Source: Leptolyngbyaceae cyanobacterium (GTDB lineage Bacteria > Cyanobacteriota > Cyanobacteriia > Phormidesmidales > Phormidesmidaceae). Taken from it: a stretch of DNA of 64,000 nucleotides. The notes beneath the pieces are model-generated. The model saw only the letters and a list, made by a program, of their open reading frames with translations. It made no database searches and was not told the DNA's origin. Each line of letters opens with the position of its first letter. The first letter of the stretch is position 1. Both the position numbers and the translations under genes were made by a program. The stretch is from NCBI GenBank assembly GCA_965263355.1, contig CBDHHL010000033.1, positions 1 through 64,000 of the forward strand, written 5' to 3'. Below, piece after piece: positions 1 to 64,000 of this stretch.

Positions 1-224
1 TGATAGAAAACGGCGTCTGACAGACTGTCGTTATCGAAAACTTCAAGATTTGGATGCTGGTTTTCAGTGAAAATACTTTGCTCGTCTGAGTAGAGTAGAG
101 CGATATACTTTTCAGGTATTTTGCTTTCAAAACCTCCTTCCCAAGAAATCACGCAGTCGTCGTTTTCGACTTTAGTTTCTTCGTCGTGAGCAGCTACGTA
201 CCCAATCCCAGAGTTTACAGGCAT
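1..224 (-). CDS. Hypothetical protein, runs off the window edge
   Basis: ATG at 224 with AAGGGAG RBS; frame MPVNSGIGYVAAHDEE... stays open to base 1. Confidence 0.6.
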   Translation of the reverse strand, partial: MPVNSGIGYVAAHDEETKVENDDCVISWEGGFESKIPEKYIALLYSDEQSIFTENQHPNLEVFDNDSLSDAVFY

Positions 225-263
225 AATCAATCTCCCTTGGTATTTACAAATTTAGCAAACGTA

Positions 264-452
264 CTATGTGGCTTTTAGAAACTCGCTGATTAGCTCATTA
301 ATGAGCTGACTAAGGCTTAATCCCAGCTCGGCTGCCTTGTCTGCCGCTTCAGCCTTTAGCCCTACGTCCAGCATGATGTTAGTCCGTTGCCTGGGCTCGT
401 CTCCCAATGGCTTTGCCCCGGCGTTGCGGGGATTGCGGGGTTTTGTGGTCAT
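264..452 (-). CDS. Ribbon-helix-helix DNA-binding protein
   Basis: RNAGAKP basic arm, then RTNIMLD strand and GLSLSQLINELI helix; start chosen at MTTKP. Confidence 0.7.
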   Translation of the reverse strand: MTTKPRNPRNAGAKPLGDEPRQRTNIMLDVGLKAEAADKAAELGLSLSQLINELISEFLKAT

Positions 453-453
453 A

Positions 454-2733
454 TTAGAACTGAATTTCAAACTGGTTACCCCTGTTATATAGTTCTGGTA
501 TTAGCCAGGAATTTTCATCTGGGTTTAGCCCCAGATTGCTAAAAGCCATGTCAACGGCTTCGTAGAACTCGCAATCCCTGAACACAGAAGATTTCCAGTA
601 TGTGGCACCCCTCTTCTGTTCAATGCAGTTTTGGACAATCTGCGAAAGTTTTTCACAGTCCTCGTCGCCCCATTCAGTTGAACGGAGCAGTGTTTGATCC
701 TTCGAAGAGAGCTTTTCTGTCTGCCTCTCTGCAATTTTTGATTCCCAAAAGTCGTTAGTCATTTTTAAGTAATTCCGTTTCTCAACTACTCTTTTAATTT
801 AGCACACACCTAATTAATTGTGTGTGTATATGTGTATGGGTTAAAAGACAGCGCCAAGCTTTTACATTCGCCAGCTTTTGAGTTTTTCAAACTAAAAAAG
901 ATTCCCTGGCTTGGTTTATGTACATCTGCTCCATAACTATGTGTGGTTGTCCAGCGGTCGCGGTCGCTCTTTCAGGAATCTCAGGGTCAACCACAATGGA
1001 TATCCTTTCAAAGGATTGCAGCTCGATATCTTCGATAGTGTAATTAACCGAGCTGGCCACCTCCAATCTGAGGGCTGAATAAGTCCGATAGCCTAAGATA
1101 AGCTGCTTAGGGTATTCGTGCTGGGTAGATGCGTATGCTTGGATTGCCTTTGTAATTTCGGGCGGGATTGCCATCAGTAGTTACAGCTTAAAAACTTTTC
1201 TTTCCCTGTAGTTGTTGTGTAGACCAGCTTAAAGAAGCTGCCTGTGTTAACAAACTCATCAATAACGCTACCAGGGATTTGTTCCACTTCTTTCCTTTGA
1301 TCTTCAGTTAAATCAATACCTCCGATGGAGATGACTGAACCGTCATCAACATATAAAGCGAGTGTTTGGTTGTCGTAAGTCGTATCTATGATCATGACTC
1401 CTGTGCTTTTATTTTCCATGACTGAATCCAGTAAATTTCTTCAATTTTCTCCTCAGTAACCACCGTTGTGGGTCATTGCTTCGTCACATGGATTCCTGGG
1501 AGCGCTACCTACCCATTCAGCGCCATCGTAGGAGAGAGGAAAGTAAACCCTATTCTTGGTCCACAAAGTGAACGGAAAACCCTTAACAGGCCCATCCCCA
1601 TCGTCGAATTCAGCATTCATTGCCAACTCGCTTAGAGTGGAATAAATTACATCTTCCCAGGTGTCACCTTCGGTAAAGCCCTCTTCGATCAATTCCTTCC
1701 AAGTTGCCATTTTTTCTCCTAAGTATTTTTCTTTCTTTTCTTGATTAGTTGAGATCGCGTACTTCAGTCATTCATTGCCGTCAGTGCGTCCAAAGCTGAT
1801 ATTAGCTTGTCAGCTTTTCGAACACCCAATTTAGCAGCCTGCTTATAAGTAATCCTTGGGGTTGAATCAATCGCTTCTTGCATAAACACCATTGCAAAAT
1901 AATCACGCCTACTTAATGGTGTAGCATGGCCATTATGGTCTGTTGGCATAGACCATAATGGCTTTTCTTCTGGCAATTCCGGCCTAAACATACTTAAACC
2001 ACCTCCGAACAACTTCTCTCTTAATTAATGCAGAATGTCTAACACAGCCAAAATCTTCAGCAGTAAACAGTTCTGCATAGTACTCTGAACCATCGACCAA
2101 GCCGAACCCTGATGCACCTAAGGGCAGCTCTGCAAACGTTTTTTCAGGATGCTGGCAAGATCTCACTTCGTACCCAATATCCATAGGCGTTAAATCGGGG
2201 CTCATTGGCTCCCACATGGATGAGTCTCTTGGCGGTTGACCGTCAAGTGTCCAATAATCGCAGGTTTTACATCTAGGGAATTCCATTTTTTCTCCTAAGT
2301 ATTTTTCTTTTCTTGACTAGCTGAGATCGCGAACCTTGCAATTTAAGTCAATCCACGATTGTGCCAATGCGGCTAAAAACCTCGACCCACTGCATGGCTC
2401 AAAGTATCTAGGCTTAGTCCGTAAGTATTGCTGGATAGGTTCCCAGCTTTTTATGAACCTTCTTTTATCGCCATTACACAAATAAAACGTTGACTGACAA
2501 AGATTACGCCACTCAGATGAGCAATAAATTGTATGAAGCCCATCTCTTGCTTCCAAAACAATAACTGGCGCAGCGCCAAATCCCGCCTTTGTTTCTGCGG
2601 GCTGGGCCTCTACCTCTTTGGATATAAGAAAAAGAGGATCATAAAAGCGTGAATCACTAAAATCTATCTTGCTAATCACAACACATTTTCTCCTAAGTAT
2701 TTTTCTTTTCTTGATTAGTTGCGTCCAGGGCAA
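454..2733 (-). CDS. Cluster of small phage hypothetical genes (454-762, 887-1174, 1174-1419, 1453-1710, 1764-2012, 1984-2286, 2317-2733)
   Basis: Tightly packed same-strand ORFs, several with AGGAG RBS. Confidence 0.7.
1708..2721 (-). repeat. Three copies of a ~40-50 bp RBS-containing leader repeat (1708-1759, 2284-2331, 2684-2721)
   Basis: Shared TTCTCCTAAGTATTTTTCTTT..TCTTGAYTAGYTG on the + strand. Confidence 0.9.
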
Positions 2734-3003
2734 CTAATCAACATCGCCAGAGTCCTTTTCTGTCAAGCTTTTTATTGGCAATATGATTACCGCTGGACTA
2801 TTATTGGACTCTTTTTCGAGCATCTTTATATATTCCAATATAGAGCCAAGTTGAGCATTAGATAGGTTCTTTTCCCTTTCGTCAATCCCTTGCCTGTTCT
2901 TTAGCCCCAGTGCTCTAGCGGCTTGCGCCTTAACGGGGACTTGTGACCTTCTCCATTCAATCAAAAGGTCTGGCAGTGCTTCGATAAACTCGCTTAATTT
3001 CAT
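2734..3003 (-). CDS. XRE/Cro-like HTH regulator
   Basis: KAQAARALGLKNRQGIDERE HTH pattern; divergent from the operator-bearing promoters; start chosen at MKLSEF. Confidence 0.7.
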   Translation of the reverse strand: MKLSEFIEALPDLLIEWRRSQVPVKAQAARALGLKNRQGIDEREKNLSNAQLGSILEYIKMLEKESNNSPAVIILPIKSLTEKDSGDVD

Positions 3004-3058
3004 GTCAAGTCTAGTATTTACATCTGGACTATAGCAAAGCAAAATTCATTTTGCAAAT

Positions 3059-3101
3059 AGTCAATAAATTACTTGACATCTGAAAAGCTATCGTTTAGCA
3101 T
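3059..3101 (+). promoter_or_regulatory. Sigma70 promoter overlapped by an AGTCAA-N8-TTGACA operator
   Basis: TTGACA-17-TAGCAT. Confidence 0.75.
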
Positions 3102-3125
3102 TTGAAGTGTAATTGAGGCCGAGCA

Positions 3126-3620
3126 ATGGCAAAAGTATTTAAAGTCAAAACACAAATCCCACCTAGACAGCTTGGGCTAGTGGGCGATAGATCGTGGGAA
3201 GAATCCGAAAATCTTTTCTATGCGATTGAGTTTATCCAGGCTAAAGACCAAAAAGAAGCCATGGCGATCGCGGCTAAGTATGGAGCGATAGTTTCAGTGG
3301 AGGAAACAACCATCAAGCCGAAATCAAAAAGGCAGCAAGCCATAGAAAGCCTACTGTCTGTCAATTCGGCACAAGAAAAAACATGGCACGAATTTGTATG
3401 TGAGTACCTAGTCCTTGTGACTGGGCTTAAGAAAAATAGAGATCTTGTAAGTGGCTACCAGCTGAAGAAAAATAAGAAAGGATATTCAATCCGTTGGGGC
3501 GGAAGAGACATCATGCTAAATGATATGGCTGCTGACGTTGCTTATTCTTTCTGTTTGCGCCATGGACTATCGTACTTTGTGAGGGAAGCCGAAAATTACA
3601 GGATGGATTTATTAGCCTGA
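3126..3620 (+). CDS. Hypothetical protein (cassette gene 1)
   Basis: 164 aa ORF with own promoter and GAGG RBS. Confidence 0.7.
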   Translation: MAKVFKVKTQIPPRQLGLVGDRSWEESENLFYAIEFIQAKDQKEAMAIAAKYGAIVSVEETTIKPKSKRQQAIESLLSVNSAQEKTWHEFVCEYLVLVTGLKKNRDLVSGYQLKKNKKGYSIRWGGRDIMLNDMAADVAYSFCLRHGLSYFVREAENYRMDLLA

Positions 3621-3625
3621 TTTTT

Positions 3626-3668
3626 TGTCAAGTAATTTCTTGACATCTGAAAATAAAAAAGGCATACT
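3626..3668 (+). promoter_or_regulatory. Sigma70 promoter with TGTCAA-N8-TTGACA operator
   Basis: TTGACA-17-CATACT. Confidence 0.8.
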
Positions 3669-3756
3669 TATTAGTAACAAAGCAAGCAGGGCATGCACCG
3701 GCTCCCCCGAAAGGACATAGCCGAAAAAGCCTGAGCAGTATAACTAAAAAGGAGAA

Positions 3757-4389
3757 ATGATTATGCTTATCCGTGAAGTCGTTTCCATTGAAGATACTCG
3801 CGATGTGATTGAAAAGGATGATCGGTTTATTCCGGTTCCTGGGACTGGGATAACTCTTAGTTGTGAAGCTTGCGGACGTGACCACGAAGTTCACGCAACT
3901 GTCATTCTCGATGATGGTTCTAGCGCTGTTGTAGGCACTGGCTGCATGCTAAAACAAGAGTTCGAAAGTCATGATATCAAGCATCTCCGCAGCAAGGTTA
4001 ACGCTGCAAAGCGATTACCGAAGCTCAAAGCTGAGCAACTAAAAATTGTGAAAGCCTATGAAAATAATGCGGTGCTTGACGAATGGGCAGAAAACACATC
4101 TATTCGCGATGCTGGCTGTACTGATGAAATGATCATCACATACCATGACAAGCTATGGGCTAGGAAGGATTGCACAAAGCTAGTTTTAGGCGATGCGATG
4201 ATCGTAGTCGACGGCGATATTTCTTCCGATGTATTCAAAGGCATTGATGCGGTTCAACAACTAACCGAGCGATGGTTTGAACTTCGGAAATGTGAGAGGG
4301 GGTGGGTAAACCCACATACACTTTCCGATTTACTTGTCCGCAATACAGCCAAGATTCGCAAAGCAACTGAAACTCTCAACACCATCTAA
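3757..4389 (+). CDS. Putative Zn-binding hypothetical protein (cassette gene 2)
   Basis: CEACGR..H and VGTGC motifs; AAGGAG RBS. Confidence 0.7.
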   Translation: MIMLIREVVSIEDTRDVIEKDDRFIPVPGTGITLSCEACGRDHEVHATVILDDGSSAVVGTGCMLKQEFESHDIKHLRSKVNAAKRLPKLKAEQLKIVKAYENNAVLDEWAENTSIRDAGCTDEMIITYHDKLWARKDCTKLVLGDAMIVVDGDISSDVFKGIDAVQQLTERWFELRKCERGWVNPHTLSDLLVRNTAKIRKATETLNTI

Positions 4390-4427
4390 CCCCGCTAACC
4401 ACACCCCGGTTAGCGGGGTTCTTTTTT
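4388..4427 (+). terminator. Intrinsic terminator, copy 1
   Basis: 13-bp perfect stem AACCCCGCTAACC/GGTTAGCGGGGTT followed by a T tract. Confidence 0.85.
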
Positions 4428-4469
4428 GTCAAGAAAACACTTGACATTTGAAAAGGGATCTCTTAGTAT
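4427..4469 (+). promoter_or_regulatory. Sigma70 promoter with TGTCAA-N8-TTGACA operator
   Basis: TTGACA-17-TAGTAT. Confidence 0.8.
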
Positions 4470-4520
4470 TAAGACATGTCGGGCAACCGATTTGTTTTCC
4501 CTTCCGGAGGTTTTTGACTT

Positions 4521-4880
4521 ATGGCTGTTGTTACTCGTCGTTCTGCTGAAATTCTTGCTCAGGCTACATTTGGCGATTTTTCCCGCTATTGCTTGGCTGT
4601 TGTACTAACTAGATTCGATAAAATCGAATTTCAAGTTAGTGACGCAGAATGTCCTGACGACGACGGGATGCCTCGCGTTATTCGACAGACTGAAACTATC
4701 CAGTCCGCTTTAGAGGGGATGGAAGGTGTCGAATGCTTTTCTCAGAGCCCATGCACTGGGGATTTTATTGTAACTCTGGGGAAAACTCCAGCAGTCTACC
4801 TTAAGGAAGGCTACGCTCGATGCATTCGCACAGGCGAGAAATTCTTGGTTGATAGCTTTCATGTCATCAAAGGGTTTTGA
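4521..4880 (+). CDS. Hypothetical protein (cassette gene 3)
   Basis: GGAGG RBS; bounded by a promoter and a terminator. Confidence 0.75.
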   Translation: MAVVTRRSAEILAQATFGDFSRYCLAVVLTRFDKIEFQVSDAECPDDDGMPRVIRQTETIQSALEGMEGVECFSQSPCTGDFIVTLGKTPAVYLKEGYARCIRTGEKFLVDSFHVIKGF

Positions 4881-4897
4881 TGGCCTTACTCATTAGT

Positions 4898-4979
4898 AAC
4901 CCCGCTAACCGGGGTATGGTTAGCGGGGTTCTTTTTTGTCAATAAATTACTTGACAACTAAAATATAGGTCGCTACTTT
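4898..4979 (+). promoter_or_regulatory. Terminator copy 2 (4898-4937) joined to operator/promoter (4937-4979)
   Basis: Same 13-bp stem; TGTCAA-N8-TTGACA; TTGACA-17-TACTTT. Confidence 0.8.
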
Positions 4980-5016
4980 GGGATTGTCAACCAGGAGAAA
5001 AGATACGGTAGAGATT

Positions 5017-5202
5017 ATGAATTGGATTAGTGTTGACGATGACCACAAGCCCAATGAATGGGCACCAGTGCTGGCGTATTCGCCTGACCATGGCTATTTT
5101 CTTGCCAGCTACACCGACGGGCGCTGGGAAGATGCCAATACAGAACGAAGTCTGGATGACATGGGAATAACCCATTGGGCAGCATTAACGGTGCCTCAAT
5201 AG
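5017..5202 (+). CDS. DUF551-like small phage protein
   Basis: MNWISV...VLAY...ITHWAAL pattern. Confidence 0.7.
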   Translation: MNWISVDDDHKPNEWAPVLAYSPDHGYFLASYTDGRWEDANTERSLDDMGITHWAALTVPQ

Positions 5203-5527
5203 TTTTCAAGTCGCCCTAGGCATGGCGTTAAACTGCCTTTTATGTTGATAACGGAGAATGGAATGAGGATTCTCATTCGAACTTAACGATGACTGAATAT
5301 AAAGCCGATGCCACAGGCAACTACAAAAACGATTGCGCCGCTTTAAGCCAGCTAAAACAAAGAGGAATTGAATGCGGCATTGACGTTGGAGGCTTATGGT
5401 TTCTGGCTGAGCCGACTGAACTATGGCGGGCTGAAGCCGTATTAAATGAATACGGTTTGCAGCTCGTCGAGGAAACAACCGCGAGGTTATTAGCGATGGA
5501 TCGGCTTAATGAAGATCCAAGCTCAAT

Positions 5528-5962
5528 CTAAACCCCACCCTCAACCTCACTAGCATTGGTCCCCGCAGGCAGCCTAAACTCTATCTCAACTCTGCGCTGC
5601 CCACGCTCGCGCCTGACCGTACCAACACTCCATCTACGGCCATCTTGATGGACCACGTAGGGATTGGCTGTGACCCCTTCCTCTGCTGCCCTGGTGAACG
5701 TAACTCGCCCAACTGCTTTACCATCCTGGGCGATGCGGACGACCTGGAAAGATGCAATAGGCTGGGTTGAGGGTGGATCTTCTTCCCTGACTGGGGGCTT
5801 ACTGCCACTTGCTGCGATAGTCGGCTGTGGCTCGCTGATGCTGCATATACTTTCCAGGTTAATTAGTTCCCCCTGGTCTGTGATCATGTAGCAGAAAGGG
5901 TTGGCGATCGCAGGAGTGCTAACGCCAAGGGCCAGGATGGTAGGCAAAAAATATTTGAGCAT
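5528..5962 (-). CDS. Secreted cyanobacterial-type protein
   Basis: Signal peptide ending PAIA, then CYMITDQGELINLESIC motif and a Pro-rich linker. Confidence 0.65.
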   Translation of the reverse strand: MLKYFLPTILALGVSTPAIANPFCYMITDQGELINLESICSISEPQPTIAASGSKPPVREEDPPSTQPIASFQVVRIAQDGKAVGRVTFTRAAEEGVTANPYVVHQDGRRWSVGTVRRERGQRRVEIEFRLPAGTNASEVEGGV

Positions 5963-6158
5963 AGCTTGATATCTCATAAGGACAGTATAGCTATACTTCA
6001 GTGGCTGCAAGACTCGTTCGGGACTACCGCCCGCTCCCCCGATGGCGCAATTTCATAGACTTACCTTGACTCAGCCTTACTTTATACAGGGGCTAAGCCA
6101 GGGTTCAGCAGGCTTTACGAGGGCTTCACAGTGGTGTGAAGTTATGCTGATAGCGAAT

Positions 6159-6518
6159 CTACCTAAAAAGAACGAATACTCTCAGATCTCGTCCACCAAT
6201 AGCGAAATCATCAGCGCCGAGGTCGATCCCCGCTGCCCTTATACGAGGAGTGATTTCTGCAGGATCTTCAATTCCACGAAGTGAAACCCTCCCATCTTGC
6301 TGCAATTCTCGCAGGGTGCGATGCAGCTCAGTGTTGCTTTCGACGCCGAGTTCATCCTTGATATCGGCAATTGCAACCCTGGGGTCTAACCCACGAACGC
6401 GATTGTTATAAGCGGTCTCCACTGACGCTTTTGTGACTGTTGTTGGTGAGCTTGAGGCTGCTGAACTTCTACCACCACCTCCTGAACTTCTACCCCCGCC
6501 TCCACTGCTTCTACCCAT
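6159..6518 (-). CDS. Gly/Ser-tagged protein with winged-helix-like domain
   Basis: N-terminal MGRSSGGGGRSSGGGGRSS; VAIADIKDELG...LRELQQDGRVSL. Confidence 0.65.
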   Translation of the reverse strand: MGRSSGGGGRSSGGGGRSSAASSSPTTVTKASVETAYNNRVRGLDPRVAIADIKDELGVESNTELHRTLRELQQDGRVSLRGIEDPAEITPRIRAAGIDLGADDFAIGGRDLRVFVLFR

Positions 6519-6598
6519 AATTGCCCCTTATAAAATCACTGTGTTCTAACTGCAAAATCCATCGTATGTAGATAAGGACTGCTTTTGCATGGACTGAC

Positions 6599-7321
6599 TT
6601 AAAATTGCTCCCCTACCACATAAACTCTAACCTCAGTATTTGCTCGCCTAGCTGTGGCTACTGCAGCCGCGTCTCCAATGGGCCTGTAGCTATCTGGTCC
6701 AACCCTAACGACAGGCTGAGTAATCCATGTGGACCCCTTATTAGATCTAATCGTTCTGGCCGCTTTATCTATCTTGGATTGCGATGCCTTCGTTCTTCCT
6801 CCAATAATTGAGTCAGGGCTTACTATTCTTTCAGTGCCTATCTCTGAAAATGATGACTGCTGACCCCGCGCATTCCGGCCAAATCTAGGTTTCCCTTGAA
6901 TTGATGCGGCTGCCTGCGCAGAAGATAAATCATTTCTAGCAATAACTTGTACATTTATATTGTTAGCACCCGACACCCTGCCACTCGCCAGGATTTTAGC
7001 GCTGGCAGAGTCAACAGGCTCATACTTCCCCTGATTATTAATGGAAACTAATGCGGGGGTTTGGTTGAGTTCACCACGACTAAAAGCTCTGACCATCCTT
7101 GGATCAGGGCTCGCAGATCCAAGCGAGAATTGAGAGCGAAGCTCGCTTGAATCAAAAACACTCAATGCGCCAGGGCCGCCAGCACCAAATATAAATTCTT
7201 TTTCCGCAGACGTTCTCTCTTTTGGTTCCTCTGTAGTCTCCCCCAACGGGGCCTGATTAACACCACCAGCGCTTCTACCCCCGCCTGAACTTCTGCCACC
7301 TCCCCCGCTGCTTCTACCCAC
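6599..7321 (-). CDS. Gly/Ser-tagged protein with degenerate ParB/Srx-like domain(s)
   Basis: Same N-terminal tag (GTG start overlapping the upstream stop); IDKAARTIRSNKG..QPVVRVGPDSYRPIGD..ATARRA resembles the ParB fold without the GxxR motif. Confidence 0.6.
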   Translation of the reverse strand: MGRSSGGGGRSSGGGRSAGGVNQAPLGETTEEPKERTSAEKEFIFGAGGPGALSVFDSSELRSQFSLGSASPDPRMVRAFSRGELNQTPALVSINNQGKYEPVDSASAKILASGRVSGANNINVQVIARNDLSSAQAAASIQGKPRFGRNARGQQSSFSEIGTERIVSPDSIIGGRTKASQSKIDKAARTIRSNKGSTWITQPVVRVGPDSYRPIGDAAAVATARRANTEVRVYVVGEQF

Positions 7322-8513
7322 TGTAGTTCCCTCTTATAGAATCACTGTGTTCTAGTTGTAAGATCCATTGGCTAGGCGCGTCCTTGAACGTTGTTGGCCT
7401 TGCTCCATAGACTAACAAAACACAATCTTCTGTTCCAGTGTAGTCAACAATTGCCTGCCAGTCCTTCATGGTTGCGTCGTAACCGGCAACGTTACCATCA
7501 TCGAAGCTAGCCAGGTATCTCGTAGCGAAATATCGCCATTCTTTGGGGACTCCAATAAAGTTTAGATCGTGCAAATGGGGCGACGTGTTCACATCCACCC
7601 ACAGCCGAACCCCATGCTTCTGCCAATAGCGGGCTAACCATCGCTTTTTATAAATATCTGTCATGGCCAACGCTCGTGGCATATTCGCCCAGGTAGAGAA
7701 GTTTGGCTCAATTACTACGCTGCAGCCAGTCTCTAATAAGTCGTCGGGCTTATCCCATACTGCGCTGAATTTATAGTCGTCAGTGTAGAAGTGAATGCCA
7801 CCGTCATGCGTGGCTGTCCTCTGCTGAACCCCCCACTTTAGCCAGTCAATATCTGTCGTATCAGGCTGCATACTGGGATCTAGATCGGGGATACCCCAGT
7901 CGTTGGACGACGGGAATATGTCGTTGGGTTCGGAGTCGGAGTGTGATTCACCGTCATCATCACTGCCCCTATCGTCCTGGCCATTTTCATCGCTTATCTG
8001 CTCCAGCAATAGATCCAAATCATCCCCATCCACTGTTACGGGCAACGAATCAGCCTGGGCTAATCGCTCAAGCAATTCTAAATACTCAGCAGGATTATAT
8101 AGCCCAGAGATATCCAGCGCAGTGAAATCCCCGCCCGCCATAGTGAGGCTATTATGGTCCAGGCTGTATGCCAATCCTTCGGCTTCGGTGGCACTGTTGC
8201 CCCCAACGATGCAAGGCACGGCCCAGTCTCCTGATTCGGTGAGCTTGATATAGGCTGGTGGCCCCTCACCTTGTTGACGCAGACGCAGCAGCGCTTCTAG
8301 CCTGCCGTTCCCCTCGACAACTCCACCTTTGCCATTGTTCAATGCAGCGTCTATAGCTAGTGGATCGCGAAAACCATAACGCTTAATTGAGGTGCAAATA
8401 GCGCCAATATCATGCCGCTTTGCATTGCCTTCCAGAAACTTCTCTGAGAGTTCAGAAAGAAGCAGATAGTTTATGGATAGCTGAAGGAGGCCAGCTGCTG
8501 CTGTGGTGACCAT
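7314..8513 (-). CDS. ParB-like N-terminal domain fused to a DUF4417 domain
   Basis: NAKRH..SIKRYGFRDP..EGNGRLEA; acidic linker; HFYTDDYKF..W..P, PNFS..MP, YKKRWLARYWQKHG, FIGVP. Confidence 0.85.
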   Translation of the reverse strand: MVTTAAAGLLQLSINYLLLSELSEKFLEGNAKRHDIGAICTSIKRYGFRDPLAIDAALNNGKGGVVEGNGRLEALLRLRQQGEGPPAYIKLTESGDWAVPCIVGGNSATEAEGLAYSLDHNSLTMAGGDFTALDISGLYNPAEYLELLERLAQADSLPVTVDGDDLDLLLEQISDENGQDDRGSDDDGESHSDSEPNDIFPSSNDWGIPDLDPSMQPDTTDIDWLKWGVQQRTATHDGGIHFYTDDYKFSAVWDKPDDLLETGCSVVIEPNFSTWANMPRALAMTDIYKKRWLARYWQKHGVRLWVDVNTSPHLHDLNFIGVPKEWRYFATRYLASFDDGNVAGYDATMKDWQAIVDYTGTEDCVLLVYGARPTTFKDAPSQWILQLEHSDSIRGNYSG

Positions 8514-8569
8514 GACGGCGATTTGCTAGGATTCTAGACATATCGTACTGTACTTTTCTTATACTTTCC

Positions 8570-9094
8570 GTGGGTAAACGCGTTGACTGGGAACATTGGC
8601 GAGGCCTTTATGTAGCTGGGGATGACTCGGTTACTTTTCAGTCTTTATCTGAGCTGGATGGCGCGCCAGCATTCTCTACAATTAGGAACAAAGCGTGCCC
8701 CCCCAAAGACAGCAATGAGCCGAGCTGGGCCGACTTAAGGAAGCAGTACAGAAAAGAATTAGCTAAAGAGTCTGTTGGGGGAGATAGGGTAAGTTTAAGC
8801 GTCGAAGATGCGATTGCTCGGACGGACAAAATAATTGACACCGCCGAGATGCTTACTCAACACAATGCGATCGCTAAAGCATTGATCGGGATAGGCGCTG
8901 CGGGCATTAAGGAGTTTCAGCGAAATAATTTTTCTAAGGCAAAACAGATGAAGCCCCGAGAGCTTTTAGAATTCGCTAAGTTTGGCATAGAAATGCAGCG
9001 CATTATCGAAGGCATGGCCACCAGCAAAACAGAAATAGATTTCAAGGGCATGTCTGACGCGGAATTAAACGCAATTATCGATGGCGACACTTAG
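8570..9094 (+). CDS. terS: Terminase small subunit
   Basis: DWEHWRGLYV HTH-like start; overlaps the start of terL. Confidence 0.75.
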   Translation: MGKRVDWEHWRGLYVAGDDSVTFQSLSELDGAPAFSTIRNKACPPKDSNEPSWADLRKQYRKELAKESVGGDRVSLSVEDAIARTDKIIDTAEMLTQHNAIAKALIGIGAAGIKEFQRNNFSKAKQMKPRELLEFAKFGIEMQRIIEGMATSKTEIDFKGMSDAELNAIIDGDT

Positions 9095-10604
9095 AGATCG
9101 GGCGCTAGCGGAGAAGGAGCGGCGTAGGCGACTGCGGGAAAAAGAGACGGGAAATGGAGTTATCAAGCCCCCATGGCCAGAATTCGCTAGGCAGACTCGC
9201 ATCAGATCAGGCCGCAACCTAGTTCCGTTTGACCCATATCCTTATCAAATAGCTTTTATTGAACAAGTAGAAAAGCACTATGGCACGGTTGCTATCAAGT
9301 CTCGGCAGATGGGATTTACTGAGACCATAGCTAATTACTTTTTATGGAAGGCATTTCGAGACCCTGGCTACCTCTCCGTCATCTTTTCTAAAAACCAAAA
9401 CGATACAGCCAACATCGCTAAGCGTGTCCGCTTAATGATCTCATCAAGATCTGACCTATCCTTAGCGACTGACAGCCTTCAAGACTTGACGCTAGTGGAC
9501 GGAGGTCGGCTGTTATTTAAGCCAGCAACGGCCAATGCGGCAAGAGGATTAGAGTCTGTCTCAGACATATTATTTGATGAAGCGGCCTTTGCTGATGGGA
9601 TTGAGGGCATCTATCAAGCTGCCATGCCATCAACAGAAATGCTAGGCGATGCCGCCAGAATAATTATCCTGAGCACTCCCAACGGACAATCTGGGTTTTA
9701 TTGGGACCGAGTGAATGAAGCAAATGGGGATATTAGCATTATTGAAGCCTGCCAAAATGCTCGGATTGGTGAACCGGTGAAATATTGGACTGACGAAGGG
9801 GGATGGTGCAAGTTTTTGGCTCACTGGAGAGCCCACCCAGTTTATTCAAAAAAACCAGACTACCTGGAGAGTTTGGCAACGCAAAAGCGGATGCCAGCAT
9901 CCAAAATTGAACAAGAGTACGACCTCAGTTTCACTAAGTCTCAAGAAGGCAGGTTGATCAAGAAATTTGATGAGAACCGCCACGTATTGCGTGGCTTTGA
10001 TTCAATACTCTGTACATATGACAATAAGCTGCCACTACATTTAATTTTCGACTTCAACCGATCACCTGCTACGGCATTGGTTGGCCAGCAGCATACATCG
10101 GAGTTGAGAGTGATTCACGAATTTTGTTTTTGGGATTCAGATACCTTTGAATTGGCTGAAAATGTTTGCCTATGGGTTAAAGGCATTGGGCACCAAGGTC
10201 CCTGCTATATCTATGGAGATGCTACTGGGCGCAATCCTAGCGCCAACAGCAGACAAACGAACTGGCAGATTGTTTGGAGCAAACTGGCCGCCCATGGGAT
10301 AAGAGCATTTAAGCGCTACAAAAACTCAAATCCATCTGTTGCGGACAGTGTTTTGAGCCTAGAGTATGCGTTTGAAATAGACAAAGTTTTCATTAATGGC
10401 GAGACTTGCCCCGAGTTGATAGCGGACTTAAACACTGTCAAGGGCAAGGATGGAGGCATTGCTAAGATCGATAAGTCCGATCCTAAACGTACTCATTGGC
10501 TGGATGAACTAAGATACTGGGTAGATAGCCTCATGCCGTATCGTGGCACTCAAGCCAACAGGCCACGCGAAACCCGTCAACGACTAAAAGGAATTGTCAG
10601 CTAA
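9081..10604 (+). CDS. terL: Terminase large subunit
   Basis: PYPYQ, KSRQMGFT Walker A, FDEAAF Walker B, STPNG, RNase H-like FDFN and HWLDELRY. Confidence 0.95.
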   Translation: MATLRDRALAEKERRRRLREKETGNGVIKPPWPEFARQTRIRSGRNLVPFDPYPYQIAFIEQVEKHYGTVAIKSRQMGFTETIANYFLWKAFRDPGYLSVIFSKNQNDTANIAKRVRLMISSRSDLSLATDSLQDLTLVDGGRLLFKPATANAARGLESVSDILFDEAAFADGIEGIYQAAMPSTEMLGDAARIIILSTPNGQSGFYWDRVNEANGDISIIEACQNARIGEPVKYWTDEGGWCKFLAHWRAHPVYSKKPDYLESLATQKRMPASKIEQEYDLSFTKSQEGRLIKKFDENRHVLRGFDSILCTYDNKLPLHLIFDFNRSPATALVGQQHTSELRVIHEFCFWDSDTFELAENVCLWVKGIGHQGPCYIYGDATGRNPSANSRQTNWQIVWSKLAAHGIRAFKRYKNSNPSVADSVLSLEYAFEIDKVFINGETCPELIADLNTVKGKDGGIAKIDKSDPKRTHWLDELRYWVDSLMPYRGTQANRPRETRQRLKGIVS

Positions 10605-10626
10605 TGCATCAAGGGGAGGTACTTTA

Positions 10627-10995
10627 ATGAGCGCAGTAACTAACTTGATTTGCGCATACGGACTTTGCGCAAATGATCTTAATAATGAAAAGATCTTAGA
10701 AAAGATAAATGAATGCTGCCCAGCTTTTGGCAGGTTAACGCATATTGATAGCAATACATTGCCAAACGGATGGTATGCCAATGGGAAAATGGCAGAAACC
10801 AATATTGCCATTGGCACGTTCAACCATCTAGATATCGATCAATGGGTAAAAAATATTCGCGAAACTATCCCACTTATCGACGCCTTTGAGTGCGACTATG
10901 TGCAATTCATCGTAAGTGACGACAATTCAGAAGGCTTTGGGATAATCAATGTTTTATCGACAGAGCAATTCAACCCGTTCAAAGGATACTCCTAA
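10627..10995 (+). CDS. Hypothetical protein inserted between terL and portal
   Basis: GGGAGG RBS; AT-rich ORF interrupting the usual gene pair. Confidence 0.7.
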   Translation: MSAVTNLICAYGLCANDLNNEKILEKINECCPAFGRLTHIDSNTLPNGWYANGKMAETNIAIGTFNHLDIDQWVKNIRETIPLIDAFECDYVQFIVSDDNSEGFGIINVLSTEQFNPFKGYS

Positions 10996-10999
10996 CACT

Positions 11000-12943
11000 A
11001 TGCCACCCACCCTTAAACAACTTGTCCGACGTCATTCTGAGCATGAAAAATATGCAGAACAATGGATGCTGCTGTCTGCATTGGCGGAGGGTGGATGTGC
11101 GGTCGATGACAACGTAAAAAAGAAGCTGCTTATCAACCCAGATGACGCAGAGCCCGATGTTTATAACACTCGAATCAGACTAGCCCCCTACGAGCCTATT
11201 ATGGGTTCAATCCTGATGAAGCTGGTTAGTCAGATCACTCAGGATCAGGCCAGTTATGAGGGCAGTACTGATCCATTCTGGGAAGATGAGTTTTTCCCTA
11301 ATGGCGTACTGAGTGATGAGGAATCTGACCCACGTCAATCACTACAGTCGCTGCTGATCAGAGAAATGCTACAGGGCTTGGTTCAGGGCAAGATGATTGC
11401 CCAGGTCGATACTGTCAACGCTGAGGGGGAAACTCTGGCAGAGCAACAGGCCAATGGAGGCGATTCAGCCTATGTCGTGCTTAGAAGGCGCGAGGAATTA
11501 TGGGATTGGGCAAGTGACAACCAGGGTTTAATTTACGCCAAGCTCCATACTTATCGAGAGGAGAGACCGTCTTGGGATGCTAAGCCTGTGCGGCTGCATG
11601 AATTCCAGATTTACCAACGCGAGAGTAACGCACAAATCACGACATCGGTCTATACCGTTCGTAATTCTCAGGATGACAAGGCCGTTGATTACAGTAGTAT
11701 GTCTAGCTTTGGCTGGAAAGATTTGCTAGCGCTAAGTGAGAGCAATGCAGTCATTGAAGCGAAGGTGGAGGATCAACCGATCTTTTCTACCACATCAGGT
11801 CTATTCCGGTTCCCTGTCATCTGTCGCTCTATCCCAAAACCATTGGTTATAGCTGATCAGTTATTCGACTTGGTCAAATCTCACTACAACCACGTTGCCG
11901 GTGGTGAATGGGCATTAGTCCAGACTAATTACGCCATGCCTGTTTTTACTGGCGTAGATTACCCACACGAAGAGGGCAACAGCAATCCTGCACGATTTCA
12001 AAAAGCAGGCAATGGTTTCTGGTGGGAACTGCCGCCTGGAGTTGACTGCAAATGGTTTGTTCGTCCTGGAAATGATATCCAACTCAGCCTCGATTATCAA
12101 GATAAACAAAAGCAGAAAATGTTGGACTTGGTTCATAAGATCGCTGAAACTGCGGCCAATGCTTATGCAATGCGGATGCAATCAGGTGAGTCTAAAAAAG
12201 AAGGTCGCAGGGATCTAGACATTTTGCTTGAGGTTTATGGGGAAGAACTCAGGGGCTTTGCTAAGTCGATTCTGGATGCGGCCTCAATCGTCCGCAATGA
12301 AGATACTGAGTGGAGTGTGAACGGATTCACCGACTACAACACCACTGGCCTAATGGAGGCATTGCAGGAATACACAGCCCTGGATCAAGCTGGGATTGAT
12401 AGCGATACACTGAAGCGTGAGAGCAGGATTGCGATCGCCAACAAAGCAGTAGCCAGTCTCAATCTGTCGCCTACGATTGTGTCGGAGATCGCTGATGAGA
12501 TTGGGGAAGATTCGCCATTTACGCTGCAGCCAGAAGGCATGAATGCATTGGTGCAATTGGCTGGGTCTAACTTGATATCTCCTGGTGACTTGCATCAGAT
12601 ATTCCAGAAAGCTGGCATCATTCCACCTGACATGGACTTAATGGCATTACTTAGGAACCTGGGGTTAGAGCCTGGACTACCACAGACAGATAACCCAGTG
12701 TTGGCGGGTGAAGTTAATGGAGGAGGGGAGAAGCCTGACGTACTCAAAAGCTGCCTTGATTGGTGGCAATACATGCAGTCTCACTATCCAGAGCTGGCAT
12801 ACAAATTTCGACTGAGCCCAGCAGACCTATCCTCGGCAGGCTTATCCACCCAAAGTCGCGATTTAATTTATGGCATAGAAGTTATTGAAGACCCTAGCCT
12901 GCGAAGTGGAGAAGTCTTAATAGCTTGGAATGAGAAGTCTTAA
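11000..12943 (+). CDS. Portal protein
   Basis: Position after terL; size; YNTRIRLA and QSGESKKEG motifs of SPP1/DUF4055-like portals. Confidence 0.8.
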   Translation: MPPTLKQLVRRHSEHEKYAEQWMLLSALAEGGCAVDDNVKKKLLINPDDAEPDVYNTRIRLAPYEPIMGSILMKLVSQITQDQASYEGSTDPFWEDEFFPNGVLSDEESDPRQSLQSLLIREMLQGLVQGKMIAQVDTVNAEGETLAEQQANGGDSAYVVLRRREELWDWASDNQGLIYAKLHTYREERPSWDAKPVRLHEFQIYQRESNAQITTSVYTVRNSQDDKAVDYSSMSSFGWKDLLALSESNAVIEAKVEDQPIFSTTSGLFRFPVICRSIPKPLVIADQLFDLVKSHYNHVAGGEWALVQTNYAMPVFTGVDYPHEEGNSNPARFQKAGNGFWWELPPGVDCKWFVRPGNDIQLSLDYQDKQKQKMLDLVHKIAETAANAYAMRMQSGESKKEGRRDLDILLEVYGEELRGFAKSILDAASIVRNEDTEWSVNGFTDYNTTGLMEALQEYTALDQAGIDSDTLKRESRIAIANKAVASLNLSPTIVSEIADEIGEDSPFTLQPEGMNALVQLAGSNLISPGDLHQIFQKAGIIPPDMDLMALLRNLGLEPGLPQTDNPVLAGEVNGGGEKPDVLKSCLDWWQYMQSHYPELAYKFRLSPADLSSAGLSTQSRDLIYGIEVIEDPSLRSGEVLIAWNEKS

Positions 12944-12952
12944 TAGCTTGGA

Positions 12953-13828
12953 ATGAGTGAAGCCATCACCATAGACAATACCCCATATACCGAGGAAGAG
13001 TTAGCGGAACTCCTCGGCATAGACTCACTCGACTCGTTATCCCAATCTGAACTAGATGCGCTACTAGATGAAATAAACGACGGGCTTCCAAGGCAATTGT
13101 CAGAATTCATAGCAGCTACTGCGATCGCCTCAGCCTTAGCACTGCTAAACACTCGTGGCCCAGGGGTTCGCTACTTCACCCCTCGCGAAGACTACTACCG
13201 TGGTCGCCGTCCTGTCCCACAACAACGCATCGATCAGTTAGTCTCCAGTCATCGGCGTCAGGCATCACAGCGCACGCTACGACATGCCAATGATTTACTG
13301 AATAACCGGATCAGCCTGCGTGAGTATCATGAACGGATGGCCAGGGATATTGTGAATGGACACGTTCGCATGATGGAGCTAGGTGCTGGCGGGCGCAAAC
13401 GGATGACCCGTGGGCACTGGGCAAGGCTACAAGAGCAACTGTATGGAGATGGCCCAGGGCGGGGAGACCTTAATCGACTAAGACAGCATGTTGAGCGGAT
13501 CAGGCTAGGGGAATTATCTGACGCTCAGATACGGGACAGGTCTAGGCGATATGGGGCAAATACAGCCCCTAGTTATCAAGATGGACGGCATGTATCGATG
13601 GTTCAGTCAGAGCGATGGGAAGCGAGAAGATCCCTGGGGAACGTGCCTAGGCATTGCCCTGACTGCCCTGGCTTACAGGTGCTCGAATGGACCCCTATTG
13701 ATCAAGTAACACCTATTGGTAATGATTGCCGGTGCCGATCAAATTGCGCCTGTACCCTAGAAGTTAGGCTCAAGCTGGCTCGTAATGGATTTAGTACAGT
13801 AGGATTTAGTCAAGCAATCTTAGGTTGA
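12953..13828 (+). CDS. Head morphogenesis (MuF-like) protein
   Basis: Follows portal; C-terminal HCPDC...CRCRSNCAC. Confidence 0.75.
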   Translation: MSEAITIDNTPYTEEELAELLGIDSLDSLSQSELDALLDEINDGLPRQLSEFIAATAIASALALLNTRGPGVRYFTPREDYYRGRRPVPQQRIDQLVSSHRRQASQRTLRHANDLLNNRISLREYHERMARDIVNGHVRMMELGAGGRKRMTRGHWARLQEQLYGDGPGRGDLNRLRQHVERIRLGELSDAQIRDRSRRYGANTAPSYQDGRHVSMVQSERWEARRSLGNVPRHCPDCPGLQVLEWTPIDQVTPIGNDCRCRSNCACTLEVRLKLARNGFSTVGFSQAILG

Positions 13829-13830
13829 TC

Positions 13831-13971
13831 ATGGCGAAAACCAAGGGCGTTTCTATCGGCAAAGATAAAGATGGGGTGTATGTTTACACCCATAGGAGCA
13901 GGAGCAAAAGTTATCCAAAACAGTCCAGCATTCCTGATTCAGTAATCAAAACAATAGAAAGAACTGGTTAG
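13831..13971 (+). CDS. Small basic protein, 46 aa (below the ORF-track cutoff)
   Basis: MAKTKGVSIGKDKDGVYVYTHRSRSKSYPKQSSIPDSVIKTIERTG; starts 2 nt after the MuF stop. Confidence 0.7.
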   Translation: MAKTKGVSIGKDKDGVYVYTHRSRSKSYPKQSSIPDSVIKTIERTG

Positions 13972-13975
13972 CATC

Positions 13976-14613
13976 ATGCAAATAAAAAAATATAAAGCCG
14001 TCGCATTAGCTGACAGGCGCGAGAATATAACCGTTAAACACACTCTCAGTCAAGGGTTTCAGTATTTTGTACTGTCGTCAACGGCCCATATGTTTTGCGG
14101 AGTTGGGGAAACGCCTGAAGCGGCGATCCAAAAAATCAAAAGCGCTCAGAAGCAGAGCCCTGATCTGGTTTTTGGCAAAATAACTACAGAAGAGTTTTTT
14201 GATTATTCAGTATTCGAACAATAATCATGGCCACTCGCGCTGAACTACTGCAAGAATTATTCAACAAATACAGTAGCCGCACGTCTAAGAATATGACGGC
14301 ATACAATCGAAGTGGCGGGAACGTTCGGAGGCCAGTCAGGTCGTCAAAGCCCAAAAGCGACCAAGCCGCATACGATCAAGCTAAATTCAACACCCGTAAA
14401 GCCAATCAAGTCTTAAGTCAGAGGCAACCGTTAACCCGCAAAGGTGGCAAGTACGACGGCTTGCCTACGCCTGCTGTATTGCAATTTGCACGTTGGGGGG
14501 TTCCTTTGTCGTCAATAGCAAACCCAACTTACGAGAAAATCAGAGCGATTCGAGATCGCTACCAATCAAGGAAAGATGTGTTAGCCAAAAAGCTGGGTAA
14601 GTCTAATGAATAA
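13976..14613 (+). CDS. Two small head-region proteins (13976-14224; basic 14227-14613)
   Basis: Packed ORFs in the head operon. Confidence 0.65.
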
Positions 14614-15068
14614 ACCAATCTCTTACAACGGCGTCAATATTCCCTCTAAATACGTATCCGGACTGTCCGGGTCCACCCGTCGCAAGCGGCTAGCTGCGAT
14701 TGCTAAAGCTCGCAAGTCAGGCGAACCGATGCCTCGGACACTCCCTGGGGACGACAAAACAAAAACTAGGAGAAGCCGATTTACTCGCAAATTCAATAAA
14801 CGCTATGGCAACTCGTAGACAGAGACTATCGGCACGGCTCCAAAAGGCCATCAAAAATAAAGCAGAGAAGTCCAATGCACCTGTATCAGCGCTGCGACAG
14901 ATCGCGCTAAAAGGGTTAGGGGCTGCGGCTAGCTCTGGTAGACGACCTGGGGTTTCGCCAGAGCAATGGGCGTTAGCCAGAATTAACAGCGTGATCACTG
15001 GCGGAAAGGCAAGAAAGGTTGACTCAAAACAATGGAAGGCTATTCAAGAATTCCGCAAAAACAGATAA
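14606..15068 (+). CDS. Two overlapping basic proteins (14606-14818; 14805-15068), DUF5824-like
   Basis: IPSKYVSGLS and KGLGAAASSGRRPGVSPEQWALARINS..GGKARKVD motifs. Confidence 0.6.
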
Positions 15069-15124
15069 GTTGCTTATTCTACAAGGGATTCGCTATGATG
15101 TTGCTGAAATCCTAAAATCGTGAT

Positions 15125-15943
15125 ATGACAGACGGCACTCAAGACCCAAATGCAGAGCAGCAGACTAGTGTAACTCTGGAGCAGCTACAGCAAGTGCTTG
15201 GAGGATTCAAAGACGAGATCTCTAAAATGGTCACAGGTGCTGTCCAGAAGTCACATAAGTCTTTAGAAGGAAAGTTAAACGATACTGTCAAGGCTCAGCT
15301 AACGTCAGTACTAGACGAGGTTATCCCATCCGAGGGAGACGGACAACAGCAGCAGGCCGCGCAGCCCCCAACAACTGGGGAAGTCGAACAGCAGCCCCAG
15401 TCGGGCGACGATATTACGGCACGTCTACAGGCTATGCTTCAGGCCCAAACGCAGCAGATGGAGCAAAAGCTAAGCGAGACCACAAGGCAATACGAAGAGC
15501 GCATTGAGGCGATGCAAAAGGCTGTCGAGGAAGAACGGCTTAATACTGCAAAGTCTCAAGCCCGCACCGCAGCATTAGACCCCATAAGAGATAGGCTGCA
15601 CAACCCAGATTTAGCCTGGGCTTATCTTGAAAGCAAAGGAGTCTCTTACGATCCTGAGAAGGGCGGTTATGGTGTCGCGGGAAAAGACGAATTTCAAAAC
15701 CCTACATTCACTCCTTTGTCAGAGCAGTTATCTAGTCTAGAGAAAGAAGCGGGCTACTTATTTAAGCCTCGACCTGGCACTGGCACTGGGACTCAGCCAG
15801 GGACACAGCAACCGGCTTCGTCTGGGGGATCAGGCATTTATGCAGATGGCATGGACGCTCAAGCCAGGATAGATGCGCTTAAGAAGTCGGCGGACCCATT
15901 CGCTGCGATCGCCGAAAATGTGGCCAAAGCGAATGCTCAGTAG
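15125..15943 (+). CDS. Capsid scaffolding protein
   Basis: Gln-rich coiled coil, YLFK..GTGTG tail, directly before the capsid gene. Confidence 0.8.
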   Translation: MTDGTQDPNAEQQTSVTLEQLQQVLGGFKDEISKMVTGAVQKSHKSLEGKLNDTVKAQLTSVLDEVIPSEGDGQQQQAAQPPTTGEVEQQPQSGDDITARLQAMLQAQTQQMEQKLSETTRQYEERIEAMQKAVEEERLNTAKSQARTAALDPIRDRLHNPDLAWAYLESKGVSYDPEKGGYGVAGKDEFQNPTFTPLSEQLSSLEKEAGYLFKPRPGTGTGTQPGTQQPASSGGSGIYADGMDAQARIDALKKSADPFAAIAENVAKANAQ

Positions 15944-16104
15944 CACAAAACTAAGGCGTTTGTTATATTGTTCTTGAAATGGCATGGCAAGGGCCGTAAA
16001 CCTTGGAAAGGCATGGCAGACGCCTTAAGTCTGGGGTTCGGTCCCTGAGAATTTGAATTTAGCTCTAGGGATGCGGAAGGAAATCAACAATCCTTCTTTT
16101 TCCG

Positions 16105-17451
16105 ATGGTTACTTTCAACAATGCAGAGCAGTCAACAGTCGTCAAGGCGTTGGCTGATGGTTCACTTTTTCAATTGTATCGGTCTTCGGCTTTCGCTACA
16201 GCAGCAACTACAACGCTTGGTGGCCGTGACCTAAACACTTATTTCGAAAAGGGTCAGTCGGTTAGCCTGTTGATGGCTAAAGACTATGGCGAGGCGCAAG
16301 ATTATGACCCTCGCACAAACACTGACGCGACTACCAACGACACTGATTATCTCCCTGTTACTCTAACGCTAGAGAAACTTTTCACTTCTGGTTTTCGCGT
16401 TTATGGAAGCGATACCCAGGTGGAACGCTACGTTAGGGATTATTCACTTTCTACTGGTGGCGCAGTTCGTAAGTCGTTCGATAATTATCTGTACAATACC
16501 GGGTTCCGTACATGGACATTGGCAGCTAGTGGGGACATCACTCTAGGCGGCCACCCTCCTACAACAGTGGCGTTCACTGAGACCAGCGGGGGCGTCCTGG
16601 CTGAATACGGTGATGCTCTTCACCGTGCTGGTGGCGCTGCACTCAACGAAGTGGATGTGCCTGAGTCTGGCCGTTACGCAAGATTGTCGCCTCGTGCTGC
16701 TGAGTCTTTGATGGGCGCAATCACTCCTGTCACTGGCAGCGCTTTAACTGAAGGCAATATTGCGCTTGGTCAACAACTGCTACAAGAGCCTAGCTACATG
16801 AGCCGTGATTTCATGATGCGGCAGTTCATGACCCGTGGTTCTAATGCGATCACAGGGCAAGACGCTGTTGCGGATTTAGGCGATGGTGTCGCATTTGAGC
16901 CTATCAGCGCTGTTGCTGCTGCGACTGGTGCAGATGAGTTCATCGATGGCAATCAATCCACTGTTACCCAGGCTGGCGCTGTGCGAGTGACTGTCAACCA
17001 GACTGCGGCTCTGGCTGCTGGCGTTGCTGTTGGCGCGATTGGTCGGATTGGCCCCAATGGTTCTACTGCAGCTGACGTAAATTATGGCGTGATTCTTCGT
17101 GTTGATAGCGCTAATAAGTACGTTTGGATGATCCCTTACAACAGCAAGGGCCAAAAAGTTGCTGCCGCTGAAGTGAACACAGCCTACAACTTCTCTGTCC
17201 CTGCGATTGGCGCGGTGAATGTCGGCTATCACATTGAACATCTGGCGTTTGCTACGCGACTGCTTACTGAACCTACTCCTGGCTCTGGTGCGATTGTCGA
17301 GCGTTCTACCGACCAAGACACAGGTTTGGTGATGCAGGTTTTCAAAGGCTCATATAATGTCCATCAATTCAAGGAAGGCATTCGTACTGCCTGTTTATGC
17401 GGCGCTACTCCTACCGATTTTCGGAAAGGCGTTTTGTTGCTATCAGCCTAA
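16105..17451 (+). CDS. Major capsid protein (HK97 fold, P22-coat-like with insertion domain)
   Basis: KGQSVSL, LNEVDVPESGRYA, HLAFATR..GLVMQV motifs; position. Confidence 0.85.
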   Translation: MVTFNNAEQSTVVKALADGSLFQLYRSSAFATAATTTLGGRDLNTYFEKGQSVSLLMAKDYGEAQDYDPRTNTDATTNDTDYLPVTLTLEKLFTSGFRVYGSDTQVERYVRDYSLSTGGAVRKSFDNYLYNTGFRTWTLAASGDITLGGHPPTTVAFTETSGGVLAEYGDALHRAGGAALNEVDVPESGRYARLSPRAAESLMGAITPVTGSALTEGNIALGQQLLQEPSYMSRDFMMRQFMTRGSNAITGQDAVADLGDGVAFEPISAVAAATGADEFIDGNQSTVTQAGAVRVTVNQTAALAAGVAVGAIGRIGPNGSTAADVNYGVILRVDSANKYVWMIPYNSKGQKVAAAEVNTAYNFSVPAIGAVNVGYHIEHLAFATRLLTEPTPGSGAIVERSTDQDTGLVMQVFKGSYNVHQFKEGIRTACLCGATPTDFRKGVLLLSA

Positions 17452-17463
17452 TTAATCTCTCCT

Positions 17464-17832
17464 ATGGCGATTATTTTGTTCCGGGGCAATATGCCCACTC
17501 TTTTTCATAGCAAAGGGGACGCTAGCGCAGCTCTCGCAGGTGGGCTGTATCGCCGACAGCCTGTGAAGGTGGCGGATGAACCCACCACTGAAGTCCAAGC
17601 CGACAACGACGAGGTCGCCGAAAGAGCTGCAGCGGAACCTCCTCAGCCTGATTCAATTAATGTCAACTCAGCGCCTCTGGCTGAGTTGACTAGCATCAAA
17701 GGGATTGGTTTGGCAAAAGGAAAAGAGTTGATCGAAAAACGGCCCTATTCGGCAGCTGAGGATCTTGTTGCAGTTACCGAAGCTGTCGATTGGGTCCAGC
17801 TTGAAGAATCTGGCGTTATTTGGTTTGGTTGA
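17464..17832 (+). CDS. Helix-hairpin-helix (ComEA-like) protein
   Basis: INVNSAPLAELTSIKGIG...RPYSAAEDL. Confidence 0.85.
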   Translation: MAIILFRGNMPTLFHSKGDASAALAGGLYRRQPVKVADEPTTEVQADNDEVAERAAAEPPQPDSINVNSAPLAELTSIKGIGLAKGKELIEKRPYSAAEDLVAVTEAVDWVQLEESGVIWFG

Positions 17833-18688
17833 TGGCGTTAAACGTTTTCACAATTAACGACAGACGCAAGCTGCAACACTATCTCAATCTCCCTATTCAG
17901 GAAGTGCAAGAAGGCAGTTACTTATGGAGTGCTCTCAGCTACGTCGAAACTATCGACGAATCAGAGGGCACTACAATCGCTGCCGATATTCAATCACGAC
18001 TTGAGACTCTTGACTGTCTAGAGTCTGTTGACGGATCTCAAGGAAACTGGATAGATGCGATTCAATCCAGTTCTAGTTTTGCTAAGTCGATCAACATTCC
18101 TGACCAGTTCAGTGAAACATACGCGGCTCCGTCGGGCAGCGGCTATACCGGGGAGGCAGCATCACTAGAATCCTATAAAAAATATCTGATCTCTAGCATT
18201 CGAAGAGACCTAGCGCTTAGCCAGCAATCAGGCAATAACAGCCTGAATACTGTATGGCCAGGAGGCCGGTCAGAGCCCAATCGAGTAGGGCTGTATAACA
18301 GAGGGAGGGGACTGATTTAGACATGGCAACCATTGTAGAGCAGACCATTGGAACAAGCCTAACTGCTATTGGAGAAGTGAAGATCCAATCCAATGGCCTT
18401 ACTGTTGAAGTTGTCAACAAAGGAGGGACCGCTTTCAATGCATTTGAGATTCGGCTGAAAGCAACCGAAGCGTCCACATTCCGGCTCGCCTACAACCAGG
18501 CAACAGACTGGACCAATCCAGCTAAAGGGAGCCTGATTACTATTGGAAACACGACCAGCCCAACTACTCTAGCAGCAGGCGAGGGGATTAATTTCACTTT
18601 GTTTAGATTGCTGGATTATAAATTTTATTCCATTCAATTTCTCGCCTCTGTTGCGAGCGGCAGCACAGTAGCGGAGGTATCGGCATGA
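17832..18688 (+). CDS. Putative head completion protein (17832-18320) and small beta-rich virion protein (18323-18688)
   Basis: Position and size only. Confidence 0.5.
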
Positions 18689-19431
18689 CTTTTGTCCATC
18701 AATCAATTGCTCCTAACGCAGAGGTCTTGAACCTTCCCTTAACAACAGCGGGAGGGGCAATAACGATCCCAGCCAATACTGTTTATTCCTTTACAGTTTC
18801 ACTAACCAGCGGCAGCTGCACAATCGTAACGGACACGGACCCACAAACGACTCTAACAATTGCTAGTAACAGTCAAAACCCCTACGAGTCACCAAATCTT
18901 AACGGGGGGCGGATCAACCACTCAATAACGATAACCCCTAATGCGAGTTGCGATGGTTTTGTTTCAGAAGCCAAGGTGATTAGCTCCGCCCCAGCATTAT
19001 CGTTAGACATCACGCCCCCAACAGCGACTTTGGTTGGGGTTCTCCCTACAGCAACAACGGGGATAGCGGCGACAGTAATAGTTGACTTTGATGATGAAAC
19101 GGCCTTTAATCCAGCATCTGTAACTATCGGCTCACTGTCAGCTGTCGATGGGGCAAATGTGGCGACAATTGCAATTGCAAACACTACAACTATTGGCAAC
19201 AACGGAGTTAGAGTTAACTTTGACGTAACAGCCCCTGCAGATGGCAGCTATACCGTCACAGTCCCAGTTAATAGTTATTCTGATACAGCAGGCAATCAAG
19301 GGGCACTAGTGAATCTTGGAACCATGATCGCGTCGCCAGTGAGCGCTATTACGGCATCTCTTGGGGCGGCATTAAACCCAGTTGAAGCGCTGCCCACATT
19401 TCAGGTTGTTGTTAATTTTGTAGAATCCTAA
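18685..19431 (+). CDS. Virion protein with Ig-like domain
   Basis: DITPPTATL...DGSYTVTVPVNSYSDTAGN. Confidence 0.75.
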   Translation: MTFVHQSIAPNAEVLNLPLTTAGGAITIPANTVYSFTVSLTSGSCTIVTDTDPQTTLTIASNSQNPYESPNLNGGRINHSITITPNASCDGFVSEAKVISSAPALSLDITPPTATLVGVLPTATTGIAATVIVDFDDETAFNPASVTIGSLSAVDGANVATIAIANTTTIGNNGVRVNFDVTAPADGSYTVTVPVNSYSDTAGNQGALVNLGTMIASPVSAITASLGAALNPVEALPTFQVVVNFVES

Positions 19432-19438
19432 CCCTGTC

Positions 19439-21880
19439 ATGGCAATAGATCAAAACACAATCACCAATAATTCAATTGTCGTCACGAATCGCGATGGTGT
19501 GGCCCAGACAGTTTCGTTAAATGGCACCGTAGCCATTGCGGGCGGATTCCAAGCAACATTTACGGTAACGCCTGAATCAGGCGTAGAGGGGTTTTACCAT
19601 ATAGAGGCACCTGATTCAGCGGTTCAAAATGTCGGGGCAACGATTCAAAGCGACGAATCATTTTTAGGAGTGCAGGAGGTCCAGCTGGCGTATCCGATCA
19701 ATCTGTCTAACAATCCTCCTGTCTATCCAACAGCTTTATTTTCGGATAGAGTAAATACTGAATTTTCATTTGATTGGACCCCTGTAGCTGGCGACACTCC
19801 TGCGGTCTACAAGGGAGGGTTTACCTCGATGATTGGGCAGTACGCTGACGACCCCAATCGAGGTGCTACCGAAGAAGTGGTTACCTTAGACGTTGACAAT
19901 AATGAGATACGGATTCAGTGCAGAGACAACAGTGATGAGGCGTATGGCAACAAGAGTCAATCCGTCTATCCAGCTGTTTATAATCCAGGTAGTTTTAATT
20001 TTGTCGTAGGACAAACCTACGCCATTAGCATTAGATTTAGGGGGACATTAACACAGGTTTTTGTAGATGATGCACTTGCTTTTGAAGCAAACGATACTAG
20101 ATTAGCCCCTACTACTAATTTTGGCTGGAGAACTTCACCTCCTGCCAGTGTCTCAAATCCAGAAATAAATCAAATACAACCCTTAAATGATTTAGCTATA
20201 AATCAAGAGGCAATAAATTGGCAGCGTGTTCAACCAAATCCAATTTATTGTGGCGGCACAAAAGGACTTGATAACAGGTTCTATAATTTTGAAATTATCG
20301 ACACTGCCGGAACGCATCTAGATGGTACAACGCCTGCAAGATATGTTGTGTTATCTAGTGGGGATCATAAAGTAGCCCTAGATTCAGACGATATGCGCCT
20401 TCGCTGGGTCAATGACCCGTTAGACATTGAAGGCAGTGCTGTAACAAATTGGACAGTATTTTACAGTACTGCGTCTCTACAGGTAGAGACGCCTAGAGCT
20501 TTTTACTTATCTGCTGAAAATACTTGGCTAATTTATTGCCATGCGTTTCCACGCCCCGTCTCCCCTAGGCAGTCTACAACTCTCTTAGAAACCACCGACT
20601 TAGTTAATTTCACTTTCATAGGCGATTTATTGCCAGCAGACAGTAATTCTAACTCTGCAGAAAGAATCTATCATACCGGTTACTGGAATGGTTTTTTACT
20701 CAATGACGGAAGTGTAAGGGGAGTGTCTTTAGGCCCTGCAGCTGATGAAGATATTGTGGCCAATACGGATAGGATTGCATCAAATGCATATCGAGGTTTT
20801 TTGCTATCTGAATCTAATGGGGCAAATTTAAGAGTTCTCAATAGATTAGGGCATGCAAAAACATATACAAATACGCCGAGACGGTTTTTTACTGCTGCAA
20901 ATACTTTGTATTTTGAAAGAAACAATCAAATTTTTGCTATCTGCGCTCATCATCAACACCTAGACGCAAGTTTTTCGAATGCCTCCACAGCTGTAGTTTC
21001 TGCTAGGCCAAGCGTGCAAGGCGTGTCTTCGGATTTAACTGAGTACTCAAGACGAGAGGATGCATTGCTATCTGAAACTTTGCCTTGGGAACAGGGGATA
21101 GCGAGGCCGTTGGGTCTGCACCAGGTAGGCAATACGTTATACGCCTACATCGGGTACACGCTATCTTCTGGTAATCCTGGCTTGACTGGCAACGACGATC
21201 CTTATTGGGTGGGGCTATATCAAGCGGATTTGAGCCCTGCAAACTCAGCTGTATATGCAAGCCCTGCAGGGCTAGCTTTTGTAGACACTTTTGAACAAAA
21301 CCCTGGCTTGGTCACCGGATCTAGGACCCCCGATCAAAACAATAACTTAGGGGGATCTTGGTCAGCTCAAATTGGGTCTTTTTTGCCCGGAACAATAAAT
21401 ATTGTGGATGGTTATGCTAGGCGCGATGGTGTTGCAGCCACGGAAAACGCTGGGCTAATTTATGACTACTCAGCAAGCCCGAATTCGACGATTGAGATAA
21501 CTGCAGAGATTTATGATCTAAATGATGTGCTCAATACAACTACTGGCTTTAATTTTCTTTTTGACTGGCAAGGTCAAGACGATTTTAAGATGATCCAGTA
21601 TAACCAAGCTGGAGAATTGCAGTATCGGGAAAGAGTATCAGGCGTCAATACTACCATCGCGACTGAAACGGTTGAGACTGTTGATCCTGGGAACGGAGTA
21701 ATAGGAGACACAAGAGCGTATTATCGAGCATTAATCACCCCAACAAATGCATCGTTTTATCGGAACGAAATACGGGTTTTGCAAGTGACTGAAGATTTTT
21801 CAAGCATCACGAAAGCTTGCGGGTTCTTCCTTCGTATGCAAGCACACAAAATAAACTGGTATCAATTGAGAGTTTTATAA
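19439..21880 (+). CDS. Carbohydrate-binding/hydrolase-like virion appendage (Ig, lectin-like and beta-propeller-like domains)
   Basis: VETP..WLIYCH..TTDLVNFT propeller-like motifs; concanavalin-like segments at both ends. Confidence 0.55.
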   Translation: MAIDQNTITNNSIVVTNRDGVAQTVSLNGTVAIAGGFQATFTVTPESGVEGFYHIEAPDSAVQNVGATIQSDESFLGVQEVQLAYPINLSNNPPVYPTALFSDRVNTEFSFDWTPVAGDTPAVYKGGFTSMIGQYADDPNRGATEEVVTLDVDNNEIRIQCRDNSDEAYGNKSQSVYPAVYNPGSFNFVVGQTYAISIRFRGTLTQVFVDDALAFEANDTRLAPTTNFGWRTSPPASVSNPEINQIQPLNDLAINQEAINWQRVQPNPIYCGGTKGLDNRFYNFEIIDTAGTHLDGTTPARYVVLSSGDHKVALDSDDMRLRWVNDPLDIEGSAVTNWTVFYSTASLQVETPRAFYLSAENTWLIYCHAFPRPVSPRQSTTLLETTDLVNFTFIGDLLPADSNSNSAERIYHTGYWNGFLLNDGSVRGVSLGPAADEDIVANTDRIASNAYRGFLLSESNGANLRVLNRLGHAKTYTNTPRRFFTAANTLYFERNNQIFAICAHHQHLDASFSNASTAVVSARPSVQGVSSDLTEYSRREDALLSETLPWEQGIARPLGLHQVGNTLYAYIGYTLSSGNPGLTGNDDPYWVGLYQADLSPANSAVYASPAGLAFVDTFEQNPGLVTGSRTPDQNNNLGGSWSAQIGSFLPGTINIVDGYARRDGVAATENAGLIYDYSASPNSTIEITAEIYDLNDVLNTTTGFNFLFDWQGQDDFKMIQYNQAGELQYRERVSGVNTTIATETVETVDPGNGVIGDTRAYYRALITPTNASFYRNEIRVLQVTEDFSSITKACGFFLRMQAHKINWYQLRVL

Positions 21881-22204
21881 CCATGCCTATGGCTTCTACT
21901 GCTTTCCGGATTGAGGAGGTTTCTGCTTTTCACAGCGTTGAATTTTTAGCGTCTGCTAATGGAGAGACGACTATCGAGTTGTATGTTGGACGTGTAGATA
22001 AATGACGAATGGTGGGAGCGAGAGGAGCACAGATATCATTAATTGCGCACCAAAGCTATTAGCTGCTGACGGAAGCCCGCTGTTATTCGCCTTAGACAAT
22101 GGCCCTGGAATTGCTGCCATAGCAGGAGAATCGATCAGCTTTTTTGTGGGAGTTGAGCCTGCGGCATCAGCGCTTGATGCTGAACCCGATCTATTAGCGG
22201 AGGA

Positions 22205-24292
22205 TTGTTGTTGATGGTCTGCACTGATACCGATAAATTGTTTAACGGATCTATCGTCAGTTGGCGATATGGCAGCAAAAAAGTTTTCCTGGTCCGCAAA
22301 ACAGAAGATTCATTACTAAATGCTGGGTTCGAATTAACCCTCACAGCTGGCACTCAAGTCGTAAAATTAACTGAAGGCGACGGATTGACCAAGGTTGTCG
22401 ACAACGCAAACAAACAAGAATGGTCTGCACTAATCAGCCCCACTCATAAGGCCACGCTACTCAATAACTCCACGACCGACGTGCTGGTCAGTTGGGAAGC
22501 CGCCAGTATCATTGGGGGGGTAAAAATCGCAGGCGATGATGACACCGATTTTACTGGCACCTTCACGATTACAGCTCCCACAGCAGCAGTAGAAGCGACG
22601 TTGAATATTGACTCTACTGCAGTGTTTGTTAGCGCCGCTATTGGCAACGATAGTTTTGCTGCTGGAACAGTAGGGAATTACTATGCCCCTTATGCCACTA
22701 TTTCAGCGGCGATCGCAGCATCGTCCGACGGGGACACCATTATTGTCCGCAATACGGCTGATGGCACCAACAGCACCTTTAGGGAAGAGTGCGATCTTGG
22801 CGGGAAACGGCTAACAATTCGGGCTGAATCAACTGACAGGCCACTGCCGCGAGTCACAACAGCTGACGTACTGACTAACGCCAACTTCAGCGATGCCAGC
22901 AGTAATGCATGGACGATCAGCATCAGCCACGAGATCACTGCAATTGAATCGTTCCCAATTGTTATCGAGGACGACGAACTACTGACGTACGTGGCTGATG
23001 TGGCGACATGTCAAACGACTGCGGGGAGCTATACATACACCGGTCATGACAATGTAAATGCCAACTCAGCAGCAACAATTCCACTGTATATCCACGCTTC
23101 AGACAGCTCTGATATCCGCACCAACGGGAAAGTCTATGAGTGCGGGGTTAGGCAGTATGCGTTTCACAATGCTGGCGACGGGTCCATTATTGACGGCTTT
23201 CAGATTGATACTGCTACTGGAGATAATGGCGCTCTGTATTTCACGGCTAGGGGGACAATCGTAAGAAATTGTCTTTTCAAGTTTGGGAACAGCCATTTTG
23301 CGCAAATCGGATCGGGCATATTCGAGAATTGCGCTTTTTACAAAGATCACATCGCTAACGACTCTCGTATCCCGTCCAGCACTCCCGCTGTCATATTCAA
23401 AAGCAGCAATGATGAGCCCGCGTTGAATGCCTATTTAGGCTGCGTTGTAGATTCGCCCAATACACTCAGTACGGGCGCTACCTTCTTTTGCCATGCCAGT
23501 AATGGGACTGAAGATCTCAAAAAACTATTGGTCAAAGATTGCTATGCACTGAACGGGACAAGAGGAGTTCAAGCTGACGACTGCGAAGAGCTGGACATCC
23601 AAGATTGCTATTTTGATGGTTACGTCCAGGTTGTGCTTTCTGGGCACGAGTCGATAGAGGTTGATGGGCTCATGGCCATCAATGGCGGCACTGACGGATA
23701 CATCGTCAGGAATAACCTAAACTCAGCTACTGCAAACACGACAGTCCGCAACGCCGTTGTAGGATCGCTGACTAGTGTGGATACAGCTTTGTTTTGGGGC
23801 AGGAACGGAACCACTACAGTTAGAAACCTTACTACGACACAGCTAGACAACGAACCTGTAGTGAAATATCACACCGGCTCTTTTGCATTTAGCACGCCCG
23901 ACATCAGGGACAGTATTCTGCAAGGCGACGGGAATATCTACGAAGCGGTCAACACAGGCGATTTCATAACCGCCGACAACAATATTTTGTGGGACAGTAC
24001 AGACAGTACGCCGAGCGTCTTGATCGACAACACCCAATACAACGGGCTAACCAACTGGAACAGCCTGGGTAAAACCCTGCTCGATGAGAATAGCTATCAG
24101 GAGGACCCACAATTCTCAGGCAATATTCTTCAGGGAGATCTAAGCCGATCTGGGGGGACTGGGGTGGGTAGCATCGGAAGCAATCGATCCATCACCCCTC
24201 CCAACTGGACTGCGATGCGAGCACAATGGGATAAGCGGATATTGGCACTTCCACGCGGCCCGGTTGGTGGGAGCAGAATTAGGTATTTTTGA
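22205..24292 (+). CDS. Right-handed beta-helix tailspike/depolymerase-like protein
   Basis: VFVSAAIGND..PYATISAAI..GDTIIVR start motif; repeated VRN/ENC rungs; terminal DPQF. Confidence 0.75.
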   Translation: MLLMVCTDTDKLFNGSIVSWRYGSKKVFLVRKTEDSLLNAGFELTLTAGTQVVKLTEGDGLTKVVDNANKQEWSALISPTHKATLLNNSTTDVLVSWEAASIIGGVKIAGDDDTDFTGTFTITAPTAAVEATLNIDSTAVFVSAAIGNDSFAAGTVGNYYAPYATISAAIAASSDGDTIIVRNTADGTNSTFREECDLGGKRLTIRAESTDRPLPRVTTADVLTNANFSDASSNAWTISISHEITAIESFPIVIEDDELLTYVADVATCQTTAGSYTYTGHDNVNANSAATIPLYIHASDSSDIRTNGKVYECGVRQYAFHNAGDGSIIDGFQIDTATGDNGALYFTARGTIVRNCLFKFGNSHFAQIGSGIFENCAFYKDHIANDSRIPSSTPAVIFKSSNDEPALNAYLGCVVDSPNTLSTGATFFCHASNGTEDLKKLLVKDCYALNGTRGVQADDCEELDIQDCYFDGYVQVVLSGHESIEVDGLMAINGGTDGYIVRNNLNSATANTTVRNAVVGSLTSVDTALFWGRNGTTTVRNLTTTQLDNEPVVKYHTGSFAFSTPDIRDSILQGDGNIYEAVNTGDFITADNNILWDSTDSTPSVLIDNTQYNGLTNWNSLGKTLLDENSYQEDPQFSGNILQGDLSRSGGTGVGSIGSNRSITPPNWTAMRAQWDKRILALPRGPVGGSRIRYF

Positions 24293-24296
24293 TGAT

Positions 24297-25097
24297 ATGG
24301 AATTAAATCAAGTTATTCAAGGCGATTGCTTAGAAGTGATGGATCAACTTATCGCTGATGCCATTATTGTTGATTCGATAATTTGCGATCCACCTTATGG
24401 CACGACCGCTTGCAAATGGGATAGTGTGATCCCGTTTGATGAAATGTGGATGAGATTAAAGAAACTAGTTAAGCCTAATGGGGCAATAGTTTTATTTGGA
24501 AGTGAGCCTTTTAGTAGTGCTCTTAGGATGAGTAATATTAAAGACTATAAATATGATTGGGTGTGGGATAAGACGAGGGGTAGCAACTTTGCTTCTCTTA
24601 AATTTCAACCTTTCAAATGCCATGAATTAATATCTATTTTTTCAAAGAAATCACATATATATAACCCTCAACTAACAAAGAGTCGTGCATATGTTCGCCC
24701 GCCTGGGGAGAAATCTATTGTTTACGGAATGAAGCATGATTCTATAAAAACAGAAAATGCTGGATTTAGGCATCCGTTATCTATCCAGGCTTTCAAAAAA
24801 GACCAGAACGCACTCCACCCTACCCAAAAGCCCGTTGCTCTCATGGAGTACTTAATCAAAACCTACACGCTACCAGGGGAAACCGTCCTAGACTTTACTA
24901 TGGGCAGTGGCAGCACCGGAGTTGCGGCCAAAAAACTAGGTCGTAAGTTTATTGGGATTGAACTAGATACTGATTATTTTGAGATCGCTAAAAACCGTAT
25001 TAATGAAGTATGGGCACCGGGGCAAACAGAGCCTAGCGACAAGAAACCTATTGCAGAAAAAGATCAGCTAGATATCTGGGATGCATTGGCAAGCTAA
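24297..25097 (+). CDS. DNA N4/N6 methyltransferase (beta class)
   Basis: GDCL, DPPY, HPTQKP, LDFTMGSGSTG, FIGIE. Confidence 0.95.
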   Translation: MELNQVIQGDCLEVMDQLIADAIIVDSIICDPPYGTTACKWDSVIPFDEMWMRLKKLVKPNGAIVLFGSEPFSSALRMSNIKDYKYDWVWDKTRGSNFASLKFQPFKCHELISIFSKKSHIYNPQLTKSRAYVRPPGEKSIVYGMKHDSIKTENAGFRHPLSIQAFKKDQNALHPTQKPVALMEYLIKTYTLPGETVLDFTMGSGSTGVAAKKLGRKFIGIELDTDYFEIAKNRINEVWAPGQTEPSDKKPIAEKDQLDIWDALAS

Positions 25098-25259
25098 GCC
25101 TCAATCATCAATCAGGGGATTAGTGTCTTGACCACATCGACAATATCTAAATAATCTATCAACCACGTCAAACCAATAACGACGAGGGCAGAAAGCGTAA
25201 CCAAGCTTAAAATTTAACTAGCAGCCAAAATGCGGAAGCAGGATTAGATATTTCTAATA

Positions 25260-26348
25260 ATGATGCATAGAATCCCAGAGCTACTTAAGCGGAACAGCCT
25301 GATAGGGGCTGCTATTGTTGGGCCAGACGGAAAGTTCTGGGATGTAAATGAGACTCTATGCGAATTATTGGGCTATCAACAAGAAACGTTGCTGCGCCTA
25401 ACGTTTCAGCAGATCAGCCATCCTGAAGATCTAACGCCTCAGGTCAACCCATTCCGCAGCGTAATCAATGGAGAACTTAAATCTTTCACGCTGAAAAAGC
25501 GCTACAAGCATGGGCAGACAGCAGGATGGATTTCTTGCACGTTGCACTGTGAAGGATTCCATTCTGAGTCTGGTGAATTTCTTTATTTCTTTTCCCAAGT
25601 CAGCAAACTGGGCGACAAAGAGCTGACAGAGGTTGAAACACAAAGGCTTTCAGAAATAAAATACGCAATCAACAACAACGGATTTGCCCTGCATTATCAG
25701 CCGATAGTTGACCTGAAAACCGATGAGACCGTTGGTTATGAGGCGTTGTCACGATGGGCAAAAGACAATGAATTAATCTTCCCAGGGGATTTCTTGCCTT
25801 TACTGAGAAAGGCAAACAGTGAACACTTACTGTGCTACTGGGTGATCGAGCGGACCCAGGCAGATTCAATCAAGATTGGCCAGTGGATCAGCTTTAATAT
25901 CTCACCATTCACTCTAGCTAGAGCAGATTGGCACGATCAAAAGCTGCCTGCTAGAGGGCATATGGAGATATTGGAGACTGAGGCTGTTTCTGAGGAGATT
26001 CAGAGCCGGATTCAGTCAGCTAGGGGGAAAGGCGTAAAGATCGCCCTGGACGACTTTGGGACCGGATACTGCAGCTACGATAGATTGCTGAAAGGCCAAG
26101 TTGACCTAGTAAAGCTCGACAGATCTATTATTAGTGGCCTGCCTGCTCGCGAATCCAGAGTAATGGTTGACGCAATTGTGGCGCTATCGCAAAAACTCAG
26201 CATCAAAGTTATCGCTGAAGGCGTGGAAACCCAGCAACAGGCCGACATGTTGAAAGCAATCGGCTGTGACATGGCGCAGGGCTATTTGTTCGGTCGGCCT
26301 GCGCCACTACCCGCGATCACTCGCTCTTCGTCGGGGGCCATTCACTAG
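25260..26348 (+). CDS. PAS-EAL c-di-GMP phosphodiesterase
   Basis: PAS (N..LCELLGY..HPED); HYQP, YEALSRW, FNISP, EILE, DDFGTGY, KLD, AEGVE, QGYLF. Confidence 0.93.
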   Translation: MMHRIPELLKRNSLIGAAIVGPDGKFWDVNETLCELLGYQQETLLRLTFQQISHPEDLTPQVNPFRSVINGELKSFTLKKRYKHGQTAGWISCTLHCEGFHSESGEFLYFFSQVSKLGDKELTEVETQRLSEIKYAINNNGFALHYQPIVDLKTDETVGYEALSRWAKDNELIFPGDFLPLLRKANSEHLLCYWVIERTQADSIKIGQWISFNISPFTLARADWHDQKLPARGHMEILETEAVSEEIQSRIQSARGKGVKIALDDFGTGYCSYDRLLKGQVDLVKLDRSIISGLPARESRVMVDAIVALSQKLSIKVIAEGVETQQQADMLKAIGCDMAQGYLFGRPAPLPAITRSSSGAIH

Positions 26349-26831
26349 GTTAGTGATATCCGCCCCGTCTTTGTGACTGTATGTTCTTTTGTCCAGCCGA
26401 TGCAGTCGGTCGATCATCCAATTGATCGCCCTGCTTGTTGGCTCTAGCACTCTCAATAACAACTGAGCAATTTCGACAAGACCATCAACCCTCTCCATGG
26501 TCCTGTGCAGCGTTCTAGCGTCTCCTTCAGTGGCCGCTACAGCCTCAGCCACTTTGCTGCCCCATTCCCTGTATTCGTCGTAGCCAGCCTTTATCTCTGC
26601 TATTGTCGAGTCGCTTTCCGAGACTTTCTTTATTAAAGTCTCCATTCTGGCTTCCAAGTCTCGGAGTCTAGCAGCATTCCGCTCGTCAGCTTGCCCAGAG
26701 AGTCGAAACGCTTCACCTATACTGCTTGTGACCGATTTGTCGATCATTGCCTGGAGATCAGCACGAGTAAGTTTCCGGCCAGTGCCTGTACCGCTTGTCG
26801 GTAACCCTGAACTGTCTGGGATAGTGGCCAT
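26307..26831 (-). CDS. Coiled-coil hypothetical protein
   Basis: Probable start MATIPD; heptad pattern; 3' end overlaps the EAL gene. Confidence 0.6.
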   Translation of the reverse strand: MATIPDSSGLPTSGTGTGRKLTRADLQAMIDKSVTSSIGEAFRLSGQADERNAARLRDLEARMETLIKKVSESDSTIAEIKAGYDEYREWGSKVAEAVAATEGDARTLHRTMERVDGLVEIAQLLLRVLEPTSRAINWMIDRLHRLDKRTYSHKDGADITNLVNGPRRRASDRG

Positions 26832-26892
26832 AGCACTGAGGAGAAAGATTCTTTTATAGGTTAGCCTATAAGAGAGTATTCTATTCCTGAAA

Positions 26893-27891
26893 ATGAACTC
26901 GCCAAAACTTGAAATAACGGAACCCGGATACCAGCCAGCTTTGATTTCCGTAAAGGATCGCTGGGGAGAATACAATATCCTGGGAATTGGCAGAAAAGAT
27001 AATGATTATATGCCAATGGTCGTTTTCCGCGACCCACCACAGGCATTGTCTCGATCCCAAGTCACTGTGACAGGAGTAGAAGGCGCTGACGGACTAGTGC
27101 TGTGGGTTCGAGACGGAGGACCGAAATTTCAGGGAGAAATTAATACTCCGATAAAATGGAGCGTTATCAACGGCCAGCCAGAGATCGGCGCTGATTCCGC
27201 GTGGAAAAAAAGCGCTTATGGGACCTGGATAAACCAGGAGGTACTATCCCCCTACGGCTGGACTGTATTTAGAGTTAGCGATCTCTTAACGTTTGGCAGA
27301 GAACTAAAATATCCAATGCTGGCTGGTTATTCAATTCGCCACACCATTGAAGAAACGGGCGGCACTGGACACAATGCCGGGACCGTTTCATATTCAGCCG
27401 CCGAAGTGTGGCGACAGGAATCAAGGCGGGCCAAAACCGAAGGTACTATGTTGCTAACAGTGCCTAGCAGCAAGAAAAGCTTGGCTGTGATCCAAGAGAT
27501 TGACTCCACTGCAGAATTAATCCTAGGAGCGTCGCCAGGGGAATTGCAAGACGCAGAAGGGTCGATTAGCCTGCAGGACCAATTTTTGTTTGAGCAAGAA
27601 ATAAAATTAAATGAAATGGTCTCTGAAGCCATGGTTTATGACCGCTCGTTTGTGGGGAATTTCACCACGATCTCAGGTCAAGAAATTTCGCTAAACCTAA
27701 GGCGGCGCATCATCAATAATGAGCCGCCGGTTTTATTCGCATGGCTCGCATTAAACGTCAATGCCACCGAGGCAAGCGCGCCGCAAAGTGACTGGAAAGC
27801 TGAAGCTGTTAAGTTCGCCAACCAACACCCATGGATCGCGGCATTGGTTGGAATCGCTATAGCAATTATCTTTTTCCTTCTATCTAAATGA
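26893..27891 (+). CDS. Membrane-anchored protein, possible PAS-like domain
   Basis: IQEIDSTAELILGASPGEL resembles a PAS core; C-terminal hydrophobic helix. Confidence 0.55.
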   Translation: MNSPKLEITEPGYQPALISVKDRWGEYNILGIGRKDNDYMPMVVFRDPPQALSRSQVTVTGVEGADGLVLWVRDGGPKFQGEINTPIKWSVINGQPEIGADSAWKKSAYGTWINQEVLSPYGWTVFRVSDLLTFGRELKYPMLAGYSIRHTIEETGGTGHNAGTVSYSAAEVWRQESRRAKTEGTMLLTVPSSKKSLAVIQEIDSTAELILGASPGELQDAEGSISLQDQFLFEQEIKLNEMVSEAMVYDRSFVGNFTTISGQEISLNLRRRIINNEPPVLFAWLALNVNATEASAPQSDWKAEAVKFANQHPWIAALVGIAIAIIFFLLSK

Positions 27892-27902
27892 TGGCAAAAA
27901 CC

Positions 27903-28949
27903 TCAATCACCATTGTTTTTTAACGCGTCAAACAGGTTACTGACTGCTAACGCAGATAGCTCTATCCTGTTCGTTTCCCGTCCGTCCGTCGTCTCTATTA
28001 GCCTTCCCTGAGAAGTCTCAAGGTCTAGATAAAGTGTGATTATCTGCTCAACTGATTGTGAGTCTACGGACTCACGATAACTATGTCGAGATATGATTTC
28101 TATCATTTTGGAAGAATGGGCTCATTGACACAACTGGCATCCCAAGCAGCTTGGGAATAAAATCTAGAGTCCATATCGTCTCTGTATTCTTCTAGTCGAG
28201 GAATCGTTGGTTCTCCTTTCCATGGCATATAAACTGGATCTCTTTCTATGGCATCCAGAAAGTCTAAAATCAGCCCTGGATCGAACCTAGCTTTTGTCGC
28301 TTCAACTATAAAACTTTGCTGTCTTAAAGCCTTTTCTATCCCTACGGCCATAACCCCATCCCCTAATTCAGAAGCTATTTCCCTTGCTTTACCAGACATA
28401 ACAACCGTGGTTCTTACCCCACCTGGCTTTTTATTTTTGCCAGCTATTAGGTTTTTTTCGTTTGCCAATTTAGAAAGACTCCCAATCAATTTCAGGCTCT
28501 GGTCTAATTAGGCCGAATAGCTGAATTACAGACTCAGCCGAATCTTTTGTCCTGTAGGCGGTCGGATCTCCGTCGTCTGAAATCCGCTCGACTGCATTGT
28601 CAAGACATAAGAATACATGCTCAACCGAACATGCCAAGGCGTAAGCGGCCTCGCCCTTCAGAACCCAGCCGGTATCATCCCATTTAACCGAGTCCTTAAC
28701 GCACTGTGCAGCGCAACGTGCGTCGGTTGGATCTTCAGGCAGCAGCCCACGTACTGCGAACGTGCCAACCTTGATATTGGTCAACATGGCCCTATCCATT
28801 CTTTTTTTCTGCAACTCGACTAAATTCATAACCTTTTCCTTAGCTACCTTTCTACTATATGCATAGCAGAGGGAAAGGTCAAGGGGGTCGATGAATCTCA
28901 TACCGGTCGTTGATATACTCGGTCTAAAAGGAATTACAGAATAATGCAA
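27903..28949 (-). CDS. Three hypothetical genes (27903-28106; 28103-28489, RHH-like; 28470-28949)
   Basis: Overlapping same-strand ORFs. Confidence 0.55.
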
Positions 28950-29162
28950 GCCTCAATCACCATCTCCATACGCTCAAAAACCCTGACTAAAGCTCAACAG
29001 CTAAACATTCCGATTGAAGTGCTGCTGAGCGAGGAGCTATCAAGGGTAGCCGACAGGCTCCTTCTGCCTTTGATTCAGGAATACGGAATGAACTGCGATA
29101 GAACCGATTACGTCCCAAGCTGGATAGAGCAATCGGCCCAGCCATAAGATGGAGACCGATTT

Positions 29163-29477
29163 TCAGTTACCAGCAGCTGCATTCACTAACTCACGAATGT
29201 CGCGTGTTTTATGCAAAAAATCTTTTCCTGCATCAGTCAGAGAGTAATATTTTCGTCGCGCCCCTTCCCCGCTTTCTGTAGCCTCGCCCCATTCAGATGT
29301 GACAAAACCTCTATTCTCTAAGCGTTTTAATATCGGATATAAAGACCCAACAGGGATTGTGCGTTGGCCATTTGTTGCTTTATCGATTGAATCAGATATT
29401 TCTAACCCATATAGCCGACGATGTTCGATAACAGTCATCAATAGTTCTTGCGTGTTCGTTAGGTCTAGCTGTTTCAT
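29163..29477 (-). CDS. PadR-family regulator
   Basis: LYGLEI..GSLYPILKRLE..RRKYYSLTDAG. Confidence 0.93.
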   Translation of the reverse strand: MKQLDLTNTQELLMTVIEHRRLYGLEISDSIDKATNGQRTIPVGSLYPILKRLENRGFVTSEWGEATESGEGARRKYYSLTDAGKDFLHKTRDIRELVNAAAGN

Positions 29478-29494
29478 AGAGTAGCCCTATAATT

Positions 29495-29518
29495 AATACC
29501 TTACGATTGTAAGGTATT
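29495..29518. promoter_or_regulatory. Palindromic operator, probably bound by the PadR protein
   Basis: AATACCTTAC-gatt-GTAAGGTATT perfect 10-bp inverted repeat just upstream of the padR start. Confidence 0.7.
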
Positions 29519-29690
29519 TTAGCTAAATCAACTTCGATCCCTTTCAATGGGCTGAAACAATCTACTCACGACGAGAAAGATCTAACCATTATGCCGTCTT
29601 AGTTGTGCATTATTTCCTAAGCCAGGGCTAAACCCTTGGCGTACAACAATGATGATATCATGCTTTGTGGTGTGTTAAGCAGGTTTAACG

Positions 29691-31151
29691 TTGACCGCAA
29701 ACAGTAGTTTCGACCCATCTCAGGCCATTGGGTATTATCGTGTTTCGACGCAACGGCAGGAGCAAGAGGGCCATAGTCCCGAGCGTTATTTAGAGCGTCT
29801 TGAAGCGGTCGGCATTGCTCCTACTGATATTTATTCTGATGCTGAATCCGGCGGCATATTCGAACGCAAGGATTTACAAAAAGCATTAGCCAGGTTGAAA
29901 AATCCTAATAAGAAATACTTTGTAGTCCCGTATCACTCCAGGGGTCATCGAGATATTGGAGTATGGGTAAAAATCAGGGATGCACTTTTAGAAAATGACT
30001 GCGAATTAATCGAGCTGGACAAAGGGATCAAGCCTATCGACCTGACCAGTGCAGCCGGGAACCTGCAAGCTAACCTGGATGCCACATTTGCGCAGCATCA
30101 ACGAGACCAGGCACGAGAACACAGCGTAAAAGGGCACGCATTCAGGCGTAGTCAAAACAGGATAGTTAATCCGCCATTTGGCTATAAAAAGGACAGTGAC
30201 CAGCGGCTAGTAATTAATGATGATATTTTCCCTGGTTCTGACGGGAAAACCTATCGGGAAATTGCTATTGAGATGATTGACACTCTAATTGAGCTTGGAG
30301 GATATCGGGCCACTATTCGGGCAATGTGCGGTCGTTATGGCGAAAAGCATTCCGATAGATGGGGAGTCGCTAAAAACTTCCCTGTCAGTACTAAGGGATT
30401 TATGAGGTGGGTCCAGTCTCCCGTGATTCGTGGTTATCTGGTTGACTTCCCTGGCAAGCCTAATGAGCTAGTCAGGAAGGGAGACCATGAAGCGATTATG
30501 GACCCTGACCGATGGCGAGCTGTGAAAGTAACTGTCGAAAATATTGCCTCTGCCCCTAATCCGATGAACGATGGGAAGCCCAGAAGCAGAAAGCCATTAG
30601 CTGGCAAAATTAAGTGTGGCTTATGCGGCGGCAGGCATAATAATAGCACTGTCCACAGGCAGGGCAAAACGTATTCATATCTGGTTTGCCGTGGAGGAGC
30701 AGAATCAACCATTAACAGTCGAGTGAAAAGGCAGTGCCCTTATAAGAATTCAATTAAAACGGATCAATTCTTCAAGGAAGTGATCTCACAGGTTTGCGCT
30801 AGGGCACTCGACATTGCTCAAGAATTTGCTGAGCCGAACACTGAAGTGAACCCAGAAATAATAAAACTCAGAAACCAAATACAGCAGCTGCAGGCAATGG
30901 CTGATCCAGAACTGAGTGATGTGATTCAGATTAAGCAGCAGCAACTATCAAAGCTAGAGCAAGCCACTGGGCAAGACGTAGATCCAAACGACGTTGACAT
31001 TTACGAAACGGTTGCTGCTGATCCTGAATTCTGGGAAGAACTAGCCCCCAGTGAACTAAGGATAATTCTTGACTCACTAATCAAGCAGGTTGTTGTTCAT
31101 GGGAAACAACTTTCGCCACAACAACGGGTAAAGGTTCAATTTTACCGTTAG
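29691..31151 (+). CDS. Large serine recombinase (integrase)
   Basis: YYRVST catalytic Ser, SGG..RKDL, PFGY, HEAI, zinc ribbon CGLCG..C..C, coiled coil. Confidence 0.95.
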   Translation: MTANSSFDPSQAIGYYRVSTQRQEQEGHSPERYLERLEAVGIAPTDIYSDAESGGIFERKDLQKALARLKNPNKKYFVVPYHSRGHRDIGVWVKIRDALLENDCELIELDKGIKPIDLTSAAGNLQANLDATFAQHQRDQAREHSVKGHAFRRSQNRIVNPPFGYKKDSDQRLVINDDIFPGSDGKTYREIAIEMIDTLIELGGYRATIRAMCGRYGEKHSDRWGVAKNFPVSTKGFMRWVQSPVIRGYLVDFPGKPNELVRKGDHEAIMDPDRWRAVKVTVENIASAPNPMNDGKPRSRKPLAGKIKCGLCGGRHNNSTVHRQGKTYSYLVCRGGAESTINSRVKRQCPYKNSIKTDQFFKEVISQVCARALDIAQEFAEPNTEVNPEIIKLRNQIQQLQAMADPELSDVIQIKQQQLSKLEQATGQDVDPNDVDIYETVAADPEFWEELAPSELRIILDSLIKQVVVHGKQLSPQQRVKVQFYR

Positions 31152-31462
31152 GGTATTTTTTCTCGTAATACTGTTTGGCGCGTTGCGTGAAGATCTCTTT
31201 AGCACTTGTCACCGTCTTCCTCCCAGCTTAAAACAGCGTTCTAAATGCTCCTCAGTCCCCAGCTTTGCAGCTGCCCGCCACTGCTCCGTGCGTCGCCGAT
31301 CTTGCAGGGATATCCAGTAGACGACCATCGTCGTTATCCCAACAGCCAACAGAGCGAATGGCAAGATAATTATCCCGAATATTATTTCCGGCCATGACGC
31401 CCCATCAGGCTCAGGCTCAGGGCGAGGATATTGTAAATTCATTTTGTTTTGATTCCAGACTG

Positions 31463-31720
31463 TCATGCTGCCTCCCGCCGTCGCTGGACAAATTGATTGT
31501 TTCGGCCTCGCGCATCTTTAGTGATTGCCCCCCTTTGGCCATACCAAAACATGAGTTGGGCTGTCGATTGAGCCCCTACTTTATCAACAGCTAGCTTGAT
31601 GTGAGAGCGAATAACAATAGTGGTTATTCCTAGTTTGCTCGCAATTTTTTTGTTATGCATGCCCTGAGCCAGCATTGAAACAATGCTGTGCTGTCTTGGC
31701 GTTAGTTCAAGTGGGTTCAT
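31463..31720 (-). CDS. LuxR-type HTH protein
   Basis: LTPRQ..LAQGMHNKKIASKLGI; start chosen at MNPLEL. Confidence 0.85.
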   Translation of the reverse strand: MNPLELTPRQHSIVSMLAQGMHNKKIASKLGITTIVIRSHIKLAVDKVGAQSTAQLMFWYGQRGAITKDARGRNNQFVQRRREAA

Positions 31721-32733
31721 GCTGTCAATACCTCCCAAATATCCAGTTGTTTTTTGCTTGTAGTTTTTCGACCGTCTACGTAAGCCTCGCCGTCCACAGG
31801 TAAGCAAGCTGGAGACAACCAGAGTGTTTCTAGTTCTCGATTGTTGTTCTCCGCTTTAGTGTTCTGTCCTGCATATCCTTTGCCACATTTCCAGCGCACT
31901 TTACGCCAGTCTCCAGGCATTTCATGTTCACCTTCATAGCCGCACAACACGATCCTTAGGCTAGGGTTTTCCCCGTTCTCCGTGGCCCATTCTCGAACTT
32001 TTTCGCTCACTTCAGTTTCTACTGAGTAAAGATCCGCTCTTAAATCCTGACGATAGGGTGGGTCCAACAAAATCGCTGTAAGCCCTATTTTATGGGTAGG
32101 GGATGGGCCTAAAACCCGTTGCCAGTCCCCACAACAAACACGAACACGCCGCAGCCTGTCAGCCAGTGCATGAAGATACTCAAACAAGTCTCCCTGTTCG
32201 TGGCCACCTAAATGAGGTCTTTTGCGATGGACTCCCCGCCCGTAACGTAAATCGGGTCTTTTGCGATGGACTCCCCGCCCAGTGTCACCTAAATGAGGTA
32301 GCTGCGTTGAAGCTGCCTTATTTAGGTGGCACCAACCCGAACCAATCCAGCAGCACAGCCCCCACACCCACCAGCCAGCAACCTTGGCGTCATAAAAGTC
32401 AGGATCTCTTAGCATCTTTTCCCTGAAGTCAGCACGAGAGATCAGCCAATTATGCCGAGCATGTAGGTCAGCTTCATTGACTGGCTGATCGCACCAATGG
32501 AAAACGCTATCAGGGTCATGCTGCAATGCACGCCAAAAATTGGCGACATAACAATCTAAGTCGTTGACTGTTTCAGTATGTTGCAACGGATCGTACCCTT
32601 CCCGTAACAACACAGTGGCCAGACTGCCCGCGAACGGTTCTACATAGTTTGGGACATCCCCAAACGCTTGCCAGATCAAATGGGCGGCTCGACTTTTCCC
32701 GCCAAACCAAGGGAAAGGTGCTTTAAGCTTCAT
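31717..32733 (-). CDS. Dam-like (D12 class) DNA adenine methyltransferase
   Basis: PFPWFGGKS, YVEPFAGS, VNDLD, LDPPY. Confidence 0.92.
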   Translation of the reverse strand: MKLKAPFPWFGGKSRAAHLIWQAFGDVPNYVEPFAGSLATVLLREGYDPLQHTETVNDLDCYVANFWRALQHDPDSVFHWCDQPVNEADLHARHNWLISRADFREKMLRDPDFYDAKVAGWWVWGLCCWIGSGWCHLNKAASTQLPHLGDTGRGVHRKRPDLRYGRGVHRKRPHLGGHEQGDLFEYLHALADRLRRVRVCCGDWQRVLGPSPTHKIGLTAILLDPPYRQDLRADLYSVETEVSEKVREWATENGENPSLRIVLCGYEGEHEMPGDWRKVRWKCGKGYAGQNTKAENNNRELETLWLSPACLPVDGEAYVDGRKTTSKKQLDIWEVLTA

Positions 32734-33285
32734 GCCTCACCCTCCACAACCGCTACATAGCCTTGCTTCAGTAAAGCCTGGAACCTCTGAAAGTCAGTTA
32801 ACCCAATCGCCCACGCGTGCTTATTTAGCGGCTGCCATGGCTCGGCTGGGTCGTCACGAAAAACTGGATATGCCCTAGCCCCGTCACATTGTTGCCAAGT
32901 TATTTGCTTCATCACGACAAATCCAAGCTCATCTGTACAGTTGTTTCAACATGGGCAGCTCCACACTGCTGCAGCGCCTGAATTTCAGCCATCACTTGCT
33001 TAGGCGTAACAAAGCGCTCGCCTCCGTTCTTTTTGGTGCCTACCCAGTCAGAACAGAACTTTTCAATATCAAAATTCTCTAGCCCATCCTCACCAACTCG
33101 CTCAACCATAAGGGCAAAGCGGATAAAGTGAGCCGTGTTAATCACCCCCTGATCCCACCAGCGGATTAAGTCATACTGGCTTACTTTGATCGGTGATCGG
33201 CTGTATTTCAGCTCGACTTTTTCACTGAGATCTTCATGAGTCAGTTGCCCTGGCACGGTGTCGGGCTCGGTGGTCAATGTTATCG

Positions 33286-33702
33286 TCATGCTATTTTCTC
33301 CAACAAATTTAACTGTCCTGTTCTCTCTGCCTTAACCTGTCGCTTCCGAAATCTCGAACTAGTCGAGTTGTCATACTCCAAATGACACACAGAGCACAAC
33401 GCCTTTAGATTCCCTCGACTGCAATCCTCAGGCTTATGGTTGAGATGCGCCACAGTAAGCACAAAGCGAGTGGGCTTTTGAATCTTCATGAGTCCAAACT
33501 CTTCCGCATCTTCCCACTCTTCTGTGGGCCAACACTCCTCAAGTACGCCATTCCAGTTAATGCGTTGCATCATGCCCTGTAATGACTCTCCAGGCTTACG
33601 ACATGGCCTACCACATTCCTCGCAGCGCCAGTTAGCCTGTTGCTTGACTCCGTGCGCTATTTCCTCCCAGTTGTCGGGGTATAAGTTTCTGTCCCAAGTC
33701 AT
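33286..33702 (-). CDS. HNH-type endonuclease
   Basis: CEECG...LTVAHLNH...NLKALCSVCH. Confidence 0.85.
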   Translation of the reverse strand: MTWDRNLYPDNWEEIAHGVKQQANWRCEECGRPCRKPGESLQGMMQRINWNGVLEECWPTEEWEDAEEFGLMKIQKPTRFVLTVAHLNHKPEDCSRGNLKALCSVCHLEYDNSTSSRFRKRQVKAERTGQLNLLEKIA

Positions 33703-33899
33703 CTAAGCCACCTCACGCTCATAGTTGGCAGAACCCATAAGATCTCGTTCTCAGCCTTCACCAGCTTCGGCCAATGCCATCGCCACAGTTTGGGCTCAAA
33801 GAACTGATAGCGAGTGCCCGTAATCCAATGTTCGTCAAATGTTTCTCGTCTCATGGTTCCTCGTCATTTCACTAACTTCTTTGAATTTGAATAGATCCT

Positions 33900-34445
33900 T
33901 TAGTCTTGAAACACCTCAATAACTTTTCCATCTTCATTCCCTAATAAAAAGCCAACAGTTATTAATTGCACTTTGGGCCTATAAACTGAGCGACCATTCC
34001 TTTTTACTTTTCGCCACCCCCACAGCTCCAATGTCGTGTTACCTGCAGACAACCACAATGCACAAGTCTCTGAATTTTCTTTGAGCTTATTAATATGTGG
34101 ATTCCAGTCAGTAGCACACGCCTGTAATGCTCTGATTTTAGTATTCTTGAAACCCTCAAAATAAGAACTTAAATTGCCAAAAATTTCGCCAGGATTATAA
34201 TCACACTCAATAGCAATTGCATCAAAAATCCCAAACATATCTTTCTTGCATCCACTGTGATTATTGAAGCTTTCAACATCAGCAACTATCAAGCGCTTTC
34301 CCTGATGCCGTGCGATTGCTTTGACTGTTCGCATGGTTTTTATCTTCGTGTTCCCCATCTTACTGAACGACTGCAATGGGGCAACGCAATTAGATTTTAA
34401 CTCTTTTAATTTAGGGTATTTGTTAATATTTAATGTAGCTGACAT
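33900..34445 (-). CDS. Putative PD-(D/E)xK nuclease
   Basis: DMFGIFDAIAI..LQAC..ELWGW; true start may be internal (MGNTK). Confidence 0.5.
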   Translation of the reverse strand: MSATLNINKYPKLKELKSNCVAPLQSFSKMGNTKIKTMRTVKAIARHQGKRLIVADVESFNNHSGCKKDMFGIFDAIAIECDYNPGEIFGNLSSYFEGFKNTKIRALQACATDWNPHINKLKENSETCALWLSAGNTTLELWGWRKVKRNGRSVYRPKVQLITVGFLLGNEDGKVIEVFQD

Positions 34446-35014
34446 TAACTTACCTCCAGCAAATTTAACTGCTGTTTTTGCGCACTTCGTGAATCAGTTC
34501 GTCTATCTTTTTTCTCAAGCACGGCTAAACATTTAACAGGGCACTTAAACAAACGATTAGACTCATTCCTGACTGCTGCCATCGCATCTAACCCGGCACC
34601 TTCTGTTAGTTCGATAACGTGTTTTTGTAAAAGCTCTTCAGTTGTTTTGCTGGCAACTTCACACGCCTTAAATCGTGCTTCAATCTGTTTAATTCGATTA
34701 CGTTTATGGCTATCTTGAGCGATTTTTAACTGTTCGGCTAACCAATCTAAGTACGGACCCATCACTATCAAAACCGTGTCGCCCGTCATTGGCCAGAAAC
34801 TAAATGGCTCTACTTTGCAACGGGGCATCTGTTGGCTAGTGGTGATGTCTACTAGATCCACATAAGCTTGGTGGTTTTCTTTATTGATCATGCGATCAAC
34901 AACGCGATATGGGCGTTCATGACTGGAATCCCCACGGATGCATATCAACTCATCAATGCGCGGAAGGTTGTTTTTGTCTGTACTAAAAAACATCAGAAGC
35001 TCCTTGAGTATTAA

Positions 35015-35307
35015 GTGGCCAGGGTGGCCAGGGGTGGATCACGGGTGGCCAGGGGTGGCCAAAAACTTGAAAGTACTGAGATTAAAGGGCTGTAGCCAGG
35101 GTGGCCAGGGTGGCCAGGTGTCCGGGGTAAAAAAGCAAAGTAGCAGGATTTGATTTTTTTTTTGACTAAAAACGCTCGAAAATTTCATCTTTGTCTGAAG
35201 CTAATCTTTTACCCTGGCCACCCTGGCCACCCTGGCCACCCCCGGCCTGCGGTCGTTCTGGCGATATAGACTTTTCGGCCACCAGGTGGCCACCCTGGCC
35301 ACCTGGC
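35015..35307. repeat. Opposed arrays of the 9-mer GGTGGCCAG; probable replication origin
   Basis: Direct copies at 35015-35120, inverted copies at 35212-35307, around an A/T-rich centre at the helicase stop. Confidence 0.8.
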
Positions 35308-36992
35308 TTTATTTCGGTTCGATGCTCTTTTGTGGGCTCCCACTGAGAAAAAAGTTCTAGGCTGCCTTCTTGGCATGATTGCTTTCTGCAGATAAGGTTA
35401 TTTCGACTTAGCCCTGTTGCAGGATCTTCGTCTTGTTCAAAGACTCCAGAAATTGCTTGAATCCAAGACCATTTAGCTGGCAATCTTTTTAGTTTGCCGT
35501 CGTTGCCCCTTTCTTCAGTCTCACCCGGCTTCGCTCGTCGTCTAGGTGTGTAGTGTTTTGGGATAATGGTTTTCAAGTGGCTAATAAACTTTGGTTGCCC
35601 TTTTGGGGTAAGCGAATGAGCCTTGCAGTAGGCCGTGTACCAATCGTGGATAAGCCCTGGATGGACAATCGGCTCAGCGGCTTTACTGCCAAAAGGAATA
35701 GGAATTAAGCATCTATCAACAAAGCTCGCAACACTGTCACCATGGGTTTTAGATTCGTGCATTGATGTAGCGATACGGTCTGAGTAATCCCATGGTTTTT
35801 TAATGACTTGATTGCGCTCTTTTTTGTCCATCGACAATGCCCACGCTATAATTCCTGCCCTGTTTTCTTCTAATTGATTTTCTAAATTAGGGATCTCTGA
35901 ACTTTCCGTTCTGCGTTGAGTTAATAATGGAATTACTCGTCGATCCCAGCCCCCAGCCGAGTTTTCCAGCTGAAGGTATTCAACTGAAGCGATCGCAAAT
36001 CGTACGTCCCACTGGATGCTATAAGCTGCCGACGAGAACAACGCTCGGCCTGACATGGGGCCATTATCAACAAGTTCGTAAAATGCTTCTAACCCTTTTT
36101 GGTACCCTTGAATGTCTGGAATCACGTAAAGGCTTGCGCCTTGTAGATTTTGATGACGTTTGTCAGCGTCAATAAATTCACTAAATGAATTACCAGACCT
36201 GGCGCTGTCTTCGCCGAAAAGTTTCTGAAGCAATCGAATCATTACTCCTTTACCTGATCCAGATGGCCCAACAATATGAATGAACTTCCCCCATGGAGCA
36301 GTGGGATCTAAGATCATGCTGATAGCAGCGCGCACTATCAGCACCATGTCTTCACCGTAGCTACTAAGAAGAAAATCCATGAAGACCTGAGGGCATTGAG
36401 CGTCAGGGTCGTAATCACATGAAATAGCACTAGTTAAATAATGATCTGGTGAATGCTGGGTAGTTGCGCCCGTACGCATGTCAACAGTGCAATTCTTAAA
36501 TGCCCGTAAATGCTTATTGCTTGGGAGTGATTTTGATAGCTTCGTCAAAATACTTCTCGCGTACTTCAACCCGCTGCTAGCCGCTGAAATAGACCCACAA
36601 TATCTTTTGTATCGAGCATTCTTAGGCCCTATCCACTTGAATGTCTTGTCTGTAGTTAGAGTGATAGCCTTAAGAACATCCTGATCAGGTACAGCCGACC
36701 AGTACCCGTGGTCTCTGTTGTACTGATAGAACGCATCATTTAAGACTGTATAACTCCCTTTCCCGAAACAGCATCGATACAAATGCATATCCATTGTTAT
36801 AGACGGCTTTAACTCATGCTCACTTTCGCTAACTTGCTTTTTTTCTTTTTCTTGTCGTTTTAGTCGTTGATATCGCGAGGCAAATTCTTTGGCCTCGCGA
36901 TCAATTGGCTTGAATTGAGTAGCGTTAAGCCCAGAAATCTTCTGAAGCTCAGCCATATACATCTGCAATTCAGCCGTACTAATTTTTTTCAT
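35166..36992 (-). CDS. D5/P4-type SF3 helicase
   Basis: FKNCTVDM..HSPDHYLT D5-N motif; GPSGSGKG Walker A; WDRRVI. Confidence 0.88.
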   Translation of the reverse strand: MKKISTAELQMYMAELQKISGLNATQFKPIDREAKEFASRYQRLKRQEKEKKQVSESEHELKPSITMDMHLYRCCFGKGSYTVLNDAFYQYNRDHGYWSAVPDQDVLKAITLTTDKTFKWIGPKNARYKRYCGSISAASSGLKYARSILTKLSKSLPSNKHLRAFKNCTVDMRTGATTQHSPDHYLTSAISCDYDPDAQCPQVFMDFLLSSYGEDMVLIVRAAISMILDPTAPWGKFIHIVGPSGSGKGVMIRLLQKLFGEDSARSGNSFSEFIDADKRHQNLQGASLYVIPDIQGYQKGLEAFYELVDNGPMSGRALFSSAAYSIQWDVRFAIASVEYLQLENSAGGWDRRVIPLLTQRRTESSEIPNLENQLEENRAGIIAWALSMDKKERNQVIKKPWDYSDRIATSMHESKTHGDSVASFVDRCLIPIPFGSKAAEPIVHPGLIHDWYTAYCKAHSLTPKGQPKFISHLKTIIPKHYTPRRRAKPGETEERGNDGKLKRLPAKWSWIQAISGVFEQDEDPATGLSRNNLICRKQSCQEGSLELFSQWEPTKEHRTEIKPGGQGGHLVAEKSISPERPQAGGGQGGQGGQGKRLASDKDEIFERF

Positions 36993-37750
36993 GCAGCAGC
37001 ATCTCCCATAAGATATGCGTGCTTAGCTGCTACTCGGATACACTCAGCTCGAAGACGGGAAGGATAATTTGCAAATCGCTTTGACCATTCCCACAAAAAC
37101 TGATCTGGCCACATAGCTGTATTTAATAAATCCTGATATTCTTCAGCAGTGTGACCCAGCTTGAAATATTCACACAATCCACCCTTTGGAAACCCTTCTA
37201 ATTCAGGGACTAATTGAATTTTGCCGTTGCAGTAATGAGCACCTTTAATTAAAGCTGAAGCTACTTTAGGGTTTTTCCAGCCATCGCTATCAAATAATAT
37301 GATTAGTTTGTTGTCAGGTTGAAGGGCTTTAGAAGTGTGGGACACCCCCGCCAAGCACCCTGTCGGAGTGCGGCCATGCAGTGTTCCAGCCCAAGCGTCT
37401 TTAGCACCTTCTGTGATGACTAAGCATCCCTTAGGTAACATTGCTTCCGCACGGGCCTTAATGGGAGTCAAATATTTAGCTGGTTTGCTACCACGCATTG
37501 GTGGATTGTCGCACCTGATTTGAGCAAAGGTTCTAGTAAATGGAAATTTCAACCCAGACGAAGATATGTATTGATTGTTCTCCGCGTCCCAAACCTTGAA
37601 TCCCTCTTTAAGGGATTGCATCTTAGTAAGAGATTTAACCCCGGCTTGCTCCATTTCCCAAATGTGGTCAGGGCTAAATCCTTCTTCTAGTAGATGAGTG
37701 TAGTGCTCTGTCACTAGCTCGGTGTCTAGCGTTTGGGCGATTTTAGTCAT
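36989..37750 (-). CDS. DUF3854-like Toprim primase domain
   Basis: KYLTP, ITEGAKD, LFDSD, KGG; ATGA overlap with the helicase gene. Confidence 0.82.
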   Translation of the reverse strand: MTKIAQTLDTELVTEHYTHLLEEGFSPDHIWEMEQAGVKSLTKMQSLKEGFKVWDAENNQYISSSGLKFPFTRTFAQIRCDNPPMRGSKPAKYLTPIKARAEAMLPKGCLVITEGAKDAWAGTLHGRTPTGCLAGVSHTSKALQPDNKLIILFDSDGWKNPKVASALIKGAHYCNGKIQLVPELEGFPKGGLCEYFKLGHTAEEYQDLLNTAMWPDQFLWEWSKRFANYPSRLRAECIRVAAKHAYLMGDAAA

Positions 37751-37780
37751 GTAACTACTCCTTAACGAGTTTCAGGAAAA

Positions 37781-39727
37781 CTATTCAGCAATAAACAGCC
37801 GATGGGATGGCCGAGTCATTGCTACATACAAAAGTTGATTGCGCTCATATACCCTTTGAAACTTCTCTGTCCCAGGTAGCTGAACCGTATTTACTTTCTT
37901 GTTTGTCAAAATATTCGCAGCATCGACAAATACGTTACGGAAAGTAGAGCCCTGACTTTTATGAACTGTAAGGCTATAGGCATAATCAACGTAGGCAAAC
38001 TGAGCGCGATTTTCATGCCACTCGCGCCATAATTGCTTCTGGCCATTAACAGCCTTTTGCTTCAATTCTTTTTGAGTACGATCAAATTCTTTGCAGCAAT
38101 CCTCATGTAATACAGGGATTAACTTAGATGCCCCATCCTCAAAACGAATAATATCTAAAAACCAAACCTTCCAGCGTCCTTCCATCCCAACGGACACCCC
38201 ATTGACTTCCATCTCAGCAGAAGTACTCAAAATAGTTGTATGACCACCCCCAAATGGGCTAAGAATAGAATAATGGTCTGTAGCTATTAGTCTGTCCCCT
38301 TCAACAAAACGAGGCGCACCTGTGCCACGGATAACAGTTCTAATCATTTTATTTAGCGACGCCACACGCTTGTTGGTATAGGCTAGAACCCTGCAATAAT
38401 TAGGATCTTCTAGATAATTCTCTGAACGAAACAGTTTAATGATTGTTTCGTTCCAACTATCTTGAGTTAGAACGAATAACCCCTCAGATCCATCTTCTGT
38501 GTATTCAGATTCAAAGAATGGTTCGCCTCTGCGTCCAAGGTTGCTACGGATGTTGTCAGCCATTGCAGCGATTGAACCTCGATAGCGCATGACCTCTGAT
38601 AGATGACTGCTGTCATTAATTTCCAAAAAGGCTTTAGACATTGCTTCATTTACTGGCGGCAATTGTGCTGGGTCACCCATAAATAAAATGCGGGTGAACA
38701 TGTTTGCCTCTTCAGCCAAATATCCCCAAAGCTCCTCGTTGACCATTGAGGTTTCATCCACGACAACCAAGTCATAGTCTTGGATCACAGACTCTTCTGA
38801 ATATGACTTCTTGAATCGCTGCCTACCTGTCTCATATTCAATAACAGGTTTCAACCCAAGTAATTTGGCACAGGTGATGCATTCCACGTCTAATCGCCAT
38901 CGATTCACCATGCCTCTTAGAACATTGGCAGCTTTATTGGTAGGCGCTGTAAATACAATTCGCCCTTTATATCCTTCTGCTCTTAAATCTCTTAGCCACG
39001 CCTGGACTAAGCTGGTTTTCCCGGAGCCCGCATAACCTGTAAGCAGGTACATAATCGACTCACCATAGGCAAACTTTTTGAGGTTGCTAAGAGCATTTAA
39101 CTGGCCATCATTGGCATAAATACCAGGCAGCATTTCGTAAGGCTCACTGTCTTTATCAGCAAGTCTTTTAGTCTCTAAATAATCATTCGCCAGACTGTCA
39201 ACCTGTTTAGGCCCAAAAATATCATCAGCTAGATGATCTATTTCATCTAGCCATTCTTGGCTCTCATTGATTTGATCTAAATATCCTGATTCAATAGCAT
39301 ACGCAATATGACCGCATTCATTCCCATTGCTGTAAGCTTCACAGGTGCAGCTAAGCTCACCTTCTCCAATTAGCTCTAACGTATACGGGCCAGTCCCTTT
39401 AGATTCATTCCATACTTGGTTGCCATCAATGCGATAACAATTAATCCATCTTTTAGGCAGAATTATCTCAGGATCAGCTTTGCGTAATTGTCGCCAATAT
39501 TTCCGGCATATCCTCCATGCATGAAATTCTTGCTTAGGGGTCAGACCTCCGTACTGCTTGATAGCCTGTGCTAAGCTATTCCCATACTCTGTGTCAACGC
39601 CATTAAATCCAATGCCATCTATAGTGTGAGCGCCATCACAGCTATTAGACAGAAATAAAATTGCAGACTTGATAAGCTTTGATTGAATATCTTCTTTGGT
39701 TTTTGGTTGCGATTCTTTCAGATACAT
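37781..39727 (-). CDS. RecD/Dda-like SF1B helicase with SWIM zinc finger
   Basis: GYAGSGKT, APTNKAA, DETSM, GDPAQLPPV, TVHKSQGS, YVAMTR; CTC..CGH. Confidence 0.92.
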   Translation of the reverse strand: MYLKESQPKTKEDIQSKLIKSAILFLSNSCDGAHTIDGIGFNGVDTEYGNSLAQAIKQYGGLTPKQEFHAWRICRKYWRQLRKADPEIILPKRWINCYRIDGNQVWNESKGTGPYTLELIGEGELSCTCEAYSNGNECGHIAYAIESGYLDQINESQEWLDEIDHLADDIFGPKQVDSLANDYLETKRLADKDSEPYEMLPGIYANDGQLNALSNLKKFAYGESIMYLLTGYAGSGKTSLVQAWLRDLRAEGYKGRIVFTAPTNKAANVLRGMVNRWRLDVECITCAKLLGLKPVIEYETGRQRFKKSYSEESVIQDYDLVVVDETSMVNEELWGYLAEEANMFTRILFMGDPAQLPPVNEAMSKAFLEINDSSHLSEVMRYRGSIAAMADNIRSNLGRRGEPFFESEYTEDGSEGLFVLTQDSWNETIIKLFRSENYLEDPNYCRVLAYTNKRVASLNKMIRTVIRGTGAPRFVEGDRLIATDHYSILSPFGGGHTTILSTSAEMEVNGVSVGMEGRWKVWFLDIIRFEDGASKLIPVLHEDCCKEFDRTQKELKQKAVNGQKQLWREWHENRAQFAYVDYAYSLTVHKSQGSTFRNVFVDAANILTNKKVNTVQLPGTEKFQRVYERNQLLYVAMTRPSHRLFIAE

Positions 39728-39792
39728 GGCTTACTAGGGTTAACTATCGTTTGAAGGGGGAGTTGTTGCGGCTCCCCCTTTTTATTGAGGGA

Positions 39793-40812
39793 TTACAATG
39801 GGATATCAGCCATAGCAACGGATTTGGTGGCAATCGTCTGGACGCCAGCCCCAACTAGTTGTTTTTGCTCTACAACCTCACCCTGAACCTGCTTCGGTTG
39901 GGCAGCAGACACTAACTTCTCTGCCTTAGGCTCACGGGAAAAGAACCCGCAATTTACGCGAATCCCGCCGCCGACTTCCTCCTTGGAGGATATATTGAAT
40001 GTCAGTGGCTTATTGGCTTCCAGTGTTTTGGTGTAAATTTTGGTGTTCCTGAGAAGCGCCTGTTCCAAGCGCTTCCCTTTACTCATCACAGGACCAATGC
40101 CTTCAAGATGGATTAACCAACTGCGGCCATATTCAGGGTGTGGATCATTCTCTTCGATGTCGTATACCCGATATTCGCCACACTCAAGATCATTAAGTGG
40201 CGTCCAATTTCCACCAGATGGGGGAGCCTTCAGTAATTCAGATACTTTATCTATCTGACCTTTGGAGAACCAAGATTTTACTTTAGCTTTTTGATGGCCG
40301 ATAGATGTTTCAAGTATGAATGGGACCTCAAAAGACTCATCAACAACATCAAAATATCCATCGAAATTAATCACCAAAGCTTTGATATCATTGCCATTTT
40401 CGTCTTTGGTCTCGCGCTCTTCTACGCCAACCTCGCCAACTGCTTCCCCGCATGTGATTTCAGAACCCTTGATTTGCAACATGTAAAAGTCATTGCAAAT
40501 TCGCATTGTAGGGATGCCATTCTCTCCCTTGAAAATTGCAGGCCCATACACTTGCTCGATGATGCCTTCGCCGTCACACTTGACGACTAAGGCATCGTCA
40601 GACTGAGCCTCAACACACCCAGGTTTAACAGAGTCTAAAAAATAAATGTACGTTTCAATAGCCTTGAACACTTCTGGCGCATCATCAGAGCCGATCCCAA
40701 CTTCAATTAGGTGAACTATCGTTTGCTCTAGCTCCTGACGAGTAACTGTTGAGTACCCCTTGGGGTACTCGTTGTCTTGAAGAAAAGAAAAGCTGTCAAC
40801 ATCGAATTTCAT
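39793..40812 (-). CDS. Putative ssDNA-binding/annealing protein
   Basis: Acidic, beta-rich; ends ADIPL like an SSB tail; sits beside the helicase. Confidence 0.4.
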   Translation of the reverse strand: MKFDVDSFSFLQDNEYPKGYSTVTRQELEQTIVHLIEVGIGSDDAPEVFKAIETYIYFLDSVKPGCVEAQSDDALVVKCDGEGIIEQVYGPAIFKGENGIPTMRICNDFYMLQIKGSEITCGEAVGEVGVEERETKDENGNDIKALVINFDGYFDVVDESFEVPFILETSIGHQKAKVKSWFSKGQIDKVSELLKAPPSGGNWTPLNDLECGEYRVYDIEENDPHPEYGRSWLIHLEGIGPVMSKGKRLEQALLRNTKIYTKTLEANKPLTFNISSKEEVGGGIRVNCGFFSREPKAEKLVSAAQPKQVQGEVVEQKQLVGAGVQTIATKSVAMADIPL

Positions 40813-41149
40813 TGGTTTTAATCCTCATTAATTTTGTGATAATTTCTCCGGGTTTAACGCCACGCCAGAACCGGGCGAATTAATCTCATTGCCAGTCAGA
40901 AACCTTCCACCAACTCAAGCCCAAACTCTTTGTACACCCGAAATACAGCCTTTCGGTAGAGCTCGACATTGCTGCTACCAACCATCCTGTTCAGCCCGAA
41001 ACATACAGGCACTCTGTGCGCACTGCGCGCAAACTCTCGGCGCAATACGCCAAGTTCGGGGAGTCGCATAATGTTGCGGTTGGCTTCATTCAGTCGCTCG
41101 TCGAGCGAGCGGTGTTGCAGCTCAATTGGCTGCAGATCATGGATTATTT

Positions 41150-41530
41150 TCATGACTCCTCTGACGTACTTAAAACAACTACAGCCTTGGGCTCAACTTT
41201 CTTTTTCCAGTCCAACGCAATCGTCAGGCTGGGCACCCGTCTCATGTTGTCGTCCACCAGCACTTTTGCCTGAACCAATGCGTCCAGAATCGAGCCAGCT
41301 ACGTTGTCGGCATCGCCTTGGCGGTTGTGCTGACCTGTTAAGCTGATGGTGACTTCGGCCTGTTCTAAAGGCTGCTGCTTCCACTGCCCAGAGATATCCG
41401 CTATCGCCCCACGCTTCCACTCGTTATACCGATGGGGGTGGTAGGTGCCGTTAGCAGTTGTTCTTGCCCTGGCCTTGGGGACGATTGGGCCAATCAGTTC
41501 AAAGGTGTAGACGCTCACGGCTTCTCCCAA
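41150..41530 (-). CDS. rusA: RusA-family Holliday junction resolvase
   Basis: PKARAR, GDADNVAGSILDAL, DDN. Confidence 0.9.
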   Translation of the reverse strand: MGEAVSVYTFELIGPIVPKARARTTANGTYHPHRYNEWKRGAIADISGQWKQQPLEQAEVTISLTGQHNRQGDADNVAGSILDALVQAKVLVDDNMRRVPSLTIALDWKKKVEPKAVVVLSTSEES

Positions 41531-42182
41531 AAGTGAAGTGGTTTAGCCGAGCCTTTCTGAATCACCCCATCAATCGAGTGGATTGTCCCCTGGCCCAAAT
41601 AATTCCAGGTTTTGTAGATGGCGCTCTTGCTTGAGCCGCACGCGTCATAGTTAACCAGCTGGTCATTAATTAGTGCGGTGCACTTAGACGTTTTTTCGTC
41701 ACTTAGCTTTATTCTCATTCTTCTTCAATCCCCAAAAACTCCAAGAGACCAGGCCCGACAACCGCTAACCCATACCCCAAGGACAAGTCCTCAGAGTCCT
41801 TAGGTAGCCAAGCAAGCTGACGCCTATCTGGGAACCGCTTAATCACTTCAGACCTTTCAGCCGCAAAGCGCCATGGAGCTGGGCATTCTGGCGGTTCTCC
41901 AGGTGACCCTAGGCAAAGCCAAAAGCCATCCAAGGAAAATATCTTAAATGCCTCAAAATCCCCTGGCTCATCCAGTTGGGTAGACAGGATATATCGCCAG
42001 TCTGCGAGCGAGTCGCAGCAGTCGATGCATCCGTAGTAGATGTCGCGTAGGGCACTTACCCCACACGTACTTTCTGTAAATTTGCGATAAACTGCGTACA
42101 AATATTCTGCGGGGTTTATCATGACTAGAGTCCACTATCTTGTTAAACGACGGCTGAAGGCTTCAGTGGCTTCAGCCGTTTT

Positions 42183-42362
42183 TCATGCTGCTTCCCTTTC
42201 TTTGTGCGCCTCTTTCCGAAGGGCGAGCAACAATAGTTGACCGCCAATCCGCCCAAGCGATTCCCTGGAGCGAATCTGTGCCTTGTGAAGCTTCAGTTTG
42301 TCTAAAACGTCACTTGGAATCCAGAGCGCTTCTAATCTTTCCCCTGTAGTTAAAGTAGGCAT
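42183..42362 (-). CDS. 59-aa Cro-position regulator (below the ORF-track cutoff)
   Basis: MPTLTTGERLEALWIPSDVLDKLKLHKA...EREAA; first gene after the leftward promoter; followed by a hairpin at ~42149-42180. Confidence 0.6.
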   Translation of the reverse strand: MPTLTTGERLEALWIPSDVLDKLKLHKAQIRSRESLGRIGGQLLLLALRKEAHKEREAA

Positions 42363-42386
42363 TTTCTTTGTGTCGCTACTTATCGA

Positions 42387-42415
42387 ATTATATAACCTCA
42401 GTTACGAAAACGCAA
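42387..42415 (-). promoter_or_regulatory. Leftward early promoter
   Basis: TTGCGT-17-TATAAT on the minus strand. Confidence 0.75.
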
Positions 42416-42525
42416 ACGAGATTTGTTTTTTGATCCTGAATTCGTTAGTTTATGTCACGTCCAAAATTGCTGAAACCTTTCAATATTGAGGCTTTCAAAA
42501 ATACAATTAGCGGAGCAAGATAGCG

Positions 42526-42951
42526 ATGGTTTGTATTGTGGATACTAAAGGGAAAACGTATAAAGGGAAGCGGTACTTTGGACAGTCAATTAATGATTTC
42601 AAGCAAAACCCTTCGTTGTGGCCGGGTTCGCTCGTTTCGTACTTTGAATCAATCCCCGTAAAGGAACGGCAGCGAGGGCTAACTGTATCAATGCTTTTGG
42701 ACTGGCTCGCTCAAGAAACGGGCATAGAGGAGCTGTCAGAAGGTTCCAGTAAGCACAAAAGCTACGTAACTTTATTGGGCCGCTATATAAGGTGGAGCTA
42801 CAACCCAGCGGAAACAGGAGCACAGGATGTACTCCTGTTGTCAGCAATTGCGCACTGCGGAATTATCCGTGATGCTCAGGGCTTGCCACTGAACGACGTG
42901 AAGACGTTAGCGAGGTTGATGAATGGGGATTACGATGACGCAGTACTGTAG
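42526..42951 (+). CDS. Candidate repressor
   Basis: Lies between the two divergent early promoters; weak HTH-like segment. Confidence 0.45.
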   Translation: MVCIVDTKGKTYKGKRYFGQSINDFKQNPSLWPGSLVSYFESIPVKERQRGLTVSMLLDWLAQETGIEELSEGSSKHKSYVTLLGRYIRWSYNPAETGAQDVLLLSAIAHCGIIRDAQGLPLNDVKTLARLMNGDYDDAVL

Positions 42952-43274
42952 CTAGAGCCTCCGCGTCCCACACAGCACATAGTCCTTTAGAATTCCGCAG
43001 GGTTAAGCAAGTTTGATCGCTTAACTCTGCGGAATTGATTTGATCTGGATTAGATAGATATTCATCTAATCGCCTTCTATCGTCCCTATCATCCGTATTT
43101 ATATAAGTGTTCACAATTGATTCTCAGGGGTTCACAGTTACTAGAATCACATGTTCGACTCAAGCGCATTATGACCAGATAACCACAAAACATGTGATTT
43201 ACGTCACATTCTCTAGCTGATTTACTCCGACGAAGGATAGACGTGACTCAATACATTTCTTTTCCGTAACTCAC

Positions 43275-43303
43275 TTGCGTTTTTGAATCTGACCTTATAT
43301 ACT
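43275..43303 (+). promoter_or_regulatory. Rightward early promoter
   Basis: TTGCGT-17-TATACT. Confidence 0.75.
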
Positions 43304-43481
43304 TATATAAGAACGCAAGATCAGCTATGGCCAACATCACCGCACCTACTACGGCGCAAGAAATGGCCCGCTAAGCGCCAGCCACTATTCTTGCGCACCA
43401 GGTGTGCGTAGTGTGGCATTGCTGCAACTGCGGCTAGGCGCTGAATTCGATCTCGACTGCTGTGCAGAACTCTAGGAAGCT

Positions 43482-46231
43482 ATGAAGTACCGTATCCACA
43501 CCTACAGACAGGTCGCCTCTGCGCTGTGGGAAGTCCCTGAGTACAGGCAGCATCGTTACAGCCATTTACCAGGCCGCAACGCTGGGAAGCCAGGGGAGAA
43601 GTTTCTGTGCTGGTCCCACTGTGAGGGGAAGGGCGGCATGATCAGGCTCACTCGCTGCAATGCCAAGTCTGCGGGGACGACGGTTAAATCACTGCTAAGA
43701 GCGTATCCGTCTGAGTGGTACGTGGTTGGTAGTCAGGGCGTGTGGATTGCGTTCCCTGATGCGATTCGGTACGGGGACGACTTGCGAGAGTTTAGTTATG
43801 TAGGGGTGGCATGACGCTTTGCCCTGGCCATCGTTGACTTGCCTATGCGGCCAGGGCTTTTCTGTTGTTGTTTTTTTTGGAGAAAGATTGTGGAGTTTGA
43901 TGTTCAAGCGTTTAAGGACGCAGTACTGCAGCGATGCAGAAAAGAGATGCCTGATACTCCGAGTGACGCGGAGGTTAGGCTGAGCATGCCTTCTAGCGAC
44001 GATCCTCGCTTATGGGTAGACATTGTTAGTAACGAGTTCTACGAGAATACTGCTGCGAAGTATCAGAAAGAATTCCCAGGCGACGAGCCAATGGGTGAGC
44101 CTGTTTTTGCTCAATACATCCTAGTGAGTAATGAACTTCTGCAGGAAAAGTGCCCTGAGTTTTATGAGGCATATGGCCAATGAATAATCCAGTGTTCCAG
44201 CGAAACTCCCTCGGGTTTTGGTGCTGGAAAACAGCGTTGGTGCAGTCGGATACGTTGTTCCCCAGTAAAGAGGAAGCCAGAGAGGACTATCGGAGCTGGG
44301 CTGCAGTTTATAAAAATGATGAGGATTTGTTTTAACCATGCACACCCTATTGTCCATAGGTCAGCTGTTGTTAATGATCGCCGTTGCCCTCAGCGGTTGG
44401 GTGATCATTTGGAGGTTTGCGAATGCTTAGATCAAGAGGAATCCCGTTATCTGTCAATAACGAGGAGTGGGTGTACGGGACGCCCAAGAAATTTATACCA
44501 GGGTGGCCTTTGAGCCCTGTTGATACATGGGACTGGTGGAACAACTTTTATTCAAACAGAAAGAAGCATCAGGGCAAGCGAGCCAGACGACGAAACCGAT
44601 GGAGGAAACGCAATGTTTGAAGTTTTAATTTTAGTAGCCACTGTCGCCCTCGCCGTACCGTTAATTATTGGGGCATTGTACGTGGTGCTTTGGCCAAGAT
44701 GTGACTTTGATGGGAGGCAGTGACGGTGATTGATGCACTAAATCTTTCGAAGATTAACGCCTTACCTCAGCCGCTGACGGCGCAGATCAGAGGTAACGAA
44801 TGGCCAATATTCGATATTGAAGTGTCATCGGCGTTGGCCCGGATCGACGTAATGAACCAGCTAGAGTGTATTTCCTTTAGCGAAATAAGTGTGATTGTTG
44901 ATGCTGATGGACAGGAACATGATCCTGATACGTTTTGGAGTGACTTTGATGGGAGGGAACGGAGGTGAAAACAATATCTGACGAATTAACAGGCATTCAA
45001 CACGCCCATACGTTAAGTACTGAAGCCGAGTGTGATTTGAACTTAGCCCTGCCTGGTGGCCCCGTCCTTAGTGGCGATAGCTTAGCTTTTGCCGCCGCAA
45101 AATATATCAGACAGTTGATCAAAGAGCGAGTAGATCTGTTCGATAAGCCTCTTGATTGGCTTGAAAAATACGAAGATTATCTAAGCACGGATGGCAGCTT
45201 AAGCCCTACAGAGTTTGGGGATCTTTTGCAAGAAAAAGAAGCTCTGGAATATATGGAGGAATGGACTCCTGAGGAACAAAAGCGGCTTGAAGAAATAGAC
45301 AGAATCCTAAACCCCGACGAGCCGCCGACTTACTAACCCTTCACCCCAGCACAGTGCAGTCACCACAGACAGCGTGGCCGTCCGGGCAGTGCGGACCTGG
45401 GGCATCCCCTGAAAAGGGAGAATTGACAACGGAGAACATATGAGAAATGAACCAATTACACCCCCAACCAATGGGGTGGTAGAGCAGCCTGAAACAGGGT
45501 ATCAGCGAGGCGAGTTGCTTGGGCTCAGTGCTCAGGTATGCAGCGTGGTGCTGCCTAAAATACGGGGGCAGTATGGCAAAAACTCTTAGCTCTGAGCAGT
45601 GGAAGAAGCAGGTGGCCCAGGCTATAGCCCAGAACATAGGGCCAACTGGAAACCAACAGATCCTGGACCTATCAATAGACAGATACGCATCGCTGGTCAA
45701 ACTGCCATCAGAAACACTAGAAGAACGCGGCAGAGTGGTTCGACGGGCGATCGCAGATTATCCACAACTATTCAATTGAACTATGAAACAACAACCAAAC
45801 ACACCCAGGGTCATCCAACGACCCTATCGAAATAGCTCAGGTGAAATTGTCAACCTCGACTTTGACCGAACCACTGGAGAAACCTTTCTCTATGGCCGTT
45901 GGTGGGATGAAGCCGCTTTAAGGCAGATCGGCGTTCTTCAGCAATCGATCACCAAGCCCCTGCCTACTCCGAAGCCCCTCCCATTCGGCGACCCTAACAA
46001 ATATGAGGGCCGTTGGAGGACAACTCGAACTCGCGGGTCCAAAGAGGGGACGGGGAAGTTTATTTAATGGAACTACTCAGCTTTTTGTTGGAAGGAAGTA
46101 GTAGCGAGGCGGCGTTAAATCGTGCTGCTGTCGATGCGGAGGCAAAGCCAGAAGTGATTTCGTCGGAGTCGCTACTGCTTGAACTTTTTGGAAAGACTTA
46201 TTCGCAGGAGAAAGATGACAAGACAACTTAA
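43482..46231 (+). CDS. Cluster of small early hypothetical genes
   Basis: Overlapping same-strand ORFs, e.g. 43482-43814, 44720-44968, 44965-45336, 45783-46067. Confidence 0.6.
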
Positions 46232-46421
46232 TACTATTAGCTCGGAAGTCGAACTGCCTGAAGCTCTTGACGAGTCAATCACGAAATATTTAGAGGCTCA
46301 CCCTCGATGGAGTAAAGAGAGATTAGACCAAGCCGCATACTCGTTGTTCCTGATGCAGAACGGGGTTAAAGACCCTGCTGTTAATGCACTGTACTTAGAT
46401 AGTTTATTCGGAGAGGCATAA
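46179..46421 (+). CDS. DUF2811-family protein
   Basis: ELPEALDES..YLEAHPRWSKERL..AAYSLFLMQNG; true start probably at MTRQ. Confidence 0.8.
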   Translation: MNFLERLIRRRKMTRQLNTISSEVELPEALDESITKYLEAHPRWSKERLDQAAYSLFLMQNGVKDPAVNALYLDSLFGEA

Positions 46422-47128
46422 GATGCTTTATATATCAACAAAGCGCAAAACGATGAATTTTGAAATTGTAGGAGTGTGGTTTCAAAAAATTCATACAACC
46501 CTTGAATCCGCAAAAAGCACGTTCCCGCATGACTGCAAAACTTCAATAGAAAGCTGCGAAGAGAACGACGGCGGCCCATACGGGTCTCTGAACAACGCAA
46601 CATTCTATTACGTCCAGGTCAAAGCGCCTGAAGATACCGACAAACGCTTTATCGAAGGCATCCGCAGCATCTTGGACGCAGTTGCAAGCTAGTTTAATTT
46701 TAACCCGGTGGTCAGCTGTCAACTCCCCACCGGGCACCCACCACAAAGGAAGGATAAATCGATGATACGACTATTATGCGTGACCATGCTAGTGCTAACA
46801 GCCGCAAACCCAGCTATAGCTGAAACCCGGCAAGGGCTACCAAGTGATGACGTGCTCTGCAGTGCGCGGTCTTGTCCTAGGGCTGAATTCTGGCCTACAG
46901 ACGACGATCAAGCACCCGAACCCTGCGAAGAGTGCGCATTGGGGGGAGCAGGTCGATGAGCCCAGGCGACACAGTGACTATAGATTCTGATGCTACAAGG
47001 CTGACTCGGTGGCAAGCCCCGTACGCAGGCCAGACAGGCACTGTTGTTAGCGTTGGCCTGACAACAGCCAGGGTGAAATTCGCCAACGGCTCAATGCTTA
47101 ATTTTCAGTTTGCGAGTTTGGAGACAGT

Positions 47129-47311
47129 ATGAGACAAAAAATAAAAAGCCTTCTGATTAGCTACGGATACAGCGACGATGAGGCCGAAAAGTGGCTTAAG
47201 GCCCCACACAGAGAGCTAGAGGGCAGCACTCCCGACAGCCTAATCAGCGCTGGGGCAGGGCAGGTTGTTTTGGAGCTGATACTTTCCTGGGAGTCAGGAA
47301 CCCCAAGCTAG
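47129..47311 (+). CDS. Stand-alone Xre/MbcA/ParS antitoxin C-terminal domain (DUF2384-like)
   Basis: AEKWLKAPHRELEGSTPDSLI..G...VLELI..WESG. Confidence 0.8.
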   Translation: MRQKIKSLLISYGYSDDEAEKWLKAPHRELEGSTPDSLISAGAGQVVLELILSWESGTPS

Positions 47312-47370
47312 AATAAAGCCAACCTGATGGATAGATAACGCAGTCTTTCGAGGCTGCGTTTTTTGTTGGG

Positions 47371-47740
47371 CTATTGATATAGTTCGGTGTCAGGGCTTGA
47401 GAGTAGAGTGAATCGGCCATCAGTGAATTCGTCGAGGGGGCGTAACCAGCATCGCCCGTTAGGCTCGCATTCTCTGGGGTTTGTGTTTTCATATGCCACG
47501 CACTTAGCGCCCAATGGGGGATTAGCATATATTGCCTGGTCGATACTCGTATACAGGTAATGCAAAGTTTCGGAGCCGTGTAACCTGTATTGGCGCCATG
47601 GCCTGAAAAAGTAACTATGGCCTGTGTCTTCCCCCCCCAGGCTGCACAATCGCAATCACGCGATACTCGTGCCACTTGTCCGCAGTAGGATCATGCTTGC
47701 GGTGTCGATAGATTTGGCCGGGCTTGGGTTCTTTGGTCAT
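47371..47740 (-). pseudogene. DUF1653-like gene frameshifted at a G8 tract
   Basis: N-half PGQIYRHRK..YRVIAI and C-half VAYE..WLRPLDEF lie in different frames that join if G8 becomes G7. Confidence 0.75.
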
Positions 47741-48286
47741 TCTTACTCCAATGGATAGCTTTTGTTTTCTTCAAATAGAAGCCCCTGCATAACAACCTCT
47801 GCATCGCTTAGCGGTTCTTTTTGCCCGTACGGGTCTACTGCTGGTGTTCCGCAATGGCTACAAATAGGACCACCTTTCACACGCCATGTAGTAAATTCCT
47901 TTACACGGCATTCAGGATTTTCACATTTTGTCCATCGGCTCATATTCAATTAACCCCAAACACAACAAAACTCCGCTCAGCCTATTTGGCCAAACAGAGT
48001 GCAATCTTCTATTTCATTTGGTAGAATTGTAGTGACATTTCGCAAGTTTTGGTTGCGTTCTCGTCATTTAGTCATTCGTAAGTAGCGTTACGTCTGACTT
48101 CCAAAATTATAGCAAATTAAACAGCCGCTGGAGCTATGCCCTGGCGGTTTTGCTATGTCTGGGAGATATCCGCTGCAATGACCATGCCCGCTGCTTTCGC
48201 GATATCAGACGCCTAGGGCTGGCAGCGGGCTTATTGGGGTTTAGGGTTGAGGTTTTGTTGGGTTATAGTCTTGGTAGCGAGAAACC

Positions 48287-48958
48287 TTGATTATGACAAA
48301 ACTATTGCTGATTGATCTTGACGGCACTGCACGCAGAACGATATCAGGCCAGGTGTGCCCCACATACCCCAAGGACCAAGTTTTAATTGCGAAGACAGCC
48401 AACCTTTGCCAAAGACTAAAAGCAGCTCATTGGGTTATCGTCGCTGTTACCAACCAAGGTGGTTGTGAGGACATCAACCCTGACACTGGCAAGCCATATA
48501 AAACCCATCTCCAGGCTGTTGCAGAGTGCAAGTATTTTCTTGATATAGCCCCATGGTGCGACTGGATATATATGTGTCCGAACGGGAAAATGAGCGATCG
48601 CGATGAGGTTTATCGCGTATCCCGTTGTAGTTGGCTGGCCCCATTCCGAAAGTACTCAGTTGTTCACGAGCATAACGACGACCATCCGCATTATCAAACT
48701 CAAGGCTACCGCAAGCCAAAGCCAGGGATGCTGGAACTTGCTATCAGAGACCAAGAAGGGATGGAGTATGCCGAGGCAAGATCCCTGGGCATACGTGAAC
48801 GGGATATGGAGATTGACGTGAAGGCGCTAATGGTTGGTGACATGGAAAGCGACTGGATTGCCGCTTCTGCGCTGAAGCTGCCTTACTTGCCTGTTAAAGA
48901 GTTTCAACTGGAGACAGTAGAGAGCCTGGAACGACTCTTAGATATCTCTAGCAATTAA
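48287..48958 (+). CDS. HAD IIIA phosphatase (GmhB/polynucleotide 3'-phosphatase-like)
   Basis: DLDGT, TNQGG, RKPKPGM, VGDMESD. Confidence 0.9.
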   Translation: MIMTKLLLIDLDGTARRTISGQVCPTYPKDQVLIAKTANLCQRLKAAHWVIVAVTNQGGCEDINPDTGKPYKTHLQAVAECKYFLDIAPWCDWIYMCPNGKMSDRDEVYRVSRCSWLAPFRKYSVVHEHNDDHPHYQTQGYRKPKPGMLELAIRDQEGMEYAEARSLGIRERDMEIDVKALMVGDMESDWIAASALKLPYLPVKEFQLETVESLERLLDISSN

Positions 48959-49138
48959 CTGACTTGCTAACCAACGCAACACGATCTCTAACTCAGTTGA
49001 GTTCTCGGTCGATTCAATGCTTAATTCGTGCAGTGTGTGGAGCATGGGTTATTCCCTCGCTTAAATTTATAGTCTTGGCCTTGGGCCTTTTCTTCCAAAG
49101 CCACCGATGGCAGCTTATCCAATTGGATATCAGCTGGG

Positions 49139-49420
49139 TTAATCATCTTCTTCTATCCTCAGCAGGTCTAGTATCGCTACCTCTTGTCCAGACCAGATAG
49201 AGGCCAGTCGTGCCAATTTCACTTGGTTCGAGAAATGCCCCCTGTCCAGTCGTCCATCTAACGCCAATCTCAAAGTATTACGGCCCACTTCGTTAGGACC
49301 ACCCAAAAGACTTGTGTACACGGAATTAACCGATACGGGCTCCCCCGCTTCATCTTTGGGCCAGTATTTCGAAATATCTAAGTAAACTTTCACGGCGTCA
49401 GGCATAGACAGAACATCCAT
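49139..49420 (-). CDS. Probable HTH regulator
   Basis: VGRNTLRLAL..LARL..ILDLL XRE-like pattern; divergent from palindromic operators. Confidence 0.55.
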   Translation of the reverse strand: MDVLSMPDAVKVYLDISKYWPKDEAGEPVSVNSVYTSLLGGPNEVGRNTLRLALDGRLDRGHFSNQVKLARLASIWSGQEVAILDLLRIEEDD

Positions 49421-49438
49421 AGATTGTCCTCCAAATAC

Positions 49439-49522
49439 TTGACTTTTTGGAATATTAACGCATTGATTTACTGAAAGTCAACACTTCAACCTATTGACAT
49501 GTTGAAAGTCAACGTGCATAAT
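49439..49522 (+). promoter_or_regulatory. Promoter with TTGA-N11-TCAA operators
   Basis: TTGACA-17-CATAAT; TTGATTTACTGAAAGTCAA and TTGACATGTTGAAAGTCAA. Confidence 0.7.
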
Positions 49523-49565
49523 AGTAGCCAAGCAAGCAGACCACCCCTCACACGGAGCTAAACCA

Positions 49566-51653
49566 ATGATCGCTACAGCCGCTACTTCCATCCGCTCAAC
49601 TCTTCCTAACAAGGTTGATGCCGAACTTCGTTTGGCGGTTGGATTGATTCTTTCTGCCCACGATCTTTTGGATCAAGGGCAGAGGGCTGATGCGATGTTT
49701 GGTGGTGGTGGCCGCTATGAGGCCGATGCAGTAGAAAACCGCTTTGGCACCAGCCTAAAGATGTTTAACCGTGTTCGTCATGCGTTTGAAACTATCGAGC
49801 AGTGGAGAGAAAAAGCTCCTAAAAATATTGATTTTGACGCTTTGCTCCATGAGTACGGCGAGTTTGATGTTCTTGAAGAGCCAAGAATGACAGGTCAAGG
49901 CTACCTATACCTGAATGGTTCGCTGACGCCGCCAGTTATTCCTGTCAATTAACTCCAGGCTCTGAGCAAGCTTCCAATACTGCTCGCGTAATTAAACACC
50001 GCCGGAGCCCACGACAATGATCAACCTTCCTCAGCTGCAGAGATCCTTGGACAATACAATCCTTGCCTACCAGCAAGACAAGCCGGTCACCACCAAGCGA
50101 CTACACCTACTGTCTGAAGTTCGCTTGCGGGTGACCCTAGATGGCAATATCCCTGAGCAGTACCAAGACTTGCTGACTGACAGGATGATGCAGATTCAAG
50201 CATACGCATTCAATCAGCAGCAGCACTAAATTCCATAACAAAGCCCTGGGGAGCTACCAACTACACCAGGGCCTTGCAGCTCAAACTAATAGCAATTCGA
50301 ACTAATGAAAACTTTAGCACTAGAATTCCGTCAAACTCATCCAAATCAATACCTAATCATTGACGCTGACACTCGCGTTCATGGCCATATAGGATTTGAT
50401 GCAACCTCTATGCGCTGGGAATATGCGCCATACGCTCAATCCGTAAAGGCAGTCGGCACCTTGGAGGAATGCAATGCTGCTGCTGAGGCTGACTACGAGG
50501 AGTGGCTAAACCAGTCGGTCGTCACTCATGTCTCCAGTAAATCTATGCCCGCTTATTTGGCTACCAATTCCAGCTGGCGTACTGCAGGCGATGGCTATGT
50601 GACTGAAGTGACTGTGAAGACCCGCGACAACGAAACCTACACCATCAAAACACCTAGCGAATTTGCCAGACAGTTATCCGTCGGCACTACTGTCCAGTTA
50701 TTCCCCACACAGACAGGTGTGGCCATCCGCTGGACTCGTAAACCCGTCCGTCGGACAGTCGTTGCAGCGTAGGGGGTTAGCCATGAAATACGTACAGCTG
50801 ATCGATCATGACAACTCCGATGTTGTCTGGTTGATCTGGGCCAAGGGCCATGTAAGCGCATTTGACAAAGCTCGTCGAAGGGGGGTGCCTCAATCGTTCT
50901 CCTTGGCAATGAACTTTGACCCTGAGTATCGTCCGCTGTTCAACGGCTAAGTTTCACCCATCCATAGCCGATCACCCCACTTCGGTGGTCGGCCTGTAAA
51001 CACTAAGGAATTAATCAAATGGCATTAAGCAAAAAGCAGGCTGCAGAGGTGGCCGCACGGACTAGCCTGCCTGAATGGCAAGTCCAGCAGATAGCAAAGT
51101 TCGCGAACGTCAAGCCCACAGTCAAGCAGGAGCAGAAGAAGAATGGTTAATTTAACTCAGTTTTCAGTACGCCTCACTACCTTATGTATCCTGTGGTGTG
51201 TCGTTAAGTTTGCCCAGTACTTACTTAAGTGCTGTGACCGCATCCAAGACGCCGACTCTACTGGCTGGGCCGAAATCCGGCTGCAGTGCGATATCCGGCA
51301 AATGGTTGAGGATGCTGCCAGGAAAGCTTGGGACCAGGAACGCGGTTGGGCTTGATAGAGTACTGATAAAACGTCAAATAAGAGGAAATATGAAGGACGA
51401 GGAAAAAGAATATCTATACAATGGCCGATATATTTCGCTTGAAAAGCCAAAATCGCTTAATGAAGCGCTCAATATCTTGCCTGCAGGAACCCTACTGAGT
51501 GGGGCCGTGGCAGTAAAGATCCTTTTCAATGTCACATGGCTATCCATGGCATTGTTTTTCTTGGCGATAATCCCAGCTACCTTAGGAGCACTGACCCTTG
51601 GTCTAGCTGTTGTCGTTGAAGTAGCAAGCTACCTCAAAAAACGCAGCCAATAG
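49566..51653 (+). CDS. Operon of hypothetical genes (49566-49952, 50017-50229, 50305-50772 and smaller ones)
   Basis: Same-strand ORFs ending at a terminator near 51679-51708. Confidence 0.6.
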
Positions 51654-52264
51654 CTCATAAGATTGGGTAAGCTTCGGTGACGGGGACTCTGCGGGGTCCT
51701 CGTTTTTTATTGTGGGGCCTTACCTTCTGGTTGGCGGTTGCAGGGGCTTGGGACCCTGGATAGGGTGAGGGGATCACCTGCTCCCGTCTTTCCGAGAATA
51801 TATCTCACGCATTGCACTAGATCTGGCAGAAATAATCCAAAACTTATCCACTTCGTATTTATGCGGTATTATCCCGGTCCAAAATGAATTAAAAACAGAA
51901 AACGCCTGTCCGACTGGGTATCGTACCCACACTAAATCGCATTCGTGAAGCCTGCCAGTATCTTCGGTCGAAAGGCTTTCTGGTATTGTCAGCCTTAGTT
52001 TAATAGGGCTTGCCTGTGATTCTTGCTTGATATCACAGACATAAGAATTCCCCCACGGGACATCATTGGGCGTAATTATTTTTATCTTGAAGCTTCTGGC
52101 GCTCAAAATATATCTGCTGTTTTTCTGACTTATATAAAAAGCATCAGAGGAGTCAAACGGTGCCTCAAAGTGCCTCACTAAAAACTGTATATGCATCTCA
52201 GTATTACTCATCTCCATAAATTAAATCACCGATGCCTCTAGCGGATAGATTGAGCCAATATTGA

Positions 52265-52522
52265 CTAATCTTGAAGCCCTTTCTCTATGGCTGCGATCGC
52301 CTGAACTATCTCGACGTCATCGCCAGCTTTTTCCTTTATCACTTTCAGTGCTTCAGCCATAGCCTTGCGCTTAGACTGCGACTGCCTTTTGGCAACCGCT
52401 TCCCTGACTATAGCTTCCGCCAAATTAGAAAGGCTTCGAAAATCTTCGTCGGCCCAGGCTTCTAGCTCTGACTTTAATTCTTCGTCTGCAATGAAAGATA
52501 TTCGCGACTTCTGGGTGGGCAC
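52265..52522 (-). CDS. CopG/RHH regulator
   Basis: RISFIADEELKSELEAWA...RSLSNLAEAIV. Confidence 0.85.
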   Translation of the reverse strand: MPTQKSRISFIADEELKSELEAWADEDFRSLSNLAEAIVREAVAKRQSQSKRKAMAEALKVIKEKAGDDVEIVQAIAAIEKGLQD

Positions 52523-52627
52523 TGACTCAATTGATAACGTCTAGCCAATATTAGCTTAGTGCTTCACTTATGCAATAAATCTGCTAACAGTGTTGCACTT
52601 ATGAGCACTTGTGCTAAAGTATTGACT

Positions 52628-52690
52628 ATGTTCAGGACATGTCCGAAACGTTCAGGACATGTTCAGCGGATGTTCACCCAGTGTTCATCG
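52628..52690 (+). repeat. Six ATGTTCA-like direct repeats at ~11-bp spacing
   Basis: Copies start at 52628, 52639, 52648, 52659, 52670 and 52681. Confidence 0.85.
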
Positions 52691-52731
52691 AAATCGCTAA
52701 AACACTGATTCTCTCGTTGACCTTTCTCTAA

Positions 52732-52962
52732 ATGTCCATTGACACTCTCTTGAATGTGACGCAAGCCCATGAACTCGCCACCGAATTGGTGGGCGCTGAA
52801 ATTTCAAGGACAGCGTTTTACAACTGGCGTGTTTTTTTGAATATTAGGAAGCGGTTTTACACGGTTGATGAGGTTGAGGCGATCGCGTTATTCGGTTCGT
52901 ACACTCGCAAGGGCTTGTCCAAAAGAGAAGCCCTTGCTGCATGTAAACAACAAAGTTCTTAG
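52732..52962 (+). CDS. MerR/excisionase-like HTH protein
   Basis: ISRTAFYNWR..FYTVDEVEAI. Confidence 0.65.
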   Translation: MSIDTLLNVTQAHELATELVGAEISRTAFYNWRVFLNIRKRFYTVDEVEAIALFGSYTRKGLSKREALAACKQQSS

Positions 52963-52964
52963 CT

Positions 52965-54524
52965 ATGGATAATTCAGTTTTTGACAATGCTCAGTATGCT
53001 GACGAGACTCAGCAATCAGAGACCAGTACAGCATTAGTCGCCCAAGGCGTTGCTAATGCACAGCTTCAAAATATTTCGACCACATTGCAGGACGCAGCAG
53101 CACAGAATGATTTGATTGCTGAGACGCTCGCTCCTCAGGTGCAAGATTTTTTCGCGCACGACTTGGAACGAAAGTTGCTAGGCAAATTGGACTTAAGCGG
53201 AGCGATTCAGCGCCCAAAGCTGGAGATCGTGAACATGGAGGAAGTAAAGGCGATGCTGCCGTCTGCTCCGAGTATCACGGTGCCAACCTTGCCCCAAAGC
53301 CTCTCCCCATCGGCGGCATTGTTGCCTGTGGTGGATTATTAGGGCTTAGCTGTATCGCTGGTGGTTTCATGGCGTTAGCTGGGTTTGGCAGTCTTCAGTC
53401 TCAGTGGTCTGCCGACAGAAGCCACCAGCGTTGGCTAGCTGAGCGAGAGCGAAAAACAGAGCGAGCTATTAAAGGCATTGATGCTCAAGGCTCAATCGCT
53501 CAAACCTATGCCGATAACAATCAAGCGCAGTACAATGCCTTGGTCATTGAGGGGTATGTGTGCAGCGACTTAACTCCTCCGAGGTTTGATATTCAAGGGC
53601 AGTCAATGGTAGATGACTACGTCAAGGTTTTTGACCAAAATCGGCTAATCATTGGCACGCTGCATCCGCTCAATATTCACCCTAACGGGTACTTCCAGTT
53701 CCATCCTGTTTGTAGTAACGAAAATGACAGCATCCAGACCAATTAAAGATGACAACATTTGGGTAGCCGTTGGGGCAGCTCCTTTTAGAGCCGCTACTCG
53801 TAGCTACCGCTATTTATCTAGCGTGCCAGGTTTTGGCCTGGTAGCGCATGTGGCGACTACCTACTGTGCTCTTTTGTCTATTGAAAGTGTCATGGTAGCT
53901 GTGCCTGTCAATCACCCTCAGCGCTCTGAATTCACGACCAAGGCTGAATACAAAGAAGTTGTTGAAGCCGTTAGGCGGACACGACGGTTTGTCCCTAAGT
54001 TTGCAGTGAATGATGGAGCCGATATTAGGCGGTTACTGCCCATCGCTAATCTTCATAATCTGCTGGTTAACGAAGTCACAAAAGACTGGGAGTGGATGCC
54101 TGATTTCATAAGAGAAAGGGCAAAATCTGAGTTCTGGACAGTTTGGAGTAACCCCGCTTTATTTGTTCTTGCGGCTAGTACTGCCATTATGATCCAGCGG
54201 TTTGAGGCTGTTTTCATAAGAAAGAAATCAGCGGAGATCACCAAAGCTCAGTTCGAAAAAGCTAATTCCATGAAGAAGGTTGAGGCTGACCCTAGAGCGA
54301 TCGCTCTAGCAGCTATCCGAGCAGAGGAGCATAACCGGCAAGGGATGGGTGAAGTAGGCGTTGGTTATGCTGGTATTTGCTTGCTGTACATCGTTGAATT
54401 CGGCGCTTTTTTGGGCTCTTTCTCAGGTGCGGGCAGCTTTATCGTTAATACGATTTATGCGTTGCTAACTGTGTTTGGGTTTGAGTTGTTTGATCGCTTC
54501 ACCGGGGACGAGGTTGAGGAATAA
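52965..54524 (+). CDS. Three co-transcribed proteins, two with predicted membrane segments (52965-53342, 53369-53746, ~53724-54524)
   Basis: Hydrophobic helices; overlapping starts and stops. Confidence 0.65.
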
Positions 54525-54528
54525 ATGA

Positions 54529-55947
54529 TTGTCTAGAAAGCTAGCTATGTCGTATCGAAACAGATTCATCATTCAGGCCAAAAGCCTCAGGAATAAAGCG
54601 TCTCAGACAAGGCAGTTGGCCCAACTGGGAAAAGCAAGCGGATTGACAACCATAGCTGTGGGTGCGGCTGGGTTGCTAGGGTCTGCTGCAGCTGCTGTTC
54701 CTTTGGCTGTAGGCGCTGTCACTTATGCCGCCTGCATGGTGTGCGAATCGTCTAGGACAAAGCGCTTCATGCCGTTGCCCTGGAATAACTGGGATGCTTT
54801 GAGATCTGCTAATAGTCATGCTGGCATTTCAACGGGATATCCAGAGCTAGGGGTTCAAGCTCACCATTATCTAAGCCAAGAAGATAAGGCTCGATTTTAC
54901 CTGACAAATTATCAGGGCCATATGTTGACAGCATTGGCTGAACAGGTAGGGCCTCAAGAGTTCAACCACATCACTATCAACATGGTTGACACCTTGATTG
55001 GCGTAGCTGGGAGATGGCTGAATTACCCAGAGTTGATGTCTGAGGCAGCTGGAACGGACTTGTTAGAGATTGCTGCCTCAGCGATTCCCGACGCAGCACC
55101 CGCTATCCCCAAACGTCGTCCAAAGAAAATGCCCAAGTCAGTCAGGACAATCCCTGCCAAGGTAGAGCCTGTATCCACACCTAATGCTGATCAATTTGAA
55201 GAAGACCCATGGCTAGAACCACTAGAACCAGTCGCTGCAACGAAAGCATCCAGCAGGCGCGCTTCAGCTCAAGAATTGATCATTGCTAGGCCGTACGTTT
55301 CTAGAGCTTTTTATGGCGCTCAACGATCTGGAAAAACATGGCTAGCTGCTGTTTGCTCTGCGGAGTTAGCAGCATCCGATCTTAAAACAAAGACTTTTTA
55401 TATAAATCTTTGTCATGCCGAGGCAGATTCATTGGATATATGGAGCCATGCCAAAAAGGTAATTGCTGACTTGTCTGTCTGTGATGCATATACGGCTGAA
55501 GACGCTATTGAAGATTCACTAGAGCTAATCGACGAGGCTATGAAAAGCCCTCACAGCTTATTGATTGTGGATGAGTTTATTTATACAGCATCTACAACTA
55601 ATCAATACGCTGAACAGATGAAGCCATTGGTCACTAAGCTGGCCGACAAAATCACTACACTGTCTAGTGCCGGGACTAAACGAAAGCAGGCGATATACAC
55701 CATCGCCCCTAACATTGTCGCTAGCCGGTTGTCTAATGATGGGAAGGCTGTTAAGTCGCTTGAACCCACGTTAGTTGGCATTGCGCCTGGATACAGTATT
55801 GACGTGGATGGCCATGCTGTGATCTGGAGTGACGAAGTGTTCACGCAGGTCTACGACAATTACAAAGGGGTTCAACACCCTGGTGATAAAGATTATCTTT
55901 CAGAGCGCATTGCTTGGGTGAACAATAAGTGGAGGCCAGTGTCGTAA
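54529..55947 (+). CDS. Membrane-anchored FtsK/HerA-like P-loop ATPase
   Basis: N-terminal hydrophobic hairpin, Pro-rich linker, GAQRSGKT Walker A, LLIVDE Walker B. Confidence 0.75.
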   Translation: MSRKLAMSYRNRFIIQAKSLRNKASQTRQLAQLGKASGLTTIAVGAAGLLGSAAAAVPLAVGAVTYAACMVCESSRTKRFMPLPWNNWDALRSANSHAGISTGYPELGVQAHHYLSQEDKARFYLTNYQGHMLTALAEQVGPQEFNHITINMVDTLIGVAGRWLNYPELMSEAAGTDLLEIAASAIPDAAPAIPKRRPKKMPKSVRTIPAKVEPVSTPNADQFEEDPWLEPLEPVAATKASSRRASAQELIIARPYVSRAFYGAQRSGKTWLAAVCSAELAASDLKTKTFYINLCHAEADSLDIWSHAKKVIADLSVCDAYTAEDAIEDSLELIDEAMKSPHSLLIVDEFIYTASTTNQYAEQMKPLVTKLADKITTLSSAGTKRKQAIYTIAPNIVASRLSNDGKAVKSLEPTLVGIAPGYSIDVDGHAVIWSDEVFTQVYDNYKGVQHPGDKDYLSERIAWVNNKWRPVS

Positions 55948-56509
55948 TGGCGGTCAAGGCAATAAGCCCATGGGGATGGATAAGCGAGATCAGGTTGAGT
56001 TAATGAAGCGTATGCGAGGCGATGATTCAAATGGATATTCTGTTATTTGGTTTAATAGCCATGGCTATCATGGCAATAGAAAATATCTTCACTTCTGACG
56101 CTAGCAGAAAGCAAAATAAAAAAATTGCTTTCTTGCAAGAAGAAATTGACGAACTAAATAAACAAGTGAACATCCTCAAAAATCAAACCAAACGATTGGA
56201 AACTTTAGAGGAGATTGTAATTGATCGTGAAACGCTATAGAAAATGATCGAAATCGCAGACGCAACAGATAATGAGGTCTATTATCCCTGTGGTTATTTT
56301 GAGTCTTTAGAAGAAGCAAATGCTGCCATAGACTCTTATTTTCAAAAGCACGGCATACCACCGAATTTTGAGGTCACAGACGGATTCGTGATCAAGCTTG
56401 AACTAAGGGAATTGCCCATTGGTTTGACGACTTCAAGAAGCGTAGTTTCTCGACGCATTTGGACGGAAGAGTACGATTCAGAAAAAGATATCTATTACTG
56501 GGCTGAGCA

Positions 56510-56893
56510 ATGATTCTATTCTGGCCATCGGTGCCACTAAGAAAACGTGCCAGGCTCCCCAGTAAGCCTGGGCTCTATGCCGTACGTTGGCTTTTTATTA
56601 CTTGGTACGTTGGCAAGTCGGTGAATCTGAGGAACCGCTGGGAGAATCACCACCGATACCCCCAGGTAAAACGACTACCCTGGTGTAGGATTGCGTACTG
56701 CACTATGCACAAAGATGCAATCCATGGCGCAGAAAGGAGACTGATCCGGCTCAACAAACGGCCATGGACTTGGAATGATACGCGAGTGCCTAGCAAGCTG
56801 GAACTATGGCGAGGTGATGCGATTCGGGCAATACTGTCTTGGGTTTGTCTTATGGGATTGGGTTTGTTGGCTGTTGAGTTACTGGGAGGATAG
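56510..56893 (+). CDS. GIY-YIG-like protein with C-terminal hydrophobic tail
   Basis: PGLYAV..YVGKSVNLRNRW..H..AE. Confidence 0.8.
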   Translation: MILFWPSVPLRKRARLPSKPGLYAVRWLFITWYVGKSVNLRNRWENHHRYPQVKRLPWCRIAYCTMHKDAIHGAERRLIRLNKRPWTWNDTRVPSKLELWRGDAIRAILSWVCLMGLGLLAVELLGG

Positions 56894-56987
56894 AATAGTC
56901 TCGTCACTAATTTTGGAGCATCCCACAGAGTCTTTGACCGACTGGGCGACTTCTTCCTCTGGTGGCAGTAGAGATATAGTACTAACT

Positions 56988-57088
56988 TAGCCAGCGCCAA
57001 TGCTGGCTTTTTTGTTAGAATGGCCTTGTTATCTCCGAAACAAATACTCCTGTGTTCTCCCCGTCCCGACCGACGGGGTTCTTTTTTG
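56988..57088 (+). terminator. Two consecutive intrinsic terminators
   Basis: AGCCAGC..GCTGGCT plus T tract; CCCCGTC..GACGGGG plus T tract. Confidence 0.7.
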
Positions 57089-58339
57089 CGCGTATGGACG
57101 TATTGACACTATCGCCTGAGCAAATTGTTATCCTTGAGGTGAACCTTCAGAGTTTTAGGCACCATGGAAAATACCTCTTTTTTCACAGACCACCTAGCCA
57201 CCTGGCTGGGCAATGATATTGTCCTACTAGCCTTAGGCTTGCTGTACAGCTACACCCAAACGACACGACCAGGCCGCGTGGTTTCTGACCTCGTCGAAGA
57301 GATCAAGGAAAACTCCCAGTCCACTGAAGCGAACATGCTAAAAGAGCTGATCAAAAACTCATGAAGATCGACAACCTTATCAAGCAGGTCGGATTCGGCC
57401 TACTAACTGAGGCCGTCAAACAGCCCACAGTGCAGGACGTCGATATTGACACTGCTAAAGGGCTAAACCAATGGGCTAAGGATACGCTTAGGGTGGGTGA
57501 AGATAATCTACCATTCCCGTTCATCCATAGCGGGAACAAATCACTAGGGGGCAACTGGGATATCCCCGCTGACAGTTGGGGCATTGTTTTTCCGCTGCAG
57601 CGTCAGTTCTGGTTGCATCATGGGGGCAACTCCTACAGGGTTATTAATGGCCGGACTCAGCCCATGGGCTTTTAGGATAAGATCGAGCAGTAATTTACAC
57701 GAATTTAGTTTGTGTGAATGGGAACTTCTTTCAACCCTCGGCTACGGCTGGGGGTTTTATTTTGGCAACGATGCGAACCAAAGACCGTCACTCATTCAGG
57801 TGGCGGTTTTATTGGAAGAGCCCTCTTCCAACCGCAAGTTAAACTGTGCTAGGGTGGGTCTAACCTCTAGAAGATAAAGACCAATGCCAAGAAAAAAAAT
57901 AGGCGTCGCCCAGTGGGGGTGTTCGCTGCCAGAAGAAGCCAGAGAAAGTCTCAAGGAAGTACTCAGAAACCTTGACTGCCTATACAATGGGCAGCCAAGT
58001 CTAGGAGTTTTCTTGACGAAAATATGGAGAGGGGAACTAGTCATATCAAAAAAAATTGAGATTCCCCTTGACGGCAATAACCTCTAAAGGTTATTGTTAA
58101 AACAGTTAAGGCAAAGGAGCCGAAGAAAGATGGAAATGTTCACTTTAGAAGACCAAATCAGCTATCAGCTTAATGAAATTCTTGAGGCCGCATCAGAAAA
58201 TAGTGTTTTGCCTCAATTTATTGAATGGGAAGGTAATGGTCGCAAATATAAAATGCCAAACGGCAGCTTCTCTTTGTTGGTAACAACAGAAAACGAGGTG
58301 GAAGGAATTGCTTCGCATTTTTGGACTAAAGCGACTAAC

Positions 58340-59242
58340 CTAGATGCTTAATCTCATGTTCCCAGCCTCGTCCCAAACGCCAGAGTAACTATGATTTCCC
58401 TGGTGGTCGCGGGAACTCTGCTCACAAATATTCCACAACCATAAATCAGCGCCATGATGTTCGCATTTGGCGCTGATTTCTCTATATATCTGTATTTGCG
58501 CTTTTCTGATAATAGGCAGGTCCACTGTAGACAATGCCGACGTCTCAAGCGCGACCTTAAGCCCAGCTCTTTGCAGTTCTCGCCAGAATGGGGGGAGATA
58601 ATTTAGCCGCATTAGCGAAACTGACCCCATGGCTGATATCTTCATCCACTGCACAGGGCCAACCTGCTTAGGAATTTCAGACTTTGTTCGATACAGGCTA
58701 ATATAATCAGCCCCGATAAATCCTGATACGATGCCCTGTAGGTCTTCCAGTCGAGTTAGGATACTATCGCGATCGCTTTGCTGACGCATTCTATGCGATG
58801 AAATCCAAAGTTCTAATTCAGGATATTCCGCATGGATGGATTTATAAAATTGAACTATTTCTGTCCAAAGATCGGTGTCACCACATAGGGTTAGCTCGCC
58901 TGCCAAGGTTATTTTTTTTATTCCTCGGCTGACACAGTGATTAACGATTGGTCTGGCTAGGTTGTTGACATGACCTTTTAAGGCTAAAGAATCTCGGCCT
59001 TTTAGCTCAGGATAACGGCAGATGACTGGGTGGATGTGAATAGCTAAGCCCGTAGCCTGATCAAGTTGTTTGTCAAGCTCACTGAAGTCTGGGTTAGCGC
59101 CAAAAGTACCTACACTGTCTTCTGACACAGTAAGGCCATAGATCTTTCTGAAATTAGCCGCGATCACAGGCTTGATGCCATTTTTTCTGATCACATTTTG
59201 AGTGGTCAGTTTGTTAGGCGGGAATTGAGAATAAAGTTTCAT
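58340..59242 (-). CDS. Possible GH10-like TIM-barrel protein
   Basis: Weak motif resemblance (IHIHPV, AGE, VALET, WLWN..SGVWD); last gene of the tail operon. Confidence 0.35.
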   Translation of the reverse strand: MKLYSQFPPNKLTTQNVIRKNGIKPVIAANFRKIYGLTVSEDSVGTFGANPDFSELDKQLDQATGLAIHIHPVICRYPELKGRDSLALKGHVNNLARPIVNHCVSRGIKKITLAGELTLCGDTDLWTEIVQFYKSIHAEYPELELWISSHRMRQQSDRDSILTRLEDLQGIVSGFIGADYISLYRTKSEIPKQVGPVQWMKISAMGSVSLMRLNYLPPFWRELQRAGLKVALETSALSTVDLPIIRKAQIQIYREISAKCEHHGADLWLWNICEQSSRDHQGNHSYSGVWDEAGNMRLSI

Positions 59243-59245
59243 AAT

Positions 59246-60238
59246 TTAGGGCGGCAGTGGTGAGCAAAGATTCCCGTTAAATCCTTCGTCGTCATCGCAT
59301 TGACTATTAAAGAATTCATCCGGACAATTCGGGCAACAAGACACTAACAGCCAATCTGATTGTGTTTCCGACCAAATATAGTCACAGGGAGACGTAACGC
59401 CTCCCACAACCTCATAAGTGGTAACGCGATCTCCCCTAATAAAAGAGTTCGGATCAGATGACGGAACGCCCTGGAAAAAATTCTTTGAACCGGAAGCCCG
59501 CCAAGTAGTATTGGCCAAGTCATACGTCCACAAGCGATCAACCACAGTATCGTGATGCCCTTCCCCATCAACAGTGCCTGGGGGAGCTGGCGTAGTCGGC
59601 GGGCCAGCAACGTAATTAATGGGTGCGCCGCCACCACCACTAATAGTCCGCCACACATCAGCAGCCTGGTCGTAAATAGATAAAGAATTATCAGTCGTGT
59701 TGTAGTGCAGCTGCCCGTTTACTGTCCCTGACGTGATCGGGCCATTGGGCTCAAACGCGACAACTACGCCGCCAGATGCTAACTTTACAAACTGGCCTAA
59801 CTTTTGTATCCAAACATAAGCATTGGCTTCGTTATAGTTGCCTTGAATGCCAGTTTGCTCTAACCATAGATCTCCGTTGGCCCCAAAATCACTGCCCTGA
59901 GTAGGCGGCCTGAGAGGATATCTGACTTGCGGTTGAGTTTGACTGACAGGCTGGTTAATCGTTTCTGTGCTGCTTCCTAATAGCTCTAACTGCCCCCCGG
60001 TCGATAACTGCCGAGACTGCCCGATCGCTGGTTGCCGTGAAAGTTTCTGAACAGTGGACCTAGGGACTGTGAGAGAACCGCCTGATTCTGTTCTAAGTGT
60101 GATGCCCTCGGCACTACTGCCCGACACCGTGCCAGTAATAGTTGCAGCGCCGATTCTCGCCTCAACCATTTGTGCTTGAAGGCGTTGAGTCGTGCGTTGC
60201 TTATTCCGGCTGGCTAGTCTTTGGGTTAGGGCAGTCAC
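59246..60238 (-). CDS. Tail fibre/spike-like protein
   Basis: Repeated G.LHYNT....YD....WR fibre modules; GGGG linker; Cys-rich C-terminus. Confidence 0.65.
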   Translation of the reverse strand: MTALTQRLASRNKQRTTQRLQAQMVEARIGAATITGTVSGSSAEGITLRTESGGSLTVPRSTVQKLSRQPAIGQSRQLSTGGQLELLGSSTETINQPVSQTQPQVRYPLRPPTQGSDFGANGDLWLEQTGIQGNYNEANAYVWIQKLGQFVKLASGGVVVAFEPNGPITSGTVNGQLHYNTTDNSLSIYDQAADVWRTISGGGGAPINYVAGPPTTPAPPGTVDGEGHHDTVVDRLWTYDLANTTWRASGSKNFFQGVPSSDPNSFIRGDRVTTYEVVGGVTSPCDYIWSETQSDWLLVSCCPNCPDEFFNSQCDDDEGFNGNLCSPLPP

Positions 60239-60603
60239 AGCTGAGTGAGGGTTGAAGCTAAAGTAAAGGATTGACCAGTCGTTACAGATACACTTGATGG
60301 CAGAGCTAGCGGACCCCAGATAACCGTGCCTGTTCGGTCAACTCCACGGGCATGAGTAGCAGTTCCGTTCGCCAATCCTGTCCCGGTCACTGGGCTATTG
60401 GTCAAACCCGTAGCCCCAGCTGTAATGCTGCCGACAGCATAGGGATTTGTTAGGTCCAGGTCAAACTGAATTAGTGTTGTTGCAAAGCCAACCCCGTCGC
60501 CATATTCCCATCTAGGGGGCTGACTGGAACCATTGGCTAAATCGTTTGACGCGGCTATAACTTGCGCTTCTTTTGCTGAATCAGAAAGTGGAATTGAAAC
60601 CAT
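60235..60603 (-). CDS. Small tail-associated protein
   Basis: GTATHAR..SVTTGQSFTL; position. Confidence 0.6.
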   Translation of the reverse strand: MVSIPLSDSAKEAQVIAASNDLANGSSQPPRWEYGDGVGFATTLIQFDLDLTNPYAVGSITAGATGLTNSPVTGTGLANGTATHARGVDRTGTVIWGPLALPSSVSVTTGQSFTLASTLTQL

Positions 60604-60613
60604 TTTTGCCTCC

Positions 60614-63600
60614 TTACAACACAGTTTTTAGTGTATTCCAAGCATTAGTTAACGTGACCACGTTAACTGTACTATCGCCAAAAGCGACGATTTCATACGT
60701 CCTTTGATTTGCCTGGAAACTTAACGAACCACCATTATTGAAGCCCCCTAGCCATAGCTCAACGGTTGGAACGCCAGTAGATGTATTTGATTGAGCCCCA
60801 ACAACAGAACCATCTTTATACAAGGTTGTTGTTGTTGCAGCGGTCCTTTGTACGGCATGAACTCCAATGGTCGTAGTACCAGATATATTTTGCAGTGGAA
60901 TATTATTGTCATTGTTAATTGTAAAGGTGCCCGCTGCGCTGTCGTCTGCCTTGACGAATACCGCATCTTGCAGACTTCCGCTACGTCCGCCAATATCAAC
61001 CGTTACGCCAGAGTCATTGAGGCCAGAAGCAGTCCCCCAGAAAATTGTGGCTGAATTTTGAGCCCAATTGTTGGCAGGACTAGACGGAATAAAACCAGTT
61101 CCCAGGTAAGCATCTCCTACCGACCCATCCCCTAGTGTGTAGCCAGTTCCCGCAGTAAATGTTCCTGTGCCAACGACATTGGCGACAGTGGTTGCAGTTT
61201 TCAGATCAATCAATGCATCTGCAGCATCTTGACCAGCTAGGATTAACAATCTATCTAGTCCTGAATAAGTACTGTCTGACTTCAACGTGACAAAGAATTG
61301 ATTTATAGCCGCTTCCTGCGCTGTCGTATATGTCCCGTTTAATGCAGCCAAATAATTATCTGCATCAGGATCATTCTCTATAAACGTCAAATCAACATCT
61401 AACGCAGGAAGTTCAACATCAAGCGTTAATGCTGTCGGCGTTGATGCGGTTAAATCAACATCTAAAGCAGGCAATTCAACGTCTAGGGTTAATACTGTTG
61501 GTGTTGATATTGTTAAGTCAGCATCTAAAGCAGGGAGTTCAATGTCTAGGGTCAATGATGTTGCAACGACCGCCGCTGTCACATCAACATCTAGCGCAGG
61601 GAGTTCAATGTCGAGAGTTAGTAGCGTTATTGTCGTGATTGGACTAGTCACTACATCCGGAGTAACCCCAACCTCACCAATCAACCCAAAGTTACATCCA
61701 AATAAAGTCTCAGTTAAATCTGACGAGATACTAAAACCGTTCAGAAAATAAGCTTCGGTGGTCCCATCAACAGTCACATCGACCCGCGATACCGGGTCAA
61801 ACGCAGTGAATAATTCTGTCGGGATTGCTCCAATAAATGAACGGCCCAGGCTCAATCCGTGTTGCCATTTTGCCGCCCATTCTGCTAGATCATTGCACTG
61901 GCGATCGCTCACAATCACATCAGCATTAACCCGGATTGTTCCCTCTTTCCATTTGTGGGCATTCCCTGAGATTGGCTGGACCGTAACTGAACCCGTAAAT
62001 TCTTGGTGCTCTTCTGTGTAAATGCTTTCCTGATATTCAATATCCGGTGGCCGAGTTGAGCCGTCACTGGCCTGCAAGGTGAAGGTCAGGTCAGGATCTG
62101 GATTGTTCACCAGGGTCTCAGGATTGGCCCCCGTATAATTTTTGAAGATTACGCCCCTAGGCTGCTGAGTAACCTGCTCAACACGCCATGCCTCAATCGC
62201 AGGATCTCCGCTAACGTCAAGTACTCTAGTCCAGGTAGTCGTTTGAATTGAATAATCACGCTCTAAAAAGCGATTTAATTCATAGTTGGTAGGTGTTTTT
62301 TCGCCCCATTCCCAGAGGCACCATGGCCGACGTTCTGTGATAGTTCTCGAGCTAACTACGCCTAAAATATTGTCGTAAGTGTAGGTCGTGGTCGTTCGAC
62401 TGTTGTCAAGTAGTGTCAGCGCCGAGCTATTTTCTTCCTCACTAAACGCATCGCCACCGCTAAGCCCCCGTGCTTTACGAATCAGCTCAACTGTTTCAGT
62501 CAGTCGTTTAGTAATTCCGTTATATCGATGAGTAATCGAGCTATCTTCAGAATCTTGCAGGCCATTATTCGTATTATCGGCATCTGTCAGTAAAGTTGGC
62601 ACAACGCCAGAGTTATCCGTAGTGAGAACTCTAGGCTGTATCTGTAATTCAGCTTGGCGTTCTACATATGTGATAACTGTTTCCGGCGCGCCTCCCGAAG
62701 GGGTTATTGTTTTAGTCTCAGTGCTGGTCAGAGATGTGTAGCCAGGCCCAGGAACAGTGCGATCGATTACGCTAGGATTTTCAATCTCTTGAGCGAGGTC
62801 TGAACCGCCCGTTACTGTTAATTCTCCCGGTGGACGTTCGTCAAGATTGACGGGTTCCCATCCGTTCTCGCCAACTGCGTCTCCTCCAATGCCGATAGTT
62901 AGACTAAAATCAGGAGCTGTTTTGAGTGTAAAGTCGGCTGGAGTAAGCCTTAACTCTTCATTGGAATCAAGCCAAGCGACATATTTTTGAGCCGCTGCTA
63001 TTTCCCCAATCTCACGTACTGGTGACCGGGTAGATTTTTTCTGGACAGCTGTATTGACTGAATAACCGCCCGCGATAGTATCTGACGATGTTGTTAGTCC
63101 TATCTGAGTCGCGATATTACGAATTAACGTTGTGGGCGTTGTGGTTGTTCCCTGAGTGATTCCTGAGTAATTATTTTCTGGAGTAAACAGATCTAGTGAT
63201 TTTCCGAGATCCCCTAAGTCAATCGTAATCTGGGCCTGGGATTCATTGATGGGTATGTCTGTTTTAGGCGCTGCTTCCCTTAAGATGTAAAACGGTGGCC
63301 AAAATCTTTCATAACTTGCCCCTGTCCACATGCTCAGTGTGATCCGGTTCCCCATAGCCAGTACTTCAGCGCCCGACGGATTAGAAGCAGTGTCACGGTT
63401 GCCAAGACTAACTGTTGTGCTTAATTCTGGGCTTAATACAACACTGCATTCCCATGCCAACCAACCATTTAAACTATTTCCCGATCTCAGTTCGGAAAAG
63501 TCAATATCGACACTAATTAACGCATCAGAAATATCGTAGGGGCCGCTAATCAAAGCTCGATTAGCGTCTAAAATCTCTAGGCTTGCTGTCCAGTCTTTAT

Positions 63601-63628
63601 CCTGAGCATCAATAGTAAAAGAGGTCAT
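60614..63628 (-). CDS. Large tail-tip protein with internal repeats and C-terminal lectin-like domain
   Basis: 1004 aa; four LTLD(I/V)ELPALD repeats; LamG-like YKDG..LWLGG end. Confidence 0.7.
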   Translation of the reverse strand: MTSFTIDAQDKDWTASLEILDANRALISGPYDISDALISVDIDFSELRSGNSLNGWLAWECSVVLSPELSTTVSLGNRDTASNPSGAEVLAMGNRITLSMWTGASYERFWPPFYILREAAPKTDIPINESQAQITIDLGDLGKSLDLFTPENNYSGITQGTTTTPTTLIRNIATQIGLTTSSDTIAGGYSVNTAVQKKSTRSPVREIGEIAAAQKYVAWLDSNEELRLTPADFTLKTAPDFSLTIGIGGDAVGENGWEPVNLDERPPGELTVTGGSDLAQEIENPSVIDRTVPGPGYTSLTSTETKTITPSGGAPETVITYVERQAELQIQPRVLTTDNSGVVPTLLTDADNTNNGLQDSEDSSITHRYNGITKRLTETVELIRKARGLSGGDAFSEEENSSALTLLDNSRTTTTYTYDNILGVVSSRTITERRPWCLWEWGEKTPTNYELNRFLERDYSIQTTTWTRVLDVSGDPAIEAWRVEQVTQQPRGVIFKNYTGANPETLVNNPDPDLTFTLQASDGSTRPPDIEYQESIYTEEHQEFTGSVTVQPISGNAHKWKEGTIRVNADVIVSDRQCNDLAEWAAKWQHGLSLGRSFIGAIPTELFTAFDPVSRVDVTVDGTTEAYFLNGFSISSDLTETLFGCNFGLIGEVGVTPDVVTSPITTITLLTLDIELPALDVDVTAAVVATSLTLDIELPALDADLTISTPTVLTLDVELPALDVDLTASTPTALTLDVELPALDVDLTFIENDPDADNYLAALNGTYTTAQEAAINQFFVTLKSDSTYSGLDRLLILAGQDAADALIDLKTATTVANVVGTGTFTAGTGYTLGDGSVGDAYLGTGFIPSSPANNWAQNSATIFWGTASGLNDSGVTVDIGGRSGSLQDAVFVKADDSAAGTFTINNDNNIPLQNISGTTTIGVHAVQRTAATTTTLYKDGSVVGAQSNTSTGVPTVELWLGGFNNGGSLSFQANQRTYEIVAFGDSTVNVVTLTNAWNTLKTVL

Positions 63629-64000
63629 GCAGCGATAACCCCCGATTCGGTAAATTGAAACTGAACACTATCAATCCCATCAGATTGCTCAGTATATTCA
63701 AATCCCCTCTCATTCGTTGGCTCGGCTTGCCATTGCGGATAGTAGCAAATCGTATTAGCGTCAGCTGCTGTTGTGCTATTGGGCGCAATCGCTCTAGTGT
63801 TTGTCGTCCCATTCTCAGACCAATAATTTGTATAGTCATATATGACCCATGGCCCAGGAGCGCCCCAGTAAGCAGCCTCCATCCGAGTCAATGTTTCTTG
63901 CTGCTCAAGAGTTAAACTCCCAACAAAATTCCAAATAGCAAATCTGGTCTGTGCCCCTGTCCTAGCAGCTCCCCCTCGTTTGCCACGAACGATCCCTTTA
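63625..64000 (-). CDS. Tail protein, probably 5'-truncated by the window edge
   Basis: ATGA overlap with the next gene; QFQFTE end typical of distal tail proteins. Confidence 0.5.
   Translation of the reverse strand, partial: KGIVRGKRGGAARTGAQTRFAIWNFVGSLTLEQQETLTRMEAAYWGAPGPWVIYDYTNYWSENGTTNTRAIAPNSTTAADANTICYYPQWQAEPTNERGFEYTEQSDGIDSVQFQFTESGVIAA

Follow-up and report, generated by a model that had tools for sequence, protein, structure and literature searches.

The window, i.e. the whole stretch of 64,000 nucleotides of Leptolyngbyaceae DNA that was analysed (contig CBDHHL010000033.1, forward strand), holds an operon carried by a temperate tailed cyanophage, the host of which is probably filamentous. 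In order, the operon comprises an RHH gene, six phased repeats, an HTH gene, a helical gene, two membrane genes and a gene for a membrane-anchored ATPase:

52265..52522 (−): RHH regulator, 85 aa, divergent (Pfam RHH_5, E = 2.4e-7, above the cut-off)
52627..52690 (+): six phased direct repeats with a TGTTCA core and a ~11-bp period, in the promoter, upstream of ORF2
52732..52962 (+): ORF2, 76 aa, MerR/Xis/BldC-like HTH (weak assignment, from Atlas clusters and a positional counterpart)
52965..53342 (+): ORF3, 125 aa, soluble, no hydrophobic segment
53315..53746 (+): ORF4, 143 aa, single-anchor membrane protein, one hydrophobic segment if GTG 53315 is the start, as we infer
53724..54524 (+): ORF5, 266 aa, multi-pass membrane protein, four hydrophobic segments
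54529..55947 (+): membrane-anchored ATPase of the FtsK/HerA superfamily, 472 aa from TTG 54529 or 466 aa from ATG 54547
55948..56200 (+): region where relatives bear a repeat array; no array in the window

An earlier note on this DNA had placed a divergent RHH regulator, six phased repeats and membrane proteins here, and all of them were recovered at their positions. The RHH gene is 36–48% identical to small genes of the plasmid loci L062, L098 and L063, and most related loci have a small divergent regulator at the same position, so that by analogy the RHH protein appears to be the positional counterpart of TraR/KorA. The HTH protein of the earlier note has its gene at the place claimed and is HTH-like, but the assignment is weak: in Atlas, ORF2 lies with unnamed cyanobacterial clusters (0.90–0.91) and a MerR cluster (0.88), while its positional counterpart in L029 matches MerR_1 weakly (E = 0.007) and is weakly similar to ORF2 itself (BLASTP, E = 0.047). 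ORF2 has no Pfam match of its own, and a homologue search with it returned ORF2 alone. Pfam and further profile searches assigned no family to ORF3. Elsewhere, the place of the HTH and helical genes, which are fused in some loci, is occupied by ParM and a small partner (in L008 and L017, Pfam ALP_N matches the ParM-like gene), and to judge from gene order the MerR/Xis-like gene seems to replace ParM/ParR in the window operon. ORF4 shares 29–32% identity with the gene at the same position in L003, L084, L085 and L089, four loci in which an ORF5-type gene precedes the ATPase gene; ORF4 and ORF5 are the conserved first and second core genes. ORF5 has 12 homologues, the named ones from Leptothoe and one unassigned cyanobacterium (45–48%), and may be termed Spd-like by position and topology alone; its search against plasmids gave no match. 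Direct BLASTP of ORF2, ORF4 and ORF5 against their counterparts in L001 was not significant. In agreement with the earlier note, none of the 48 window proteins scanned with Pfam matched a relaxase or T4SS family, and a terminase is present. Note that a small holin/spanin-like gene follows the ATPase gene (PHROG, E = 0.001). Contig depth was ~30–106 over the module and up to ~880 on the flanks, most of which were higher (three runs of one study), depth being unsuited to ranking.

The ATPase model (AF2, pLDDT 87) consists of a helical anchor (residues ~7–185), a disordered linker (~186–245) and a motor (~246–472). Of the membrane anchoring and Walker motifs claimed earlier, the former is predicted from one hydrophobic segment above threshold (~54–72, in a predicted helical hairpin), and the latter are present as GAQRSGKT (Walker A) and LIVDE (Walker B). 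With residues ~240–472, the top structural matches were VirB4, HerA, TcpA, B204, EccC and FtsK, more specifically VirB4 4ag5 (Z 15.5, rmsd 3.3 over 193 aligned), HerA 4d2i (Z 13.7), TcpA 6o1x (Z 13.2) and FtsK 2ius (Z 11.2); Foldseek with the full-length model gave generic RecA-like matches only. The motor is thus modelled as a RecA-like ASCE domain of FtsK/HerA fold, in line with the earlier proposal, and is by Z nearer to VirB4/HerA/TcpA than to FtsK. In aligned domains, K269 is conserved at 98% and E349 at 100%. The arginine finger of such motors is expected before a strand ending in Gln. The GTKRK of the arginine-finger region, which looked degenerate to the earlier note, is no sign of decay, as it fits the S-x-G-x-K-R consensus of the family (139 aligned domains, with G in 97%, K in 87% and R in 84%), after which Pro stands where HerA/FtsK-like relatives have Gln; more distant relatives display SxGxSRG...Q or GRS...Q. 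Neither the window ATPase nor 31 domain sequences matched the Pfam model FtsK_SpoIIIE, and sequence comparison with the PDB gave no informative match. Atlas places the ATPase with FtsK and DUF87 clusters at 0.87–0.89, and another motor type on the same anchor matches a gene annotated FtsK (E = 1e-4). No match to the ATPase was found in annotated phages, nor in viral contigs (three scans).

The ATPase family (224 clusters) is undescribed and unnamed, and is found on plasmids, integrated elements and prophages. A tail of at least 45 residues follows the motor in 99 of 122 classified proteins. For one relative, the tail model is a winged helix (pLDDT 95) whose best structural match has Z 9.1 and rmsd 1.8/60, and labelled winged-helix domains recur through the match list. 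Of 47 tailed loci, 32 bear a repeat array at −40 to +250 of the ATPase stop, versus 3 of 61 control windows, counts that overstate independence since the loci are related; the 15 tailed loci without an array at p ≤ 0.02 include L003, which by its membrane genes is nearest to the window operon. Among pairs of near-identical motors with unrelated tails, none of 13 shared the repeat; the motors of L020 and L004 are identical at 206/223 positions and their repeats differ. Related tails on distant motors shared it in 5 of 10 pairs. L108 and L004 (tail 39/68 identical, motor 47/210) both have GTCCC, and L058 and L020 (tail 40/62, motor 42/209) both have CTACA. The repeat thus follows the tail and not the motor, and with its winged-helix tail and co-varying downstream array the family has the Streptomyces TraB/clt layout. 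A gene for an M23 peptidase is present in some variants of the operon, and one relative has an HNH domain at its end.

The analogy with TraB/clt drawn in the earlier note thus holds for the family layout and breaks down for the window copy in that it has neither tail nor downstream array. The window ATPase ends at the motor, four residues after a conserved Trp, without a C-terminal winged helix. A frameshifted tail beyond its stop was considered and rejected, as the sister proteins P0002–P0004 end at the same residue; because three sisters do so, the tail-less form looks maintained. The motor is 79–94% identical to those of the sisters versus 41–61% for the linker, the reading frames of the module are intact and conserved, and 10 of the 14 variants listed in module genes are synonymous. 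Downstream of the ATPase, the best 5-mer run had p = 0.24 and p = 0.53 in two scans, i.e. no array. Tail loss arose on several branches. It affects 4 of the 16 ParM-less operons and 0 of the 26 that have ParM; a ParM-like gene heads 26 of the 42 loci counted. The anchor and membrane genes of the window show 45–50% likeness to their counterparts on plasmid-type elements whose motors are of other kinds, and in the related prophage L090 the module is a different one, with a tail.

The six repeats of the window start at 52629, 52640, 52649, 52660, 52671 and 52682 (spacing 11, 9, 11, 11 and 11); the copy at 52640 is degenerate (TGTCCG) and the exact GTTCA core stands in five. When the bases of the intergenic region were shuffled, 2 of 2000 shuffles reached five copies, as did only 2 of 608 window tiles, the two overlapping, and 52627..52690 is the best period-11 stretch of the window. 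A whole-window array scan returned only ~35015/35216, 52350 (loose, inside the RHH gene) and 52630. The GGTGGCCA array at 35015–35260 was rejected as a displaced clt, since it flanks the primase end and is origin-like. The six repeats were likewise discarded as clt, contrary to the earlier note: they lie upstream in the promoter and go with the HTH gene, and the ATPase has no clt-reading domain. With arrays called at p ≤ 0.02, similar ones made of other units stand before the first gene in 5 of 6 HTH-first loci versus 1 of 15 ParM-first loci, and we infer that 52627..52690 is a candidate binding array of the HTH protein.

Every named host of the ATPase family is filamentous or unassigned. Motor matches were found in 10 of 101 hetR-positive versus 0 of 300 hetR-negative genomes, with search profiles seeded from filamentous hosts, and all 25 plasmid records with the family come from filamentous genera, a count without a unicellular-host denominator: as baselines for unicellular plasmids, integrase was swamped by enterobacterial plasmids and phage primase matched nothing. 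The expectation that homologues would lie in filamentous taxa was thus borne out in every test made. Fifteen of 23 plasmids were typed conjugative or mobilizable and 8 non-mobilizable, including complete ones of 13–39 kb; the operon is a main backbone part of small non-mobilizable plasmids, some of which have a separate ParA. It occurs on plasmid5 of Fischerella NIES-4106 (with tail and array), plasmid6 of Scytonema HK-05 and pCC7120alpha of Nostoc PCC 7120. At L001, it adjoins a MOBP relaxase.

Altogether, the operon belongs to a TraB/clt-like family of cyanobacteria with a conserved three-gene membrane core, and is one of its tail-less members. Our preferred reading, to which we give a probability of roughly 0.45, is that it encodes a tail-less pump that carries the replicon of the phage through septa and is loaded by way of an HTH–repeat complex. 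ORF4, ORF5 and the ATPase anchor would form a membrane complex, and the motor a ring pumping double-stranded DNA, with the RHH protein holding expression down. In tailed relatives, the downstream array would be the site at which the winged helix selects DNA of its own element; with tail and matching array lost, the phage DNA, if moved, must be picked another way. ORF2 may coat the 11-bp array head to tail, like BldC on direct repeats, and ORF3 may couple this complex to the membrane machine. In this way the circular genome of the phage would enter the machine and pass through the septum to adjoining cells of the filament, with no virions involved. The adaptor step is weakened in that L001, L033 and L040, the remaining tail-less loci, have no upstream array. 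Moreover, the tail is retained in 12 of the 16 ParM-less operons, and both arrays occur together at L012, L028 and L029, so that the upstream array is no general substitute for the downstream one. A wider proposition is possible rather than probable: filamentous cyanobacteria would own a relaxase-free, TraB/clt-like septal dsDNA pump for plasmids and phages, with swappable anchor, motor and winged-helix/repeat parts, the tail-less phage version of which, HTH-loaded from a promoter array, would let a prophage start from a single infected cell and colonise the entire filament without virions. A point against the preferred reading is that these cells, unlike those of Streptomyces, have thylakoids, an outer membrane and a thick wall at the septum.

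Also against a pump stand the motor, which by Z is nearer to VirB4/HerA/TcpA than to FtsK and has Pro for Gln, the 15 tailed loci without an array, and the fact that the window copy is devoid of both features defining substrate choice in TraB. The same absence, together with tail loss on several branches, the plasmid-like anchor and membrane genes and the tailed module of L090, favours a copy that moves no phage DNA and instead interferes with or borrows the tailed systems of resident plasmids or rival phages (mixed rings, exclusion), or pumps without sequence choice; with both Walker motifs and the K-R motif intact, the motor the best-conserved part and the entire operon retained with regulator and array, this seems rather improbable. 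Segregation instead of spread, in which the pump would clear element DNA from the closing septum or position it between daughter cells, with ParM/ParR or the HTH/helical pair, is unlikely, albeit less so. It would suit the ParM-like genes heading 26 of 42 operons and a phage whose primase and iteron-like repeats mean that it may persist as a circle, and FtsK does such work for chromosomes (PMC4447253). However, non-mobilizable plasmids with the operon also have ParA, and segregation alone leaves unexplained two extra membrane proteins, the M23 peptidase of some variants and the filamentous-host skew.

Less probable than either is a membrane ATPase with a non-DNA job for the phage (protein export, superinfection exclusion, lysis timing or anti-phage defence). 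The EccC/EssC protein pumps and HerA defence ATPases have the same fold, the next gene is holin/spanin-like and one relative has the terminal HNH domain, but most relatives sit on plasmid-like elements without virion genes and have a winged helix to which the repeats of the same element correspond. We give least credence to a coupling protein or VirB4 remnant of relaxase/T4SS conjugation, or to a decaying copy: VirB4 is the best structural match, L001 adjoins its relaxase and most typed plasmids are conjugative or mobilizable, yet 8 of 23 are not, no relaxase was found among the window proteins scanned, and intact, conserved frames speak against decay.

If the preferred reading is true, DNA, and not small molecules alone, can cross the septa of filamentous cyanobacteria, and phages may spread within a multicellular host with no need of virions. 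For binding, the tail/repeat pairs offer ready predictions, and since the operon lies on small non-mobilizable plasmids of cultured strains and on pCC7120alpha, the question is directly testable. A working pump would be a tool for delivering a construct to all cells of a filament. Conjugation of dsDNA by a single FtsK-like pump is described for mycelial Actinobacteria (PMC3548315, PMC12857230); the openly available literature, judged by titles and the opening parts of abstracts, offered no cyanobacterial description of such a system.

TraB/TraA, clt, the Spd proteins and TraR are known from the Streptomyces plasmids pSVH1, pIJ101, pJV1 and pWTY27 (PMC4447253, PMC3583192). The cyanobacterial operons resemble them in an anchored FtsK-superfamily ATPase, small membrane genes, a divergent regulator, a layout needing no relaxase and multicellular filamentous hosts; the Spd-type genes and repressor are shared by position and topology alone, and the C-terminal winged helix and plasmid-specific direct repeats near the end of the ATPase gene by the relatives only. 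They differ in the lack of a detected match to TraB/FtsK Pfam models, in the motor motifs (GxQRxGK, SxGxKR, Pro for Gln), in diderm hosts, in the ParM or HTH/helical genes heading the operon and in an RHH instead of a GntR regulator, the window copy differing further by its place in a tailed phage and by the missing winged helix and downstream array. The motor fold is that of FtsK/SpoIIIE, TcpA (pCW3), VirB4 and HerA (Z 11–15.5), from all of which its compactness (230 residues) distinguishes it, and in relatives the order of anchor, linker, motor and winged helix is FtsK-like. TcpA and VirB4 act with a relaxase and a T4SS, and HerA with a nuclease partner. Unlike coupling protein/VirB4 systems, no linked relaxase or T4SS genes were found among the 48 window proteins scanned, and unlike HerA, no nuclease partner was seen at the window operon. 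Finally, BldC binds direct repeats head to tail and RacA anchors DNA to cell poles (PMC5859096), and the small, weakly assigned MerR-like HTH gene beside phased direct repeats is reminiscent of the BldC/Xis/RacA proteins.

The operon at 52265–55947 contains the parts that the earlier note had recognized, namely a divergent RHH regulator, repeats, an HTH gene, membrane genes and an ATPase (54529–55947, + strand). A profile built from this ATPase and three sister proteins (the sisters) matched 224 clusters (E ≤ 0.001); the best 150 of these are listed. The motifs GxQR[TS]GK, hhhhDE and SxGxKR are conserved in 139 aligned ATPase domains; the GTKRK sequence, previously read as a degenerate arginine finger, is therefore the family consensus. 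In the predicted structure (pLDDT 87), a disordered linker connects a helical anchor to a motor of 230 residues; the best structural matches to the motor are VirB4 (Z 15.5), HerA (13.7), TcpA (13.2), B204 (12.2), EccC (11.7) and FtsK (11.2). The model thus places the motor in the FtsK/HerA superfamily, as proposed, but not specifically with TraB. The window-type anchor is fused to other motor types in six proteins (P0024, P0029, P0046, P0049, P0063 and P0080), so the two are swapped as parts.

Related loci were collected from named genomes (11), metagenomes (33), plasmids and further genomes. Their usual gene order begins with a divergent regulator and a variable pair (a ParM-like actin with a small partner, or an HTH gene with a helical gene), continues with a single-anchor and then a multi-pass protein, and ends with the ATPase. 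In one subgroup (L007, L011, L034, L036, L083, L086–L088, L090, L093), the ATPase has a signal-peptide-like N-terminus and precedes its membrane genes: downstream of it come one gene for a multi-pass protein, one for a tiny membrane protein and one that is M23 peptidase-like. The operon is found on complete 13–36 kb plasmids typed as non-mobilizable (the 13-kb Tolypothrix copy is in split pieces) and on pCC7120alpha of Nostoc PCC 7120 (L060 14104–15924, corresponding to pCC7120alpha 49437–51257). The ATPase tail of the latter appears purely helical and no array was found downstream, likewise in L055 and L057; a Moorena plasmid homologue (L002 3442–5472) has an HNH domain where the winged helix is expected, followed by a thermonuclease-family gene; and the downstream array of L008 (11137–11260) consists of two inverted halves, AGCCAA then TTGGCT. 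The nearest counterparts of the window ORF4, ORF5 and anchor are in L003, L084, L085 and L089, which are plasmid-like or integrated, and prophage-like L090 has a small gene 68% identical to window 49139–49420, yet a different module, one that is tailed and includes an M23 gene as well as an array. The module is a cassette that can be exchanged.

Of the 138 proteins considered, 122 were classifiable by tail: 99 have at least 45 residues after the motor and 23, including the window protein, have fewer, although some of these may be clipped by contig ends. Structure prediction for one tail type, with 18 aligned tails, gives a winged-helix fold (pLDDT 95, best Z 9.1). Of the 47 tailed loci, 32 have a repeat array (p ≤ 0.02) between −40 and +250 relative to the stop, versus 3 of 61 control windows 700–990 bases downstream; these loci share ancestry and so are not independent events. 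The 47 leave out loci cut by contig ends, duplicates, nine rows without a script-detected Walker A (including L002) and L070, whose tail length falls between bins; for L028 and L030 the script chose the wrong Walker A. The repeat unit is shared in 0/13 pairs whose motors are near-identical but whose tails are unrelated, and in 5/10 pairs whose tails are related but whose motors are distant; it follows that in the relatives the unit goes with the tail, not with the motor. For example, L108, identified after this pattern had been noted, and L004 share 39/68 tail and 47/210 motor residues and both have GTCCC arrays, and L058 and L020, with related tails on distant motors, both have CTACA arrays. 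In Streptomyces, according to PMC3583192 and PMC4447253, the C-terminal winged helix of TraB reads repeated 8-bp motifs, and the pWTY27 clt extends over the end of traA and the adjoining 159 bp. With a winged-helix tail on the ATPase and a co-varying array next to the end of its gene, the family has the TraB/clt layout.

The window ATPase, by contrast with tailed relatives, ends four residues past the last conserved Trp, and its three sisters (68–88% identical) stop at the same point. No array follows its gene, nor the ATPase gene in L001, L033 or L040, the remaining tail-less cases for which DNA is available (0/4 versus 32/47 tailed loci, p = 0.016). Tail-less proteins are scattered over several branches of a FastTree tree. 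Upstream, ahead of ORF2, six repeats (52629–52687) with 11-bp phasing were matched in 2 of 2000 shuffles, and ORF2 is tentatively an HTH protein. With start positions chosen by hand, arrays of other units occupy the same place in 5/6 HTH-first operons, 0/4 other operons without ParM and 1/15 ParM-first operons (two further at p 0.02–0.035); L012, L028 and L029 have both upstream and downstream arrays, with differing units. Since upstream arrays accompany HTH-first operons, the window array is assigned to the HTH gene, much as direct repeats go with BldC (PMC5859096), and is not the clt.

As a whole, the window is an element of temperate cyanophage type. Some of its ORFs are, by position, portal-, capsid- or tail-like, and it has the following genes:

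9081–10604, terminase large subunit
29691–31151, serine recombinase
35166–36992, D5-like primase

The octamer GCGATCGC, the HIP1 signature of cyanobacteria, occurs 15 times versus 0.7 expected. Named ORF5 relatives (45–48%) come from Leptothoe and one unassigned cyanobacterium, and the phage host is likely filamentous. At the 3' end of the primase gene (35015–35260), two inverted clusters of GGTGGCCA-type 9–11 bp repeats flank an A/T run and resemble an iteron origin, so that the phage could persist as a circle. The phage also has a PAS-EAL gene of c-di-GMP phosphodiesterase type (25260–26348; Pfam EAL, E = 1e-56), with relatives at 29–33% in the module-carrying prophage-like loci L091 and L094, and two DNA methyltransferase genes (24264–25097 and 31717–32733). 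Two genes lie right after the module: a holin/spanin-like one for a single-anchor coiled-coil protein (56031–56240; PHROG E = 0.001), and a small one (56510–56893) that is GIY-YIG-like and has relatives close to the module in L011, L023 and L027. In related contigs from 3/3 runs, 51712 is joined to 52275, the 562 bases beside the RHH gene being absent.

The earlier note asked whether the module is confined to elements of filamentous taxa. The plasmid records come from filamentous genera in 25/25 cases, a count without denominator. In one even sample of the phylum, hetR (PF03574), taken as a marker of filamentous lineages, occurs in 101/401 genomes, and each of the 10 genomes matched by the motor is hetR-positive; scoring covered seven candidates per genome, and the hetR-negative set includes many small genomes. 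The profiles had drawn on six of these ten; the other four are all hetR-positive (p = 0.003), one of them (L112) having another tail type and no array. No hetR match was obtained for G002, a metagenome-assembled genome that has the operon.

We favor, at a probability of about 0.45, a reading in which the operon products would assemble a membrane pump, ORF2 would sit on the promoter array and load phage DNA onto it, and the pump would pass circular phage DNA into adjacent cells; everything that lies between the gene layout and the movement of DNA is inferred. Tail loss was seen only in operons without ParM (4/16 versus 0/26 with ParM, p = 0.016, counted by hand with L014, L061 and L093 dropped), which fits loading via an HTH–repeat complex; no upstream array was seen in the other three tail-less loci (L001, L033, L040), which counts against it. 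Segregation at the division septum is unlikely, if the most credible of the other readings; interference or unspecific pumping is less credible still, and a job not involving DNA slightly more doubtful again. A T4SS remnant or decay is improbable; the tail-less copy looks maintained, because among the sisters the motor is best conserved (79–94% identity to the window ATPase, versus 63–89% for the anchor and 41–61% for the linker) and 10 of 14 module variants, among 40 variant rows listed, are synonymous.

Our literature search found no description of such a system in cyanobacteria, and TraB-type transfer is placed in Actinobacteria by a 2025 review (PMC12857230) and by PMC3548315. The window copy lacks two defining features of TraB/clt/Spd, the winged-helix tail and the downstream array, and is not counted as a member; the likeness to that system is one of layout and lies at the family level of its relatives.
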